A stretch of 64,000 nt of DNA from Candidatus Eiseniibacteriota bacterium (GTDB lineage: Bacteria > Eisenbacteria > RBG-16-71-46 > JABDJR01). Below the pieces are notes generated by a model, which saw nothing but the letters and a program-made list of their open reading frames with translations, had not been told where the DNA came from and searched no databases. Both the position numbers and the translations under genes were made by a program. Location of the stretch: contig CAWANH010000028.1 in the NCBI GenBank assembly GCA_963783375.1, positions 544,001-608,000 on the forward strand, given 5' to 3'. Below are positions 1 to 64,000 of the stretch, in pieces; the stretch's first letter is position 1; every line of letters starts with the position of its first letter.

Positions 1-42
1 GACCTCCCCGACCTCGGCCACCGTGAGCGCGGCGGCGGTCAT
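1..42 (-). CDS. 5' fragment of a gene running off the window, possibly thiamine-monophosphate kinase
   Basis: ATG at 42 reads MTAAALTVAEVGEV..., resembling the 'T(V/L)AE(L/V)GE' start of ThiL. Only 14 codons are visible. Confidence 0.3.
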   Translation of the reverse strand, partial: MTAAALTVAEVGEV

Positions 43-59
43 GATACGGTTGGGCGCGG

Positions 60-263
60 TCAGCGGGGGTTCAGCCGGACCAGGTATCCCGCGCCTTTCC
101 GGCTGATGACGATCTTGTCCTCGCGGGCGAGCCAGCCCACCCCCATCTGGATCATGGCGGGAGTCTGCTTGAGTTCCTTCTTGAGATCGTTCAGCGAGGC
201 CTCGCCGTGGCGATCGAGAAGGTGGAAGATGTCACCGGCGATGGAGCCGATCTGTCCGGTCAT
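60..263 (-). CDS. small winged helix-turn-helix protein (DUF2582-like)
   Basis: 67 aa with IGxxAGxI...L and GWLAREDKI motifs. AAGGAG RBS at 276-271. Confidence 0.85.
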   Translation of the reverse strand: MTGQIGSIAGDIFHLLDRHGEASLNDLKKELKQTPAMIQMGVGWLAREDKIVISRKGAGYLVRLNPR

Positions 264-335
264 GGCGTGTCTCCTTCAATTGAATGTTCCAAATGACCTC
301 TCGAGCCTACACCCATCCAGGGGGATGAGTTCAAG

Positions 336-2123
336 ATGAACACGATTGTACGGCGGCCCGGGCCTCTTCAACGAGCAAAATCGCAGCGTACCCCCCGGAT
401 GGACCAAATTCACCCGGAGAGGAGCCGATTCACCCCCCGGATGGAGCGGGTTCACCCGGAGAGGAGCCGATTCACCCCCCGGATGGAGCGGGTTCACCCG
501 GAGAGGAGCCGGTTTACCCCGCGAATGGACCCCGCTCACCCCGAAAGGCGTCCCGGCCACCGGATCGTCCGGCGGGTTGCGGTCGCGGTTCTATGGCTGG
601 TCCTGGGGCTCCTTCCCGGCCTCTCCGAGGCCTCGAACCGGATTACCATCCTTCACTTCAACGACTTCCACTCCCAGATCGAGCCCCGGGACGCGGGCCA
701 CGGCGCGCTCCGGGGGGGCGCCGCCTACCTGGCCGGCGCGGTCGACATCGTGCGGCGGGATACCCCCAACTCCCTCCTCCTCGATGCCGGGGACAACGTC
801 CAGGGAACCCCGTACTTCAACTTCTTCCGGGGCGAGGTGGAGGTCCGTCTCCTGAACCTGATGCAGGTCGACGCCACGGTCCTCGGAAACCACGAGTTCG
901 ACAACGGCTTCGCGGCGGCGGAAACGATGCTCGCCCCCGCCCGCCTCCCGGTTCTCTCCGCCAACGTCGTCGTCGCCGACAGCGCCGAAGCCGCCCGCCC
1001 GGAGCGCTCCTTCGACATGACGGCCGGCCTGGTGGAAACCCCGTCCGCCGGGGACCGGGCCGCCGGGCTTCCCGCCGGGGTCCACCGGCTAGCCCTTCCC
1101 TATGCGGTCTACGCGGTGGGGGGGGTGCGGATCGGGGTGGTGGGGGTCACCACCGCCGATCTGCCCCGGCTGGTCCTTCCCACCGTCAACCGAGGCCTCG
1201 CCGCGCTTCCCCCCGTCGAAGCAGTCCGCCCCTGGGTGGAGCGGATCCGCCCCCGGGTCGATCTCGTGGTGGTGCTCAGCCACTGCGGGCTCGAACCGGA
1301 CTCGCTCCTGGCCGTCGCGGTCCCCGGGATCGACATCATCGTCTCGGGGCACGATCACGTGGCCCTTCCCGAGCCGCGGCTCGTCCCCAACCGCAACCGG
1401 AACGGGATCGGCGGAACCCTGCTGGTGGAAGCGGGCTCCCGCGGCGATTTCCTGGGCCGGTTGGACCTGGAGATGGAAGGCCGGCGAATTCTCGACTTCC
1501 GGGGACGGCTCCTGCCGGTGGGTCCGGACCTTCCGCCCGATCCGGCGGCGGCGGAGATGATCGCGGGGTATCGCGAGCGACTGGGGGAGGAGATCGGGCA
1601 GGTGATCGCCACCGCCCCGCGCGGCCTCTCCGGGGAGGGGAGGTTCCGGCGGGCCACCCCCCTCGGCACGTTCATCGCCGAGGTGATGCGCGAGGCGGCG
1701 GGGGCGGACCTCGCGATCGAGAACAGCGGAGGCATCCGGGCCTCGATTCACCCCGGCCCGGTGACCCTGGGGGACGCCTACGCCGTGATTCCCTTCGAGA
1801 ACACCATCGTCCGCTGCACCCTGAAGGGATCCCAGGTACGCCGCCTCCTCGAGGACGCGGTGGCGCGCCGAAGCCGGGACGAGTATCCCCAGCTCGCCGG
1901 AGTGAGCTTCACCGAGGACAACGGAAGACCGGTGGGGATCGAGGTGGGCGGACTTCCGCTGCGTGAGGACGGAGCGTACCGGGTGGCCACGAACAACTAC
2001 GTCTTCGCCGGAGGAGACGACTTTCCGGAGTTCGACAAGGCGGAAAATGCGATGGATACCGGACTGAACCTGCGGGAAGTGTTCATCGAGGCGGTCAAGA
2101 AGCAGAAAATCCTTCTTCCCTAG
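336..2123 (+). CDS. 5'-nucleotidase / bifunctional UDP-sugar hydrolase, secreted (true start may be ~525)
   Basis: Metallophosphoesterase motifs HFNDFHS, DAGD, GNHEFD, LSH, SGHDH. C-terminal NSGGIR, PFEN and YRVATNNY..GGD domain. Signal peptide ends LSEAS. Confidence 0.92.
   Translation: MNTIVRRPGPLQRAKSQRTPRMDQIHPERSRFTPRMERVHPERSRFTPRMERVHPERSRFTPRMDPAHPERRPGHRIVRRVAVAVLWLVLGLLPGLSEASNRITILHFNDFHSQIEPRDAGHGALRGGAAYLAGAVDIVRRDTPNSLLLDAGDNVQGTPYFNFFRGEVEVRLLNLMQVDATVLGNHEFDNGFAAAETMLAPARLPVLSANVVVADSAEAARPERSFDMTAGLVETPSAGDRAAGLPAGVHRLALPYAVYAVGGVRIGVVGVTTADLPRLVLPTVNRGLAALPPVEAVRPWVERIRPRVDLVVVLSHCGLEPDSLLAVAVPGIDIIVSGHDHVALPEPRLVPNRNRNGIGGTLLVEAGSRGDFLGRLDLEMEGRRILDFRGRLLPVGPDLPPDPAAAEMIAGYRERLGEEIGQVIATAPRGLSGEGRFRRATPLGTFIAEVMREAAGADLAIENSGGIRASIHPGPVTLGDAYAVIPFENTIVRCTLKGSQVRRLLEDAVARRSRDEYPQLAGVSFTEDNGRPVGIEVGGLPLREDGAYRVATNNYVFAGGDDFPEFDKAENAMDTGLNLREVFIEAVKKQKILLP
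387..558. repeat. 42-bp tandem repeat (~4 copies) made of alternating 20/22-bp subunits
   Basis: Unit CCCCCCGGATGGAGCGGGTTCACCCGGAGAGGAGCCGATTCA, or variants of it, at 391, 433 and 475, degenerate at 517. TTCACC-like cores at 387, 409, 429, 451, 471, 493, 513, 535. Confidence 0.95.
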
Positions 2124-2178
2124 CCGATGGCCCCGGCTGATCGGTCCGTCGCCCCTCGACTTCGCAAATTTTTTACAA

Positions 2179-2212
2179 TTAGCTGGTTACTTCGTAACCG
2201 GCCAACTATAAT
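2179..2212 (+). promoter_or_regulatory. palindromic site followed by a TATAAT -10 box
   Basis: TTAGCTGGTTAC-TTC-GTAACCGGCCAA imperfect inverted repeat (2179-2205), then TATAAT at 2207-2212, in an AT-rich intergenic patch. Confidence 0.55.
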
Positions 2213-2356
2213 GCATGGGTCGAGGTTTCGCGGGGAGTCACCCTCCTGTGAGGTTCATCTCACAGTCCATTCGCCCCCCGAAGCCACCGGCCCGGCTCCT
2301 CCCCGCGGGCCACCGCCCGGAACATCCGCGGTCCACCGATGCCTTGGGGGTTCGTC

Positions 2357-4633
2357 ATGCCTGCGTCGCCTCCCGCACGCTCTGCGTCCCGTCGTCTGCT
2401 GCTGCTTCTTCTTCTCACCGTCGCGGGGCTGGTCCTCCTCGCCGCATCCGCCCCGGCCGGGGTCACCGACCAGACCATGGGGGCCGGGGGAGCCTGGCTG
2501 GATCTGGACGGAGACGGGTTCCTGGACCTGGTTTACCTGACTCCGGATGGGCACATCACCGTGCTTCGCTACAATCCGGCCCAGGATGCCTTCGAGAACC
2601 GCAGCACGGCCGCCGTTCCCGCGCTCATCCGCTCCGGCGACGACCCCATGGAGGGTTTGAGCGCCGGGGACGTCAACAACGACGGTTTCGACGACCTCTT
2701 CCTCACCTGCAACGGCCCCAACTACCTCCTGATCAACAACGGCGACGGCACGTTCCGGGTCCTCAGCCGTTCCGCGGGAATCCTGGGAGGGATGACCCCC
2801 ACCGGAGACGGGCACTGGATTCAGGGAGAGGGCCTCTCCGCCAGCTCCGCGATGTTCGACTACGACAACGACGGCCTCCTCGACATCTACGTGACCAACT
2901 ACGGCGACTACTACCTGGGCGGCTCCGCGAACCAGCTCTTCCACAATGTGGGGGTGGATGAACAGGGGAACCCGCACTTCCAGGACGTGGCTCCCGCCCT
3001 TCACATGGACCTGGCCTCCCAGGGGGAGAGCGACTGGTCGCTGGGGCTGGCCGCCGGGGACTACGACAACGACGGGGACATGGATCTCTACGTGGGGAAC
3101 GACTTCAACGGGCCGGACTGGAGCGGGTATCTGAACCCCGGGTTCAACATCCTCTACCGGAACGAGGGCGACGGCACCTTCACCGATGTCTCCTACACCG
3201 CCGGAGCCACCGATACCAGCTGGACGATGGGGGTGACCTTCGGGGACTTCAACGAGGACGGCTACCTCGACATCTTCAGCGCCAACTACTGGGACGACCG
3301 GATGTACCGGAACAACGGGGACGGGACCTTCACCGACGTGGCCGCGAACATGGGGCTGGTGGCCGCCGACCCCCGGAGGGAGAACGGCTGGGGGAACGCG
3401 TTCATCGACATCGACAACGACGGCGACCTGGACCTCCACGTGGCCAACGGCTTCATCCCCAACGACCTGGGCTTGAGCCCCGGCCAACCCAACCAGCTCT
3501 GGGAGAACCTGGGGCCGAGCGGGTCGACCCCGTACCACTTCCACGAGATCGGCCACGGGGCGGGAATCGACGACGACGGCGACGCGCGCGGAGCGGTCTA
3601 CGGGGACTTCAACCGCGACGGGTTCATCGATTTCCTGATGATCAACAACAGCTTCGTGAGCGGGCCCGAGACCGACACCGCTCCCCTCCGCATCCTCTAC
3701 GTCAACCAGAAGAACGGGACCTTCTGGGATCGGACGGTGCACTACGGACTGCGGACCTCGCCCCCCGACGTGCCCGCCCCCGCTCCCCGGGGGGATTTCA
3801 GCGGAAACCACTGGGTCCAGTTCGCGCTCCGCGGCACCAAGTCCAACCGCAGCGCCATCGGCGCCCGGGTCACGGTGAAGGCTGGAGACCGGACCTGGAT
3901 GCGGGAACTGGGACAATCGTCCTACTGCTCCCAGAATTCCCCTTACCTTCACTTCGGCCTCGGCCAACACGCCGTCCTCGACGAGGCCACGGTGCGCTTC
4001 CCCAGCGGCAAGGTCGTGCATCTGGCTCCGGAGGACCGGGGGGTGGACCAGGTGATCACCGTGGTGGAGCCCGACGAGACCCCGGTGGGCATCCTCTCCT
4101 TCGGCATCACCTCCGATCCGGAGGGGGCGCGGATCCGTTGGCGGTACCGCGACGACGGCGACCTGGCCGCCTTCTCCCTGTATCGCAACGAGGCGGGGAC
4201 CGAGATTCCGGTGGCCACGCACATCCGCACCGAGAACGGGGCCGGGGAGTTCCTGGACCGGGAGGCGCCGGTGGACCGGAACGTGGTCTACACCCTGGAG
4301 GCCGCCTATCGGGACGGAAGCCGCGAACAGCTCCGGAGCCAGGCCTTCCGCTTCCATCCCCCGGAGCTGACCGTCCTCCGGCAGAACTTCCCCAACCCCT
4401 TCACTTCGGCCACCACCATTCCGCTCCTGGCGCCGCGAGGCGGGGCGGTGACCGTCGACATCTTCGACGTCTCGGGCCGCCGGGTTCGACGCCTGGAGAG
4501 CGCCGTGGCCGGGGGGGAAGGTTCGGTGGCCTGGGACGGAACCGACGGCGGCGGGAAGGAGGTTCCCTCGGGAATCTACTTCTACCGCGTGGAGGGCGCC
4601 TCGAAGACTCTCAAGATGATCCGCCGGCGCTGA
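2357..4633 (+). CDS. secreted FG-GAP repeat / ASPIC-UnbV (CRTAC1-like) protein with C-terminal FlgD-Ig domain
   Basis: Signal peptide, repeated DxDxDGxxDL motifs, SNRSAIGARV...HFGLG (ASPIC/UnbV), and tail QNFPNPF...IFDVSGRRVR...WDGTD..G..VPSGIYFYR. Confidence 0.9.
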   Translation: MPASPPARSASRRLLLLLLLTVAGLVLLAASAPAGVTDQTMGAGGAWLDLDGDGFLDLVYLTPDGHITVLRYNPAQDAFENRSTAAVPALIRSGDDPMEGLSAGDVNNDGFDDLFLTCNGPNYLLINNGDGTFRVLSRSAGILGGMTPTGDGHWIQGEGLSASSAMFDYDNDGLLDIYVTNYGDYYLGGSANQLFHNVGVDEQGNPHFQDVAPALHMDLASQGESDWSLGLAAGDYDNDGDMDLYVGNDFNGPDWSGYLNPGFNILYRNEGDGTFTDVSYTAGATDTSWTMGVTFGDFNEDGYLDIFSANYWDDRMYRNNGDGTFTDVAANMGLVAADPRRENGWGNAFIDIDNDGDLDLHVANGFIPNDLGLSPGQPNQLWENLGPSGSTPYHFHEIGHGAGIDDDGDARGAVYGDFNRDGFIDFLMINNSFVSGPETDTAPLRILYVNQKNGTFWDRTVHYGLRTSPPDVPAPAPRGDFSGNHWVQFALRGTKSNRSAIGARVTVKAGDRTWMRELGQSSYCSQNSPYLHFGLGQHAVLDEATVRFPSGKVVHLAPEDRGVDQVITVVEPDETPVGILSFGITSDPEGARIRWRYRDDGDLAAFSLYRNEAGTEIPVATHIRTENGAGEFLDREAPVDRNVVYTLEAAYRDGSREQLRSQAFRFHPPELTVLRQNFPNPFTSATTIPLLAPRGGAVTVDIFDVSGRRVRRLESAVAGGEGSVAWDGTDGGGKEVPSGIYFYRVEGASKTLKMIRRR

Positions 4634-4669
4634 CCCGGCCGCGGGCCCGGGCGGCGTTCGCCCGGGAGG

Positions 4670-7600
4670 TCAGCGACCGAGGCGGACGAGCTTCCGCACC
4701 CGGGTGCGTCCACCCGCCTCCAGGCGATAGAAGTAGACCCCGGGAGGGGTCGCCCGGCCCCGGTCGTCTTCACCGTCCCACCCCGCGATCTGGGTTCCCG
4801 CCTCCATCCGCCGATCGATGAGAGTTCGTACCCTCCGCCCGGACAGATCGAAGATTTCCACCCGGACGTCCGTGGCCACGGAAAGCTTGAACGCCACCCC
4901 GGTGGCCCCGACGAAGGGGTTGGGGGTGGGGGCGTTGAGGACCACTGAAAATGTCGGCGTCACCGGCGGCGGGAGGACCGGCGTGCTCGGGTCCTCGGTG
5001 ATCCTGAGGACGGTGTCAAGAGCGGGATTCAGCACCACGCTGCGAGCGGTGGACGGCCAGAACACCGTCACCGAATCCACCGTGGCTCCGTCGGGAAACC
5101 CGAAGAGCTCGGGAAGGCGACTCTTCGAGGCCCACCCGGTTCCGGAGCCGACCTCCCTCGTCTGGACCAGGCTCCCCGAGTGGACCTCGATCCGGGCTCC
5201 GATCCCGTCCCGATTGGAGAGAACGCCCTGAAGCACGACCTCCATCCAGGGGCGGGGGGAGGAGCCGTCGTTCAGGGCGTTCCGGTACAGGAGGTTGGGC
5301 ATCCCCGATCCCCGGGTCACGTAGAGATCGGGATCACCGTCCAGGTCCACGTCGGCCCATCCGCATCCATAGTCCGGTCCCGGATCGGGATTGGGCACCC
5401 CGGCTCCCGACGTCCGGAGCATGGTCGAGCCCAGGTTCTGGAACAGGATGTTGGGGCTGACGAGGTTCACCACGAACAGGTCGAGGTCTCCGTCCAGGTC
5501 TACGTCAGCCAGGGCGGCCCCCACCGCGGTGCCGGGGTCGTTGACCCCCCAGGCCGCACCGGCTTCCTCGAAGGTGCCGTCGCCGCGGTTCAGGTAGAGG
5601 GCGTCGGCTCCGGAGGACGCGACGAAGAGATCCACCCATCCGTCGCCGTTCAGATCCCCCCAGACTGCGCCGTGGGCGGGAGTGGTCGAGGCGATCCCGG
5701 CGGCCCCGGTCACGTCCTCGAACCGGTTCCCCCCCAGATTTCGGTAGAGGGAGTGATAGGGGGCGCCTAGCCGGGCGATGAACAGATCCGGCATCCGGTC
5801 CCGGTCGTAGTCCGCCCAGGCGCAACCGTAGGCGTCGGCTCCATCGGCGGGGAAGACGAAGCCGGCCTGGGGGGCGACGTCGGTGAACGTCCCGTCGCCG
5901 TTGTTGTGCCAGAGGGCCGAGGGACCGTCACGCCGGAGGACAAAGAGGTCCAGGCGGCCGTCTCCGTCCGCGTCCACCCAGGCCGCGTCGAACTCCCTCC
6001 CGATGTCGAGCACCCCCGAGACCGCGCTGACGTCGGTGAAGTGGGCGTTTCCGTCGTTCCGGAAGAGCCCGTGATCGGTCACGAAGAGATCGGGACGGCC
6101 GTCGTTGTCGTAGTCGCCCCAGGCCGCTCCCACCCCGCCCTCGGGGTTTCCGAATCCCGCGGAAGTCGTGGCGTCGGAGAAGGTCCCGTTGCCGCCGTTC
6201 CGGTAGAAGGCGTCCTTCTCGGCGCCCGGTACGGCGGTGTTGTTCACCACGTAGAGATCGGGATACCCGTCCCCGTCGGCGTCGGCGAAGGCCAGGCCCA
6301 CCCCGTAGCCGGTGTTGGCCACCCCCGCCTCGGCAGCGGTCGAGATCAACGAAATCGGCTCGGGAACCGCGCCCAGGGCCCGGATATCGTAGGAGCCGTA
6401 GTGAACCTGGGCGGCATAGCCGCCCGATGCCCGCGACACCTTCACGGTGTAGGTCCCCGATGAAGGGGCGGTGAAGGCGACCAGGGAAGAGAGATCCCCG
6501 GCCGCGCGGTTGTCGTTCGAGGCGATCAAGGCCTGGCCCGGGTCGTAGACGTCGAGCCGGGTATCCCCGTAGCTCAGGATGTTCAGGGTTTCCACCGAAA
6601 CCTCGTCGCCCCCGGTGAGATGCATGTCGTGATAGTCCACGTCTCCGGCGGGGTAGAAGGTGTGATGGACGGGGGTTCCGTCGAGATCCAGGGGGGTGGC
6701 CAGCGCGGGGGTGTCGTCCCCTTCCAGCGTGTCCGGATGGAACTCCGCTCCCAGGGCGTCGAAGGTGACTTCCATTTCCGGTTGGTGACCCAGCGCCAGA
6801 GCGGGGGCGAACCAGGAGTCCCAGAAGCTCTCCAGGGTCACCCAGGGACCGGCGGAGGACCAGCTCGAGACCACCGACCAGGTGAGCGAGCGGGAGAGAT
6901 GGAGGGGATCGTCGTCGGTTCCCGGCCAGAGATCCGGAGTGGCCGGTCCGTCCTCGATGTCCCACAGGGCGGCCTGGACCACCACCTCGCTCCCGGTCCC
7001 CTTGAGGGGGAAGCTCGGCCCCTCGCACTCGTAGGAGAAGCTGAGCTGGCCGGCTCCGGACTGGTCGGTCATGTCCACGTACCAGCTCGGGTAGGGGTCC
7101 CCGGCCCGCGCCCGTGCCGCGGCCTGGAAGTAGGAGGCCCATCCCTCGTTCCAGGAGAGAATGGGGGGCTGGTTTCCGTCGTCGATGTAGTGAGTGCCTC
7201 CGGCGGGATTGAGCTTGGAATAGAGATCGGCGATGTAGTGCCCGTACTCGTGGATGATCACGCAGTCGTCATAGCCTTCCTCGTCGGGGCTCGACGGATT
7301 CGCGCCTCCGTAGAGCTGAATGCTCCAGCCCGAGTAGAAGGTGCCCTGATTGCCGGAGTCGGTATTCCAGTACACGCTCACCGGATGGGCCGGCCAGGCG
7401 CCGGTCAGGGATCGCACCAGATCGGCTCCGACCAGGCAGTTGTCCAGGACGTTGAAGGCCTCGCCTCCTGAACCGGGCTCGGCGATGAAGTCGCCGAGAT
7501 CGGTGCTCTCTCCGGGTTTGGACAGGGGGGAAGCGGCGCTGTAGAGGGTGGGCTGGGCGGAACTCCGCTTCACCCGGATGTCGGTTCCCCCCCACCCGTC

Positions 7601-8386
7601 GGTGGAGCTCAGGGCCCGGACCTGGTAGACGTCGCCGGCAACTCCGTTGTAGGCGAAGGCGAACGCACCGGTGGTGTCGGTGGAGCTGGAGCTCTTGTAC
7701 ACCCCGTTGACGAGCAGTTCCACGTTCGCGTGGCGGACGGGCCGGAGGGGATCGTCCCCGCTGTCGGCATTCAGGAAGCCGTTGGGTCCGAAGACCCGGT
7801 CCCGATAGAAGAAGCGCCCGGTGACGGTGACGGGAAGCGCGCCGGGGGTGGAGGTCGCCGATCGTGCCCCGATCGGGGCCCGGGCCGCGGCGGGAAACTC
7901 CAGCAGGTCTCCCCGCGGGGTGCTCACCATCCGTCCCCCGTGGGCGGCGGGGCTGTCATCCCGCGGGGGACTCAGATCCAGCCAGGCCCCGGTCCGGTAC
8001 CCGCCCTCGCCGCCCTCCACGGCGATCCGGGCCTCGATGGGTGGCGTGGTCCCCGAGGGCGTCCGGACCCGGAGCGGAAAGACGAGGGTCTCGCCCGGCT
8101 CCACGGGTCCGTCGTAGACGGGCAGGGGACCGGCGGTTTCCAGCCCCGCGGGGACGAGGGTCTCCAATCGGAGCCGCTCCACCGGGAACCGGGAATCCAC
8201 CAGAAGCCGGGCGTCGGTGAACGATCCGGGGGTGGAGACCCCGTCGAACACCCAGCGCGCCTCCACCCCGGTCCGGGGTTTCCCGTCGGAAAGCGCGCCG
8301 CGGGACCTCGCCGCTCCCACCGCGAGAGCGGCCAGGAGCAGAACCAGGAACGGGATCAACCGTCGGGGCCGGGGTATCGAAGCCAT
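4670..8386 (-). CDS. secreted zincin metallopeptidase + PPC-like + FG-GAP/ASPIC-UnbV + FlgD-Ig multidomain protein
   Basis: Signal peptide, IIHEYGH with downstream WNEGWA, GDVDY..DTRL..NDN (PPC-like), FG-GAP repeats, SNRDGIGARI, and a PNPF...WDGED...PGVYFYRL tail. Confidence 0.85.
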   Translation of the reverse strand: MASIPRPRRLIPFLVLLLAALAVGAARSRGALSDGKPRTGVEARWVFDGVSTPGSFTDARLLVDSRFPVERLRLETLVPAGLETAGPLPVYDGPVEPGETLVFPLRVRTPSGTTPPIEARIAVEGGEGGYRTGAWLDLSPPRDDSPAAHGGRMVSTPRGDLLEFPAAARAPIGARSATSTPGALPVTVTGRFFYRDRVFGPNGFLNADSGDDPLRPVRHANVELLVNGVYKSSSSTDTTGAFAFAYNGVAGDVYQVRALSSTDGWGGTDIRVKRSSAQPTLYSAASPLSKPGESTDLGDFIAEPGSGGEAFNVLDNCLVGADLVRSLTGAWPAHPVSVYWNTDSGNQGTFYSGWSIQLYGGANPSSPDEEGYDDCVIIHEYGHYIADLYSKLNPAGGTHYIDDGNQPPILSWNEGWASYFQAAARARAGDPYPSWYVDMTDQSGAGQLSFSYECEGPSFPLKGTGSEVVVQAALWDIEDGPATPDLWPGTDDDPLHLSRSLTWSVVSSWSSAGPWVTLESFWDSWFAPALALGHQPEMEVTFDALGAEFHPDTLEGDDTPALATPLDLDGTPVHHTFYPAGDVDYHDMHLTGGDEVSVETLNILSYGDTRLDVYDPGQALIASNDNRAAGDLSSLVAFTAPSSGTYTVKVSRASGGYAAQVHYGSYDIRALGAVPEPISLISTAAEAGVANTGYGVGLAFADADGDGYPDLYVVNNTAVPGAEKDAFYRNGGNGTFSDATTSAGFGNPEGGVGAAWGDYDNDGRPDLFVTDHGLFRNDGNAHFTDVSAVSGVLDIGREFDAAWVDADGDGRLDLFVLRRDGPSALWHNNGDGTFTDVAPQAGFVFPADGADAYGCAWADYDRDRMPDLFIARLGAPYHSLYRNLGGNRFEDVTGAAGIASTTPAHGAVWGDLNGDGWVDLFVASSGADALYLNRGDGTFEEAGAAWGVNDPGTAVGAALADVDLDGDLDLFVVNLVSPNILFQNLGSTMLRTSGAGVPNPDPGPDYGCGWADVDLDGDPDLYVTRGSGMPNLLYRNALNDGSSPRPWMEVVLQGVLSNRDGIGARIEVHSGSLVQTREVGSGTGWASKSRLPELFGFPDGATVDSVTVFWPSTARSVVLNPALDTVLRITEDPSTPVLPPPVTPTFSVVLNAPTPNPFVGATGVAFKLSVATDVRVEIFDLSGRRVRTLIDRRMEAGTQIAGWDGEDDRGRATPPGVYFYRLEAGGRTRVRKLVRLGR

Positions 8387-8620
8387 CGAGCGGACCTTCG
8401 AGAGAGTCAGGGATGCAACCCGGGCCGTTCACGAGCGCGCTTCGCGGTCCCACCACGGGGTTCATGAATCATCCGGGTCAGGGGGGAAGCGTCCATGATT
8501 CTACCTGCTCGACGGGGCCGGGTAAACGTCCCGGGTGCCCCGGGCCGGAAGCTCGCGCGGGATGGAGAGGAGGAAGCGGTCCGGCGGGTTCGGGCGCCGA
8601 GGTTCGGGGAGCGCTCCCGA

Positions 8621-9861
8621 TCAGGGAATCCGGACCAGCCGGGTTCCCCCCGCGGCTCGCCCATCCTGGACCAGCTTGACGAAGAAGACCCCCGCCCCCA
8701 CGTCCCGCCCCTCGGAATCCCGGCCGTCCCAACGGATCCGATGGACCCCGGGTGAAAGAACGCCCGGCGCCAGCTCGCGCACCTCGCGGCCAGAGGCGTC
8801 CACCACCAGCGCGCGCACCGTCACTCCTTCGGGCTGGTCGGTTCCCACCGTGAAGCTCAGCTCCACGCCGCTGGCCGTGGGGTTGGGGAATGCCCGGAGC
8901 GGCCGGAGATCCGCTCCCGGTCCCCCGTCTCCCGGCACGGCGACGACCGGATACTGGTAGATGTGGACCACGTCATCCTCGGCGTCGGTCACGTAGAGGC
9001 TCACCCCGGAGCCGGTACCGGTGGCCAAGCCGGCGGGCCTGGCCAGGAACTGGCCCGGAGCGGCGGCGTTCCACTGGCTGAGAAAGGTTCCGTCGGTCTT
9101 GAACTTCTGGATCCGACCGTTTCCGGTATCGGCGATGTAGATGGTCTGGTTCAGGTCCATGGTGATGCCCTCCATGGATCCGAACTGACCCGGGCCGGTT
9201 CCGAAGCTTCCCCAGGTCGATCGGAAGCCTCCCTGGCGGTTGAACTCGACCACGCGGCTGTTGCAGTTGTCGCACACGAAGATCCCCGAACCCGTGGCCA
9301 GAAGCGCGGTCGGACAGCGGAGCTCCCCCGCCGTCCCCGCCCCGGTCCAGCCGTACAGGTACTGGCCTTCGAAATCGAAGACCTGGATCCGGTTGTTGCC
9401 GTTGTCGGCGACGAACAGCCGGCCCAGACCGGCGGTCGAGATCCCCCACGGGAAACTGAACTCCCCCGCCTGGCTCCCCGGGGTCCCCCAGGTCAGAAGC
9501 AGCGCGCCGGTGCCCGAGAACTTCATCACCCGGTGGTTGTTGGAGTCGCACACGAACACCGTGCTGTCGTTCGCGGCCACGATGCCGTGAGGGTTGAAGA
9601 GCCCCCCCACTTTCCCAGGTACGTGCCGCCGGGACTGAAGTACTCAACGCGGTCGTTCTGGGAGTCCACCACGTAGACCGTTCCATTGGGGGCGACCGAC
9701 ACCGCCGAGGGCCCGTAGAAATAGCCGTTGCCCGCGCCCAGCCCGCAGCAGTCGTACCCTCCCCAGCTCGTCTGCCAGTCGGGAGGAGAATCCGCCCAGG
9801 AGTTTGGGGCCAATCCCCCGATCAACCCCGCCAGGAGCAATGCCGCGCCGAACTGTTTCAT
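8621..9861 (-). CDS. secreted NHL-repeat 6-bladed beta-propeller with FlgD-Ig domain; frameshifted at G7 run 9602-9608
   Basis: The N-part (MKQFGAALLL...YVVDSQNDRVEYF..GKWGG) and C-part (LFNPHGI...FVADNGNNRIQVF...FPNP...WDGRD) are in different frames. One extra G joins them. Confidence 0.85.
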
Positions 9862-10035
9862 GGGTATCCTCATCTCCTCGCGACCGGCGCCCGTCCGGGC
9901 CGGACCCTCATAAACATAACCCGTTGAATGAATTACCGGCGCGATCCGGAATGCTCCAGTTCCCTGCGCCGGGTTCGGTCGGTCCCCTGGAAATCGGTCC
10001 CACGCGGGCGCCGGGGGACCGTGCCCCCATTGTAG

Positions 10036-10051
10036 AGCCAGAAACATGCCA
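10036..10051 (-). promoter_or_regulatory. possible sigma54 (-24/-12) promoter for the NHL gene
   Basis: Minus strand reads TGGCATGTTTCTGGCT, i.e. GG-N10-GC. Confidence 0.35.
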
Positions 10052-10275
10052 TGGGCTCCGGCACGGCCCGCCGAGGCCTCGGCGATGGGAGCGCGACCGC
10101 CGGAAATTGACACCGAGTCGCTCCATCCGTTTCATTTCGAATCAAATCCTGCCATTTGGGCAAGCGAATTGCGCTCTTTCAATATCGTGTGCCAAAATAG
10201 AACAGCATCTTGCGCTTGTCTAAACCGCCCAATTGCTGTAGATTAGATCCCCTGATCGGTCGCGTGTTTAGCACG

Positions 10276-10290
10276 TGGCATTGTCATTGC
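10276..10290 (+). promoter_or_regulatory. sigma54 (-24/-12) promoter upstream of groES
   Basis: TGGCATTGTCATTGC closely matches TGGCAC-N5-TTGC. A second GG-N10-GC site (GGCAAGCGAATTGC) lies at 10159-10172. Confidence 0.55.
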
Positions 10291-10454
10291 CTTAGTGATC
10301 GGTTGGAGATGGCCGTGGCGTCGATCAGCGTGCCCAAGTGGCACAAACTCATCCGACGGCTCGGCCCTCAACAGGTCTGATTGTTCCTCCATCGGTCCAT
10401 TTGACTCGGACCGGTGAGATTCCATCGGTTACAACCCAACAAAGGAGTGAGACC

Positions 10455-10742
10455 ATGAAGGTCACGCCTCTTTCGGATCGTGTTCTCGTCCGCCGCCTCG
10501 AGGCTGCGGAGGAGAAGCGGGGCGGGATCATCATCCCCGACACCGCCAAGGAAAAGCCCCAACAGGGTGAAATCATCGCTGTCGGCCCCGGTCGCGTGAC
10601 CGAGGACGGAAAGCGCGTCGCCCCCGAGGTCAAGAAAGGCCAGCGGGTGCTGATCGGCAAGTACTCCGGCACCGAGGTCAAGATCGACGGCGACGAATTC
10701 GTGATCCTGCGCGAAGACGACATCCTGGGGATCGTCGCCTGA
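10455..10742 (+). CDS. groES: co-chaperonin GroES
   Basis: [14 protein letters not shown]...[17 protein letters not shown]...[20 protein letters not shown]. Confidence 0.99.
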
Positions 10743-10778
10743 TCGACGCGGATCCAAAAGCTTGAAGTCGTTTTGTGA

Positions 10779-12536
<1,758 letters not shown>

Positions 12537-12562
12537 TCCCTCCGGTCCTTCGGTACCAACGG

Positions 12563-12595
12563 AAAGCCCCGGGAGCGATCCCGGGGCTTTTTGTT
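12563..12595 (+). terminator. rho-independent terminator after groEL (possibly bidirectional)
   Basis: AAAGCCCCGGGA-GCGA-TCCCGGGGCTTT hairpin followed by TTGTT. Confidence 0.9.
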
Positions 12596-12681
12596 GGGGC
12601 CCGGAGCGGCTCCGGCGGCGACGGTTGCGCGCGGGGACATCGACCGGCGCGGTCCGACCCGCCCCCGGCGCCCGACCCGGG

Positions 12682-12843
12682 TCAGGGGAGATAGGCGCGG
12701 GATATACGTATCCCGAGGTACATGCCCACCCCGGATAGGATCGTGCTCACGAAAAAGGCGGTCATGATGCCGACGAACGCTCCGAGCCACCACCCCACCG
12801 CGCCGCCCACCGTGGCTCCCAGAAGAACGACGATGCGTTGCAT
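12682..12843 (-). CDS. small hypothetical membrane protein (53 aa)
   Basis: MQRIVVLLGATVGGAVGWWLG..., two hydrophobic segments, GGAGG RBS. Confidence 0.75.
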   Translation of the reverse strand: MQRIVVLLGATVGGAVGWWLGAFVGIMTAFFVSTILSGVGMYLGIRISRAYLP

Positions 12844-12938
12844 GGGGGTCCTCCGATCAAGACGTATCCCGGGGTGATCGGCACCCGGGGCGGGCCGGCT
12901 TAGCCGGACCGGCGGGACTTCGGAGTCCTCCCTGGAGA

Positions 12939-13424
12939 CTACACCCCCAGCCGCCGCCGGATCTCCGCCACCAGCTCGCCGGGGTCGCCGGCGGCGTCCA
13001 CGGTCAGGGCGTGTTCCGGCTCCTCCAGCGTTTCGAACTGGCTCCGGAGGAGGTCCGCCTTGAAGAAGTGCCCGCGGCGCGTTTGGAGCCGCCGGTGGAA
13101 GAGCTCGTAGGACCCCTTCAGGTACACGAAGTGAAGGTCGGGGTGGTCCCGTCGCAGGAATTCGCGGTAGGCGCGCCTGAGGGCGGAGCAGGCGATGACC
13201 GCGGAGACGCGTTCCTCCTCCAGGCCGTCGATGAGCCCCCGGATCGCCTCCAGCCACGGCGCGCGGTCCCGGTCGTCGAGGGGCTCCCCCCGAGCCATCT
13301 TCTCCTTGTTCGACTCGGGGTGGAAGTCATCCCCCTCGTGGAAGGGCCAGTCCAGGGCATGGGCGAGCCGCTTACCCACCGTGGTCTTCCCCGAACCCGA
13401 GACCCCGATCACGGTGACGATCAC
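12939..13424 (-). CDS. gntK: gluconokinase
   Basis: GVSGSGKTTVG, EGDDFH, PLDDRDRAPW, ACSALRRAYR, SQFETLE. GTG start overlaps the upstream stop (GTGA). Confidence 0.92.
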   Translation of the reverse strand: MIVTVIGVSGSGKTTVGKRLAHALDWPFHEGDDFHPESNKEKMARGEPLDDRDRAPWLEAIRGLIDGLEEERVSAVIACSALRRAYREFLRRDHPDLHFVYLKGSYELFHRRLQTRRGHFFKADLLRSQFETLEEPEHALTVDAAGDPGELVAEIRRRLGV

Positions 13425-14203
13425 GCGGTGTCCTCGGAGCTCCAGGAGAGGGGATCCTGGCGGTAGAACCGTTGAAGCTCCCCGTAGAGCGCGGGATGCC
13501 GGCGCTTCAGGGCCCCCGGCATCTGGAAGAAGGTCTCGGTGGCCACGGCGAAGAACTCGGCCGGGTTGGTGGCTCCGTAGGGATTCAGCAGGGTGGGAGC
13601 GCCCGTCTCGGCATCGCGGCGGAGGGCCGCGTATTCGTCCCCCAGGACCCGGGCCCAGGCCACGTACATGCTCCGGCGGGGAAGAACGGGCGCGCCGTCC
13701 GAGGCTCCGTCCTCCTGGTCGAGCTGGTGGGCGAACTCGTGGAGGGTCACGTTCCTCCCGTCCTGGACGTCGGCGGCTCCCGACTGCGCGTGATCCCAGG
13801 AGAGCACGACCACCCCGGTCTGCCAGGCCTCGCCCAGCCGCCCCATCTCCCCCTCGGCCACCACCCCGTATCCCACGCGTTCGCTGACCCGGGCCACGTA
13901 GGCGCTGGGGTAGACCAGGATGGTGACCAGCCGGGGATAGACGTCGGTGTCGCGATGAAGAAGCAGGAGACAGGCCTGGGCGGCGATCACGACCCGGATG
14001 TCGTCGGTCACTTCCAGCCCGCCGCAACCCTCGAAGCGCTTCTCGGCGAGGAAGACCTGGATCAGCCGCTCGAGTTCCTCGCGGTCGGCTTCGGAGAGCC
14101 GGCGGTAGAGGGCGAAGTTCCGCTCCAGGACGGCGCGGAAGGCCTCGGGAAACGTGTGGTTCCGAAGGCGCTTCCGCCGGAGCCATTTGAGCGGATCGAG
14201 CAT
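13421..14203 (-). CDS. M90 (MtfA-like) zinc-dependent peptidase
   Basis: EKRFEGC.G, IAAQAC, HEFAHQLD, YGATNPAEFFAVATE. Confidence 0.92.
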   Translation of the reverse strand: MLDPLKWLRRKRLRNHTFPEAFRAVLERNFALYRRLSEADREELERLIQVFLAEKRFEGCGGLEVTDDIRVVIAAQACLLLLHRDTDVYPRLVTILVYPSAYVARVSERVGYGVVAEGEMGRLGEAWQTGVVVLSWDHAQSGAADVQDGRNVTLHEFAHQLDQEDGASDGAPVLPRRSMYVAWARVLGDEYAALRRDAETGAPTLLNPYGATNPAEFFAVATETFFQMPGALKRRHPALYGELQRFYRQDPLSWSSEDTA

Positions 14204-14376
14204 GGATTCCTTCTCCGGACCGGGTCTGGGGGGCCGGCGACCAGTATGACAGACCGGCCCCGGCCGGACGCCCGAACCCGATGAGCGGCCCGGCCTTTTC
14301 CGCGGGCCTCGGTTGGAGTAGCATGGCCGACCGCGATCGAAAACAGCAAGGATTCCCCGATGCACCAGGAGACGAA

Positions 14377-16134
14377 ATGTCCGATCACGATCCATCCCTC
14401 GATTACACCCTCCGGTTCAGCGAACCCTGGGCCCATTACGTGGACGTGGAGCTTCGCTTCGCCGCGCCGGCCGGCCGGCCCGCGGTAACCCTCTGGATGC
14501 CGGTCTGGACGCCGGGTTCGTACCTCGTTCGTGAGTTCTCCCGGAACGTGGAGTCGTTCCGCGCCGAGGCCTCGGAGGGGCGGACCCTGCGGTGGCGGAA
14601 GACGCGGAAGAACCGGTGGGAGATCGCGGCGGACGGCACCCCGGAGATCCGCGTCACCTACCGCGTCTACGGCCGGGAGCTGACGGTGCGCACCAACTGG
14701 ATCGACGACGGCTTCGCGCTCCTGAACGGCGCCGCGACCGTCCTCGCCGTCGAGGGGCGGGAAGGCGAGCCCCACCGGATCCGGGTGGAGCTTCCCCGGG
14801 GATGGGCCGGGGTGTGGACGTCGCTGGACTCCGAAGACGGTCCCGACGGCCGGACCTACGTGGCCCGGGACCTGGACGAGGTGGTGGATTCACCGATCCT
14901 CGCCGGCTCTCCCGCGGTCCACGACTTCGAGGTGGACGGAAAGCCGGTGAGCCTGGTGAACGTGGGCGAAGGCGGGCTCTGGGACGGCGCCAAGGCCGCC
15001 GGGGACGTGAAGACCCTGGTCGAGGGCTACCGCGCGATGTACGGCTCCCTCCCCTTTCCCCGCTACCTCTTCCTGAACCTGATCACCGAGTCCCGCGGCG
15101 GCCTGGAGCACAAGGGGTCGAGCGTGCTCATGACCTCGCGCTACGCGTTTCGCCGCCGCAAGAGCTACGTGGACTGGCTGGGGCTGGTGAGCCACGAATT
15201 CTTCCACGTATGGAACGTGAAACGCAGCCGGCCGGAGGCGCTCGGTCCCTTCGACTACGAGAACGAGGTCTACACCCGAAGCCTCTGGGTGGCGGAGGGG
15301 CTCACCAACTACTACACCGATCTCCTCCCCCGCCGGACCGGACTCATCACGCCCGACGAGTACCTGGAGAAGCTCTCCAAGCACATCGACACCGTCCAGA
15401 CCACCCCGGGGCGCCTCTTCGCCTCGCTGGAGGAGTCGAGCTTCGACGCCTGGATCAAGCTCTACCGCCCCGACGAGAACAGCGCCAACACCACCATCAG
15501 CTACTACGTGAAGGGCGCGGTGGTGGGCTGGCTCCTGGACGCGGCCATCCGCCGGGCGAGCGGCGGGAAGCGGACCCTGGACGACATGATGCGCCACCTC
15601 TACGAACGCTTCGCCGGGGAACGCGGCTACTCCGATCGGGCGGTCCAGGCCGCGGCGGAGGAGATCGCCGGCGCGCCCCTGGGGAGCTTCTTCGATCGTC
15701 ACATCCGAGGCACCGAGGAGGTGGACTACGCCCCCGCCCTGGCGCTCTTCGGGCTTCGCTTCCGCGACCCGGCGGCGGGCCGGGGGGAGGACGCGCCGTC
15801 GATCCAGGTGGGGTTCGAGACCCGGGAAGACCAGGGACGGCTGCTGGTGAAGTCGGTGCGCCGGGACGGCCCCGCGCACGAGGGAGGGCTCGACGCGGGG
15901 GACGAGATCCTGGCCGTGGGGGGCTACCGGATCACCCCCGACACCTTCGCCGAGCGGCTCCTCCAGTACGCCCCCGGGGATCGGCTCGAGTTCCTGGTGG
16001 CGCGGCGGGATGCGATCCGGATCGTTCCGCTGACCGCGGCCGGGCACCCGGGCTCCCCCTGGCGTCTGGAACCGGATCCCGAGGCCTCGGAGGAGGCGGT
16101 CGCCGCGCGCGAGGCGTGGCTGGGGGGCCGATAG
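14377..16134 (+). CDS. M61 glycyl aminopeptidase with PDZ domain
   Basis: MPVWTPGSY, GGLEH, HEFFHVWN, LWVAEG, SYYVKG, C-terminal PDZ (GPA..GGL..GDEILAV). Confidence 0.93.
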   Translation: MSDHDPSLDYTLRFSEPWAHYVDVELRFAAPAGRPAVTLWMPVWTPGSYLVREFSRNVESFRAEASEGRTLRWRKTRKNRWEIAADGTPEIRVTYRVYGRELTVRTNWIDDGFALLNGAATVLAVEGREGEPHRIRVELPRGWAGVWTSLDSEDGPDGRTYVARDLDEVVDSPILAGSPAVHDFEVDGKPVSLVNVGEGGLWDGAKAAGDVKTLVEGYRAMYGSLPFPRYLFLNLITESRGGLEHKGSSVLMTSRYAFRRRKSYVDWLGLVSHEFFHVWNVKRSRPEALGPFDYENEVYTRSLWVAEGLTNYYTDLLPRRTGLITPDEYLEKLSKHIDTVQTTPGRLFASLEESSFDAWIKLYRPDENSANTTISYYVKGAVVGWLLDAAIRRASGGKRTLDDMMRHLYERFAGERGYSDRAVQAAAEEIAGAPLGSFFDRHIRGTEEVDYAPALALFGLRFRDPAAGRGEDAPSIQVGFETREDQGRLLVKSVRRDGPAHEGGLDAGDEILAVGGYRITPDTFAERLLQYAPGDRLEFLVARRDAIRIVPLTAAGHPGSPWRLEPDPEASEEAVAAREAWLGGR

Positions 16135-16206
16135 CCGGCGCCGGCGCGCCCCCCGACGATCCTCCCGTTCTACCGGGGACCGGGCGTCAGCCGAGGATCG
16201 TGGAAC

Positions 16207-19200
16207 CTACCAACCGGGCGCGATCTGGAATCCGAAGTGGGCGCCCTTTTCCGGCCTCTGGAAGGGGTAGGCGTAGTAGATCTCCATGACCAGGGCGCCC
16301 AGCACGTTGATGCGCGCCGAAAGCCCGGTGCTGAACACCGGCACCCGGTCGGCCGACTGTTCCCTGAGCTTGAACACCGGGTGCTCCTCACGGGTCCAGG
16401 CCACGCCCCCGTCCAGGAAGGCGGCCAGCTCGGTGGGCACGTAGGGGAAGTTGATCAGCCCGAACTGGCTGGTCCCCAGGACCGGCACCCGGACCTCGAG
16501 GTTGGCCACTCCGATCCGACTCCCGATCAGCCGGTTGAAGGCCGGACAGTTGGGATCGTTCCCGCACTCGGTGAGATCGAAGGAGCCGGTGCTGTAACCG
16601 CGGACCAGGCTCGAATAACCGAGGAAGAGCGGGTTCAGCCGGTCGGTTTCCGCGTCCCGGCCGTAGCGCCCCACGTGGATCGCCCGGGCGGCGACGGTGA
16701 CGGGGTTCAGGAAGAGATAGCGGCGGTAGTCCACCAACAGGGTCTGGAAGTTCAGGGTGCCCACGGTGGGGTCCACCTCCAGGCGGTAGCGTCCTCCCTT
16801 GATGGGGGAGGTGAACCCGAAGTAGGAGTTGTCGCCGACCAGGGCCACCGAGGCTTCGGCGAGGCTAAGCCCCGCGGGCGCGGACCCGCTCACCGTCCGG
16901 TGATCGATGACCGCCCCGCCCGCCGAGACCTCGCTCTCCACCTCGCGATCGAAGCCGAGATGGGTATAGCCCAAGGTGGCCTCCACCCGACGGGTCGAGG
17001 AGAACGGGTAGATTCCCAGGAGCGCCCCGCTGTCCACGAAGGTGCGGTCCCGGACCTGGCTGACCTTGTAGCCCTGGTAGCTGTTCCCCTGGATGTCCAC
17101 CGTGGTGTCCTGCAGGGTGGTGTAGTAGCTCAGGTAGGGAATGTGACCGGCCATCACCCCCCAGTTCCATCGGTGGGTCCGGTTCTGATAGACGAGCTGT
17201 CCCCCGATGTCCTTTACCCCCCCGTTGGCGGCCAGGGCCCCGGCCAGGACGTGGTTACCCAGCATGTCGCTGAAGTAGCCGCTCACCCCGCCGCCCAGGC
17301 CCGCGCCGTAGCGGTCCACCGCCACGCCGACCCCGGTGGCCCCGATGAAGTCGAGCTGGAGCTTGGGGTGATAGGGATGGATCTTGAAGTCCGCCCCGCT
17401 CGGAAGGCCGGTGTAGGGATCGGCCAGGTAGGCGGTGATCACGCTTCGCGCCCGCGGCCTTTCCGGAGGAAGGTTCCAGGGAGCATCGATCAGCGAGTCC
17501 GGGAGCGGGGGCTGAAACGCGGCCATCAAGGTGTCCACCGCCGCGCTCTCCGCCGCCGCCCGCACCGAGTCCGCCTTCGCCGAGGCCTCGTCGCGGCGAT
17601 GCGATCCGTCCCGGTCCCCCTTCTCGCCGTGGGCGCGGTGCGCGGTCCGGGTCTCCCCCGCCTCCACGGGCGGGCCGGCGGGATCCCCGGTCGCCGGGGG
17701 CGCGGCGGGAAGCGCGCCCGGCTGGGCGGCGATCGCCGCGGTGTCCGCACCGGCCGCCGAGGCCACGATCGACGGCGGCGGCACCGGCGCCTTCCCCAGG
17801 GGAACGCCCTGGGCCGCCTCCCCCTCCAGGGAGTAGACGTTGTAGTTCCCCTTGATGAACACCGAGAACATCACCCGCCCGGACTCACGGGCCACCGACA
17901 TGGCCGGCGAGAGGCCGGTGATCCCGCTCACCCCGGTCACCACGTTGGTGACCTGGTACACCTCCCGGGTGGCCAGGTCGATCCGGTAGACGTCGCTGAA
18001 CCCGCCCCGGTCGGAGATGAAATAGAGGCTCTTCCCGTCGGGGGCGAACTCGGGGTTCATGTGCTTGAAGTTGCCGAAGGGGGCCAGGGTGCGGATGTCC
18101 CCGGTGGCCACGTCGATGAGGCCCAGGCGCATGGGACCGGCGGTGAGCTCCTCGAAATCGGTCCGGGGTCCCCGGTCGGTCACCCAGGCGATGGTCTTCC
18201 CGTCGGGAGACCAGGCGGGGCTCAGGTCGGCGTTCCGGTCGTCGGTGAGCCGGCGGGTCTTCTCGGTGGCCACGTCCATCAGGTAGAGATCGCTGATCCC
18301 CCCCGAGGACCCGGCGAAGGCGATGGTCTTCCCGTCCGGGGACCACGACGGGTTCGAGATGTCCCCCACCTCGGGAACGCGGATTCGCTTCACGAAGTCC
18401 CCGGTCTCCGCATTCACGATGGCCAGGTCGTTGTTGCCCTTGGCAAAGACCGCGAACACGAACTGCTTCCCGTCCGGGGACCAGGAGCCGGCGGAGTCGA
18501 TGAAGCGCATGGAGTCGAAATGGGGGTTCGAGCTCGAGCTCACCAGGCGCCGGATGATCTTTCCCGTCTCGGCGTCGGCCAGGAAGAGGTCGATGGAGAA
18601 GAGGTCCTTCTCGGAGAGGAAGGCCACCCGGCGGCCGTCCGGGCTCACCGAGGGGGCCAGGTTCATCTTGCCCGAGTCCATGTCGGGGGCGAGCACCTTG
18701 CGTCCGCTGGAATCGGGAGCGCTCCGTCCGGCCATTGCCGGCTCATAGGACGCCTTGACCGCCTGCTTCCACACCTTGGACAGGGAGTCGCTCCGCATGC
18801 CGATGTACTTGGCCAGGGCGTACTCCATCCCCCGCCGCCCGCTGGCGTTGTAGATCTTGGGCACCGTCCGGTCGCCCCAGGTTCCCCCCACGAACGCCCA
18901 GAGGGCCTCGCCGTAGCGGTAGGGAAAGTACTTGGGATCGGTGGTGAGCTGCTTGATGGTGGGGAAGTCGTCGAAATAGAGGGCGTCCCGCATCCACATG
19001 GCGGTGTTGGAGTCGTCCCGCCCCAGAGAGATGTACTCGGCCATCCCCTCGATGAGCCAGAGGGGGAGGGCGTCGATCCGGAAGCCCGTGGTGTCGTCCG
19101 CCGCGTTGGCGATGTCGTACTGGAACACGTGCACCAGCTCGTGGCCCAGGACGTGGTCGTTGGCCGCGTAGTCGCCGGTCAGCGGCAGGACCACCCGGTT

Positions 19201-19566
19201 CTTGAGCGACTCGGTCACCCCGCCCGTCCCCTCGCTCACGAAGCCGGACAGGACGTTGGTCTGCTCGAAGTCGGCGTGGTTGGCGTAGAGGACGATGGGC
19301 TTCTTGACCTCGAAGGTGTGCGCGAAGAGCCGGCGGTAGCGGCTGTACCACCGCTCGGCCATCCGCCCCATGTCCTTGGCCGCCTCTTCCTCGCTGGGAT
19401 AGAAGTAGATGTTGAAGTGATCGGTGGAGAGAACCTTGAACTGGAAGGTCTCGTACTGGACCTTGTTGCGACCGAAATACTGGGCCGAAGCCCCCGGCGA
19501 CCATGCCGCCGTCGCGGCGATCACGAGGAGCGCCAGACCGATCGCCCGATTCCTGGAGGAGCCCAT
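16207..19566 (-). CDS. secreted peptidase-MA-like + PD40/TolB-like propeller + Omp85-type beta-barrel outer-membrane protein
   Basis: Signal peptide, FGRNKVQY, HELVH..WLIEGMAEY, several (W)SPDG PD40 repeats, VRGY loop motif, C-terminal FGFQIAPGW. Confidence 0.85.
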   Translation of the reverse strand: MGSSRNRAIGLALLVIAATAAWSPGASAQYFGRNKVQYETFQFKVLSTDHFNIYFYPSEEEAAKDMGRMAERWYSRYRRLFAHTFEVKKPIVLYANHADFEQTNVLSGFVSEGTGGVTESLKNRVVLPLTGDYAANDHVLGHELVHVFQYDIANAADDTTGFRIDALPLWLIEGMAEYISLGRDDSNTAMWMRDALYFDDFPTIKQLTTDPKYFPYRYGEALWAFVGGTWGDRTVPKIYNASGRRGMEYALAKYIGMRSDSLSKVWKQAVKASYEPAMAGRSAPDSSGRKVLAPDMDSGKMNLAPSVSPDGRRVAFLSEKDLFSIDLFLADAETGKIIRRLVSSSSNPHFDSMRFIDSAGSWSPDGKQFVFAVFAKGNNDLAIVNAETGDFVKRIRVPEVGDISNPSWSPDGKTIAFAGSSGGISDLYLMDVATEKTRRLTDDRNADLSPAWSPDGKTIAWVTDRGPRTDFEELTAGPMRLGLIDVATGDIRTLAPFGNFKHMNPEFAPDGKSLYFISDRGGFSDVYRIDLATREVYQVTNVVTGVSGITGLSPAMSVARESGRVMFSVFIKGNYNVYSLEGEAAQGVPLGKAPVPPPSIVASAAGADTAAIAAQPGALPAAPPATGDPAGPPVEAGETRTAHRAHGEKGDRDGSHRRDEASAKADSVRAAAESAAVDTLMAAFQPPLPDSLIDAPWNLPPERPRARSVITAYLADPYTGLPSGADFKIHPYHPKLQLDFIGATGVGVAVDRYGAGLGGGVSGYFSDMLGNHVLAGALAANGGVKDIGGQLVYQNRTHRWNWGVMAGHIPYLSYYTTLQDTTVDIQGNSYQGYKVSQVRDRTFVDSGALLGIYPFSSTRRVEATLGYTHLGFDREVESEVSAGGAVIDHRTVSGSAPAGLSLAEASVALVGDNSYFGFTSPIKGGRYRLEVDPTVGTLNFQTLLVDYRRYLFLNPVTVAARAIHVGRYGRDAETDRLNPLFLGYSSLVRGYSTGSFDLTECGNDPNCPAFNRLIGSRIGVANLEVRVPVLGTSQFGLINFPYVPTELAAFLDGGVAWTREEHPVFKLREQSADRVPVFSTGLSARINVLGALVMEIYYAYPFQRPEKGAHFGFQIAPGW

Positions 19567-19667
19567 GGCGTCTCCCTGTACTCTGGTAAGCCCGTGTGCG
19601 AGGGGTCGGCGGGGCCGCGGGCCGGACGCCGACGATACCAAGTGTAAGCCTTTTTTCCGGTCCTCGG

Positions 19668-20804
19668 TCAGCTCGCGTCCAATTCGACCTTCATGGACAG
19701 GAAGCTCATGAGGTCCTTGAGCGAGAGAATCCCCACCAGACGCTCTCCCTCCACCACCATGAGCCGGCTCGCGTGGTACCGGCGCATCCGGGTCAACGCC
19801 TCCATGGCGTCGGTGTCCGGGGAGAGCGTGTTCTCCTCCGAGCACCCCGAGGCGAGGTCCCGGACCCGGGTCCAGTCCCACTTCTCCCGGGGAACCTCCT
19901 TGACCTGGGCCAGGGTCACACACCCCAGGAGCCGGCCGTCGTCCACCACCGGATAGAGCTTGTGATGGGTACGGAAAACGTACTGCTCCACCAGGTCCCG
20001 GACGTAGACGTCCGGATCCACGGTGACCGGATCCGAGGTCATGAACCGGCGGACCGGCTCCCCCTCCAGCTCCCGGCGCAGGAGGAGCTGGCGGTAGGAC
20101 TGGCCGGCCGCTCCCCGCAGGAACATGCCGATCAGGAACCACCAGACCCCGGAGACGACGTTCCCGGTGATGAAGGAAACCACCCCCAGAACGATCAGGA
20201 GGGCTCCGAAACCCGATCCGATTGAGGATGTTACCCGCGTGGCCCGCTTGATGTTCCCGTGGCGGCCCCAGAGGATGGCCCGGAGCACCCGGCCCCCGTC
20301 CAGGGGGAAAGCGGGGATGAGGTTGAACACGGCCAGGACGAGGTTGATCTCGCCGAGATAGAGAAGCACGCCCTTGGCCGGGGAGGCGGCCTTCAGGAAG
20401 GGTCCGGGCATGAGCCAGGCCCCGGCCAGAACCGCCAACCCCAGGAGGATGCTGGATATCGGACCCGCGGCGGCCATGAAGAACTCGGCCTTGGGGCTCG
20501 GGGGCTCATCGGTCATCTCCGCCACCCCGCCGAAGATGAAGAGGGTGATCCCGCTCATCTCCATCCCGAAGCGCCGGGCCACCAGGGAGTGGCAAAGCTC
20601 GTGGAAGATGATGGAGAGAAACAGCCCCAGCGCGCCCAGGGACCCCATGGCCCAGTAGACGAGGGGGGTCTGACCCTTCACCTGGGCGGGGAAGATCCCC
20701 TGGGCCAGGGACCAGGTGACCAGGACCGCGATGAAGATCCAGGTCACATCGATCCGGACCGCGAACCCGAACAGACGGAACAGGGTGATGGATCGCCCGA
20801 ACAT
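19668..20804 (-). CDS. site-2 protease (M50) with CBS domains
   Basis: HELCH, NLIPAFPLDGGR, TM helices, two CBS domains. Confidence 0.93.
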   Translation of the reverse strand: MFGRSITLFRLFGFAVRIDVTWIFIAVLVTWSLAQGIFPAQVKGQTPLVYWAMGSLGALGLFLSIIFHELCHSLVARRFGMEMSGITLFIFGGVAEMTDEPPSPKAEFFMAAAGPISSILLGLAVLAGAWLMPGPFLKAASPAKGVLLYLGEINLVLAVFNLIPAFPLDGGRVLRAILWGRHGNIKRATRVTSSIGSGFGALLIVLGVVSFITGNVVSGVWWFLIGMFLRGAAGQSYRQLLLRRELEGEPVRRFMTSDPVTVDPDVYVRDLVEQYVFRTHHKLYPVVDDGRLLGCVTLAQVKEVPREKWDWTRVRDLASGCSEENTLSPDTDAMEALTRMRRYHASRLMVVEGERLVGILSLKDLMSFLSMKVELDAS

Positions 20805-20815
20805 GGTCCGGTTCC

Positions 20816-21514
20816 TCAGAAGGGGTTGGTGGCCCAGACCGAGAATTCCGGGATGAATCCCCGGTCGTCGATGGTGAGCGCCCCCACCACCGCGTCCGCG
20901 ATCTCGCGCGCGGTGAGCTTCCTGGGATTCAACTCCGTGGGCTCCTCGGGCCGGCCGAAGTTGGTCTGCACCTCGCTCGGGCTCACCAGCATGACCCTCA
21001 CGTTGTGGGGGCGAAGCTCGGCCCGCCAGCATTCGGTGAGACCGCGCAGGGCGAACTTGGAGGCGACATAGGCGCTTCCCCCCGGGTACCCCTTGTAGCC
21101 CGCGGTGGAAGAGACGTTGACGATGTTTCCGGACTTCTGGCCGATGAAGTGGGGCGCCGCCGCGCGGGTCATCAGCATGGCTCCGGTCACGTTCACCTCG
21201 AGCACCTGCCGGAAGTGCTCGGGATCCATCTCGGTCAGCGGGGCGTAGACCGCGCCGGCGGCGTTGTTGACCAGGAGGTCCAATCCACCGAACTCCTCCA
21301 CCGTGCGCCCGACCGCCCGGGTTGCGTCCTCGTCCCGGGAAACGTCGCCGGGGATGGCCAGGGCCCCGAGTTCCTTGGCCGCGGCCTGGAGCCGGTCGGC
21401 GTGGCGGGCGGTGACCGCCACCTTCGCCCCGCGCTCGATGAGGGAGGCGGCCAGGGCCCGGCCGATTCCCTTGCTCCCGCCGGTGATGAGGACGCGGGCG
21501 TTCTTCAACTCCAT
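20816..21514 (-). CDS. SDR family oxidoreductase
   Basis: TGGSKGIG, NNA, YVASK motifs. AAGGAGG RBS. Confidence 0.93.
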   Translation of the reverse strand: MELKNARVLITGGSKGIGRALAASLIERGAKVAVTARHADRLQAAAKELGALAIPGDVSRDEDATRAVGRTVEEFGGLDLLVNNAAGAVYAPLTEMDPEHFRQVLEVNVTGAMLMTRAAAPHFIGQKSGNIVNVSSTAGYKGYPGGSAYVASKFALRGLTECWRAELRPHNVRVMLVSPSEVQTNFGRPEEPTELNPRKLTAREIADAVVGALTIDDRGFIPEFSVWATNPF

Positions 21515-21614
21515 GATGACCTCCTTGGCAAAGGGCTCGAGCCCGAATTCACGGTCGAACCGGGCCCCTTCCAGCTTATACGATCTCTCTGGATCGCGTG
21601 CTAGGATCGCCCCC

Positions 21615-24600
21615 ATGCCGAAATCCCCGGATCTGCGTGTCCTCATCCACCCCGATCCCCTTCGGTTGGAACAGGAACTCGCCGAACGGGTTCGGGGATA
21701 TCGGACGGGACCCGGGGACGCGTTCGATCCCATCCTGATCCTGACCGCATCCCGCCGCCAGGCCGAGCGGATCCGGGAGGTTCTGGCCGCGGATGCGGGA
21801 GCGCTCCTCGGGGTGGAGGTCCTCACCCACCAGGCCCTGGCGTTCCACCTGATCGAGGAGGATCCCCACGATCCGACGCCCGGCCTCGCCCCCCGCCCGC
21901 TCCTCGACACCCTTCTCGAGCGGGTGCTGGCCGCGAACCCCGAAGCCCGGCTTGCCCGCTACGCCGCCGACCACCCCACCGCCGCGCGGGGAATCGGGGG
22001 GTTGCTCCGGGAGCTCCGCGAGGCGGGGATCTCCCCGGCCGACCTGGGCCGGCTGGCCGCCCGAGGGGACGCCTCGCCATGGACGGCGGAGCTCGGCGAT
22101 CTTCTCTCCGGCTACGAGAGCGCGGTGGCGCGCCTGGAGGATCCGGGCTCCCCCGGGGGCGGGTTCACCGACCGGGCCGGTCTGGCCCGGCGCGCGGTCC
22201 GGGCCGCCGGGCGGCGCCCCCCCTACCGCGCGGTCTTCCAGATCGGGGCCTACGAGCTGGTGGGGATGAACCTGGACCTGGTGCGGGCCCTCCCCACCCG
22301 CGAGGGAGTGGTGTTCCTGGTGCCCGCCGATCCCGAGGCTCCGGCCTGGCGCCGCGCCCTCGTCTTCACCGGGGAGCGCCTGGGGGTGAAGCCGGAGGCC
22401 CTGGAAGACGGGGCCGACGGCGCGCGGCCGCTGGTACGGGCGACCCGGATCTTCCGGCGCCGCGACGACCGCCCCGCCGAGGCCTCGGTGGACGCACCGG
22501 TGCGCCTGGCCCATGCCCAGGGGCCGGAAGCCGAGCTGAACTTCGCGGCCCGCCATGCCTTGAAACTGGCCGCCGACGGAGTTCCGCCCCACGAAATCGG
22601 GATCGTGGCGCGCACCCTGGAGCCCTACGCCGCCCTGGCCGAGACGGTGTTCGGACGGCACCGGCTTCCGGTGGAAAGCTCGACCGCGCTTCCCCTCTCC
22701 CGCCATCCCAAGGCGCGCGCGTTCCTGCTCCTCCTCGCCGCGCTGGCCCGAGGGTTCGAGCGGCAGACCGTGGTGGACCTGTTGCGTTCGCCGTACCTGG
22801 CCCGTCCCGAAGGTGGCGGCTGGCGGCCGGACGCCTGGGACCGCTGGTCGCGGAAGCATCGGATCGTGGAGGGGGCGGCCGCGTGGTCGGAGGACCTCCC
22901 CGCGGCGATCCGGGAGGAGGTGCCGCCGGAATGGATCCGCGCCGATCCCGAGGAGGCGCGCCGGTTCGCCGAGCGCCGCCGCGACGACGCGGCTTCGGCC
23001 GAGGTGCTCGCGGAGACGGTGCGCGCCTGGGCCGAGGCCCGCCGGCGCTGGAACGCCTGCCGGAGCGGAGCCGAACACGCGGACTTCGCGCGCGCCCTGG
23101 CCGCGCGGTGGATCTGGAGGTGGGGAGCGACGGAGGGGACGGACCCGGCCGGGGACTTCGCGGCGGCGGCCCGAACCACCCAGTCGGTGAACGACGCGCT
23201 GGCCGGGGTGCTGGACGATCTCGAATTGCTGGACGTCCTGGAAGGGGACGGCGCGGACGCCGGGCTCACGGTGGTCGAGGCCCTGACGTTCCTGGAGTCG
23301 GCGGTGGAGGAGGCCGAGCTTCCCTGGCCGTCGACCCCCGGCGGGGTGCGCTTCCTGGACGTGATGCAGGCCCGAGGCCTCACCTTCCGCCACCTGTTCC
23401 TGATCGGGTTCAACGCGGATCTCATGCCGCGCCGCCCGCGCGAAGATCTGTTCCTCTCCGACGCGTCGCGCCGGGCGCTGCGCGAGGCCACCGGGCGGCC
23501 CCTGGCCGTGCGCCTGGAAGGGCGCGAGGAGGAGTGGCTCCTCTTCGCCCAGACCGTGGCCGCGGCGACCGGGAGCCTGACCGTGACCTGGCAGCGCGCC
23601 GACGCGGGAGGCAAGGCGCGGACGGTGTCGATCTTCCTCCGCGAGCTGGCCCGGGCGCTTCCCGGCCAGCCGACGCTCCGGGAGGTGCTGGAGGCAACCG
23701 CCGGGACTCCGCCCGAGCGGGTGCCCACCCACCCCACCCGGGCCGCGGCCTGGCTCGCCGCGGGGACCGGACTCCTCTCCCGCGAGGAGGGGGCGCTCTG
23801 GGTGTCGGACCGGGCCCGGGGGGGCGCTACCGCCCTGGAGACTTTCCTCCGGGAGATCGATCCGGCGGCGGCGGAGGCCCTGGCTCCGGGGATCCGCCTG
23901 GCCCGGACCATCGAGCGGTTCCATCCCCCGGGACCGGCGGCGGAGGCGCTGGCCTACGACGGCTTCCTCCCCGCGGGGAGCGGCTGGGACCGCCCCTTTT
24001 CCGCCTCCAGCTTCGGGGACCTGGGGCGCTGTCCCCAGAAGTTCTTCTTTCGATACGTCCTGGGGGCACGCCCCCTGGACGAGGCGACCGAGGAGTTCCG
24101 CTTCGAGGCCCGGGAGCTTGGAAGCTCCATCCATCTCGTCCTGGAACGGGTGTTCGACGAGCTTCGAGATGCCGGGCTGCTGAACGGCGACACCCCGGCG
24201 GCGCGGCTGGTGGAGCGCGGCCTGGCCTCGGTGGAGCGGCACTTCGCCGAGGTCCTGGAGCCGATCGCCCGGCGGGTGGAGCCCCACTTCCCCGTCCTCT
24301 ACCGGAACGCGATCCGGATGTGGCGGGCGGAACTCGACGCCTTTCTCCGCGCGGATCTCACGCGGCTGGCCGGGGAAGGACAGCGGCTGGTGGGAACCGA
24401 GCTTTCCTGGACCACTTCGGTGCCCCTGGAGCGGGGCGCCGCCCTCCGCGACGCTTCGCCGGAGGCGGACGCGGTGGCCGTCCGGGGGGTCCCCGACCGG
24501 GTGACCGCCGATTCCGGCGAGACCTGGTTGGTGAGCGACTACAAGACGTCGGGAAAGCTCGACGGCCGGATCGATCCCAAGGAGTACCTGACCGGCCACC

Positions 24601-25001
24601 AGGTGCAGCTCCCGCTCTACGTGCTCATGGCCGGGGCCTCGGGGGCGCCGGGCCCGGTGGCCGCGGAGCTTCTGGGCCTGGGACCCTTCTACCTTCCCGA
24701 CGCCGGGTTCGCGCGGACGGGGGCGGTAGCGCTTCCCGAGGACTTCGAGACGCTTCGGGCCGGGTTCGAGGAGACCCTGCTCGTGCTGGCGGAGACCGCC
24801 CGGGACGGACGGTTCCCCTTCAACGAGGGATTCCACTGCGATTGGTGCGACTTCCGGCCCGCCTGCCGCCGCCATCACTACCCGAGCGCGGTGCGCCTGG
24901 GGGAGCACGACGCCTACCGGGAGTATTTCCGGACCCAGCGGAAGTCCAAGACCAAGTCCACCCTGGCCGAGGTCGCGGCCAAGGACGGAGAGGAAGCATG
25001 A
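21615..25001 (+). CDS. addB: AddB-like nuclease subunit (inactive helicase fold + PD-(D/E)XK nuclease with Fe-S cysteines)
   Basis: ARGLTF, SASS...CP.KFF, G..DRV...DYKT...QLPLY, CDWCDFRPAC. Confidence 0.85.
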   Translation: MPKSPDLRVLIHPDPLRLEQELAERVRGYRTGPGDAFDPILILTASRRQAERIREVLAADAGALLGVEVLTHQALAFHLIEEDPHDPTPGLAPRPLLDTLLERVLAANPEARLARYAADHPTAARGIGGLLRELREAGISPADLGRLAARGDASPWTAELGDLLSGYESAVARLEDPGSPGGGFTDRAGLARRAVRAAGRRPPYRAVFQIGAYELVGMNLDLVRALPTREGVVFLVPADPEAPAWRRALVFTGERLGVKPEALEDGADGARPLVRATRIFRRRDDRPAEASVDAPVRLAHAQGPEAELNFAARHALKLAADGVPPHEIGIVARTLEPYAALAETVFGRHRLPVESSTALPLSRHPKARAFLLLLAALARGFERQTVVDLLRSPYLARPEGGGWRPDAWDRWSRKHRIVEGAAAWSEDLPAAIREEVPPEWIRADPEEARRFAERRRDDAASAEVLAETVRAWAEARRRWNACRSGAEHADFARALAARWIWRWGATEGTDPAGDFAAAARTTQSVNDALAGVLDDLELLDVLEGDGADAGLTVVEALTFLESAVEEAELPWPSTPGGVRFLDVMQARGLTFRHLFLIGFNADLMPRRPREDLFLSDASRRALREATGRPLAVRLEGREEEWLLFAQTVAAATGSLTVTWQRADAGGKARTVSIFLRELARALPGQPTLREVLEATAGTPPERVPTHPTRAAAWLAAGTGLLSREEGALWVSDRARGGATALETFLREIDPAAAEALAPGIRLARTIERFHPPGPAAEALAYDGFLPAGSGWDRPFSASSFGDLGRCPQKFFFRYVLGARPLDEATEEFRFEARELGSSIHLVLERVFDELRDAGLLNGDTPAARLVERGLASVERHFAEVLEPIARRVEPHFPVLYRNAIRMWRAELDAFLRADLTRLAGEGQRLVGTELSWTTSVPLERGAALRDASPEADAVAVRGVPDRVTADSGETWLVSDYKTSGKLDGRIDPKEYLTGHQVQLPLYVLMAGASGAPGPVAAELLGLGPFYLPDAGFARTGAVALPEDFETLRAGFEETLLVLAETARDGRFPFNEGFHCDWCDFRPACRRHHYPSAVRLGEHDAYREYFRTQRKSKTKSTLAEVAAKDGEEA

Positions 25002-28000
25002 GCCGCCCCCTCCCCGATCGCGACGACCGCCTCCGCGCGGCCACCGACTTCGACACCAACCTGGTGGTGATCGCCGGAGCGGGGACCGGGAAGACCAGCC
25101 TCCTGGTGGAGCGGTTCCTGAACCTGGTGCTCTCGGGACGGGCGGAACTCCGCGAGGTGACCGCCATCACCTTCACCGAGAAGGCGGCGGGAGAGATGCG
25201 GCAGCGGGTGGCCCAGGCCCTGGACGACGTGCTGGCGGCCACGGGCCCCGGGGCTCCGCCGGCCCTGGACGAGCGCACCGAGGCGGGGCGAAGCCTGGGC
25301 TGGCTGCTGGAGACGTGCGGCCTGGCTCCGGACGAGGTCCGCGCGCGCGCGATCGGCGCTCTGGAGGACCTGGACGCGGCGGGGATCAGCACCATCCACT
25401 CCTTCTCGTCGGATCTTCTCCGGCGGAACGCCGTCCACGCCGACCTTCCTCCGGAGTTCTCGGTGGACGAGGGGCTGGCCCAGGAGCTCCTGTTCGACGA
25501 GGTCTGGCCGGAGTTCCTGGCCCGGGAGCTGGGGCCGGGGGCGACGCGGATCCCGCTCTGGGAACGGGTGCTTTCCGCCTTCACCGAGGAGGCGATCGAG
25601 GAGATCGCCCGGGCGACGGCGATGGACCCCGCGGCATGCGATCTTCTGGCCCGGGAGGGATACCGGGCGGTGGATCCGGTGGCCGCCTTCGGGGAGCGGG
25701 CAGCGGCGCTCCTCGACGACCTGGGCGTGTACCGGGGAGAGGTCACGGCCAAGCGGACCGGGAAGATGCAGGCCTTCATGGACACCGCGCTGGCGCTCCT
25801 GCGGGAGTTTGCGGACGGCGGCCCCGAAGCGCTCCGGGCCGCCGATCCGGGGGCGTTTCCGCTCCCGGTGTTCTGGGAACGCAAGGAAGCGTTCTCCGCC
25901 GGCCCGGACAAGATCCTGGGCGGGAGGAAGGCGATCATCGAGGACGCGTCGGTCGAGGCGCTGAAGCTCCTCAAGACCCTCCGCGAGATCGACGAGGGCG
26001 CCTTCCCCGATCTCTTCGAGGCGCTCCGCCCCTTCGCCGCCGCGTTCCGCCTCCGGGCGGTCCGGGAGGGAAAGCTGGCCTTCGAGGATCTCCTTCTCCT
26101 GTCCCGAAACCTCCTTCGCGACCGGCCCGACGCGCGCGCGCGCGAGGCGGCCCGCCACCGGACCATCCTCCTGGACGAGTTCCAGGATACCGATCCGCTT
26201 CAATACGAAATCGTTTTCTATCTCTCGGCCCTGAATCCCGGCCAGCCGATCGACGACCCCTTCGCGGTGGATCTCGCCCCGGGGCGGCTCTTCATCGTGG
26301 GGGACCCCAAGCAGTCCATCTATCGCTTCCGGGGAGCGGACATGGCCGCGTTCATGCGGGCCCGCGACCGGGTGCTGGTGGAGGGGGCCACCGGAAGCCT
26401 CCGGTCCAATTTCCGGAGCGTCCCCGAGGTGCTCGAACCCCTGAACGACCTGTTCGCCGGATGGATCGGGCCGGCGGAGGAGGCCGACCGCGACGTCGAG
26501 CCGGAGTACGAGCCGATCACCGCGGCGCGGCCGAAGGCGGGGGACGGCCCCCGGGTGGAACTCTGGTCGGTGCGCGCGCCGGAGGGGACGAAGACCGAGT
26601 TCACCCGGGCCGCCGAAGCCTCGATCATCGCGGCCAGGATCCTGGAGCTTCTGGGGAGCCCGGGCCGCGACCGCCCCCTCACCCTCCGCGACTTCGCCGT
26701 GCTCTTCCGGTCGCTGAACGACGTGGTGGTCTACGGCCGCGCGTTCCGGGAGGCGGGGATCGACTTCGTGGTGGACGGCGGGAAAGCGTTCACCGAGCGG
26801 CCCGAGGTGGTGGAGGCGCTGGCGCTCCTGGCCGCCCTGGCCAACCCGGCCGATCCGGTGGCCACCCTGGCCGTGCTCCGCTCGGCGGTGGGCGGCGCGC
26901 CCGACCCTGAGCTGGCCGCCTACGCCCGCGGGGGCGGCCGGTTCTACTGGCCGGGAGCGTCGAGGCGGAGGGCGGATCCGGCGCCTTCCCGGAACGCCGC
27001 GAGCATGGGGGAGGACGGGGGCGCGGCGGGGTTCCCGCGCGTCGCCGCCGGGCTCGCGTTCCTCGATCGCCTCCACGAGGCCACCGCCCGGCTCCCGGTG
27101 GACCGGCGGATCATGGCCGTCCTCACCGAGGGGGAGTTCCTCCTGGTCCAGGGGGCTTTCGCGGAGGGGGCCCAGCGCACCGCCAACGTCCGGAAGCTGG
27201 CCGAGCGCGCGGCCACCCTGGCCCGCGAGCAGGGGCTCACCCTGGAGGGGGCGATCACCTGGCTCCGGGACGAGTTCACCGGGAACCGCACCGAGGGGGA
27301 GAGCCCCCTGGCCGACGAGGCGGTGGACGCGGTCCGGTTCCTCACCATTCACAAGGCCAAGGGACTCGAGTTTCCGGTGGTGTTCCTCCCCGACCTGAAC
27401 CGCGGGACCCGGCCGAACCAGGCGGTGACCCGGGTGACCGCCCCACCGGTGGACGGCCGGCGGTTCCTGGCCGCGGTCTCGGCCGGGCGCCGCACGATCC
27501 GGAACACCGCGGCGGTGATCGCCGACGAGGAGACCCGGCGCCACGAGGCGGCGGAACAGAAGCGGGTCCTCTACGTCGCCTCCACCCGGGCCGGGGACCG
27601 GCTCTTCCTCCTGAACAGCGGGGTCTCGAAGCTCAGCCCGTGGGTCAAGGCGCTCCAGGAACAGTGGGGGTACCGGATCGACAAGCAGCACGAAGAGGAT
27701 CCCTTCGCGGGAAACGGCGGGACCCTCTGCGACGGCCGGGTGATCCATCGCTCGATCCTGGTCGCCGAATCGCCGTCCGAGCCCGCGCCGCGGCTCGAAG
27801 TGGACGCGGAGAAGGCGGCCCGGGCGTTTCGCGCCGCGGGGGAAACCGCGGCCGGGGCGGCGAAGCGCCGGTGGCGAACCCCCAGCGCCGACCATCGCGC
27901 CCGGGCGACCGACGCCGCGGCGCGGGAAACCGAGCTTCCCCACCCCCGGGAACGTGACCTGGCCCGGGCGGCGGGGCGTGCGGTTCACGCCGCGCTCGAG

Positions 28001-28441
28001 CACGCGGACTTCACCCGTCCCGGGGAGATCGTCGGGGGATTGGAGGCCGCGGCCCGCGCCGCCGCCGGGGAGTTCGGGCTCGATCCGGCCGCGGTGCGCG
28101 CCGCCGCCGAGGCCGCCCTGGCCGCGTTCCTGGGCTCCGATCTCCCCGCCCGCCTGGCCCGGGCGGAGATCCTGGGCCGCGAGACCGCGGTGCTCTTCCG
28201 GGACGACGCGGGAACGACGGTGCACGGCTATGCCGATCTCGTCTATCGTCTCGACGGCCGCGTCCACGTGGCGGACTACAAGACCGACGCCGGGGACCCG
28301 GCCGGGCTGGCCTCGGCCTACCGCGACCAGCTTCGGGACTATGTCACGGCGGTCCGAACCGCCATGAGCCTCGACATCGACCCGGTGGCCGAGCTTCTCC
28401 TGGTCCGCTCGGGAAAGCGGGTGGAGATCGACCTCGGATGA
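24998..28441 (+). CDS. addA: AddA-like UvrD helicase-nuclease
   Basis: AGAGTGKT, TFTEKAA, TIHSF, DEFQDT, VGDPKQSIYRFRGAD, NFRS, TIHKAKGLEF, YVASTRA, C-terminal ADL..DYKT. ATGA overlap with addB. Confidence 0.9.
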   Translation: MSRPLPDRDDRLRAATDFDTNLVVIAGAGTGKTSLLVERFLNLVLSGRAELREVTAITFTEKAAGEMRQRVAQALDDVLAATGPGAPPALDERTEAGRSLGWLLETCGLAPDEVRARAIGALEDLDAAGISTIHSFSSDLLRRNAVHADLPPEFSVDEGLAQELLFDEVWPEFLARELGPGATRIPLWERVLSAFTEEAIEEIARATAMDPAACDLLAREGYRAVDPVAAFGERAAALLDDLGVYRGEVTAKRTGKMQAFMDTALALLREFADGGPEALRAADPGAFPLPVFWERKEAFSAGPDKILGGRKAIIEDASVEALKLLKTLREIDEGAFPDLFEALRPFAAAFRLRAVREGKLAFEDLLLLSRNLLRDRPDARAREAARHRTILLDEFQDTDPLQYEIVFYLSALNPGQPIDDPFAVDLAPGRLFIVGDPKQSIYRFRGADMAAFMRARDRVLVEGATGSLRSNFRSVPEVLEPLNDLFAGWIGPAEEADRDVEPEYEPITAARPKAGDGPRVELWSVRAPEGTKTEFTRAAEASIIAARILELLGSPGRDRPLTLRDFAVLFRSLNDVVVYGRAFREAGIDFVVDGGKAFTERPEVVEALALLAALANPADPVATLAVLRSAVGGAPDPELAAYARGGGRFYWPGASRRRADPAPSRNAASMGEDGGAAGFPRVAAGLAFLDRLHEATARLPVDRRIMAVLTEGEFLLVQGAFAEGAQRTANVRKLAERAATLAREQGLTLEGAITWLRDEFTGNRTEGESPLADEAVDAVRFLTIHKAKGLEFPVVFLPDLNRGTRPNQAVTRVTAPPVDGRRFLAAVSAGRRTIRNTAAVIADEETRRHEAAEQKRVLYVASTRAGDRLFLLNSGVSKLSPWVKALQEQWGYRIDKQHEEDPFAGNGGTLCDGRVIHRSILVAESPSEPAPRLEVDAEKAARAFRAAGETAAGAAKRRWRTPSADHRARATDAAARETELPHPRERDLARAAGRAVHAALEHADFTRPGEIVGGLEAAARAAAGEFGLDPAAVRAAAEAALAAFLGSDLPARLARAEILGRETAVLFRDDAGTTVHGYADLVYRLDGRVHVADYKTDAGDPAGLASAYRDQLRDYVTAVRTAMSLDIDPVAELLLVRSGKRVEIDLG

Positions 28442-28490
28442 AGCGCCGGCCGCCCCGGCTCCCGGCGTGGTACAAGTCGAAAGGATCCCG

Positions 28491-29351
28491 GTGAGCTTCG
28501 ATTCGGTTCCGCGCCTCGGCGCGTCCGCGCTCCTCGAGCGCTACCCGTTCCTCCTCCTCGACGCCTACGGCGTCCTCATCACCCATGACGGGCTGATCCC
28601 GGGGGCGGCGGCGTTCGTCGACCGCCTGAACGAGTCCGGGAAGCCCTACCTCATCCTCACCAACGACGCCTCGCGAAGCGCCGCGACCTCGAGCGCCCGG
28701 TACCGGCGAATGGGTCTGGCCGTCGACCCGGCCCGCATCGTGAGCTCGGGGATGCTCCTGGCCGGGTATTTCCGGGAGCACGGCATGGAGGGGATGCGCT
28801 GCGCGGTGCTCGGCCCCGAGGACGCCTCGATCTACGTGTCCGAGGCGGGCGGAGAGCCGGTCCCGATCCTCGACGACATGGACGCGGACGCGGTGATCGT
28901 GTGCGACGAGGGCGGCTACTCGATGCTGGAGGCGATGGACCGGGTGCTGAGCCTTCTCTTCCGGAGGCTCGACGCCGGAGAGCCGACGCGCCTGGTCCTG
29001 GCCAACCCGGACCTGGTCTACCCGGCCGGGCCGGGGCGGTTCGGGATCACCGGCGGGAGCATGGCCCTGATCCTGGAGAAGGCGCTCCGCCACCGGTATC
29101 CGGGGCGGGACGACCTCCGATTCGCGCGCCTGGGCAAACCACACGCCCCGATGTTCGCCGAGGCCTTGCGGCGCTCGGGCACCCGCGAGATGGTGATGGT
29201 CGGGGACCAGCTCGCCACCGACATCCGGGGCGCGGTCGACTTCGGGATCGACTCCGCCCTGGTCACGACCGGCATGACCCGGGTCGAGGGGCCGGCCCCG
29301 GAGGGAGGGCCGATCCCGACCTGGATCCTCCCTTCCCTGGCGCTCGACTGA
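28491..29351 (+). CDS. HAD-IIA family hydrolase
   Basis: DAYGVL, LTN, NPD, GKP, VGDQLATDI.GA. Confidence 0.88.
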   Translation: MSFDSVPRLGASALLERYPFLLLDAYGVLITHDGLIPGAAAFVDRLNESGKPYLILTNDASRSAATSSARYRRMGLAVDPARIVSSGMLLAGYFREHGMEGMRCAVLGPEDASIYVSEAGGEPVPILDDMDADAVIVCDEGGYSMLEAMDRVLSLLFRRLDAGEPTRLVLANPDLVYPAGPGRFGITGGSMALILEKALRHRYPGRDDLRFARLGKPHAPMFAEALRRSGTREMVMVGDQLATDIRGAVDFGIDSALVTTGMTRVEGPAPEGGPIPTWILPSLALD

Positions 29352-29421
29352 CCCGGAGCGGAACCGGCGCGTCGCCGATCGACCCGGCGCGGCGGCCGAC
29401 AAACGGGGCCGCGAGGAAACC

Positions 29422-30447
29422 ATGACCTGGATCTTCACGATCGTCGTCCTGGCCGCGATCGCCGCCGGCGGAACCGCGGCGCTTCGCGCGGCGACCCGTT
29501 TCCCGGGGCGGTCCCACCGCGGTCCGCTCCCCCCGTCGGACCCCGCGGAACGCGCCGCCGCCGTCCGTCTCCGCGGTCACGTTGAGACGCTCGCCGGGGA
29601 GATCGGCGAGCGGAACATCTGGACCCCGGACGCACTCCGGGCCGCCACCGGCTACGTGAAGACCGAGCTGGCCGGATTCGGCTACGCGGTCACCGAGACC
29701 GCCTTCGACTGCGAAGGGGTCACGGTCTCCAACCTGGAGGTGGCGCTTTCCGGCGCGGAGCGGCCGGACGAGATCGTGGTCGTCGGCGCCCACCTCGACA
29801 CCGTCCGCGGCTCCCCGGGGGCCAACGACAACGGCTCGGGGGTGGCGGCGCTCCTGGAGCTGGCGCGGCGCTTCGCCGACGCGCGGCCGGCCCGGACGTT
29901 GCGGTTCGTGGTCTTCGCCAACGAGGAGAACCCGTTCAGCCGGACCGAGACGAGCGGGAGCATCCGCTACGCCCGCCGGTGCGGCGCGACCCGCGAGCGG
30001 GTGGAAGCCATGATCTCGGTGGAGACCATCGGCTACTACCGCGACGACCCCGGATCCCAGCGCTACCCGTTCCCCCTGGCCCGCCTCTACCCCGATCGCG
30101 GGGACTTCATCGCCTTCGTGGGAAACCTCCGTTCGCGAGGCCTGGTGGCCCGCGCGGTGGCCTCGTTCCGGGAGCACGGCCGTCTCCCCAGCGAGGGCGG
30201 GGCCCTCCCCGGACGGCTCCCCGGGATCGGCTGGTCGGACCACTGGAGTTTCTGGCAGGAGGGCTATCCCGCGATCATGGTCACCGATACCGCGCCCTTC
30301 CGCTATCCCGCCTACCACCGGCCCGAAGACACGCCGGAGCGGATCGACTACGATCGCACCGCGCGCGCCACGGCGGGACTGGCCGGAGTGGTGGCCGACC
30401 TGGCCGGCATGGACCGGATCCCGAGGGACGCGCCGGAGGAGGCATGA
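29422..30447 (+). CDS. M28 family metallopeptidase
   Basis: GAHLD, GANDNGSG, NEE, SDH, YH..ED. Confidence 0.9.
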   Translation: MTWIFTIVVLAAIAAGGTAALRAATRFPGRSHRGPLPPSDPAERAAAVRLRGHVETLAGEIGERNIWTPDALRAATGYVKTELAGFGYAVTETAFDCEGVTVSNLEVALSGAERPDEIVVVGAHLDTVRGSPGANDNGSGVAALLELARRFADARPARTLRFVVFANEENPFSRTETSGSIRYARRCGATRERVEAMISVETIGYYRDDPGSQRYPFPLARLYPDRGDFIAFVGNLRSRGLVARAVASFREHGRLPSEGGALPGRLPGIGWSDHWSFWQEGYPAIMVTDTAPFRYPAYHRPEDTPERIDYDRTARATAGLAGVVADLAGMDRIPRDAPEEA

Positions 30448-30454
30448 AGCCGGC

Positions 30455-30970
30455 ATGAAACCGATTCGCGACTGCATCGGAAGAACCCTGCGCTGGACCC
30501 AGCCTCGCGTGTTCAAGCGGGAATACGAGCTTCGCGCGGGGGAAGACCTGCTGGCCACCCTCCGGTACGAGGGGTTCTTCGGCCGCGCCGCGCGGGCCGA
30601 AGCCTCCGGGGGGGTCTGGACCCTGAGCCAGGCCGGGTTTCCGGTGTCGCGGACGGTGGTGCGCCGCGAGGGCTCGGACGTGGAGCTGGCCGGGTACTCG
30701 CGCCGATGGCGGGGGGGCACCCTGGAGTTCGCCGGGGGACGGGTGTTCACCTCCAAATCGCTCCGCTTCTGGCCGCCGGAGTGGGGGTTCACGGACCGGG
30801 AAGATCACGTGCTGGTCCGCTTTCGCTCGGCGTGGAATCCCTTCAAGGCGTCGGCCCGGGTGACGATCGATCGGCGAGCCGACGGCCTGGAGGAGCTGCC
30901 GCTCCTCCTCTTGGTGGGCTGGCACGCGGCGATCCTGGCCCGGCGAGCCCGCCACCGAAGCGGGGGCTGA
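30455..30970 (+). CDS. hypothetical protein
   Basis: 171-aa beta-rich ORF in operon context with host-like codon usage. Confidence 0.7.
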   Translation: MKPIRDCIGRTLRWTQPRVFKREYELRAGEDLLATLRYEGFFGRAARAEASGGVWTLSQAGFPVSRTVVRREGSDVELAGYSRRWRGGTLEFAGGRVFTSKSLRFWPPEWGFTDREDHVLVRFRSAWNPFKASARVTIDRRADGLEELPLLLLVGWHAAILARRARHRSGG

Positions 30971-31113
30971 GCCCCGGACGGACGCCCCGACGGCCGCGCC
31001 GCGAGCGGCCGTCTTGCGCTAGACTCACCCGCTTCCCCGCTCCAAGACCCCATGAAGGCCGGGTCGGCCGACCACGCTCCTCTCGTGGGCAGGCCGGGCC
31101 AAGGAGGTTCAAG

Positions 31114-31701
31114 ATGGCACGCGGATGGGAGGGAGACCTGGTCCGCCTCGTCCCCCTCGACAAGGAGAAGCATCTCCAGAACGCCGTCGACTGGATGAAC
31201 GACCCCGAGGTCACCGAGTGGCTGGAGCGCGGCGACTTCCCCATGACCCACCTGGAAGAAGAGGCCTTCTTCGACCGGGTGTCGCAACCCTCCTCCACCG
31301 ATGTGGTGTTCGCCATCGAGACCCTGGAGGGGGTCCACCTGGGGTTCTCGGGCACCCACGGTATCGACTGGCGGAGCCGGGTGGGGAGCACCGGGAGCTT
31401 CATCGGCCGGAAGGACTTCTGGGGAAAGCGCTACGGCTCCGACGCGGTCCGCGTCCGCACCCGGTATCTCTTCGAGGTCCTGGGCCTTCGCCTGCTCCTG
31501 GCCGCGGTGATGGCGGGGAACGAGCGTTCCCTCCGGATGCTCAAGAGCTCCGGCTACCGCGAGGTGGGCCGGATCCCCGAACGCTGGTGGAAGCGGGGGG
31601 AATACCGGGACGAGATCGTCCTGGCCGCCGATCGGGCCTCGTGGACCGAGGCGATCGAGAAGGAGCCGGCCCCCGGCCCCATCGGAGAAGCTCCCCGATG
31701 A
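31114..31701 (+). CDS. RimJ/RimL-type GNAT N-acetyltransferase
   Basis: VRLVPL, FWGKRYGSDA, N.RS..ML...GY..VG. AAGGAGG RBS. Confidence 0.88.
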   Translation: MARGWEGDLVRLVPLDKEKHLQNAVDWMNDPEVTEWLERGDFPMTHLEEEAFFDRVSQPSSTDVVFAIETLEGVHLGFSGTHGIDWRSRVGSTGSFIGRKDFWGKRYGSDAVRVRTRYLFEVLGLRLLLAAVMAGNERSLRMLKSSGYREVGRIPERWWKRGEYRDEIVLAADRASWTEAIEKEPAPGPIGEAPR

Positions 31702-32870
31702 GCCGCGAATTCACCTACGACCGGCCCGCCGCGGACGAAATCAAGTCCTTGGCCGAGATTCTATCCGATTCGTTCGCCGTCCCCCTCGAGTCGGCGATCC
31801 ACCGCATGGAGACCTTCGCCCCGGACGTCCCCCGGGTGATCCGGGCGGACGGACGCGTGGTGGGGGGGATGTGGCTGGTCGACATGGGGCAGTGGTTCGG
31901 CGGCCGTAGCGTCCCCATGACCGGGGTGGCAGCGGTAGGCGTCGCGCCCGAAGCCCGAGGCACCGGCGCGGCCCTGGCTCTCATGAAGTCGGCCATGAAG
32001 GAACTGCACGAGCGCGGGATCGCGCTCTCCGCCCTCTATCCGGCCACCCAGGCCCTCTACCGGAAGGCGGGCTACGAACAGGCGGGGGCGCGGTTCGGGC
32101 TGGAGATGGATCCCCGTCGGATTCACATCACCGACCGCTCGCTCCCCATGCGCCCCATGACCCCGGAAGATCGGGACGCGGTGCATGCGGCCCAATGCGA
32201 GTATGGACGGCAGTTCAACGGGCACCTGGACCGGGGCGACTACATATGGAGGCGCCTGGAGGTACCCACCGAGCGCCCACTCAAGGGGTACGTGGTGGAA
32301 GAGGCGGGTTCGATCGCCGGCTACCTCTTCCTCGGGCGGGAGAAGCTCCCATCCGGCTACAAGCTACACGTTGCCGATCAGGCCGCGATCACGCCCGGGG
32401 CGGGGCGTCGACTCCTCTGCTTCCTCAACGACCAGCGATCCCTGGCCCGCTCGGTCCGGATGTCCAGCGGTCCCGGGGACCCGCTCCTCGCCCTTCTCTC
32501 CGAGCAGCCCTACCAGCTCACCCTGGACGACTTCTGGCTCCTCCGGGTCGTCCACGTGCCCGCGGCGCTCGAAGCCCGGGGTTATGCGGAAGCGGTCCGG
32601 GGCGAGCTTCACATCGAGGTGCGGGACGAGGGACTTCCCGGAAACGCGGGGCGCTGGGTCCTCACGGTGGATGGCGGAGAGGGGCGTGTCCGCTCCGGGG
32701 GGGAGGGGCGTCTGCGCATGGACGTGCGGGGGCTGGCCTCCATCTATTCCGGCTATTTCTCCCCCGAGGGCGCGGCGGCGGCCGGGCTCCTGGAAGGGGA
32801 CCCCGGGGACCTCCGCCGGGCGGCGGGGTTCTTCGCCGGCCCCGCCCCCTGGATGCCGGACATGTTCTAG
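31698..32870 (+). CDS. Eis-like GNAT acetyltransferase with sterol-carrier C-domain
   Basis: QWFGGRSVPMTGVAAVGVAPEARGTG, LYP...LYRKAGY, RVVHVPAALEARGY, terminal MPDMF. Confidence 0.88.
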   Translation: MSREFTYDRPAADEIKSLAEILSDSFAVPLESAIHRMETFAPDVPRVIRADGRVVGGMWLVDMGQWFGGRSVPMTGVAAVGVAPEARGTGAALALMKSAMKELHERGIALSALYPATQALYRKAGYEQAGARFGLEMDPRRIHITDRSLPMRPMTPEDRDAVHAAQCEYGRQFNGHLDRGDYIWRRLEVPTERPLKGYVVEEAGSIAGYLFLGREKLPSGYKLHVADQAAITPGAGRRLLCFLNDQRSLARSVRMSSGPGDPLLALLSEQPYQLTLDDFWLLRVVHVPAALEARGYAEAVRGELHIEVRDEGLPGNAGRWVLTVDGGEGRVRSGGEGRLRMDVRGLASIYSGYFSPEGAAAAGLLEGDPGDLRRAAGFFAGPAPWMPDMF

Positions 32871-32916
32871 AAGCGGCCCCGAACCTCCCCGGGGGGGGAT
32901 CGGGGCCGGACGGCGC

Positions 32917-32965
32917 TTGACACGGGCCTTCGGCCGGCGCATAGTTTGCACGGACACCGAACAAA
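32917..32965 (+). promoter_or_regulatory. sigma70 promoter with overlapping putative ROK operator (site 1)
   Basis: TTGACA(32917)-N17-CATAGT(32940), then TTTGCACGG-ACA-CCGAACAAA at 32945-32965. Confidence 0.8.
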
Positions 32966-33042
32966 GGTCCGATCCACCTTGCGGCTTCACGACTTCCGGC
33001 CCTGTGGCCACAGATCGAGCCGACGCCATTCGGAGGCAGGGA

Positions 33043-34410
33043 ATGAGTCCCAGAAACCCGATTCTCCTCACCGCGACCCTGGCCCTGGCCGCCCTCACCA
33101 TCCTGGGCTGTGAACGGGACACCTCCGGCCTGAAACCGGTCCCGCCGGACACCGACCCGGTGGTCTTCGGGGACGCCTTCGGAAGCGGGGTCGACTTCCA
33201 GGCTTTCCTGGGCTCGAAGGTGGACGCGGTGTCCATCGACGGGGTGGAGAAGTACGAAGGCTCGGCATCGCTCAAGGTCACGGTGCCGGCTCCGGGGGCG
33301 GAGGCCGGCGGCTACGCGGGGGGCGCCTTCACCGCCGCCTACGCCCGGGACCTCTCCGGATACGACGCCCTCACCTTCTGGGCCAAGGCGAGCAAGTCCC
33401 TCACCCTCGACGTGGCCGGCCTCGGCAACGACAACACCGGCACCTCGAAGTACGAGGCGAGCCGGAGCGGGATCCACCTGGGCACCACATGGTCCCGGGT
33501 CATCATCCCCATTCCCCTCCCCGAGAAGCTGGACTACGAGCGCGGGCTCTTCTATTTCGCCGAGGGGCCCGAGGGGACCGCCGGCTCCACCGTGTGGTTC
33601 GACGCGGTGCGTTTCGAGAAGACCGGGCTCGTCTCCGACCCGCGGCCGGGCATCGCCCCCAAGATCGTGGGCGCTTTCGTGGGGGCCACGGTGACCCCGA
33701 GCGGAACCCGGACCACCTTCCTGGTGGATGGGACCGACCAGACCGTCGATCACTCCCCCGGGTACTTCACGTTCAGTTCCTCGAACGACACCGTGGCCAA
33801 GGTCATCGATGGAGTCATCCGGGCGGTGGGAACCGGGACCGCGGTCATCACCGGACGGCTGGGAACGGTGGAGGCGGGAGGGGCGGTCACCGTGCTCGTG
33901 ACCGCGGCCCCCACCACGCCCGCCCCGACCCCGACCCTCCCCGCCGGCGACGTCATCTCGCTCTTCAGCGACGCCTACACCGACGTCCCGGTGGACACCT
34001 GGTCGGCTCCCTGGGACCAGGCCGACGTGAGCGACTTCAGCATCTCGGGAAACCCGGTCAAGGCCTACACGAACCTGACCTACTGCGGGATCGAGTTCAC
34101 CTCCCAAACCATCGACGCCTCCGCGATGACCCACATCCACCTGGATGTCTGGATGCCCCAGGGGACGTCGTTCAAGGTCAAGCTGGTCGACTTCGGGGCG
34201 GACGGGGTCTACTCCGGCGGAGACGACCAGCAGCAGGAGCTCACGTTCAACGCCGGATCCTCCCCACCGCTTTCAATCGGGGTCTGGTCCGGCCTCGACA
34301 TCCCCTTGGCCGCCTACACCGCGCTCACCAGCCGGGGGCACCTGGCCCAGCTGATCCTCTCCAGCGATTCCAAGACGGTGTACGTGGACAACGTCTACCT
34401 CCACCGCTAG
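33043..34410 (+). CDS. lipoprotein with putative carbohydrate-binding beta-sandwich and Ig-like domains
   Basis: Lipobox ILGC, RDLSGYDALTFWAK, Ig-like SSSN..VA segment, PAPTP linker, VISLFSDAY...MTHIHLDVW...YVDNVY domain. No catalytic motif seen. Confidence 0.75.
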   Translation: MSPRNPILLTATLALAALTILGCERDTSGLKPVPPDTDPVVFGDAFGSGVDFQAFLGSKVDAVSIDGVEKYEGSASLKVTVPAPGAEAGGYAGGAFTAAYARDLSGYDALTFWAKASKSLTLDVAGLGNDNTGTSKYEASRSGIHLGTTWSRVIIPIPLPEKLDYERGLFYFAEGPEGTAGSTVWFDAVRFEKTGLVSDPRPGIAPKIVGAFVGATVTPSGTRTTFLVDGTDQTVDHSPGYFTFSSSNDTVAKVIDGVIRAVGTGTAVITGRLGTVEAGGAVTVLVTAAPTTPAPTPTLPAGDVISLFSDAYTDVPVDTWSAPWDQADVSDFSISGNPVKAYTNLTYCGIEFTSQTIDASAMTHIHLDVWMPQGTSFKVKLVDFGADGVYSGGDDQQQELTFNAGSSPPLSIGVWSGLDIPLAAYTALTSRGHLAQLILSSDSKTVYVDNVYLHR

Positions 34411-34454
34411 AGTGCCGGAGCTGTCCGAGGTCGAATGGTCGGGAGCCGTACTCG

Positions 34455-35708
34455 ATGAAGAAACAGATCACCGGGAAGCAGGGCATCAGGCACGCCGCCG
34501 CTCAACGGCCGCGCCCGCTGGCCGATTCCATCCTGAGGCTCATCTGGCGCCAGCGCCGGATCTCCCGCGCCGAGATCGCCCGCCGCAAGCGCCTCTCCCG
34601 CTCCACCGTCTCGGAGATCGTGGGGACCCTGCTCCCCACCGGCCTCGTCGATGAGATAGGGGCCGGCCCCTCCGGAGGCGGACGGCCGCCCATCGTGCTC
34701 GAGTTCCAGGACGACGCCTGCGTCATCCTCGGGGTGGAGATGGGGGCGGCTCACGTGATGGCCGTCCTCACCGATCTTCGCGGGCGGGTGCTGGAGTGCA
34801 AGGAGCGACCCCATCCGGTTCGGAGCGACCCCGAGGGAACGCGGGCGCTCATCGTCGAGCTCTGCGATGCCTGCCTGAGCGCGCGGCCGGGCACGGCCGG
34901 CCGGCTGGTGGGAATCGGGATCGCGGCGCCGAGCCCGGTCGACCCCGGCCGTCCCGACCACCTCTCCGAGATCGTGCTCCCCGACTGGCATGGTGAGAGC
35001 GGATTCACCGAACTCCTGGCCCGGTACGGGGTTCCGATCCTGATGGACAACGACGCCAACCTGGGCGCCCTGGCCGAGGGCTGGTGGGGGGCGGGAAGCG
35101 GGGCGGACGACTTCGCCTACGTCAAGATCGCCACCGGCGTCGGCTCCGGCCACGTCATCGGGGGCCGGATCTACCGGGGGGCCACCGGGGTGGCCGGCGA
35201 GATCGGGCACATGGCCATCGATCCCCACGGCGGACCCTGCATCTGCGGCCTCCGGGGATGTCTGGCCACCCTGGTCGGCGCCCCCGCCCTGGTGGCGCGT
35301 GCCCGCTCGCTGCTCGCCGAATACCCGGAGAGCATGCTTGCCGGCACCGGGGTCACCCTCGACACCATCGTGGCCACGGCCCTCAGCGGCGATCCGCTGG
35401 CGCTCCGATTGGTGCAGGAAACCGCGGAGTACCTCGGGATCGCGGTGGCCGGCCTCCTCAACCTCATGAACCCGTCCATGGTGATCTTCGGGGGAGAAGT
35501 GGCGAGGCTGGGGGAGCTCCTCCTGGAGCCCCTCCGCGAGACCATCCGCCGGCGCACCCTGGTCAGCTCGGTCGCCGCCGCCGAGGTGCGCATGAGCGCG
35601 CTCGGCCAGCAGGCCATCGCCATCGGCGCCGCCACCCTGGTTCTCGATGCGGCGCTGGCCGACCCGGGCCTCTTCCCGACCGCGGTCCCCCGCCGGGAGG
35701 CCGGATGA
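34455..35708 (+). CDS. ROK family transcriptional repressor (XylR/NagC-like)
   Basis: ISRAEIA...LSRSTVSEIV HTH, GGRPP, DNDAN, GEIGHM, CICG.RGCL. Confidence 0.95.
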   Translation: MKKQITGKQGIRHAAAQRPRPLADSILRLIWRQRRISRAEIARRKRLSRSTVSEIVGTLLPTGLVDEIGAGPSGGGRPPIVLEFQDDACVILGVEMGAAHVMAVLTDLRGRVLECKERPHPVRSDPEGTRALIVELCDACLSARPGTAGRLVGIGIAAPSPVDPGRPDHLSEIVLPDWHGESGFTELLARYGVPILMDNDANLGALAEGWWGAGSGADDFAYVKIATGVGSGHVIGGRIYRGATGVAGEIGHMAIDPHGGPCICGLRGCLATLVGAPALVARARSLLAEYPESMLAGTGVTLDTIVATALSGDPLALRLVQETAEYLGIAVAGLLNLMNPSMVIFGGEVARLGELLLEPLRETIRRRTLVSSVAAAEVRMSALGQQAIAIGAATLVLDAALADPGLFPTAVPRREAG

Positions 35709-36532
35709 GACCCCGGTTCCTACCCCGGTACTTCCGCGTCGAGATGGTGGTGGTGCTCCTCGCCTTCGCCGCCGGAGGCGCGAGCTGTGGGGAGAAGTCC
35801 GGCGGGTGGACCCTGATGTGGGAGGATGAGTTCGACGGTCCCGCGGGCCAGCCCCCGGATTCCTCGGCCTGGCGATACGACGTGGGCACGGACTGGGGCA
35901 ACGACCAGCTCGAGTACGATACCGCCCGGCCCGAGAACGTGTCGCTCGACGGCGACGGGCACCTGGCCATCGTCGCCCGCAAGGAACCCTACAACGGCGC
36001 CGACTACACCTCCGGGCGCATCAACACCTCGGGGTTCTTCGCCCAGGCGGAAGGGCGATTCGAGGCCCGGATCCGCCTCCCGCGGGGCCGGGGGCTCTGG
36101 CCCGCCTTCTGGCTCCTGGGAAATGACATCGGGACCGTCGGCTGGCCGGAGTGCGGCGAGATCGACATCATGGAGTATCGCGGGCAGGAGCCGGCGATCG
36201 TCCACGGAAGTCTCCACGGCCCCGGCTACTCCGGCGGGAGCGCCCTGACCTCCCGTTACACCCTGAGCGGCGAGACCTTCGACGCCGATTTCCACGTGTT
36301 CACGATCCAGTGGGAGCGGGACCGCATCAGCTGGTACGTGGACGGCGTGATCTACAAGGTCGTGGTCCCCAAGAACGTGCCGTCCGGGGGAAGCTGGGTG
36401 TTCGACCACCCCTTCTTCATCATCCTGGATCTCGCGGTCGGGGGGAACTTCGTGGGCCCCCCCGACGCCACCACCGTCTTCCCCCAGACCATGCTGGTCG
36501 ACTGGGTCCGGGTCTACCGGAGCGAGTCATGA
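35705..36532 (+). CDS. GH16 endo-beta-1,3-glucanase (laminarinase), probable lipoprotein
   Basis: WEDEF, WGN.QLEY, YTSGRI, WPAFW, GEIDIME, DWVRVY. Confidence 0.93.
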   Translation: MRPRFLPRYFRVEMVVVLLAFAAGGASCGEKSGGWTLMWEDEFDGPAGQPPDSSAWRYDVGTDWGNDQLEYDTARPENVSLDGDGHLAIVARKEPYNGADYTSGRINTSGFFAQAEGRFEARIRLPRGRGLWPAFWLLGNDIGTVGWPECGEIDIMEYRGQEPAIVHGSLHGPGYSGGSALTSRYTLSGETFDADFHVFTIQWERDRISWYVDGVIYKVVVPKNVPSGGSWVFDHPFFIILDLAVGGNFVGPPDATTVFPQTMLVDWVRVYRSES

Positions 36533-38202
36533 GCCGGCGCGCGCGAATCCCCGGAGTCGCGCGCATGGCCGTCATCCTTTCGGCCCTGGCCCTGTCCGCG
36601 TGCGTTCGCGACGTTCCTCGGGCGCCGGAGGGCGTGCTCGTCGTTTCCCAGGAGCAGCAGGCCTCCTGGGTCCGGAACTTCAACCCCCTCACCACCGCCA
36701 CCGCCGCCCGCTGGCCCACCCTGGCCGGGATCTACGAGCCGCTCCTCGTCTTCGACAGCGTCCGATCCGAGTACGTCCCTTGGTTGGCGGTGAAGACCGC
36801 GTGGCGGGACGGCAACACGGTGCTCCGGGTGACCACCCGGAACGGGGTGCGGTGGTCGGACGGCCAACCCTTCACCGCAAGGGATGTGGCCTTCACCTTC
36901 GATCTCCTCCGGCGGTTCCCGGCCCTGGATCGCCGCGGGGTGTGGGGGTTCATGGACGCGGTCGACGCCCCGAACGACAGCACCGTGGACTTCCGCTTCC
37001 AGCGGGTGTTCATCCCGGGCTTCGACGAGATCGCCGCTCAGCAGATCGTCCCCGAGCACGCCTGGAAAGACGTGGCCGACCCGGTCTCCTTCGCCAATGA
37101 GAACCCGGTGGCTACCGGCCCCTTCACCGAGGTCCGCGTCTTCCGGAACCAGGTCTACGAGCTGGGACGGAACCCCCACTACTGGAAGCCCGGCCTACCG
37201 AAGGTCGAAGCCCTCCGATTCCCCGCCTATCCCTCCAACGACCGCGCCAACCTCGCGCTGGTTTTCGACGAGGTGGACTGGGCGGGAAACTTCATCCCGG
37301 CGGTGGATCGCGTGTTCGTCGGACGCGATCCCGCGAACCACCACTACTGGTTCCCCCTCACCGGGAGCACGATCTTCCTCTACGCCAACACCACCCGCCA
37401 CCCCTTCGACGACGCGCGGGTGCGGAAGGCGCTCAGCATGGCCATCGATCGCGATCTCCTGGTGGACGTGGCCCTCTACCGCTATTCCCGTCCCGCCGAC
37501 GCCACCGGCCTGAGCGACGCCTACGGCTCGTGGCGGGACTCCACCGCGGTGACCGAGGGCGATTGGGTCCACCACGATGTCGCCCGCGCCAACGCCCTGC
37601 TCGACGAGGCCGGCTACCCCCTGGGAGCCGACGGCATCCGGCGACTTCCCGACGGATCGCCGTGGCGATACGACGTCCTCACCGTATCGGGCTGGTCCGA
37701 TTGGGTGCGGGCGTCCCAGGTGATCGCCCGGGGGCTCGGCGACGTCGGGATCGAGGCCTCGGTCAAGACCTACGACTTCAGCGCCTGGTTCCAGCGGGTC
37801 CAGGAGGGAGACTTCGATCTCAGCCTGGGTTGGTCCTTCGAGGGCCCCACCCCCTACCAGTTCTATCGGTGGCTGATGTCGTCGGAGACGGTGAAGCCCC
37901 AGGGGGAGGCCTCGATGGGGAACTGGCACCGGTACGGGAGCGCCGCCGCGGACACCGCCCTGGCTGCGTTCGAGCGCGAGGCCGACCCGGCCGGCCAGCG
38001 CCGCCTGGGGGACAAGCTCCAGCGGATCTTCGTGGACCAGGCCCCGGCCATCCCCCTCTATCCGAACCCCTCCTGGGCGGAGTACAACACGAGCCGGTTC
38101 GAGGGTTTCCCGTCGGAGTCGAATCCCTACGCGGATCCCTCGCCCAACAAGTTCGACCGCGGGGAGACCCTCCTCGTGCTGACGACCCTCACCCCCAGAT
38201 AG
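36529..38202 (+). CDS. ABC transporter substrate-binding lipoprotein (family 5, probably oligosaccharide)
   Basis: Lipobox LSAC, RNFNP, IYEPL, WSDGQPFTARDV, ATGPF, VRKALSMAIDR. Confidence 0.9.
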   Translation: MSRRARIPGVARMAVILSALALSACVRDVPRAPEGVLVVSQEQQASWVRNFNPLTTATAARWPTLAGIYEPLLVFDSVRSEYVPWLAVKTAWRDGNTVLRVTTRNGVRWSDGQPFTARDVAFTFDLLRRFPALDRRGVWGFMDAVDAPNDSTVDFRFQRVFIPGFDEIAAQQIVPEHAWKDVADPVSFANENPVATGPFTEVRVFRNQVYELGRNPHYWKPGLPKVEALRFPAYPSNDRANLALVFDEVDWAGNFIPAVDRVFVGRDPANHHYWFPLTGSTIFLYANTTRHPFDDARVRKALSMAIDRDLLVDVALYRYSRPADATGLSDAYGSWRDSTAVTEGDWVHHDVARANALLDEAGYPLGADGIRRLPDGSPWRYDVLTVSGWSDWVRASQVIARGLGDVGIEASVKTYDFSAWFQRVQEGDFDLSLGWSFEGPTPYQFYRWLMSSETVKPQGEASMGNWHRYGSAAADTALAAFEREADPAGQRRLGDKLQRIFVDQAPAIPLYPNPSWAEYNTSRFEGFPSESNPYADPSPNKFDRGETLLVLTTLTPR

Positions 38203-38211
38203 GAGACGGGC

Positions 38212-39195
38212 ATGCGCTACATCCTGCGTCGACTCGGCTTCTATCTCCTGGCCGCCTGGGCCGCGGTGACCCTCAACTTCTTCCTGCCCCGGCTCATGCC
38301 CGGCGACCCGGCCACCGCGCTCTTCGCCCGGTTTCGGGGCCGCATGAGCCCGGAGGCCCTCGAGGCCCTCCGCCAGACCTTCGGACTCACCCGGGCCCCG
38401 CTCCTCGAGCAGTACGCCACCTACCTGGCCCACGTGTTCCGCGGCGACTTCGGCGTCTCGGTGGCGTACTTCCCTTCCCCGGTCTCCGACGTGATCGGGA
38501 CGGGGCTCGTCTGGACCCTCTTCCTGGCCGGGACCGCGGTGCTGATCAGCTTCTGCATCGGCACCCTGCTCGGGGTGGTGTCGGCCTGGTGGCGCCACGG
38601 CTGGCTCGACGCCTGGCTTCCCACCAGCCTGGCCTTCCTGGGCGCCTTCCCCTACTTCTGGCTGGCCATGGTGGCGCTCTATGTTCTCGGGTTCACCCTG
38701 GGCTGGTTTCCGCTGGGCCACGCCTACGGGGACGATCTCACCCCCGCCTTCTCCGCCGTCTTCATCGCCGATGTCGTCCGCCACGCCGCCCTCCCGGTGG
38801 CCACGGTGGTGCTGGCCACCCTTGCCGGGTGGCTCCTCTCCATGCGAAACACCATGATCGCGGTCCTGGGATCGGACTACGTGAACCTGGCCCGGGCCAA
38901 GGGGCTTCGGCCGGCGCGGGTGGTCCTCCGCTATTCGGCCCGGAACGCTCTCCTCCCCAGCGTGACCGGCTTCGGCATGGCCCTGGGATTCGTCCTGGGC
39001 GGTTCGCTCCTGACCGAGATCGTCTTCTCCTACCCCGGGGAGGGCTACCTCCTGGTCCAGGCGGTCCGGAACCAGGACTATCCGCTCATGCAGGGGATCT
39101 TCCTGTTCATCACCCTCGCCGTGCTCGGCGCGAACTGGCTGGTGGACCTCGTCTACCTCTGGCTCGACCCGCGCACCCGGGACTCGGCGTCATGA
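38212..39195 (+). CDS. ABC permease (OppB/DppB type)
   Basis: MPGDP, DYVNLARAKGL, EIVFSYPG, DPR. Confidence 0.93.
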   Translation: MRYILRRLGFYLLAAWAAVTLNFFLPRLMPGDPATALFARFRGRMSPEALEALRQTFGLTRAPLLEQYATYLAHVFRGDFGVSVAYFPSPVSDVIGTGLVWTLFLAGTAVLISFCIGTLLGVVSAWWRHGWLDAWLPTSLAFLGAFPYFWLAMVALYVLGFTLGWFPLGHAYGDDLTPAFSAVFIADVVRHAALPVATVVLATLAGWLLSMRNTMIAVLGSDYVNLARAKGLRPARVVLRYSARNALLPSVTGFGMALGFVLGGSLLTEIVFSYPGEGYLLVQAVRNQDYPLMQGIFLFITLAVLGANWLVDLVYLWLDPRTRDSAS

Positions 39196-40130
39196 GCGGG
39201 GCGGCTTCCTCCCGGGCCTCCGGCTTCGCGGTCTGGAGGGACGCGGTCCTCCGCGATCGCAAGGCCACCGTGGGGGCGGTCATCGTCGGCGTGTTCCTCC
39301 TGATCGGCGTGGTAGGGCCGTGGGTGGTCGGTGATCCCAACGCCCTGGTGGGCATCCCCCTCCAACCGCCTTCGGTCCAGCACTGGCTGGGAACCACCGG
39401 CCAGGGCCAGGACGTCCTGGCCCAGCTGGTGGTCGGGACCCGAACCTCCCTCGCCGTCGGGTTCGGGGTCGGTCTGACCGTGGTGCTGGTGGGGGCCCTG
39501 GTGGGGGTCACCGCCGGCTATCTCGGCGGTCGCGCCGACGGCCTCCTCTCCCTCCTCTTCAACGTCTTTCTGGTCATCCCCGGACTCCCCCTGGCCATCG
39601 TGATCGCGGCCTACCTGCCGTCCGGTCCGCTCACCCTGGGGTTCGTGCTGGTGGTCACGGGATGGGCCTGGAACGCCCGCGTGCTCCGCGCCCAGACTCT
39701 GGCCCAGAGACGGCGCGACTTCGTGGCCGCGGCGGTGGTGGCCGGGGAGACCAACTTCCGCATCGTCACCCGTGAGATCCTCCCCACCATGACCTCGCTC
39801 CTGGTGGCGCAGGTGATCGGCAGCACGGTCTACGCGATCGGAGCCCAGGTGGGGCTCGAGTTCCTGGGGCTGGGGGACGTCTCCGCCGTGACCTGGGGCA
39901 CCAACCTCTACTGGGCCCAGAACGACTCCGCGCTCCTCACCGGGGCGTGGTGGACCTTCGCTCCCACCGGCCTCGCGGTGGCCCTGGTGGGGTTCGGGCT
40001 GACCATGCTCAACTTCGGCTTCGACGAGATCACCAACCCCCGGCTCCAGATGGAACGGGCGTGGCGCGCCTACCTGGCGCGCCGCGGCCGGAAGCCCACC
40101 CGCTCGACTCCGGTGGTGGACCATGGCTGA
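39192..40130 (+). CDS. ABC permease (OppC/DppC type)
   Basis: HWLGTT..GQD, FLGLG, EAA-like loop, NPRL. Confidence 0.92.
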   Translation: MSGAASSRASGFAVWRDAVLRDRKATVGAVIVGVFLLIGVVGPWVVGDPNALVGIPLQPPSVQHWLGTTGQGQDVLAQLVVGTRTSLAVGFGVGLTVVLVGALVGVTAGYLGGRADGLLSLLFNVFLVIPGLPLAIVIAAYLPSGPLTLGFVLVVTGWAWNARVLRAQTLAQRRRDFVAAAVVAGETNFRIVTREILPTMTSLLVAQVIGSTVYAIGAQVGLEFLGLGDVSAVTWGTNLYWAQNDSALLTGAWWTFAPTGLAVALVGFGLTMLNFGFDEITNPRLQMERAWRAYLARRGRKPTRSTPVVDHG

Positions 40131-41082
40131 TCCGCTGCTTTCGATCCGGGACTTCTCCGTCGACTACATCACCGACGCCGGACCGGTGCGCGCGGTGGAC
40201 CGGGTGTCGCTGGAGGTGGGGCGCGGGGAGATCCTCGGGATCGCCGGGGAGTCGGGGAGCGGCAAGTCGACCCTGGCCCAGGCGCTGCTCCGCATCCTGC
40301 CCCCGCCTGCGGTCATCTCCGGCGGGGAGGTGCGGTTCGATGGGCGGGACGTCCTGACCCTCACCGAGAGCGAACTCAGGGAACTGCGCTGGAAACGGAT
40401 CTCCATGGTGTTCCAGAGCGCCATGGATTCCCTCAACCCCGTCATCACCGTGGGCGAGCAGATCGAGGACACCCTGTTCGCCCACGGGGTCACCTCACAC
40501 CGCGAGGCCCGGGACCGGGCGGAGACGCTCCTCGAGATGGTGGGGATTCCCGGCGACCGCCTAGGGTCCTACGCGCACCAGCTCTCGGGGGGTATGCGGC
40601 AGCGGGTGGGAATCGCCATCGCCCTGGCCCTCGAACCCGACCTGGTCATCCTGGACGAGCCGACCACCGCCCTCGACGTGATCGTGGAGCGGGAGATCCT
40701 CCAGCGGATCCGCACCCTGCAACGGGAGCTGGGCTTCGCGGTGCTCTTCATCACCCACGATCTGGGGCGCATGCTGCAGTTCTCGAACCGGGTGGCGGTC
40801 TTCTACGCCGCCCGGCTGGTGGAAACCGGCCCGGCCGCGGCGCTCACCCGGACTCCGCGGCATCCCTACACCCAGGGACTCCTCCGGGCGTTCCCCTCGG
40901 CGCACGGGGCGGCCCGGGAGCTGGCCAGCATCCCCGGCTCGCCTCCGAGCCTCCTGGACCCGCCTCCGGGCTGCCGGTTCCACCCCCGCTGTCCGTTGGC
41001 GGTGGACCGCTGCCGCGTCGAGGAGCCGGAGCTCCGGCCGCTCGGCGCGGACCAGTCCGCCGCCTGTCACCTGGCCGAATAG
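40123..41082 (+). CDS. ABC ATP-binding subunit (OppD type)
   Basis: GESGSGKS, LSGGMRQR, DEPT, HPYT, C.FHPRC. Confidence 0.95.
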   Translation: MADPLLSIRDFSVDYITDAGPVRAVDRVSLEVGRGEILGIAGESGSGKSTLAQALLRILPPPAVISGGEVRFDGRDVLTLTESELRELRWKRISMVFQSAMDSLNPVITVGEQIEDTLFAHGVTSHREARDRAETLLEMVGIPGDRLGSYAHQLSGGMRQRVGIAIALALEPDLVILDEPTTALDVIVEREILQRIRTLQRELGFAVLFITHDLGRMLQFSNRVAVFYAARLVETGPAAALTRTPRHPYTQGLLRAFPSAHGAARELASIPGSPPSLLDPPPGCRFHPRCPLAVDRCRVEEPELRPLGADQSAACHLAE

Positions 41083-41100
41083 GCCCCACCCTTCCCGGCC

Positions 41101-44100
41101 CTACATGGCGAAGCGCAGGTAGGTGCGAACCTCCCACTCGTTTCCGTTCGGTCCCGGGGCGTTCGGCTCGCAGACCGAGGCCCCGGTGGCGTCGGGCACC
41201 ATGGCCGGGCAATAGCGGGGGGAATACCGATCGAGCGACCGCCAGGTGCCGCGCACCCCCAGGCTGGTCTGGGGAAAGCCGAACCAGCGCGCGGGGCCCA
41301 GGGTTCGGGACACGTCCCCCATCAACTGCACGGGATAGGTGAGGTTGAAATCGCGATGGTAGTCGTAGGGACCCCAGTCGTTGATCTTGAGCGCGGAGGC
41401 GAAGACCATGGACCCCAGGGCCAGGCGGGCGTCGCCGCCCCACCGGTGGATGAGCCGGGGGGAGTCGCCGTTCGGCTCGCCGGTGCCCCCGTAGACATGG
41501 GCCACCAGGCGCCGGTCGGCCGAAAGCCGGGACACCACGCGGAGGTGCGCTTCCCACATCTTCCGGAGCGGGGTGCCCGCGGGGAAGGCGAAGGTCGTGC
41601 GCCCGTCCTCGAAGATTCCGATGGCCGCGTCCTGGGTGGTCTTGAAGTCCCGGTAGACGAGATCCAGGCTGGCGGCCATGGGCGCATCCTCTCGGACGTC
41701 GTTGTCCCACTGCCACATCCAGGTGGCGGGGGTGGGATCGTAGGAGAGCATCAGCTCCGCCCCCACCATCTCCCGGTTGGCGCGAACCGCGAAGGGATCC
41801 TGGAGAATGTTCCGGGGCCGGCCCGGGGAAGGGACGCCGGCCGGGACCGGGCCCACCAGGGGCTTCTGCCAGAGGAAATTCGGGCCGATCTGGAAGTTCC
41901 CCTGGTTGACCGCCAGGCCGGTGATGAGGTTCGTCTGGTTCCCGGAGCCGGTGTCGGTGAGCATCCAGCCGGTGTAGTTCTGGACCGCGGTGGGCCCGCC
42001 GTCGGCCACCAGCCCCATGTAGGCGGCCTGCCCGTACCAGTGCCAGCGACCGCTCTCGTAGGTCAGCTTGCCCTTGGCCCCGAAGGTGTCGGAGTCGCGG
42101 ACGTGGTCCTGGAGCAGCCGGTACCCGTTCCCGGACCGCTCGGCGATCTGGAAACCCTGGCCAACCTTGGTGGCGCCGCCCCGGATACCGCCGACCTGGA
42201 GCCCCCACGGCCCGTGTCCGGCGGCCAGCGCCAGGGTGGTGCGCCGGGTCCGCGGGGTGGGAACGGCGAAGGAGCTGGTCACCGCGGACTGGCTGGCGAA
42301 CTCGTCCTCGAAGAGCCCGGTGGCGGTCACCGGCCCGAAGGCCCGGGTGTACTTCACGATCGCCGCCGGGTTCGCGCCCCACCAGAGCTGCGGTCCGTAG
42401 GCGAACTTCGCTCCGCTGAAGGTCTTCTTCCCGGTCAACTCGAAGCCCACCGGCGCCACGCCGTTGTAGATGTCGAGGTTGTCCCCGTAGAAGGCGTCCC
42501 GGTAGATACCGAAGAAATCCCCTTCGTACCCCCAGTGGGTGTGTCCGGTGCGATAGAAGCCGTCCAGGACGAACCAGCGGTCGTCCCAGCTCACCGAGGA
42601 ACGGTACACCTTCACCCGCTCGATCCCCTGGAGGTCGAAGCTCCCGTCGGGACCGTCCACCGTCCGGATCCGACCCCGGTTCTCGTAGAAGATCTCGTCG
42701 ATGGGGTTGGTGGGGACGTTTCCCAGAACGTTGAGAGACAGGTTCCCGGTCACCGTGGGCGCCGGGTGCGCCTCGAAGTCGGCGAAGAAGGACTCCTTGT
42801 GGTCGAAGCCCCGGAACGCCGGATAGCCGCCTCCGGGAACCGCGGTCTTGGGGGTGCTCACGTGGCTCCCCCCGGTGCTGTAGGTCTCGAACTCGAGGCG
42901 GAGTCCGCTCAGGCGGACCCGATCGGTGGCCTGGGCCAGGAGAGCGGCGCGGTCGCCGCGGGCCTCGAGCACCGCCGCCTCGGGTTGGATGGCCGCGAAG
43001 TGGCTGCGGATAGCCTGGAGGTCCGTCCCCGCCCCGTAGGGGGCCAGCCGGAAAGCGTCGCGGAGGGCATAGTAGGCGGCCCGGGGATAGAGCTCGAACA
43101 GCCCGCGGCTGTCCGGCGGCCCCTTGGCGCAGATCCCCCACCACTCCTCGTTCATGTTGTTGTCGCCGGGGACGAAGTCCTCGACGTATCCCCCGTTCGG
43201 CCACGAGGCGTTGGTGTCGTGGATGTCGAGCCGGCTGTCCTGGCCGAACTTCCACCACCCGTCGCTCCACTGGAAGATGAACCCGCCGATGGCGTTTCCC
43301 ACCCGGCCCTTGCCGTCGGACTGCTCGTAGATCTCCTCCCACTGGCCGAGGAGGTAGCGCGCCTGCATCCGCTGGTCCTCGCGCATCTCCTTCTGGTTGA
43401 AGGCGTCCGACCCGAACTCGGTGAACATGACCGGGATCCCCAGCTTGTCCTTGACCACCTGGAAGAGATCGCGGGCGGAGATCCCCCGGTAGACGTTGGT
43501 GCCCAGGACGTCGAGGTGCGGGCACTCCTGGGCGATGACGTCGATGTACTGGACGTCGCCGTTGGCGATGGCCACCGGGCGGTCCGGGTCCTCCGCCTTC
43601 ACCACGTCGATGATGTCGCCGAAGAGGGAGTAGAGCGCGTGGGCGCGGCCCAGGTTCGCCTCGCCCTCGGGGAAGGCCTCCGGTTCGAAGCTGGTCCAGG
43701 TGAGGCCGTAGTTGTTCTCATTCCCCAGGAGCCACATCAATACCCCGGGAACCCCGCGGAACTGCTCGACCAGGTTCGCCACGTCGGCGGTGATCGCGGT
43801 CCGGATCGCCGGATCGGCGTAGTTGACGTTCGGGATCCACACCCCGTTCAGGGTGTACCCGTAGCGGCCGCAGGGGTGGTTGATGACGGTGTAGATGCCG
43901 TAGCGCTCGTAGATGTAGCGGACCCAGCGGGGGGGAATCCCCACGTACTGCCGGATGGCGTTCACCCCCATGTTCTGGAGCAGCGGCATCTCCCGGGCCA
44001 GCGCCTCCTCGATCACGTCGTCGGGCTGCTGCCAGAGGCTGTAGAGATAGTTCTCGCCGATGGGGACGTAGTCCCAGTTCATCCCGTAGACCATGAAATC

Positions 44101-44274
44101 CCGCCCGCCCACCTGGAGCCGGGTACCCGCGTCGTCGGAGACCACGCGCACGGCGGACGGGGCGGCCGCGGCGGCCTCCTGCCCCCGGGCCGCCGGGGCG
44201 CCGAGAGCCAGGGCGGCGAGCACCGCCGCGAAGGCGAGGACGGGATGGAGGGGGACGGGGCGAATCGATCTCAC
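41101..44274 (-). CDS. clan GH-A (GH2-TIM/GH158-like) glycoside hydrolase fused to a predicted outer-membrane beta-barrel
   Basis: AAGGAGG RBS plus GTG overlapping the GH1 stop, signal peptide, MGVNAIR, LGNENNY (acid/base), MFTEFG (nucleophile). The last ~600 aa are amphipathic beta-strands ending WEVRTYLRFAM. Confidence 0.8.
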   Translation of the reverse strand: MRSIRPVPLHPVLAFAAVLAALALGAPAARGQEAAAAAPSAVRVVSDDAGTRLQVGGRDFMVYGMNWDYVPIGENYLYSLWQQPDDVIEEALAREMPLLQNMGVNAIRQYVGIPPRWVRYIYERYGIYTVINHPCGRYGYTLNGVWIPNVNYADPAIRTAITADVANLVEQFRGVPGVLMWLLGNENNYGLTWTSFEPEAFPEGEANLGRAHALYSLFGDIIDVVKAEDPDRPVAIANGDVQYIDVIAQECPHLDVLGTNVYRGISARDLFQVVKDKLGIPVMFTEFGSDAFNQKEMREDQRMQARYLLGQWEEIYEQSDGKGRVGNAIGGFIFQWSDGWWKFGQDSRLDIHDTNASWPNGGYVEDFVPGDNNMNEEWWGICAKGPPDSRGLFELYPRAAYYALRDAFRLAPYGAGTDLQAIRSHFAAIQPEAAVLEARGDRAALLAQATDRVRLSGLRLEFETYSTGGSHVSTPKTAVPGGGYPAFRGFDHKESFFADFEAHPAPTVTGNLSLNVLGNVPTNPIDEIFYENRGRIRTVDGPDGSFDLQGIERVKVYRSSVSWDDRWFVLDGFYRTGHTHWGYEGDFFGIYRDAFYGDNLDIYNGVAPVGFELTGKKTFSGAKFAYGPQLWWGANPAAIVKYTRAFGPVTATGLFEDEFASQSAVTSSFAVPTPRTRRTTLALAAGHGPWGLQVGGIRGGATKVGQGFQIAERSGNGYRLLQDHVRDSDTFGAKGKLTYESGRWHWYGQAAYMGLVADGGPTAVQNYTGWMLTDTGSGNQTNLITGLAVNQGNFQIGPNFLWQKPLVGPVPAGVPSPGRPRNILQDPFAVRANREMVGAELMLSYDPTPATWMWQWDNDVREDAPMAASLDLVYRDFKTTQDAAIGIFEDGRTTFAFPAGTPLRKMWEAHLRVVSRLSADRRLVAHVYGGTGEPNGDSPRLIHRWGGDARLALGSMVFASALKINDWGPYDYHRDFNLTYPVQLMGDVSRTLGPARWFGFPQTSLGVRGTWRSLDRYSPRYCPAMVPDATGASVCEPNAPGPNGNEWEVRTYLRFAM

Positions 44275-45662
44275 GTGTGCCTCCTTGCCGCAAGCCGCGG
44301 CGCTTCGTCGTCGACCCCGTTCGCGGCCACGACGTCGCGATACCAGAATGCGCTGTCCTTGGGAATGCGTTGCCGGGTGGCGAAATCGACCCGGTACAGG
44401 CCGAACCTCTTGGTGTACCCGTGGGCCCACTCGAAGTTGTCGAGGAGGGACCAGACGAAATACCCGCGTAACGGAACCCCGTCGGCGAGGGCGCGGTGGG
44501 CCGCGTCGAGATGGCCGCGGAGATAGGCCACCCGGCGCGCGTCGGCCACCCGCCCTCCGACCGGGGGGGGGTCGGGAAGGGCCGCGCCGTTCTCGGTGAT
44601 GTAGATCGCGGGAGGGGCGTAGTCGCGCTGAATCCGGAGCAGGAGGTCGTGGAGCCCCTGGGGATGCACCTCCCATCCCATTTCCGTGAGGTCCCCCTCC
44701 GGAGCCACCGGCACCGCCACCGGCTCCCCGCCCTCGCCCGCTCTCACCACGATGCGGGTGTAGTAGTTGAGCCCCAGGAAGTCGAGGGGAACGGACACGG
44801 CGCGGAGGTCTCCCGAGTGGACGAAGGGCAGGTCGGCGCTTTCGAGGTGACCTCGGCGGATCCGGTCCCCGATCGCGTCCTCGGGGTAGCTCCCCAGAAA
44901 GAGAGGGTCCAGGTACCAGCGATTGAAGGAGCCGTCCAGCCGGCGGGCGGCCTCGATGTCGGCCGGGTTCGGGGACGCGGGCTGGACCGGGACGAGGTTC
45001 AGCACGATCCCCACCTCGGCCCCGGGCGCGCTCGTTCGCACCGCCTCCGCCGCCCAGCCGTGGGAAAGCAGGAGATGATGGGCGACCCGAAGCGCCTCGG
45101 CGGGATCGCGGTGACCGGGAGCGTGCTCGCCCTGTTCGTGACCCAGGGTCGCGATGCACCAGGGCTCGTTGTGGGTGCCCCACCGGGTGACCCGGTCGCC
45201 CAGCCGCGACGCGACCACCGCCGCGTACTCCGCGAAGGCCTCGGCGGTGTCCCGGGAGCCCCACCCTCCGCGAGCCTGGAGGGAGAGGGGAAGGTCCCAG
45301 TGGTACAGGGTGGCGAAGGGTTGAATGCCCGCCTCGAGCAGGCCGTCGACCAGGGCGTCGTAGAAGTCGAGCCCGGCCGGATTGACCGTGCCCCGCCCGT
45401 GGGGGAGGACCCGAGGCCAGGCGATGGAGAAGCGATAAGCCCCCAGACCGAGCCCTCTCATGAGCGCGATGTCGTCCCGCCAGAGGTGGTAGTGGTCGCA
45501 GGCGACGGCGGGGTTCGAACCGTCGGCGATCCGCCCGGGGATCGAAGCGAACCGGTCCCATATCGATTCGCCGCGTCCGTCTTCCCGGGCGCCGCCCTCG
45601 ATCTGCAACGCGGAGGTGGCGACGCCCCAGGTGAATCCGTCGGGGAAGGCGAGAGAGGTCAT
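44271..45662 (-). CDS. GH1 beta-glucosidase (cytoplasmic)
   Basis: F.WGVATSA.QIEG, YRFSIAWPR, LYHWDLP, NEP, ITENG, WSLLDNFEW. Confidence 0.96.
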   Translation of the reverse strand: MTSLAFPDGFTWGVATSALQIEGGAREDGRGESIWDRFASIPGRIADGSNPAVACDHYHLWRDDIALMRGLGLGAYRFSIAWPRVLPHGRGTVNPAGLDFYDALVDGLLEAGIQPFATLYHWDLPLSLQARGGWGSRDTAEAFAEYAAVVASRLGDRVTRWGTHNEPWCIATLGHEQGEHAPGHRDPAEALRVAHHLLLSHGWAAEAVRTSAPGAEVGIVLNLVPVQPASPNPADIEAARRLDGSFNRWYLDPLFLGSYPEDAIGDRIRRGHLESADLPFVHSGDLRAVSVPLDFLGLNYYTRIVVRAGEGGEPVAVPVAPEGDLTEMGWEVHPQGLHDLLLRIQRDYAPPAIYITENGAALPDPPPVGGRVADARRVAYLRGHLDAAHRALADGVPLRGYFVWSLLDNFEWAHGYTKRFGLYRVDFATRQRIPKDSAFWYRDVVAANGVDDEAPRLAARRHT

Positions 45663-45668
45663 GGCGAA

Positions 45669-46694
45669 TCAGCTCCCCGGGGCGCGGACGCCCGGTGGGT
45701 ACAGATGGCAACGGACGAGTCGGCCGTCGAAGGGGCGCGGCCCGGGCTCTTCAGCGCGACAGAGGTCGTGAACTTCGGGACAACGGTGGGCGAAGGGACA
45801 GCCCCCGGAGCCGGCCGGCGCCTCGGGCCGCCGGGACGGATCCCGGGAGGGTACGGGGGCCACATCGTCCCGGCCCGCTCCGCTCACGTCGGCGATCGAG
45901 GCCAACAGGGCCCGGGTGTAGGGATGGGCGGGCGCGCTCACCACGGCCTCCCCCGGCCCATCCTCCACCACGCGGCCGCGGAAGAGAACCAGGATCCGGT
46001 CCGCCAGGTAGCGCGCGGAGGCGAGATCATGGGTGATCAGGAGGATGGCCAGACCGCGCTCGCGTTTCAGCTCGGCGAGGAGGTTCAGCACTCCCATCCG
46101 GATGGAGACGTCCAGCATCGAGGTCGGCTCGTCGGCCACCAGGAGGTCCGGTTCGACGGCCAGGGCGCGGGCGATGGCCACCCGCTGGCGCTGGCCCCCG
46201 GAAAGCTCGTAGGGGTGGCGGTCGATGAACTCCTCCGCCGGCCGGAGGCCGACGGTGTGCAGCAGTTCCATGGCCCGGGACCTGGCGTCGGCGCGGGTAG
46301 CCCGCCGGTGGCGAAGGAGCGGGCGCACCAGATGATGGGCGACGTCGTGAACCGAGTTCAGGGAGCCGAAGGGGTCCTGGAAGACCATCTGAACCCGGCC
46401 GCGATAGGCGAGGGAGGCGTGCCGGCGTTCGCGGGCCAGCACGTTGTCACCGTCCAGGAGGATCTCGCCGCCGTCCGGCGTCTCCAGACGCAACACGAGA
46501 CGGGCCACCGTGCTCTTCCCGCTCCCGGACTCCCCCACCAGGGCCACCGCCTCGCCCCGGCTGATCTGGAAGGCCACGTCCTCGGCCGCTACCACCCGGC
46601 GTTTCTTCCCAAATAGTCCACTGGAATCAAAGGACTTACAAAGGCCTCGGATCTCGAGAAGCGGTGCTTTGGGAACTCCCGTATGAGCGTCCAC
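45669..46694 (-). CDS. ABC ATP-binding subunit (OppF type)
   Basis: GESGSGKS, FQDP, LSGGQRQR, DEPTSMLD, HPYT. Confidence 0.95.
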   Translation of the reverse strand: MDAHTGVPKAPLLEIRGLCKSFDSSGLFGKKRRVVAAEDVAFQISRGEAVALVGESGSGKSTVARLVLRLETPDGGEILLDGDNVLARERRHASLAYRGRVQMVFQDPFGSLNSVHDVAHHLVRPLLRHRRATRADARSRAMELLHTVGLRPAEEFIDRHPYELSGGQRQRVAIARALAVEPDLLVADEPTSMLDVSIRMGVLNLLAELKRERGLAILLITHDLASARYLADRILVLFRGRVVEDGPGEAVVSAPAHPYTRALLASIADVSGAGRDDVAPVPSRDPSRRPEAPAGSGGCPFAHRCPEVHDLCRAEEPGPRPFDGRLVRCHLYPPGVRAPGS

Positions 46695-46721
46695 CGGGTC
46701 TCCTAGGAAGTGAAGAAATAC

Positions 46722-46768
46722 TTTGTTTGTCTACCGAACATAGTGTATCCTGATGGTGTGCTTGTCAA
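46722..46768 (-). promoter_or_regulatory. sigma70-type promoter with putative ROK operator (site 2) in a divergent intergenic region
   Basis: Minus-strand TTGACA at 46768-46763, with TACACT or CACTAT as -10 candidates. TTTGTTTGT-CTA-CCGAACATA at 46722-46742. Confidence 0.75.
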
Positions 46769-46965
46769 GGATCCGCCGTGTCCGGGGGACGATTTTCGAG
46801 ACTGGATGACCGGCCGAAACCGCCGCCCTACCGGCCCGAGGAATCGGACCCAGCTCCCGGCGGCGCTCCGGACTCCCGGCGTTCGACCGCAAGCACGATG
46901 AGCAGCGACGATTTCCGATCCTGCTACCCGCGACTGGCTCGTGCCCACATCAAGGGAGGCTCGTG

Positions 46966-47613
46966 ATGCTGATGAAGAGTTGGCTACCCCGTGTTGCATG
47001 CTCCGCCGTTCTCCTGCTCCTTCTCGCCGCGCCCGCGACGAACGCCTCGGCACAGAACGTTCTCGCGAACCCCGGGTTCGAGAGCGGACTCACCGGCTGG
47101 ACCCCGTTCGGCAACGCCTATGCCGAAGCCTCGAACCCTCCGCAGTTCGTGCCGCTCAGCGGCACCGGACTCGCTTCCATGTTCGGAAATTTCTCCGGCG
47201 GCTTCAACGTGACCGGAATCTTCCAGGAGTTCGCCTGCTCGCCGGGCGACCAGTGGCAGATCTCCTCGAACGCCCGCTTCTGGAGCGGTGACCCGATGAT
47301 CGGGAGCCAGGCCGCCGGCGGGAACTGGGTCGTCCAGAAGATGGCCTTCTTCGACGCCAGCAACGCCGAAATCGGCGGGGCCGAGTCGATCATTCTCGAC
47401 GGCAGCTACACGGCCGACGTCTGGCATCCGGCCGCTCCGGTGGTCGGCGTCGCCCCCGCGGGAACCGTCAAGGTACAGGCTCTGATCCTCTACCTCCAGC
47501 CGGCCTTCGACGGCGGCGCCGCTCATGTCGACGACGTGGAGTTCGTCAACGTGACCAGCGTTCCCGTCGAGGAGACCACCTGGGGACACGTCAAGTCGCT
47601 CTACGCCCAGTAG
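46966..47613 (+). CDS. secreted single CBM-like (galactose-binding fold) protein with C-terminal TWG motif
   Basis: Signal peptide, NVLANPGFESGLTGW...APAGT...VDDVEF, tail VPVEETTWGHVKSLYAQ. Confidence 0.8.
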   Translation: MLMKSWLPRVACSAVLLLLLAAPATNASAQNVLANPGFESGLTGWTPFGNAYAEASNPPQFVPLSGTGLASMFGNFSGGFNVTGIFQEFACSPGDQWQISSNARFWSGDPMIGSQAAGGNWVVQKMAFFDASNAEIGGAESIILDGSYTADVWHPAAPVVGVAPAGTVKVQALILYLQPAFDGGAAHVDDVEFVNVTSVPVEETTWGHVKSLYAQ

Positions 47614-47629
47614 AAGCTTCAACTAACGG

Positions 47630-47671
47630 CGGGCAGGGATGAGGCGCAAAGCGGGATCTCATCCCTGCCCG
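47630..47671 (+). other. intergenic 14-bp perfect stem-loop (mRNA stability or attenuation element)
   Basis: CGGGCAGGGATGAG...CTCATCCCTGCCCG with no U-tract immediately after. Confidence 0.65.
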
Positions 47672-47727
47672 GTCCTTTCGCAGCCGGGCGGCCGGTCGGC
47701 GGCCCGCCGCCCAAAAGGAGGGTCACC

Positions 47728-49146
47728 ATGAAACGCCCTCTCGCCGGAATCCTCTTCGTCCTGACTCTCTTCGCGGTATCGATCTTCCCCTCGACTTCGT
47801 CCGCGGCGACCAATCTCCTGGCCAACCCCGGCTTCGAGGACGGGGGCGGCTCCTACAACGGCTGGTTCACCTTCGGGGCCGGCGTGCAGCTCTCGCTCCC
47901 GGCCGGAGACAATATCATCCATACCGGAGCCGCCGCCTCGAAGGTCTACGGGGAGTTCACCGGGTGCCCCGGTTCGCCCCAGTTCGACGTCGGGGGGTTC
48001 GGGCAGGCCTTCACCCCCACCGCGGGACAGATTTACGAACTCAGCGGATACTCCTTCGTCTCCAGCGGCGATCCCATCCCCGGCACCGATACCTGCGTCC
48101 GGAACCGCATGATCGCCAAGATCGTCTTCTTCGATGCCGCGGTCGGCGGGGCCGAGCTGTCCTCGAACGAGATCATCATCGGCGACGGCAACACCGTGAC
48201 CGATCAGTGGCACGCCTTCTCGGTTTCGGCCCCGGCTCCGGCAGGAGCGCTCCGGGTGGAGGCTCTCTTCCTCTATCTCCAGCCCGCCTGCGACGGCGGG
48301 TCTGTCTTCGTGGACGACGCCTCGTTCACCGAGAGCGCGCCGGCCTCCGTGTCCAACCTCCTGGCCAACCCGAGCTTCACCTCCGGCCTCACCGGATGGT
48401 CCATCTTCGGCAACGTCTATCCCGACAGCCGCTCCTTCGCCGTACGGACCCCCACCGGCAGCGCCAAGATGTACTCGACCTTCACCCCCGACTCCCCCTC
48501 CGGCATGTTCCAGTCCTTCGCGGCGACTCCGGGATCGGCCTGGCAGCTGTCCGCCTACGCCCTGACCACGTGCGTGGAGGACGCGATCACCGGGAGCAAC
48601 GACAACTACGTGCTGGCGAGGATCGTCTTCCGCGACTCGGGCGGGATCGAGGTCGGCTCCACCGACACGGTGGTCCTGGACAACACCGCGCCCCTCGGCA
48701 CCTGGACGAAACACACGGTCATCGCGGTCAACGCCCCGGCGGGCACCGCCACGGTGGAGCCCTATCTCCTCTTCATCTCGCCGACGCTCATGGACAAGGC
48801 GGCCTGGGTGGACGACGTCTCCTTCCAGGAGCTGGATCCCACCGGCGTCGGAGACGACCCGCGGCCGCTCGCCTTCGAGCTGCACCAGAACGCGCCGAAC
48901 CCCTTCAGCCGGTCGACCCGGGTCGCGTTCGACCTCGAGGCGGCCGACGCGGTGAATCTGGAGGTCTACGACATCGCCGGCCGCCTGGTGACCACCCTGT
49001 TCGAAGGCCGACTCTCCGCCGGACCGCATGCGGTGGCGTGGGATGGGATGACCGCGAGCGGCGCCCGGGCCGCCGCCGGCATCTATCGGTACCGGCTCCG
49101 GACCTCGGCGGGCGAGGTTTCCCGGAACATGATCCTGATCCGGTGA
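47728..49146 (+). CDS. secreted tandem CBM-like protein with FlgD-Ig domain
   Basis: Two NLLANP(G/S)F...APAG...VDD domains, then QNAPNPF...YDIAGR...WDG. Confidence 0.82.
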   Translation: MKRPLAGILFVLTLFAVSIFPSTSSAATNLLANPGFEDGGGSYNGWFTFGAGVQLSLPAGDNIIHTGAAASKVYGEFTGCPGSPQFDVGGFGQAFTPTAGQIYELSGYSFVSSGDPIPGTDTCVRNRMIAKIVFFDAAVGGAELSSNEIIIGDGNTVTDQWHAFSVSAPAPAGALRVEALFLYLQPACDGGSVFVDDASFTESAPASVSNLLANPSFTSGLTGWSIFGNVYPDSRSFAVRTPTGSAKMYSTFTPDSPSGMFQSFAATPGSAWQLSAYALTTCVEDAITGSNDNYVLARIVFRDSGGIEVGSTDTVVLDNTAPLGTWTKHTVIAVNAPAGTATVEPYLLFISPTLMDKAAWVDDVSFQELDPTGVGDDPRPLAFELHQNAPNPFSRSTRVAFDLEAADAVNLEVYDIAGRLVTTLFEGRLSAGPHAVAWDGMTASGARAAAGIYRYRLRTSAGEVSRNMILIR

Positions 49147-49159
49147 GGCAGGCGATCCC

Positions 49160-50224
49160 GTGAACCGTCTTGCCCTGGTGCTTCTCGCCGCCGTCGGCCT
49201 GAGCTTGGCCGGACCGGCCGGCGGTCGGGAGCCCCTCGACGCCGCGGTTTCGAACCCGGACCCGACCTTCGACCGGGAAGCGCCGTTCACCAAACGGCCC
49301 TTCCCGGTCCAGTCCGACGCCGGCTGGATCGGAACCGGCATCGCCTACGGTCCGCACCGGGACGGCGAGTCGCCCGGAGGGGCGCAGCCCACGCGGGAAG
49401 AGCTGCGTGAGGACCTGCACCTTCTCGCCGCGCACTGGAAGCTAGTTCGCCTCTACGGCTCCACCGGCCCGGCCCGGACCATCCTCGAGGTGATCCGCGC
49501 GGACCGGCTCGACATGAAGGTGATGCTGGGGGTCTGGATCGATCCCGAGGCGCGCCGGGACACCACGGGCGCGGTGATCGAGGAGCTCCCCGAGGGCCCG
49601 GCGGCGAACCGCCGGGAGATCGAGTCGGGGGTGGCCCTGGCCTCGGAGTACCCGGACATCGTGATTGCCCTCTGCGTGGGAAACGAAACCCAGGTCTTCT
49701 GGTCGTCCCACCGGGTGGCCGCGGACCGCCTGATCGATGCCTTGCGCGAGGTACGGGCCCGGACCACGGTTCCGGTCACCACCTCCGACGACTACAACTT
49801 CTGGAACAAGCCGGAGAGCGGAGCGGTGGCCGGGGAGATCGACTTCATCACCGTGAACGGCCATCCGCTGTGGAACGGCGCCCAGATCGAGAACGCCCTG
49901 GGATGGACCCGGACGATCCTCGCCGGACTCCGGGCCGACCATCCCGGTGACGCCGTCATCCTGGGCGAGACGGGGTGGGCCACCGAACGGGACACGGTGG
50001 GAGAGCAGGCGACGCTCATGAAGGGCGAGGTCGGTGAGGACCAGCAGGCGATCTACTACCGGGCGGTGACCGCCTGGTCGGATTCGGCGCGGGTCCCGAC
50101 CTTCTTTTTCGAGGCCTTCGACGAGAACTGGAAGGGCGGCGATCGTCCGGCCGACGTCGAGAAGCACTGGGGGCTCTATCGGGCGGACCGGACCCCCAAG
50201 AAGGCGCTCGCCGCCGGGCGGTGA
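49160..50224 (+). CDS. GH17 beta-1,3-glucanase/glucosidase, secreted
   Basis: VRLYG, VGNE, GETGWA, FEAFDENWK, EKHWGLY. Confidence 0.88.
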   Translation: MNRLALVLLAAVGLSLAGPAGGREPLDAAVSNPDPTFDREAPFTKRPFPVQSDAGWIGTGIAYGPHRDGESPGGAQPTREELREDLHLLAAHWKLVRLYGSTGPARTILEVIRADRLDMKVMLGVWIDPEARRDTTGAVIEELPEGPAANRREIESGVALASEYPDIVIALCVGNETQVFWSSHRVAADRLIDALREVRARTTVPVTTSDDYNFWNKPESGAVAGEIDFITVNGHPLWNGAQIENALGWTRTILAGLRADHPGDAVILGETGWATERDTVGEQATLMKGEVGEDQQAIYYRAVTAWSDSARVPTFFFEAFDENWKGGDRPADVEKHWGLYRADRTPKKALAAGR

Positions 50225-50287
50225 CCGCGGGGTTCGGGACGGGTTCGGTCGATCGGGGTCCTGGGGGAAACGGGGAGTCTACCGGGC

Positions 50288-53200
50288 ATGAGCACGAGAA
50301 TCGTCGAGGTTTCGGATCGGGCGGCCGCCGAATCGAGGGAATCGGTCGGGGAGGACTACGCCCGGATCGAGAGTCCCCACCGGATGCCCTCCTTCCTCAT
50401 GAGCATCCCCACCGACACCGACCTCTGGATGTTCATCACCTCCCGCGGGGGACTCACCGCCGGGCGGGTGGACGCGGACGGAAGCCTCTTCCCCTACGAG
50501 ACGGTGGACAAGCTCCACGACGGGCCGTATCACACCGGACCGATCACCCTGCTCCGGGTGCGGCGGGATGGCGAAGCCGAGGTCCTCTGGGAACCCTTGT
50601 CGACCGGGGGGACGGCGGGTTCCGGGTGGAGCGGACCCTCTACAAGAGCCCCATCGGGAACCGGATCGTGTTCGAGGAGCTGAACCTGGACCTGGGACTT
50701 CTCTTCCGGTACCGGTGGGCGGGCTGCAATGAGTTCGGCTGGGTGCGGACCGCGGTCCTGGAGAACCTCGGCGGGGAGCCGGTGTCCGTCTCCCTCCTGG
50801 ACGGCCTGCGAAACGTCCTCCCCTGGGGGGCGCCGCTCTCCCTCTACCAGCAGTCGAGTTCCCTGGTCGACGCCTACCGGCGGACCGACGGTGATCCGGA
50901 AACCGGGCTCGTCACATTCTCCCTCACCGCCAAGGTCACCGACCGCCCCGAGCCCGCCGAGGTCCTCCGGGCCAACGCCGTCTGGTGCACCGGGCTCCCG
51001 AATCCCGGGATCCACCTGTCCCTGGAGGCGGTGGAGGCGTTTCGCCGCGGAGACGCCATGGCCGTTGAGTCCGTCCTGACCGGACGCCGCGGAAACTACC
51101 TGGTCCACGCGTCGGTGGATCTCGGGCCGGGGGAACGCGCGCGCTGGCACCTGGCCGCCGACGTCGGCAAGAGTCACGTGGAACTCGCCGCCCTGCGCGA
51201 TCGGTTGCTCCGGAAAGGGAATCCGGGGGAGGCGATCGAGGTCGCGCTCCGGGCGGCCGACGAGAGCCTGGTGGGGATCGTGGCGGCGGCGGACGGCCTT
51301 CAGCTCACCGGCGACGGGGCGGCGACCATGCACCACTTCGCCAACGTGCTCTTCAACGTCATGCGCGGAGGAACCTTCCACCGGAACTACGCGGTTCCGA
51401 CCGCCGATTTCGGTGAGTTCCTCCGGGCGCGGAACCCGGCCGTGGCGGAGCGCCACCGGGGCCGGATCGAGTCGCTTCCCGGCGAGATCACGGCGCGTGA
51501 GCTGGTGCTGGCCGCCCGGGAGAGCGGGGACCCCTCCCTCGAACGGCTGGCCCACGAGTACCTTCCCCTCTGGTTCGGACGCCGCCATGGGGATCCGAGC
51601 CGCCCCTGGAACCGCTTCACCATCCACGTGAGGAATCCGGACGGGGGGCGGATCCTCCGCTACGAGGGCAACTGGCGGGACATCTTCCAGAACTGGGAGG
51701 CATTGAGCTTCAGCTACCCCGACTTCCTGCCGGGCATGGTGGCGAAGTTCGTCAACGCCTCCACGGTGGACGGCTTCAATCCGTACCGGGTCACCCGCGA
51801 CGGGATCGAGTGGGAGGTCGCCGATCCGGACGATCCCTGGAGCCACATCGGCTACTGGGGCGACCACCAGATCGTCTACCTCCTCAAGTTCCTGGAGGCC
51901 CTGCCCCGGTTCCTGCCCGGCGCGCTGGAGGGGCTTCTGGGGCGGGAGATCTTCTCCTACGCCGACGTCCCCTATCGCCTGAAGCCCTACCCGGCCATCG
52001 TGGAGAACCCGCGGACCACCATCGAGTACGACGACACGCTGGCCGCCCGGATCGAAGACCGGGTGCGCGCCACGGGGACGGACGGAAGGCTCGTCCCGGG
52101 TCCCGATGGAGCGGTCTATCACGTGTCGCTCCTGGAGAAGCTCCTCGTACCCGCCCTCTCCAAGCTCTCGAATCTCGTCGCGGACGGCGGGATCTGGATC
52201 AACACCCAGCGCCCGGAATGGAACGACGCCAACAACGCCCTGGTCGGAAACGGCGTATCCGTGGTCACCCTGGGATATCTCCGCCGCTACCTGGCGTTCC
52301 TGGAACGCACGCTCGGCGAGGCGGACGACGGGCCGGCACGGGTCTCCACCGAGGTGGCGACCTGGTTCCGGCGGGTGCACTCGGTCCTGAGCGATTCGCA
52401 GGCGATGCCCGGGTCCGGGCCGGTGAGCGACACGGACCGAAAACGCCTCCTGGACGCTCTGGGCTCGGCGTTCTCCGACTATCGCGAGGCGGTCTACGCC
52501 GGGGGGTTCTCGGGAAAGGTACCGCTCGACGCCGCGGACGTCGCCGGGTTCTGCCGGACGGCCCTTCGTCACGTCGATCACGCGGTCCGCGCGAATCGCC
52601 GCGAGGACGGGCTCTATCACGCGTACAACCTTCTCGAGGTTCATCCGGACCGGGCGGACGCGCCCCTCCGGCCGCTCTACGAGATGCTGGAGGGGCAGGT
52701 GGCCGCGCTCAGCTCGGGATTGGTGGATCCGGAGGAGGCGGTGGGGCTGATCGCCGCGTTGTTCGGGAGCCGCCTCTACCGGCCCGATCAGCGGAGCTTC
52801 CTCCTCTACCCGGAGCGTACCCTTCCCGCGTTCATGGACCGGAACGTGGTCCCGGAGAAGGGCGCGCGAGCGGTTCCGTTGCTCTCGGCGCTGCTCGATT
52901 CCGGCGAGACCTCGGTCCTCGAGCGCGACGCCGCGGGCGTGCTCCGCTTCCACGGCGACTTCGAGAACGCCCACGATCTCGCCGCCGCCCTGGACCGGCT
53001 GGCGGAAAGCCGGCCGGAGGCCGTGGCCAGCGACCGGCAGGCGACGCTCGATCTCTTCGAGTCGGTCTTCAACCACCGCGCCTTCACCGGCCGCTCCGGC
53101 GCCATGTACGGTTTCGAGGGCCTGGGGTGCGTCTACTGGCACATGGTGGCCAAGCTGCTCCTGGCGGTGCAGGAGATCGTCGTCCGCGCCCACCGGGAGC

Positions 53201-53745
53201 GCCGGCCCGCGGATGTCCTCGCCGAACTCGTACGGGGCTACTACCGGATCCGGTCCGGGCTCGGGTTCGAGAAGACCGCGGCGGAGTACGGCGCCTTCCC
53301 CACCGACCCCTACTCCCACACCCCGGCCCACGGCGGGGCCCAGCAGCCCGGCATGACCGGCCAGGTGAAGGAGGAGATCCTGACCCGGCTCGGGGAGCTG
53401 GGGGTCCAGGTGGAGGACGGGACCCTGGGGTTCCGGCCGGTTCTCCTGCGACGGCGCGAGTTCGTGGCCGAGGCCGCCGAGTACGGTTATCCGGACCTGG
53501 AAGGCACGCATCGCACCGTCGAGGTCCCGGCGGGCGGCCTGGCCTTCAGCTTCTGCCAGGTCCCGGTGGTCTATCGGCTGGAGTCCGGGGAGCCCTGGAT
53601 CCGCCTGACCATGAAGAACGGGGAGTCGGCCCGGATCGACGGCGACCGGCTGGGGACGGCAGTGAGCCGCTCGATCTTCGCCCGCACCGGCGAGGTGGCG
53701 CGGATCGAGGTCGGGGTGCCGGAGAACGCCCTCCTGAAGATCTAG
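50288..53745 (+). CDS. GH149-like beta-1,3-glucan phosphorylase; frameshifted at G6 run 50606-50611
   Basis: N-part LWMFITSRGGLTAGR...LFPYET.DK. C-part GRRHGDPSRPWN, YEGNWRDIFQNWEAL, WGDHQI, MLEGQVA, FTGRSG, AFPTDPYSHTP, QQPGMTGQVKE. One extra G restores a single ORF. Confidence 0.85.
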
Positions 53746-53751
53746 GCCGCC

Positions 53752-55359
53752 CTAGTCGACGAGCACCACGCGGCGGGTCTCGACGGTGCTCCCGGTGCGA
53801 AGCCGGTAGAGGTATACCCCCGAGGCCACGCGGTTCCCCGAAGCGTCGCGCCCGTCCCAGCTCACCTGGTGATCCCCGGCGGGAACGAACCCGTCCACCA
53901 GCGTCCGCACCGCGCGGCCGGCCACGTCGTAGACGGTGAGCGTGGCCGGGGCGTCGGCGGCCATGGTGTAGGCGATCGTGGTGCGCGCCCCGAACGGATT
54001 GGGGCGGGCCAGCCGCAGGTACGAGGCCGGGCCGGCCGGCACCGTCCCCGGCGGAACGCCGACCGTGCTGCCCTCGGGCACGAAGGTGAAGGCGTCCAGG
54101 ACGACTTCCTGATTGCTCGCGGGAGGGGTCCCGTTCACCTGCCAGAGATTCAGGTGCACCCGGGGCTGTTCCGGGCGGGGGATGTGGGGGCCGGTGTAGG
54201 TCCACTCGTGGATCATGTTGGCCGCCGACTCGTCGGCCGGACCGCCCCGCCAGCTCCGGAACTCCACCCGGTCGGGGAGCCAGCGGAAGGCATGGCTGGT
54301 CAGCTCGCCGGGGCTGAAGGTGGCGGCGAAGCGGTTGATGTTGCCGGGATAGTCGTAGGGCTGGGCCACGAACTGGCCGAGGTCGTTCGCCGGGTTGCCC
54401 CACCGGCTGAACTCCACGTCGATCTCGTTGTAGGGGTTCCACCAGAGGTAGCCGGGGTCATAGCAGGGACCGTACTGCCAGATGAAGATCCCGAAGACGA
54501 TGTTGGGATCGAGGGTGTCCAGGTCCCCGTAGGTGGTGAAGATGTAGTCGCCGTAGCCCAGGGCGTCGACGGGGGTAACCTCGGTGCTGTACCACGAGCC
54601 ACCGATCTTCTTGACCGTGAGGTGGAGCCGGTCGTTCGCGTCCACCCAGGTGCAGCTCGAGCTGTTGCAGAAGAGGCTGGGGCCCGGGCCGTAGTAGCCC
54701 GGGCCCTTGACCCGCCAGGTGCGTCCGCTGAACTGGAGCGTGGTCCCCCCGGGAAAGTCGTTCCACTGGATGTCGTCCAGGGTGGGGGCGCTCAGGCTGT
54801 TGAATTCGGCCTCGTCGAAGTACACGTCCGGCACCGGCGCCCCCGGGGCCTGGAGGGCGCCGAGGAGGAGCCGCGCGGTGGCGGTCCCGGTGGGGGCGGG
54901 CTGGGTGGTCACCGAGACGTCCTGGACCGCGTCCACCGGCGTCGAGGCGTCGGCCACGGTGTGGGACTCGTAGGAGATGAGGTTCCCCCCGGAATCCCGC
55001 CACTCGATGTTCAATATGGCCTGGCACTGGCCGGTGAGGGGATTCACGGCGGTGTGCCATCCCCGGACCGAGGCCTCGAAGGTCTCCCCGGGAACCGCGT
55101 CCAGGCTCTGCCAGTAGCCGGACACATCCCAGCCGCCGGTGTTCGGCCCGGAGACCCGGGCGGCGAGGTGGCCGTGGGTGGCGTTCGGGGAGGACCCCAC
55201 CGACCCGAACTGGTTCCAGCCCCCGAAGACCGGCCCGCCCGAGCCGCGCAGCTCGAAGCTGGGGTTGGCCAGGATGCACTGGGCGTTCGCCGCCCCGGCC
55301 CAGACCAGGGCCGCGATCGCCAGGGCGACTGCGGAGACGCGGGTTCCCGGATGGCGCAT
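53752..55359 (-). CDS. secreted CBM-like + GH16-like + FlgD-Ig protein
   Basis: ILANPSFE domain, LGYG.Y, NEIDVEFSRW (ExDxE), HLNLW, PNPF...WDGRD..G..VASGVY tail. Confidence 0.82.
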   Translation of the reverse strand: MRHPGTRVSAVALAIAALVWAGAANAQCILANPSFELRGSGGPVFGGWNQFGSVGSSPNATHGHLAARVSGPNTGGWDVSGYWQSLDAVPGETFEASVRGWHTAVNPLTGQCQAILNIEWRDSGGNLISYESHTVADASTPVDAVQDVSVTTQPAPTGTATARLLLGALQAPGAPVPDVYFDEAEFNSLSAPTLDDIQWNDFPGGTTLQFSGRTWRVKGPGYYGPGPSLFCNSSSCTWVDANDRLHLTVKKIGGSWYSTEVTPVDALGYGDYIFTTYGDLDTLDPNIVFGIFIWQYGPCYDPGYLWWNPYNEIDVEFSRWGNPANDLGQFVAQPYDYPGNINRFAATFSPGELTSHAFRWLPDRVEFRSWRGGPADESAANMIHEWTYTGPHIPRPEQPRVHLNLWQVNGTPPASNQEVVLDAFTFVPEGSTVGVPPGTVPAGPASYLRLARPNPFGARTTIAYTMAADAPATLTVYDVAGRAVRTLVDGFVPAGDHQVSWDGRDASGNRVASGVYLYRLRTGSTVETRRVVLVD

Positions 55360-55398
55360 GGGTCACTCCGTGGCACGCAAGAGAGGACGGCCCAACGC

Positions 55399-55446
55399 TT
55401 TGGGCGACTGCCGCACAAAGCCATTTAACACATTGCTATTTTAGCA
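55399..55446 (-). promoter_or_regulatory. putative ROK operator (site 3) and extended -10
   Basis: TTTGGGCGA-CTG-CCGCACAAA at 55399-55419. Minus-strand TGCTAAAAT at 55446-55438. Confidence 0.6.
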
Positions 55447-55574
55447 CTTAAACGCCATCAGGATCACCAGAAAAGAGCGGCGTTCGCCGGAGAGCCGCGG
55501 TCGGTCCCGGGGTTCGGGGGGGTGAGAATCCGAGGCGAGGGCCGTTCACGATGCGACCGCGGTTGCCGGCGCCC

Positions 55575-56396
55575 TCAGGGCAGGACGGTCAGCTTACGCG
55601 CCCGGTTCCCCGACTCCGTCTCCAGGTAGATGAAGTATACGCCGGCCGCGACCGGGTTTCCCCGGTCGTCCCGCCCGGTCCAGGTCGACTCGTAGGCCCC
55701 CGCCGGGAGGTCCTCGTCGAGGAGCATCCCCACCAGCCGTCCCCGCTGATCGAAGGCGCGCAGCCTCACGCGGCCCGGCGCCGGGACCTGGAAACGGATG
55801 CGGGAGTGGCCCCGGGCGGGGTTGGGGACCCCCGGCAAGAGCGCCAGGACGGGAGCGACGGGTCCCGGAACCTGGAGATACGCCGGGCCGTGCCAGGTGC
55901 GGTCTCCGGCGCGGCCCCACTCCTCCAGCCAGTAGGCGACCCGCCCCGCCGGAGGCGCCGGGTCGGTGAACCGATACTCCTCGGCGCCTCGGAGAGGCGT
56001 TTCGGTGAGCTGCACGCGAGGTCCCTCACCGAGCTGGCGATGGACCTGAAAACCAACCAGATCGCCCGCATCGTCGAGGGCGCGCCAGGACAGTTCGGCT
56101 CCCCGCGGGGTCCAGAGGGCGTGAAACCACAGGAACCGGACCGGGGTGGGCACACCGTCCAGGGTCCCCGGCCAGAACCCGAGCCAGAGGGCGCGGGATT
56201 CGCCGCCGGCCGCTCCGATCGCCGGTTGACCGAGGCTGACCGTCGCGGATCCCCCGGGTCCGGAGAGCGACATCGCGCCCGAGCTGAAGGCGACGGGGCC
56301 GAGCCGGGTTTGACCGGCCAGCGGGGACGCGAGCAGCGCACTCCCCGCCACCGCGATGAGGACGCCGAGCCGCATTGCCGATCGCCGCGCGCCCAT
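55575..56396 (-). CDS. secreted protein (SSG..S...S.GQP...GFW N-domain) with FlgD-Ig domain; in frame with the upstream gene as sequenced
   Basis: Has its own ATG, GGGGAG RBS and signal peptide (MRLGVLIAVAGSALLASPLAG), plus a PNP...WTGRDDRG..VAAGVY tail. Confidence 0.7.
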   Translation of the reverse strand: MGARRSAMRLGVLIAVAGSALLASPLAGQTRLGPVAFSSGAMSLSGPGGSATVSLGQPAIGAAGGESRALWLGFWPGTLDGVPTPVRFLWFHALWTPRGAELSWRALDDAGDLVGFQVHRQLGEGPRVQLTETPLRGAEEYRFTDPAPPAGRVAYWLEEWGRAGDRTWHGPAYLQVPGPVAPVLALLPGVPNPARGHSRIRFQVPAPGRVRLRAFDQRGRLVGMLLDEDLPAGAYESTWTGRDDRGNPVAAGVYFIYLETESGNRARKLTVLP

Positions 56397-56400
56397 GGGG

Positions 56401-59400
56401 CTACTCCCCCCCGCGGCCCGCGCCCCGTCGCGAGCTGCGGACCCGGTCGTCTCCGCCGCCTCGATCCGGGAGACCCGCTCCAGCAATTGCTTCATCTGGC
56501 TCTCGAGAGCGCTCAGCCGGCGGTCCCGATCGGCCAGCGCGGCCCGGAGCGGGGCGACCGGGGCCCCGACCCCCACCGCCGTCCGGACGAGCTTCGTGCC
56601 GGGAGCGCCGCTGGACGCCCAGGCCGTGCCCACGATCCACTGAGCCTGCTCGGGGGTGAGATCCTCCGGCGCCACCGCGAAGGCGGAGCCGTCGCCCCGG
56701 CCCGAGGCGACCACCGCGTCCCCGGCCCGGACCGGGCCCTCGACCTTCACCCCCACCTGGCCGATGAAGGCGATCTTCTCGAAACCGTCCGCGTGATCCC
56801 CGTCCGGCCGGTTCCCCAGGACGAGAGGGCTTCGGGAGACCACCATGACCGCGTGGGCGCCCTCGGTGCGGCGGGTCACCGCGCCGTCGAAGACGCCGAC
56901 CACATCCCCCGGCTCGAACCGTTCCGAGGGATCGAGGCGGGGCATCCACTCCGCGTAGTCGGAGCCCGGGCCGGAGAACGTCACCCCTCCGGCTCCGTCA
57001 CCCTCGACGGCCCCGGCGCTCCCGGTTCCGGTGACGAAGCTGATGAAGTTCACCGACGAGCCCGGGGTCGTCGTTCCCACCTTGAGGGCGAGGACGTCGG
57101 GGCTCGTGCCGGCACTGGCGTTCTCGATCACCGCGACGTGGTTGGGGATGCTGGCCGCGCCGTTGGCGTTCCCCAGGATATGGAGGCCCGTGGCCGGGCT
57201 GTCGGTGCCCACCCCGACCTTGCCGTCGAAGTGGAACACGTCGTCGTCGCGGTCGTAGAAGAACGCGTCGGCGCCGTCCGTGCCGGTTCCCTCGCTGGTC
57301 CGCTCCAGCACCAGGCGGTTCGGCGAGGTCCGCCAGAGGAGCTGCACTCCCTGATCGGGGGTGTCGTCGTCGAAGATGATTCCGTTGGGCCCGGCGGACC
57401 CGCCTCCCCCGAGCATGATCCCGGTGCCGCCGTTCGGATCCAGGACGTGGAGCTGTTCCCGGGGGGAATTGGTGCCGATCCCGACCCCACCCAGGGCCCG
57501 GATCAGGAACTGGCGGTCGCCGGTGGAGGGGAAGGGAACCAGGTAGCCCCCGTTCGTCTGGCCGTCGTTCCACACGAAAGTCCCCAGGTGCGAGGCCTGT
57601 GCGCCCCGCCCGGCGGCGAAGGAGTGGAGACCCGCGGCCTCGTTTTCCCAGCCACCGGGGACGACGGAGTACTGCCCGGTGGCCGTGTTGTGGAAGCCGC
57701 CGGTGACGACCGAATGGTCTCCCTCCGCAGTATTGGCGTAGGTGGGGAACTGATCCGACCCTCCACCTCCGACGAAGGACCCGTCTCCGCTGGCGGTGTT
57801 CGAAGCGCCGCCGGCCACCGTGGACGCGCGACCCGAGGCGACATTGCCCGCACCGGCCAGCACGATGGAGAGGCTGCCGGTCGCCTCGTTCCTCGAACCC
57901 CCGCCCACGAAACTGATGTAGCCCGAGCTGGTGTTGTGGTTCCCACCGGCCACGCAGGAGCTGGACCCGGAAGCCGCATTCGAGTTTCCGCCCCCGATCG
58001 TCGCATACGACCCCTGGGCGGAGTTGCCGGTGCCGCCGGAAACCGTGGCTCCATCGGCAATCGCGTCATTGCCGGAGCCTCCGCCCACGGTGGCGTTGCC
58101 TCCTTTAGCCTGGTTCGACCGGCCTCCGCTGATCGTGGCCATGAGCCCCGACGCTCGGTTCTCCTGGCCGCCCCCGATGGTGCACCCGCGATCCCAGGCT
58201 TTGTTGAAGCCGCCCCCGGCCACCGTCGTGTTGTCGTCGAGAGCCGAGTTCTCCTGGCCACCCCCGACCATGGAATACTGTCCCAGGGCCGAATCCGCCT
58301 CGCCACCCCCGATGAAGCTGTGCTCACCGGAGGCGATGTTATCGGTGCCGCCTCCGATCGCGGCCAGATTTCGGGCCAGGTTGTGGACCCCGCCGGCGAC
58401 CGTCCCCCCCAGCCCGTCGACGACGTTGCGATCTCCACCCCCCACGGTGGCGTAGCGTCCGTCGAGAAGATCCGCGTTCTCGTTCCCCGCCCGATTGTTG
58501 CGGCCGCCGGCGACCGTTCCGAAGTTGTCCGTGATCTGGTTGGCCAGCTCGGGATCACCCCCGCCACCGATGCTCGCGCCACGCACGCCGGCACTCACGT
58601 TGTTGGACGCGCTCCCCCCGATGACGTTGGGCGTATCTCCCGGCTCCAAGCGGAGCGCTCGCTGGTTGTTCACCCGCAGTTCCAGCGCCTGATCGTCGGT
58701 GGTTCCGAGGAAGGAGGTGGCGGGGTTCGTTCCGGCGTTGCCGGAGAGGCCCCACGCGCCGCCGGTGGCTCCCGCCGCGGTGGTCTGGAGCGTTCCATCG
58801 GGGAACATGATCCCGTCCACGCCCGGCGCGCCGCCGACGTGGAGCGCGGCCTGGGGATCGTTGACGTTGATCCCGACCCCCCCGCCGGCCCGCACCAGGA
58901 ACTGGTTCTCGCCGGTGGACTCGAAGGTCTGGTCGATGCCGTCGGCCCACACGAAGGTGCCGTCGTCGCCGGGACGCACCCGGGCCCGGAGCCCCGCGGC
59001 GAAGCTGTTGGCGCCGTGGGCCTCGTTCTCGTTCCCCCCCGGAACCGTGGCCGCGAAGCCGGTGGCCTGGTTTCCGGTTCCGCCGGCCACGGTCGTGTAC
59101 GCCGATCCGGCCCGGTTGGACTCGCCGCCGCCCACCGTGGACGCCCACCCGTTGGCCTGGTTGCTCTTTCCGCCTCCGACGGTGGCGAAGGGACCGTTCA
59201 TCGGGTCGTCCGAGTCGCCGCCGGCCAGGTGCCCGGCCCCGCCGCCGATCGTCCCGTAGTGGGCGGAAACGCGGTTCCCCCCGACCTCCGGGGCGTCGGT
59301 TCCTCCGCCCCCCGCGATCGTCGCGCCCACCACCCCGGCACCTACGGTGTTGGCCTCCGATCCCCCGATCAGGTTCCGGCCGGTGCCGAAGTCGTTGCCG

Positions 59401-60866
59401 GTGGCGACCCCCGGCTCCAGGCGCAAGGCCCGCTTGCCGTCGACATGAACCTCCAGCGGGGCGTCGTTCGATGTGCCCAGGTACTGCGCGACCGGATCGG
59501 TGACGGCGTTCCCGCCGAGTTTCCAGGCCGTCGTGTCCTGGCCGTTCCCCCCGCCGGCATGGATCGTGATCGTGTGGCCGGCCTGGTCCAGGGTCACGTT
59601 GTCCCCGGCGGCCAGGGTCACCGCGTCGGCCAGCCCGTTCACCGAGGTCACCGCGGCGCCGGGAGCCAGCTTCGCCAGGCTCACCGCCCCGTTGGCGAGC
59701 TTGCCCGCCGTCACCGCCCCGTCCGCGAGCTTCGCGGTCGAAACGCCCCCGCTCTTCACGTTGATCGTGGCCACCGGCCCGTTGGGGTTGGTCAGGGCGA
59801 GCGCGCCGTCCGTGTTCTGAACCCCCTGAATTCCCGAGGCCCCTTCCCCGAGGACGGAGTTGATGATCAGGGTGTCGCCGCTGGTGGAGACGGTCGTTCC
59901 TCCCGAGCCCGATACGATCACCCCGTCGGTCAGGCCGTTGAGGTCGGTCACCGCCGCCCCGGTCGCGAGCTCCGGGTTCGGGTAAGTCCCGGCGAGATCG
60001 CCGCCGGCGGGTCCGGCCGGGGTCCGTGGATCGGCCAGCCGCGAATCCTGATCCGTCACGTATCGGTTGTCGTTCGACGGCTGCCCGTGCGTGCCGGCCA
60101 GGGCGCCCTTCTCGCCGGGCGTGGGGTCGTTCGCGTTGTCGTGGGTGGGATGGTCCAGCGCCAGCTTGCTCTCCGGGATGCCGCCCGAGGCCAGATCGAC
60201 GGTCACGGTGGGACCGGTGGGATCCGACACCTTCAGGAAGCCGTCGCTGTTCTGCACCCCCAGGATCCCGGAGCCGCCCTCCCCGATGATGGAGGTGACG
60301 ATCAGGGTGTCCCCGGACGTTGAGATCGTCGTTCCCCCCCCTCCTTTCAGGTGCAGCGCGCCCGCCAGCCCGTTGAGGGCGGTCACCACCGCCCCGGGGG
60401 AGATCTTTGCCCCGGTCACCGCGCCGTCCGCGAGCGCCCTGCTGCCGACCGCCCCCTCCGCCAGCTTCGCGCCGGTGATCGCGCCGTCCTCCACGGAGGC
60501 CGCGGCCAAACTGTAGGGAACCGAGGTCAGGGGGATCCGGGGCGCGAACTCGGGGTCCGGCGCCAGTTGGATCCCCACATAGTAGGGAGCGTCGAAATTC
60601 AGCCCGAACGGAACCGTCTCCCCGAGGACCACGCTGAAGACGCCTCCGCTGGTAGAGACATCAAGAGTCTCCGTCCAGAGCGGCTCGCCTGCCTCGGCCG
60701 TATCGTAGATGCCGAAGACGGCCTCGTACACGCCGTCGGGAACCGCGTTGCCGTCCGTATCCCGGAGGACCCCCTGGACCGACAGGGTGCGCGGGACGGC
60801 CGCGGCGGCGGCGCCGACGGACACCGCCAAGGTGAGCAACGCGGTGAGGACGATCAGATGCTTCAC
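56401..60866 (-). CDS. secreted tail-fibre-like trimeric protein with C-terminal intramolecular chaperone (peptidase G2/S74-like) and coiled coil
   Basis: AAGGAG plus GTG start and signal peptide. AVTxAKLA repeats, VTxLNGL repeats, TVGGGxxNxA beta-repeats, VGIGT.SP repeats, DYAEW...PGDVV...GQV.VKV.G.V..GD, heptad tail. The stop (TAG at 56403-56401) is in frame only with one extra G. Confidence 0.78.
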
Positions 60867-60890
60867 GGGAACCACTCCTTCCGATCGGGC

Positions 60891-60900
60891 GGGGGGGGGG
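60891..60900. repeat. G10/C10 homopolymer in the leader of the fibre gene
   Basis: Ten consecutive G at 60891-60900. Confidence 0.9.
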
Positions 60901-60927
60901 AACCGGCGGATCGCGCGGCGCCCCCGG

Positions 60928-61104
60928 CTATTTCTCCGGGGGCCTCGGTTCAACGAGCCAGCCGGCCAGTTCCTCGACGGACGTGAACCGGAATTCGGCC
61001 CCGCCGGGAAACCGGACCGCCTTGCCCCGGCACTCCCCGGGACGCCGGACGAGGACGAGCAGGATGCGTTCGGGTCTCGAGTGAGGCTTCTCGGGCTTGG
61101 TCAT
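60928..61104 (-). CDS. small hypothetical protein (58 aa)
   Basis: MTKPEK...RILLVLVRR...G....F.SVEELAGWL. AAGGA RBS. Lies between the regulator and the fibre gene. Confidence 0.6.
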   Translation of the reverse strand: MTKPEKPHSRPERILLVLVRRPGECRGKAVRFPGGAEFRFTSVEELAGWLVEPRPPEK

Positions 61105-61203
61105 GGGGGAATCCTTGACCGGACCGCTCACAAATCACTCACAGGATTCGGTTGCAGTCATTTAGTATCCACTCAACCCGATCTCCGGCTTCAGGTTGTG
61201 GAA

Positions 61204-64000
61204 ATGTCGCTCCTACGATCCAAAATCCGGGCGCCCTCGCTGCCTCCCCACGCCATCGAGCGGGCCCGGCTCAGGGACAGGCTTCTGGAACCGGCCTGGA
61301 GGCTCGTCGTGCTCCAGGCCCCGGCGGGTTACGGCAAGACGGTGCTTGCCGCCCAGGTCCAGGCATCGGAGCCGGACCGGACCGCCTGGCTATACCTGGA
61401 GCCCGAAGATGCCGATCCACGGCGCTTCTGCCGGTACCTCGCGGGCGCCCTTCGGGAAGTTCTCCCCGCGCTGGCCGGCACCGAGATCACGAAGCCCGCG
61501 AACGGGGGGGAATTCGATCCGGACGCCTGGGTCGAGGACCTGCTCCTGTTCTTCCACGAGTTCCACAGTTCGCGGGTCCGGCTCGTGCTCGACAACTTCG
61601 AATCGGTGGCCGACGAGCCGGTCGTGAACCGGGTCGTCGATCGCCTGCTCCGGCACGCCGGCGAGGCCATGAGCCTTCTCATCACGACCCGAAGCGACCC
61701 GGGTTTCCCGCTCCAGAAACTGGTCGAGCGGAAGGAGGCCCTCAAGCTCACCGCTCGGAATCTGGCGTTCGACCTCGATGAGTTCAAGAGCGCCGCGCGG
61801 GCCCAGGGGAAGAAGATCCCGCCGACCGACCTGGAGTCGGTGTGGGCGCAGAGCGAGGGTTGGTGCGTGTACCTGGGACTGGGACTGGGGACCGGACCGG
61901 AGGCCCGCCCGCTCTCCCCGGCCTCATCCGGCATCACCGGTTACCTCGAGGAGGAGATCCTCCGCCGCATGCCGGAGAATCAAGCGCGCGTGCTGCGCGA
62001 CACCTGCGTCCTGGACGTGGTTTCCGCCGAGGGGATGGATGCCCTGGGCTTGAACGGGGAGAACTTCCACGAACAGGTCCTGGAACTGGGTCGCCGGGGG
62101 GTACCTCACCTCACCGTGATGGAAGGCGAAGCCGTCCGTCTTCATCCCTTGGTCCGGGGGAAACTGCTTCAGGATCTGCGGCAAAGCCCGCCGACGGAGG
62201 GAAAGCGGAACCTCCTGGACCGGGCGAGCGGGTTCTACCGGTCCCGGGGGCGGAGCGACGCCGCGGTACGGATCCTGCTCGAACTCGAAGCCTACGAACC
62301 GGCCCTGGAGACCCTGTCCGCGAGCTGGGTGGAGCTCGAGGAACAGCAACTCCTTCCCCAGGTGGCCGGCTGGTTGGAGATGTTGCCCCACGGCTATCGC
62401 TCCCATCCGCTCTTCGCGCTGAGCCGGCTTCGGGTGTTCCGCTTCGAGGGCGAGAACCTCCAGATGATCGAATACGCGAACCGTCTGCGCGCCGAGGGAA
62501 CCCTGACCGAAGATTCCCCGGTCTACCCTCAGCTGTGGACCCTCGAGGCCTGGGCCCGGGCCCATCTCGGCAGCGCCAGCTACGGGGAGCTCCGGGCGGA
62601 ATGGGAGCAGCTCCGGGAACGGCTCGACCCCGGAAGCCGGCTCTCGGCCGAATACACCCTCATCGTGGCCGCCCTGTACGACCTGAAGTTCGCCGCGGCG
62701 GATGAGCACACCGGAAGGGCGCTCGCCCTGACCCCTTCCGACTCGGTGACGAATCGCGCGAGGATCCTGAACGCCAGAGGGGTCGTGCTCCACGAGATGG
62801 GGCGTTCCCGCGAAGCCTGCAAGCTGTTCGAGGAGGCCATCTCGAAGTGCCGGCGCCACGGCGAGACGACTTACCAGACCCTGAACCTCCTGGGCAAGGC
62901 ATTCCTCTGCAAGGACGTCGGGCGGTTCCAGGAATCGCTCGAGGTGACCCGGGAGTGTCTGGACGTCGCCCGCGACTCCGGATCCACCCGGTTGGTCCTG
63001 ATCGCTCACGCGGCCCGCACCCGGGGAGAGGTGTTCTGGTACACCGGCCGCTGGACCGATGCCTTTGCCGAGCTGGAGGAATCGTACCGTCTGTTCCAGG
63101 ACTCCAACCGGCACGAGGCGCTGGCGACCGGGGTCCTGATCGATCACTGGCAATCGATCCGGGGGAAACGATCCGATCTCGTTTCCGACGACGACTTCCA
63201 GGGGCGCTTGTCGGTCTCCGAGGCGCGGGTTCGCTATCTCATCCGGAGAAGCCGGGGGGAGACCCGCGCCGGGGATGCCGGGGCCGGCGCCCGCTCCGCC
63301 CGGGAAGGACGGGAGATGGCGCGGGAGATGCCCGCCTGGCAGGCGACGGCGTGGTTCACCGAAGCGTGGGCGCGCGACTCCCTCGGGGATCGAACGGAGT
63401 GCGCCGCCGCCCTGGCCGCGGGACTGGGCATCCTCGAGGAACTGGACCGCTCCGCCTACCCGCTCGCCGACCCGGAGCTCACCGGGTGGCTGTCGGCGGA
63501 GGCCGTGGCCCGGGACATCCGGGTGGAACGCGCGCTGTCCCTGGTCACCGGCGAGAGCCGGATCGACCTTCAGCCGGCCTGGAGCCGGGCCCTCGATCTC
63601 GCGGGGCGGCCGGGACCCGAGAAGGTGAGGCTGGTCGGGGCGGCGGTCCGCCTTCGGATCCGCGGTCTCGACGACCTCGTCGCCGCGTGCACCCAGGTCC
63701 CGGATCCGCCCAAACACGCCTATGCGGCCATGGCGGCGACGGCCCCGCTGCCTTCGCTTCGGGTCCGGCTGTTCGGGCCCTTCGAGGTGCTGGAAAGCGG
63801 GCGCGAGATCCGCTTCCCGAGAACGGCCGCCCGCCGGATCCTCGAGATCCTGCTCCTGGAGCACCCGCGGCCGGTTCACGAAGAGCGCCTCCTGGACCTG
63901 ATCTGGCCGGACGCGGAGCCCTCGAAGGCGAAGCGGAACCTTCAGACCTGCGTCAACGAGCTCCGGAGAAGCCTCGACCCGCACCACCGCCCGCGACGGG
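61204..64000 (+). CDS. MalT-like STAND ATPase + TPR + SARP-type winged-helix regulator (3' partial)
   Basis: Absent from the ORF track because it has no stop in the window. Hand translation gives MSLLRSKIRAP...IERARL...QAPAGYGKT, LVLDNFE, SEGW, YLEEEIL, and at the end LRVRLFGPFEV...LLDLIWPD...NLQTCVNELRRSL. Confidence 0.88.
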   Translation, partial: MSLLRSKIRAPSLPPHAIERARLRDRLLEPAWRLVVLQAPAGYGKTVLAAQVQASEPDRTAWLYLEPEDADPRRFCRYLAGALREVLPALAGTEITKPANGGEFDPDAWVEDLLLFFHEFHSSRVRLVLDNFESVADEPVVNRVVDRLLRHAGEAMSLLITTRSDPGFPLQKLVERKEALKLTARNLAFDLDEFKSAARAQGKKIPPTDLESVWAQSEGWCVYLGLGLGTGPEARPLSPASSGITGYLEEEILRRMPENQARVLRDTCVLDVVSAEGMDALGLNGENFHEQVLELGRRGVPHLTVMEGEAVRLHPLVRGKLLQDLRQSPPTEGKRNLLDRASGFYRSRGRSDAAVRILLELEAYEPALETLSASWVELEEQQLLPQVAGWLEMLPHGYRSHPLFALSRLRVFRFEGENLQMIEYANRLRAEGTLTEDSPVYPQLWTLEAWARAHLGSASYGELRAEWEQLRERLDPGSRLSAEYTLIVAALYDLKFAAADEHTGRALALTPSDSVTNRARILNARGVVLHEMGRSREACKLFEEAISKCRRHGETTYQTLNLLGKAFLCKDVGRFQESLEVTRECLDVARDSGSTRLVLIAHAARTRGEVFWYTGRWTDAFAELEESYRLFQDSNRHEALATGVLIDHWQSIRGKRSDLVSDDDFQGRLSVSEARVRYLIRRSRGETRAGDAGAGARSAREGREMAREMPAWQATAWFTEAWARDSLGDRTECAAALAAGLGILEELDRSAYPLADPELTGWLSAEAVARDIRVERALSLVTGESRIDLQPAWSRALDLAGRPGPEKVRLVGAAVRLRIRGLDDLVAACTQVPDPPKHAYAAMAATAPLPSLRVRLFGPFEVLESGREIRFPRTAARRILEILLLEHPRPVHEERLLDLIWPDAEPSKAKRNLQTCVNELRRSLDPHHRPRR

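Follow-up and report, generated by a model that had tools for sequence, protein, structure and literature searches.

The open reading frame on the minus strand at positions 41101..44274 of the window, the whole stretch of 64,000 nucleotides that was analysed, is predicted to encode a clan-A glycoside hydrolase (GH) fused to a 24-stranded barrel, and the protein is probably a TonB-independent import channel selective for beta-1,3-glucan, the enzyme likely being docked on its periplasmic mouth. The ORF (44274..41101) corresponds to 1057 amino acids according to ORF analysis and AlphaFold. Its GTG start overlaps the stop codon of the GH1 gene (GTGA), the sequence AAGGAGG lies immediately 5' of it, and the protein ends in WEVRTYLRFAM. 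A Sec signal peptide-like segment, residues 1-31 (44182..44274), is apparent in the sequence itself, as had been claimed in the initial annotation. It is followed by a clan GH-A TIM barrel (residues about 40-415, 43030..44157) with the putative acid/base E186 (43717-43719) and nucleophile E286 (43417-43419), by a linker helix found with AlphaFold and coupling analysis (residues 431-449, 42928..42984) and absent in stand-alone barrels, and by the predicted plug-less outer-membrane beta-barrel of 24 strands (residues 453-1056, 41107..42918), all on the minus strand. Both domains are present in a single ORF in 76 of 80 related GTDB loci. Loci L032 and L080 only seem to be two-gene forms, since their apparent splits come from a frameshift within a stretch of T and from a gap of N letters. 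The family comprises at least 5,028 sequence clusters and takes the first place in a common type of laminarin locus, and the cultured Flavobacterium carriers found by homologue search include F. agri, F. caeni and F. silvaticum.

The sole Pfam match in the fusion protein is a partial one to PF02836 (residues 90-307, 30.5 bits), and Pfam and the public names give GH2 or glycosidase, as the initial annotation had anticipated. The flanking sugar-binding and Ig-like domains of GH2 (PF02837 and PF00703) were not found in the protein by Pfam, the NCBIfam beta-galactosidase models scored far under cut-off, and a PDB sequence search with the single protein returned weak GH matches only. In the model, the domain has the clan GH-A features of a (beta/alpha)8 barrel with a Glu after strand 4 and another after strand 7. 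The two glutamate motifs, initially described as intact, are conserved in the family: N185-E186 and T-E286-FG are each retained in 273 of 276 non-redundant full-length homologues. Profile searches matched the domain to GH158 at E 3.8e-10 and 5.6e-9, compared with 7.5e-5 for GH2, and the best fold matches were LaGH157 (Z 29.5) and GH158 (Z 27.7); the GH2 and GH5 folds were less than 1 Z from the GH158 score, so linkage specificity leans mainly on gene context. By sequence comparison, the domain, of putative activity, is nearest to the GH158/GH157 beta-1,3-glucanases and is no true GH2, although the identity to these top matches is only 12-20 %. The endo-beta-1,3-glucanases of GH158 (BuGH158 6PAL, 9ORO) and GH157 (LaGH157 9FZ9) share the clan-A fold and both glutamates with the fusion protein, whereas its enzyme is joined to a membrane barrel and has a 60-residue loop after strand 8 which couples to that barrel.

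For the C-terminal domain alone, AlphaFold gave an all-beta barrel that closes on itself (pLDDT 94.7, pTM 0.90); for the whole fusion protein the pLDDT was 92.5 and the pTM 0.82. The 24 strands of the model are of membrane type with alternating hydrophobic faces. Nine of 11 turns on one side of the barrel have 2-6 residues and the loops on the opposite side 7-36; the conserved long loops are L5, L7, L13, L15 and L21, and T16 is a conserved long turn. The predicted structure thus has the features of an outer-membrane barrel, being closed, even-stranded and antiparallel with alternating faces, short turns and long loops. In three fold searches, every match listed was a membrane beta-barrel, either bacterial outer-membrane or mitochondrial, which agrees with the C-terminal outer-membrane barrel of about 600 amino acids proposed initially. 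Of the BAM-like terminal strand proposed with it, the alternating pattern was recovered but the terminal aromatic was not, as the protein ends in F-A-M; in the clade near the window, a terminal F occurs in just 4 of the 80 ORFs, compared with 72 of 73 in the distant homologue set. The view that this is the sole barrel candidate of the locus held, with no second barrel family among the 26 ORFs scanned (22-64 kb).

According to the model, the barrel resembles outer-membrane barrels only within the PDB, none of them closely, and no described family was matched. Even the best fold match among 48,161 representatives is a distant one (Z 16.7, rmsd 7.0 Å), although this is no proof of a new fold. A PDB search with a 150-row barrel profile gave no matches at E <= 5, and with Pfam no family at all, porins and autotransporters included, exceeded the cut-off in the barrel of the fusion protein or in five stand-alone barrels. 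The ESM Atlas gave tentative leads, with unnamed clusters at the top, followed by DUF6029 (0.93) and treponemal Msp (0.95). LamB, ScrY, ChiP and CymA were among the fold matches at Z 10-14, the likeness to LamB, ChiP and the Occ porins being limited to the first 18 strands. LamB-MalEFGK and the Vibrio chitoporin have a plug-less barrel, long conserved loops and a co-regulated ABC importer in common with the fusion locus, but show no sequence match to the fusion, which has its enzyme in the same chain and 24 predicted strands. LamB has 18 strands. Vibrio ChiP is reported to have 16 (PMC13578368). The fimbrial ushers PapC and FimD are 24-stranded too and gave a full-length alignment (about 360 residues, Z 12-14), but at an rmsd of 5-7 Å and 7-11 % identity; the fusion has no in-barrel plug (longest loop 36 residues) and no usher Pfam match, and no chaperone or pilin Pfam matches were found in the window. 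The uncharacterised 'Hypothetical Type 1' barrels of IsItABarrelDB are also reported to be 24-stranded, a likeness by description only, with no function given for them (10.64898/2026.03.07.710327). That database spans 120-1040 residues (PMC10629564), so that most full-length members of the fusion family are left out of it. A literature search, with subscription journals mostly outside its scope and a mention therefore possibly missed, found no account of the barrel or the fusion.

Coverage filters left 458 and 341 rows for the coupling analyses (Neff 261 for the 458-row set). Barrel closure was apparent in the 458 rows from the pair E461-R1054 of strands 1 and 24 (z 10.7) and from many neighbour-strand pairs, and a loop-in-lumen signal was given by M771 in L13 and H910 in strand 18 (z 10.8). 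The top inter-domain pair, D371 of the GH domain and R566 of turn T4, had a z of 14.9 and rank 8 among all pairs. Its charges in the 276 homologues were acid-base in 108, base-acid in 28 and like in 13. Over 37 phylogenetically independent pairs, the same direction was scored 17.6 times and the opposite 1.7 times (median p 0.0004), the pair having been selected from the same data later used to test it; a stricter charge-swap test was non-significant (4.8 versus 1.6 among 15 pairs, with a median p of 0.45). In the first pairings listed, R566 was the strongest of 57 barrel positions tested, followed by 645 and 617, which are found at short turns close by. Coupling noise was high, with implausible inter-domain pairs at z 10.0 (V224-L514) and 8.7. 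These couplings suggest that the enzyme likely docks on the predicted periplasmic, short-turn side of the barrel.

The barrel also occurs without the enzyme. The 80 metagenome loci included 54 fused forms, 21 stand-alone barrels and 5 ambiguous cases. In the stand-alone barrels, which come from marine metagenomes, a signal-peptide-like segment runs straight into strand 1, and no GH-A homologue was found in the fetched DNA around any of the 21. They share 24-29 % identity with the barrel encoded in the window, with 64 of the 88 conserved positions retained, and are often found beside the same oligosaccharide ABC importer, the family-5 binding protein being present in 10 and GH16 in 11 of the 21 loci. 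In the trees they group as a single clade (support 99) that falls within the fused forms when the root is set by midpoint only; 107 of 150 rows were used in one tree and 53 rows in the other.

The fusion gene is the last of three in an operon on the minus strand, after an ABC ATPase subunit (45669..46694, Pfam), its first gene, and the GH1 beta-glucosidase (44271..45662; Pfam, TIGR03356). A palindromic operator-like site with 3 mismatches to the consensus lies 5' of this operon (46722..46742). A second, with 2 mismatches (32945..32965), is located where a sigma-70-like promoter has its -10 box, in front of a plus-strand operon, which encodes a conserved 455-amino-acid lipoprotein (33043..34410; a probable surface glycan-binding protein), a ROK-family repressor (34455..35708), a GH16 glucanase with a lipoprotein-like signal (35705..36532), and a family-5 solute-binding protein, two permeases and an ABC ATPase (36529..41082). 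The nearest PDB relative of the binding protein is the Vibrio chitin-oligosaccharide binding protein (7.6e-85), and its best relatives bind oligosaccharides. The lipoprotein has no Pfam match and no PDB sequence match; a homologue is present in 70 of the 80 related loci. Complex prediction with the barrel and the first 275 mature residues of the lipoprotein scored 0.43, compared with 0.38 for one control. Farther along the plus strand are two secreted proteins with no catalytic Pfam match (46963..49146), of which the second carries a tail of FlgD-Ig / T9SS-like type, a GH17 family protein (49160..50224, Pfam) and a GH149 beta-1,3-glucan phosphorylase in two reading frames with a shift near 50605-50625 (50288..53745). 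A further secreted protein with an FlgD-Ig tail is encoded on the minus strand (53752..55359), and ahead of it, at 55399, is a third operator-like site, with 4 mismatches. Across 80 loci, GH16 was a neighbour in 62, GH17 in 36 and GH149 in 34, counts which are lower bounds since many loci are truncated.

The operator consensus is symmetric and was built from two window sites and then scored on other loci. A site with at most 3 mismatches was found in 17 of 18 ROK-containing loci, compared with 0.05 per shuffle, and the 4.73-Mb genome contains 2 such sites, both in this locus. At the sequence level, one palindromic site thus stands 5' of three transcription units, and the ROK repressor probably binds it.

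SusC/D-type TonB uptake is taken for granted in models of laminarin turnover, and the expression of SusC/D has been used to infer which glycans are eaten by marine bacteria (PMC6298971). The laminarin loci of this type likewise are headed by a large outer-membrane barrel, followed by a lipoprotein and GH16. The fusion differs in having no plug (PF07715) and no PF00593, strand 1 coming directly after the helix, and in having 24 rather than 22 strands; by Pfam, the lipoprotein of its locus has no relation to SusD. The 97 % complete genome gave no match to SusD (PF07980), and its TonB receptors are all distant from the fusion locus. TonB-receptor-type genes were present in 5 of 160 loci, in a screen of unassigned ORFs of at least 550 amino acids passing a composition filter, in which each of the 70 clusters was represented at least once. 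In Formosa B, the 117-kDa 'GH2' protein FORMB_24670 is reported to make up 1.19 % of membrane protein on laminarin and 0.006 % on glucose, and it exceeds the PUL1 TonB receptor (0.46 %) in the membrane fraction; its localisation is entered as unknown, and 0.67 % was in the supernatant fraction as well (PMC6246565). It is the probable Formosa orthologue, about 200-fold laminarin-induced in membranes, matched by size, label and gene order only, and no named Formosa sequence was among the best 120 of the homologue search. The same locus type contains FbGH17B-MFS (FORMB_24740), which also combines a hydrolase and a transporter in one chain (PMC6246565), there an inner-membrane MFS carrier and in the fusion an outer-membrane barrel. 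Formosa B carries SusC/D laminarin loci too (PMC6246565), so the initial suggestion that the barrel replaces SusC fits the present genome, while 'in parallel with' SusC may be as true. In a 2026 paper on the laminarin locus the family, recognised by gene order, is still named 'GH2 beta-glycosidase' (PMC13188888).

Three other functions were weighed for the barrel. It could be a glucan-binding or gated receptor, with its lumen filled by loops, in need of a partner, or only holding glucan at the surface. The many long, highly conserved loops would suit such a role, as would the great width that an unfilled 24-stranded pore would have. Wzi, which is proposed to hold glycan at the cell surface, is among the fold matches (Z 14.1), and the lipoprotein gene directly follows the fusion in 49 of the 80 loci. 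The lipoprotein match is, however, found in only 3 of the 21 stand-alone loci, those barrels have no detected plug domain or N-terminal extension, and an enzyme on the inner side is sensible only if substrate arrives there, so that a receptor is considered unlikely.

Export of cell-made beta-1,3-glucan, as by AlgE, BcsC or PgaA with periplasmic hydrolases, would agree with the top fold scores, where AlgE, an exporter (Z 17.3), ties with the import porin OccK1 (Z 17.2), and GH149 phosphorylases are reversible. Some GH17 enzymes of these loci are reported to be transglycosylases (PMC13188888). Against this, a Pfam scan of long ORFs from the window and from 160 loci gave no glycosyltransferase match, the genes nearby encode importers and exo-glucosidases (ABC with its binding protein, MFS, GH1, GH3, GH30), and induction of the probable Formosa orthologue is by laminarin, not glucose, which leaves export very improbable.

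An autotransporter-like anchor, displaying the glucanase on the surface with the linker helix in the pore, had been offered initially as the alternative to a glucan channel with a tethered enzyme. The 19-residue helix directly before strand 1 resembles that of autotransporters, the supernatant fraction of the Formosa protein would fit, and three weak couplings join the helix to outer loops, though at noise level (z 5.6-6.3). The helix is nevertheless variable and coupled to the GH domain (Y402-D441), the barrel has 24 strands rather than the 12 of type Va autotransporters, and neither PF03797 nor another autotransporter Pfam match was found. The channel is favoured because barrels without the passenger persist with their loop motifs kept, the enzyme couples to turn T4 on the predicted periplasmic side, and GH16, GH1 and the ABC importer share the operator in a genome with no SusD; an anchor is accordingly highly unlikely. 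A C-terminal part made of successive soluble beta-sandwiches, the arrangement of ordinary GH2 enzymes, was the outcome set beforehand as refuting the barrel and is suggested by the GH2 and glycosidase names. It is contradicted by the closed AlphaFold barrel, the exclusively membrane-barrel fold matches and the strand couplings, and its probability is negligible.

For the favoured import channel, the following route may be proposed. Outside the cell, secreted and lipoprotein glucanases (GH16 and the FlgD-tailed proteins) would cut laminarin-type glucan, which the conserved lipoprotein may keep near the surface. Fragments are predicted to cross the barrel by diffusion, passing loops that fold inwards and carry many conserved W/Y/F, D/E and R residues. 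The GH158/GH157-like domain, tethered under turns T4-T8 as coevolution suggests, would cut the emerging chains and sustain the inward gradient. By homology, the family-5 binding protein and the ABC transporter would take short oligomers to the cytoplasm, where GH149 and GH1 may complete their breakdown. That this would constitute a new importer class, in which a periplasmic glucanase ratchets long beta-1,3-glucans through a 24-stranded channel without TonB, is a tentative and rather doubtful extension.

If the barrel is a channel, it would supply the missing outer-membrane step of glucan loci that lack SusC/D, add a family of barrels whose number of strands is otherwise met mostly in ushers, and permit a direct test of whether pore-coupled hydrolysis can drive polymer uptake, for which the natural enzyme-less barrels are a ready control. 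Thousands of bacterial proteins of this fusion kind are labelled merely 'glycosidase'. If the ratcheting importer class is real, a second route of laminarin uptake, present in Bacteroidota, Gemmatimonadota, candidate FCB lineages and Proteobacteria, would have been masked by the 'GH2' label on the leading gene of the marine laminarin locus that has been studied best.

The fusion gene (44274 to 41101, minus strand) has a GTG start, encodes 1057 amino acids and takes the final position in its operon, after genes for an ABC ATPase and a GH1 beta-glucosidase. Its sole Pfam match is a partial GH2 TIM domain (residues 90-307), the only label that the initial annotation had expected such proteins to carry; for the last 610 residues no sequence match was found in Pfam, NCBIfam or the PDB. 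The catalytic glutamates, noted earlier as intact, are each conserved in 273 of 276 full-length homologues of a non-redundant set. A fold search with the enzyme domain returned GH157 first (Z 29.5), followed by GH158 (Z 27.7) with GH2 and GH5 close behind, and the family profile of the domain matched GH158 (3.8e-10) ahead of GH2 (7.5e-5). By sequence and predicted fold, the hydrolase domain appears closest to GH158/GH157. One homologue, P0125 (1351 amino acids), has an additional partial GH-A-like segment ahead of the usual domain.

AlphaFold2, run with a 147-row alignment, scored the full-length model at pLDDT 92.5 and pTM 0.82; the C-terminal domain folded by itself reached 94.7 and 0.90. 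Secondary structure and a 462-row alignment gave a count of 24 membrane-type strands with alternating faces. On the side of the barrel termini 9 of 11 turns have 2-6 residues; the loops on the opposite side have 7-36, and no plug domain is present in the predicted structure. Coupling analysis recovered adjacent barrel strands, including closure between strands 1 and 24 (E461-R1054, z 10.7), and paired M771 of loop L13 with H910 of strand 18 (z 10.8). The proposal of a C-terminal outer-membrane beta-barrel is borne out by the model and by the coupling of its first and last strands. Every match listed in the fold searches was a membrane barrel, not a soluble beta-sandwich, at rmsd 4-9 Å and identity of at most 11 %. 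The first 470 residues of the barrel resemble the 18-stranded Occ, AlgE and MOMP (Z 15-17); over its full length it aligns with the ushers FimD and PapC (Z 12-14). By the membership tests run, the barrel lies outside the LamB, ChiP, SusC, usher and autotransporter families. The strongest barrel coupling (z 19.5) joins cysteines 1022 and 1035 of the final long loop (41104-41220, minus strand), which likely form a disulfide.

With the C-terminal region as query, at least 5,028 clusters were found among 7,998 scored candidates (455 representatives at 50 % clustering), named matches including Krumholzibacteria, Eisenbacteria, Gemmatimonadota, Ignavibacteria, Bacteroidota and Gammaproteobacteria. 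The fusion family is present in 20 of 41 searched genomes, counting the source genome, and in all seven others of the same taxonomic family. Both domains lie within a single ORF in 76 of 80 GTDB loci; two of the four exceptions are at contig ends and two are due to a frameshift or N gap. The gene is a real, widespread fusion of a GH158/GH157-like hydrolase with an undescribed, predicted 24-stranded outer-membrane barrel.

No description of the fusion was found in the literature searched, and such a barrel is absent from the available portions of PMC6298971, PMC11345257, PMC12175321, PMC13749626 and 10.1101/2023.09.07.556657. An anonymous 24-stranded barrel type is listed in the accessible parts of PMC10629564 and 10.64898/2026.03.07.710327, and the gene at the position of the fusion is named a GH2 beta-glycosidase in those of PMC13188888. 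As far as the accessible text of PMC6246565 goes, PUL 2 of Formosa B is headed by FORMB_24670 ('GH2', 117 kDa), followed by a 49-kDa protein, GH16, a PKD protein, GH149, GH17, GH30 and GH17-MFS, a gene order much as in the Bacteroidota loci compared here. FORMB_24670 rose 196-fold on laminarin, in the membrane fraction, its localisation being listed there as unknown. By size, label and gene order, this protein is a probable orthologue of the fusion family.

The window locus encodes a lipoprotein, a ROK repressor, GH16, an ABC importer, GH1, GH17, GH149 and FlgD-tailed secreted proteins. The importer's binding protein is nearest to oligosaccharide-binding proteins, first among them a Vibrio chitin-oligosaccharide binder. 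Across 80 loci the neighbours include the lipoprotein (70), GH16 (62), GH17 (36) and GH149 (34), and genes for GH3, GH30 and MFS proteins recur. Genes of TonB-receptor type occur in 5 of 160 loci (L013, L014, L044, L059, L063); a search of the source genome found no SusD, and the two barrel and three plug hits of TonB-receptor type are all distant from the locus. A palindrome similar to XylR/NagC-type operators lies upstream of three transcription units in the window and was found in 17 of 18 ROK-containing loci vs 0.05 per shuffle, often immediately upstream of the fusion gene. The importer ATPases (40123-41082, plus; 45669-46694, minus) are in convergent operons with the same operator-like site before each, an arrangement seen again in L001, L003 and L035.

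Other features of these loci were also recorded. The GH149 gene (50288-53745, plus) is in two reading frames, with a shift near 50605-50625 that reflects either faulty sequencing or a genuine disruption of the gene. FlgD-Ig/T9SS-like sorting tails occur on three proteins (47728-49146, plus; 53752-55359, minus; 55575-60953, minus); the last, a 1792-amino-acid ORF with glycine-rich repeats and weak fibre/adhesin matches, has its FlgD-Ig tail ahead of the C-terminus and could be two genes run together. In seven Gemmatimonadota loci (L014, L015, L019-L022, L025) the region upstream of the fusion encodes a DUF5916 protein of about 800 amino acids. In L004, L006, L012 and L026 (e.g. L012:12414-15800), a single open frame of about 1120 amino acids combines an MFS transporter with a GH3 domain, assigned by Pfam for L012 and by cluster and length for the others, possibly a second transporter-CAZyme fusion. 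In 23 of the 80 metagenome loci (L115-L159; e.g. L125:12670-14496), the neighbourhood of the fusion encodes a separate GH158-like clan-A enzyme of about 600 amino acids, with GNE and TEFGP motifs.

Between the two domains, the highest-scoring coupling (eighth among all pairs) links D371 of the enzyme domain to R566 of turn T4, a pair selected from the same data later used to test it, with inter-domain noise pairs reaching z 10. By clan-A geometry, D371 lies in the long loop after TIM-barrel strand 8, on the catalytic face. Charges at the two positions are opposite in 136 of 276 sequences and alike in 13; in 37 independent tree pairs acidic 371 accompanied basic 566 17.6 times, against 1.7 (median p 0.0004), and a strict charge-swap test did not reach significance (median p 0.45). 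When 57 barrel positions were compared with 371, the runners-up were 645 (turn T8) and 617 (turn T6), on the same side as T4. The linker helix is coupled to the enzyme domain via Y402-D441. Good but indirect evidence from covariation would place the enzyme domain in the periplasm, beneath the pore.

Five enzyme-less representatives (564-597 amino acids) each have their own signal-peptide-like start; named members of the stand-alone clusters are marine Pseudomonadales and Oceanospirillaceae. The 80 metagenome loci comprise 54 fused, 21 stand-alone and 5 unclear cases. Within the DNA fetched for each, none of the 21 stand-alone loci, several of them near-copies, has a GH-A homologue; a counterpart of the window's family-5 binding protein occurs in 10 and a GH16 in 11. 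In the tree, rooted at the midpoint only, stand-alone barrels fall into a single clade (support 99) amid fused forms. The linker helix (42928-42984, minus strand) of close homologues and the predicted signal-peptide cleavage site of stand-alone barrels (L081-L104) share an A-R-G-x(0-1)-D motif, which may be a scar of enzyme loss, or chance.

The initial annotation had left open a channel with a tethered enzyme or an autotransporter-like anchor. That the barrel is a gated or binding-only receptor seems unlikely, and an export pore more improbable still. A surface anchor is just as improbable, since the enzyme-less barrels keep 64 of 88 conserved positions, including W, Y, D, E and R of loops L5, L7, L15 and L21 and turn T16, which is expected of a channel and not of an anchor without its passenger. 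Together, sequence and model make it probable that the fusion is a TonB-independent beta-1,3-glucan channel capped by a periplasmic enzyme, which would work in the manner of a sugar porin paired with an ABC importer.

Follow-up and report, generated by a model that had tools for sequence, protein, structure and literature searches.

How might a bacterium export and hold a long surface fibre that carries no sorting signal of its own? The question is raised by the last part of a 64,000-nucleotide stretch of Candidatus Eiseniibacteriota DNA (the window), where a fibre gene stands next to a small partner gene whose product has a C-terminal sorting domain like those of the type IX secretion system (T9SS). 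The first-pass annotation had proposed a tag-less, host-encoded fibre with the small partner as its adaptor or anchor. Gene-neighbourhood and tag-distribution evidence speaks for this pairing, whereas the regulator and 58-aa ORF that had been counted with it are not part of the unit. From sequence comparison, the chances appear evenly balanced that the T9SS-tagged partner docks on the fibre base, which is related to that of mosaic adhesive trimer (MAT) fibres, carries the tag-less fibre through the T9SS and moors it at the surface.

Gene structure and neighbourhood of the locus

The fibre gene (56401..60866, minus strand) starts with a GTG at 60866 behind an AGGAG site and encodes no T9SS-type tag. 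The partner gene (55575..56396, minus strand) has a GGAG site, an ATG and a signal-peptide-like start, followed by a Gly-rich domain, a probable Ig-like spacer and a T9SS type-A-like C-terminal domain. In the window the two form one 1,763-aa frame running to 55575 without a stop in between, and the two-gene reading needs one additional base in a homopolymer of 7 G (56406..56412). With 8 G, the frame divides into a 1,488-aa fibre, ending at a TAG at 56403-56401, and a 273-aa partner. The homopolymer has 8 bases in other assemblies, and the window probably contains an assembly error that fuses both genes. Counting only runs that cover the site, the extra base in the G-run 56412-56406 was found in 4/4 sequencing runs (contigs of X2, X3, X4 and X7), all from other strains that are 90-99% alike; the closest run (X1) and X5, X6 and X9 leave it uncovered. 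That the closest run is silent here and that the fusion is directly visible in the window leave some room for a genuine single frame in the source strain. We consider this very unlikely, since a near-identical 1,488-aa fibre (P0002) on a different 2.39-Mb contig stops exactly at the split-form stop, the partner still has a ribosome site, an ATG and a signal-peptide-like start of its own, the extra base falls in a homopolymer, and a frameshift-fused protein would cut off its own tag. A single homopolymer base can thus mimic a fibre with its own tag; P0002 too lacks a terminal sorting domain of its own. The annotated exported fibre of about 1490 aa keeps its signal-peptide-like start (judged by eye), repeats, C-terminal chaperone and coiled coil, but the window itself has no stop before the partner. 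Promoter and terminator consensus sequences are absent downstream of the partner, and a second such locus in the same genome has one partner and two fibres.

The absence of phage genes nearby, noted earlier from the sequence, held up: 16 flanking ORFs were scanned, 13 named and 3 without a match, none of them phage genes, and Terminase_6N has no match in the genome. Stalk segments match PHROG tail-fibre families (E 5.7e-7) and the chaperone resembles phage tailspike domains, as a prophage or tailocin remnant might. Such a remnant is nevertheless extremely improbable, as it would have to accommodate these clean flanks, a signal-peptide-like start on the fibre, a GC content level with that of the window, and a base domain without a match in 50,697 phage records, IMG/VR or PHROGs (0/41). 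The fibre and partner are genuine genes and not a prophage. The earlier description of the fibre as "domesticated" suits the stalk and chaperone, which have phage relatives, but not the base domain, which has no phage match and belongs to a large cellular family.

Divergent from the fibre operon lies a MalT/SARP-type regulator with ATPase-TPR-wHTH-BTAD architecture (61204..64000, plus strand; 1,102 aa, ending at about 64512, past the window). As had been read from the sequence, it has a weak AAA_22 match plus TPR_MalT, Trans_reg_C and BTAD, and it is similar to MalT at E 4e-41, below the cut-off. The 58-aa ORF is also present (60928..61104, minus strand). It has a 98% identical copy in the congener G002 and a weak likeness (hhalign probability 25.5%) to a small-ORF family upstream of 6 metagenome fibre genes; an ESM Atlas match (0.88) is a lead only. 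The proposal of a conserved four-gene unit under a STAND/SARP regulator was rejected, as both elements stand beside the fibre only in G002 and a BTAD regulator occurs at 2/79 metagenome loci. By these sequence surveys, the regulator and the 58-aa ORF are not core parts of the module.

Base, stalk and chaperone of the fibre

The fibre base domain (residues 24-125; 60494..60797, minus strand) directly follows the signal peptide and is predicted to be a MAT_N-related beta-sandwich (AF2 pLDDT 88). The MAT N-domain family NF053851 is matched by 35/41 fibre homologues (best E 1.8e-13), and the window fibre reaches 19-25 bits, where the cut-off is 60. By profile comparison the domain is homologous to the MAT N-domain but is not a curated member of that family. 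Its own family comprises 98,858 clusters at 50% identity (E<=0.001), by which count it is a very large cellular family and no Bdellovibrio speciality. A fold search returned only generic Ig-like sandwiches (best Z 6.8) and no specific relative, the model had no match among viral structures at E<=0.001, a PDB sequence profile search with the base-domain alignment gave nothing significant, and no match was found among plasmids.

The stalk (57773..59318, minus strand) contains 22 [IV][GAS]GG repeat motifs (5 + 17), mostly with a 15-residue period, suggesting a UspA1/MAT-like beta-roll. A profile of full-length homologues matches the MAT structures 8OND (Bd2133, E 1e-22), 8OJN and 8OML, and also 3PR7; one homologue (P0003) has a UspA1_rep match just under the cut-off. 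The C-termini of 61 fibres fall into 23 groups, and the base domain is common to all. At the level of sequence, the fibre thus has the beta-helical stalk with mosaic, variable tips that is a feature of MAT fibres, and it is predicted to be a trimer.

The chaperone reported earlier at the C-terminus is present (56549..56963, minus strand), and profile and fold searches fix its type as phi29 gp12 D4/Peptidase_G2, not S74. Foldseek matched it to phage tailspike D4 domains (E 2.4e-4 and 7.2e-4), and profile searches matched it to gp12-D4-type structures (E 2e-7 to 6e-5), whereas a single-sequence PDB search found no match. The window protein itself matches neither Pfam PF11962 (Peptidase_G2) nor S74; PF11962 is over the cut-off in 3/5 of the fibre homologues scanned. 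The protein carries an S-D-Y-A-E motif, and the D, A and E of D-x-A-E are invariant in 16/16 homologues. By modelled fold and motif, the chaperone is of the gp12-D4/Peptidase_G2 type. The released gp12 fragment 3GQH starts at the D of D-x-A-E, and alignment to this start places the predicted self-cleavage between S1302 and D1303. Behind the chaperone lies a long C-terminal helix, a predicted coiled coil (56415..56558, minus strand; helix 217-264 of the modelled fragment).

The tagged partner and its company with the fibre

Both parts that had been read in the partner, an LGQP...GFW domain and FlgD_ig, were found. The N-domain (56145..56312, minus strand), our proposed docking domain, is Gly-rich, about 56 aa long and has an internal period of roughly 19 residues. 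It belongs to no family in Pfam, NCBIfam or PDB, and a PDB sequence profile search with the partner alignment gave nothing significant. An ESM Atlas match (0.79) is a lead only. The FlgD_ig/T9SS type-A-like sorting domain (55578..55841, minus strand) is over the FlgD_ig cut-off; the genome has 121 such domains in all, of which 117 are terminal. Against TIGR04183 the window partner scores 19.6, under the cut-off of 23, which Bacteroidota partners exceed. The genome encodes SprA and 6 PorV over their cut-offs, and a near-full-length PorU-like gene (377 bits vs a cut-off of 420) adjoins a PorV. By these matches, the partner has the features of T9SS type-A cargo: a signal peptide (judged by eye), a terminal sorting domain and a genome with SprA, PorV and a PorU-like gene.

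We surveyed the class for both genes and found 75 base-domain matches in 41 genomes, which are related and not independent. Among partner matches held out of the profile, 18/24 have a same-strand base domain no more than 1.6 kb away, where 0.1 are expected, and the suggested co-occurrence of fibre and partner is thereby borne out. Three of the remaining 6/24 are directly behind fibre-like genes that were missed by the base profile or cut by a contig, 1 is at a contig end, and 2 are weak matches in 36- and 69-aa frames. Viewed from the fibre side, 52/75 base domains have a partner match within 5 kb and 23/75 have none, some of these owing to contig ends or divergent partners; the complete loci L031 and L034 have no tagged neighbour. 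Per genome (n=41), 21 have both, 16 neither and 4 only one. Outside the class, the profile found a partner at only 13 loci in a set of 30 from Bacteroidota and 2 others, several of these matches being weak, and at 36/66 base-domain loci in metagenomes, where most others are cut by contig ends.

Additionally, the partner subtype tracks the base-domain subtype within the class (Spearman 0.74, 41 pairs). Base-domain distances correlate about equally with those of the partner domain and of the tag (Mantel 0.23 vs 0.20); the subtype match can therefore be explained equally well by binding and by transfer of both genes together as one operon. This leaves an opening for the partner to be a folding aid, a cap or a co-expressed surface protein, such as a transient chaperone or tip protein, rather than the holder of the base. 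Some partner domains also have a weak likeness, at positions ~7-83, to PamT, the tip pilin of the CPR Pam pilus (NF058579), with a best E of 2e-4 in one metagenome member and no match for the window partner. Membership in PamT was rejected, the best partner score anywhere being 20.8 bits vs a cut-off of 240. A role as folding aid or tip protein seems quite unlikely, since the tips are highly variable and the partner domain constant, the fibre already has its own chaperone, and a transient periplasmic chaperone would need no surface-sorting tail in every lineage.

The distribution of tags is one-sided. Among unique complete base-domain ORFs (129 in total), a T9SS-type tag occurs on 0/61 fibres in the class, 0/16 in Bacteroidota and 0/52 in metagenomes, and on 0/166 further base-domain proteins from databases. 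Partners carry it in 44/44 cases in the class and 6/6 in Bacteroidota. The metagenome partner tails (n=39) have instead a YLP-box (NF050076; 23), FYRL (5) or a dockerin-like domain (4) and no T9SS tag, and neither YLP nor FYRL is found on the metagenome fibres (0/52). In lineages where the same pair lacks the T9SS tag, export must differ. Tails such as the YLP-box and the dockerin-like domain are consistent with a partner that docks but only moors, with the fibre crossing the outer membrane otherwise, by vesicles, a secretin or a dedicated barrel; the MAT route to the surface is likewise not described in the part of PMC10769870 that was available. We regard mooring alone as unlikely, as all 50/50 complete FCB-group partners use a T9SS-type tag and no other anchor, and no barrel or secretin gene stands beside the pair in the window.

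Docking model and known systems

For carriage of the fibre by the docked partner, we envisage the following steps. Both proteins would enter the periplasm via Sec, given their signal-peptide-like starts, and the chaperone may trimerise the stalk and then cut itself at S1302/D1303, by analogy with the activity of phi29 gp12. Any tag at the C-terminus of the fibre would be lost because the chaperone cuts itself off, and it would also moor the wrong end. The roughly three-repeat partner domain may bind three base domains, as co-occurrence and matching subtypes suggest. Through its tag the partner would then engage with SprA/PorV and be fixed on the surface by the PorU-like enzyme; these roles we take over from Bacteroidota T9SS. 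The outward-facing part would be the beta-roll stalk with its tip, acting as an adhesin as in MAT fibres. A point against the model is that T9SS export of a tag-less trimer is not an established process. Somewhat more tentatively, the sequence patterns point to the partner domain as the receptor, so far missing, to which MAT-type base domains in general would bind: a portable, pseudo-three-fold plug fused to the host's sorting signal, which in FCB bacteria would enable type IX export and anchoring of tag-less trimers in trans.

The pair recurs in many bacteria, each time with a tag that fits the host, and if the model is true it would represent a hitherto undescribed means of mounting adhesive fibres. 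If the partner also exports the fibre, type IX secretion would gain a way to carry tag-less cargo piggyback, in trans, and such cargo would escape tag-based secretome predictions. The 56-residue plug and 105-residue socket could also serve as a surface-display tool. Our literature search found no paper describing the fibre-partner pair; the main text of PMC10769870 was available in part, and its supplements might mention MAT gene neighbours.

The closest known system, to which the first-pass annotation had drawn no link, is the MAT fibres of Bdellovibrio bacteriovorus (Caulton et al. 2024, PMC10769870, available in part). The available text says that the MAT N-domain "would presumably tightly bind" a surface element, which it leaves unidentified and for which the pair supplies a small candidate. 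Both fibres are host-encoded, with a signal peptide followed by a conserved beta-rich N-domain of ~130 aa (NF053851), a beta-helical stalk and variable tips. A self-cleaving chaperone is optional in MAT fibres, and the fibre here likewise has a C-terminal one; the S74 subgroup of MAT has an S74 chaperone with SDxxxK, whereas the window fibre has the gp12-D4 type with S-D-Y-A-E and no S74 match. The MAT host is a predator; the host here, which belongs to the FCB group and has T9SS genes, is not known as one. The fibre here also has a tagged partner gene alongside, and the available part of PMC10769870 names no such partner for MAT. The D4 domains of the phi29 gp12 tailspike (3SUC, 3GQH, 6QZ9; PF11962) and of Dpo31 (28NB) share the fold of the fibre chaperone, but unlike gp12 the fibre is cellular, apparently Sec-exported and without a virion-attachment domain. 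Pam pili, according to the available part of a preprint (PMC13278184), are donor-strand polymers of Ig pilins and not trimeric fibres. Type IX type-A cargo (TIGR04183/PF18962/PF13860) has the same terminal beta-sandwich tag as the partner. To our knowledge, all known type IX cargo bears this tag in cis, whereas here the partner's tag would act in trans, on behalf of a second protein.

Gene layout and genomic setting

The window is carried by a 2.04-Mb contig of a 4.7-Mb genome with 69% GC. All four components named in the first-pass annotation are present: a regulator on the + strand (61204 onward) and, on the - strand, a 58-aa ORF (61104-60928), the long phage-fibre-like protein (the fibre; GTG start at 60866) and its small tagged neighbor (the partner; ATG start at 56396). 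Its description of fibre and partner as separate genes does not match the window, which gives a single 1,763-aa open frame. Within it, a 7-G run is followed first by a TAG that is out of frame and then by a GGAG site and the partner ATG. However, the contigs of all four runs that cover the site (four other runs lack coverage there) have an extra base in the G-run, and another contig, of 2.39 Mb, encodes a near-identical protein of 1,488 aa that terminates at the out-of-frame TAG. The 1,763-aa member of the protein cluster comes from a contig as long as the window's own. Most likely, therefore, the fusion arose in assembly, and the locus is correctly read as two genes.

The flanking genes encode carbohydrate uptake and housekeeping functions. 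In line with the absence of capsid, terminase and integrase genes noted in the first-pass annotation, no phage gene was found among the 16 flanking ORFs scanned, and a Terminase_6N profile search of the genome found no match. Searches of phage records, IMG/VR, plasmids and PHROGs with the N-terminal base domain of the fibre found nothing. The neighboring uptake cluster (32161-55359) contains a family-5 ABC transporter and hydrolases of GH2-like and GH17-like type. It also encodes an unnamed protein of 1,174 aa and two secreted proteins that bear tags and carbohydrate-binding-like repeats. About 26 kb past the window end, an ORF at 633602-634762 of the contig has, judged by eye, an integron-integrase-like C-terminus; the short ORFs behind it have a lower GC3 and may be cassettes.

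The proposed four-gene arrangement did not survive a neighborhood survey as a unit. Outside the source genome, the regulator and 58-aa ORF adjoin the fibre only in one congener (G002; for the 58-aa ORF, 1 of 15 other genomes), and BTAD regulators occur in 2 of 79 metagenome loci. A small-ORF family, which the 58-aa ORF weakly resembles, is found upstream of the fibre in 6 of these 79. Given their divergent position, the regulator and 58-aa ORF may control this operon locally; they do not define the system.

Anatomy of the fibre and partner

The fibre begins with a signal-peptide-like stretch (judged by eye) and a base domain of ~105 aa, modeled as a small beta-sandwich (pLDDT 88) with no specific relative in the PDB or among viral structures. 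This domain matches no Pfam family, and its sole NCBIfam match is the N-domain of the Bdellovibrio mosaic adhesive trimer (MAT) fibres, found in 35 of 41 homologs (best E 1.8e-13). A base-domain profile search recovered 98,858 clusters at 50% identity, and homologs with a named source include Ardenticatenia, Betaproteobacteria and Uhrbacteria proteins. The stalk contains 22 Gly-Gly repeat motifs spaced mostly by 15 residues, and the profile of full-length homologs matches MAT fibre structures and UspA1. Fold and profile searches both identify the C-terminal domain as a phi29-gp12-D4-type chaperone, followed by a long helix. The D-x-A-E motif of the chaperone is invariant in 16/16 homologs and, since the released gp12 fragment begins at the D of this motif, the predicted cut is S1302/D1303.

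The partner opens with a signal-peptide-like stretch, continues with a ~56-aa Gly-rich domain and, after a spacer, ends in a FlgD_ig domain. No family was found for the Gly-rich domain in Pfam, NCBIfam or the PDB; a profile-shift test gave a 19-residue period (the best of 32 shifts; z 3.3-4.0 relative to column shuffles), lending modest support to three repeats. Since 117 of the 121 FlgD_ig copies in the genome are at a protein terminus and the genome encodes SprA, PorV and a PorU-like gene, the FlgD_ig domain is, by its distribution, a sorting tag here. In this non-Bacteroidota genome the T9SS shuttle set is expanded: the PorV family gives 13 matches, 6 of them over cut-off, and there are several PorU/C25-like proteins.

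Co-occurrence and division of sorting tags

Using a partner profile built from loci around base domains, we searched 41 genomes with both profiles. Of 24 held-out partner matches, 18 were within 1.6 kb of a same-strand base domain, with 0.1 expected. Three of the six misses adjoin fibre-like genes that are cut or too divergent, one is at a contig end, and two are weak matches in short frames. Of the 75 base domains, 52 lie within 5 kb of a partner; partners are upstream 31 times and downstream 11 times. Among the base domains that lack a partner, some (L049, L052, L054 and L055) have a divergent neighbor with a tag; loci L031 and L034 contain no tagged neighbor. The base domain was present in 17 of 61 sampled Bacteroidota genomes, and the partner profile matched in 13 of 32 short loci (30 from Bacteroidota and 2 others), several weakly. 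Among 79 metagenome loci of a Chloroflexota-type subfamily, a partner accompanies 36 of the 66 with a base domain; the remaining 30 mostly terminate no more than 500 bases from the fibre.

The source genome has a second module (L001:9672-14166; contig C29, about 1,054.7-1,059.2 kb), in which one partner precedes two base-domain fibres that lack a gp12-type chaperone. It sits between recA/recX-like genes and alanyl-tRNA synthetase, with similar loci in genomes G001-G006. In another genome, locus L051 (G024:C4:289000-300000) has four near-equal base-domain genes in tandem and, after them, one partner gene.

No T9SS-type tag was found on 129 unique complete base-domain ORFs, and all 50 unique complete partner ORFs from the 41 genomes and Bacteroidota carry one. 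The 39 metagenome partners have none; 23 end in a YLP-box (NF050076, over cut-off in one member), 5 in a FYRL tail and 4 in a dockerin-like end; the FYRL and dockerin labels, with their associated lineages, are provisional. In the 41-genome set, Chloroflexota-type base domains go with Chloroflexota-type partner domains that nevertheless carry the T9SS tag (Spearman 0.74, 41 pairs). In the Mantel comparison, however, the base domain correlates with the partner domain (0.23) barely more than with the tag (0.20), so operon co-transfer also fits the subtype match. Because the fibre C-termini form 23 groups among 61 proteins, the base domain is left as the common docking candidate. The partner would plug into the fibre base and lend it the host's sorting signal, which is, from sequence, the most likely reading. 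Altogether, the genomic case is strong that the module is a real host-encoded two-gene fibre plus candidate adaptor. Database homologs P0030-P0042 have 2-4 tandem base domains per chain and could bind partners without trimerising.

Relation to known fibres

Several proteins (P0004, P0005, P0010, P0014-P0016, P0019 and P0020) have the gp12-type chaperone on a different N-terminus without a signal peptide and, by resemblance, may be baseplate-attached fibres of contractile systems. P0025-P0028, one named Uhrbacteria (a CPR lineage), are base-domain fibres that carry the chaperone motif internally, ~650-690 residues before the C-terminus.

Our literature searches, in the portions of text they returned, found no description of the fibre-partner pair. 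For the MAT N-domain, the surface binding element awaits identification according to the accessible text of PMC10769870, and that of a 2026 review names none. The fibre probably functions in the manner of a MAT adhesin, although it scores below the curated cut-off of the MAT N-domain family (NF053851) and, by its chaperone, falls outside the MAT S74 subgroup.
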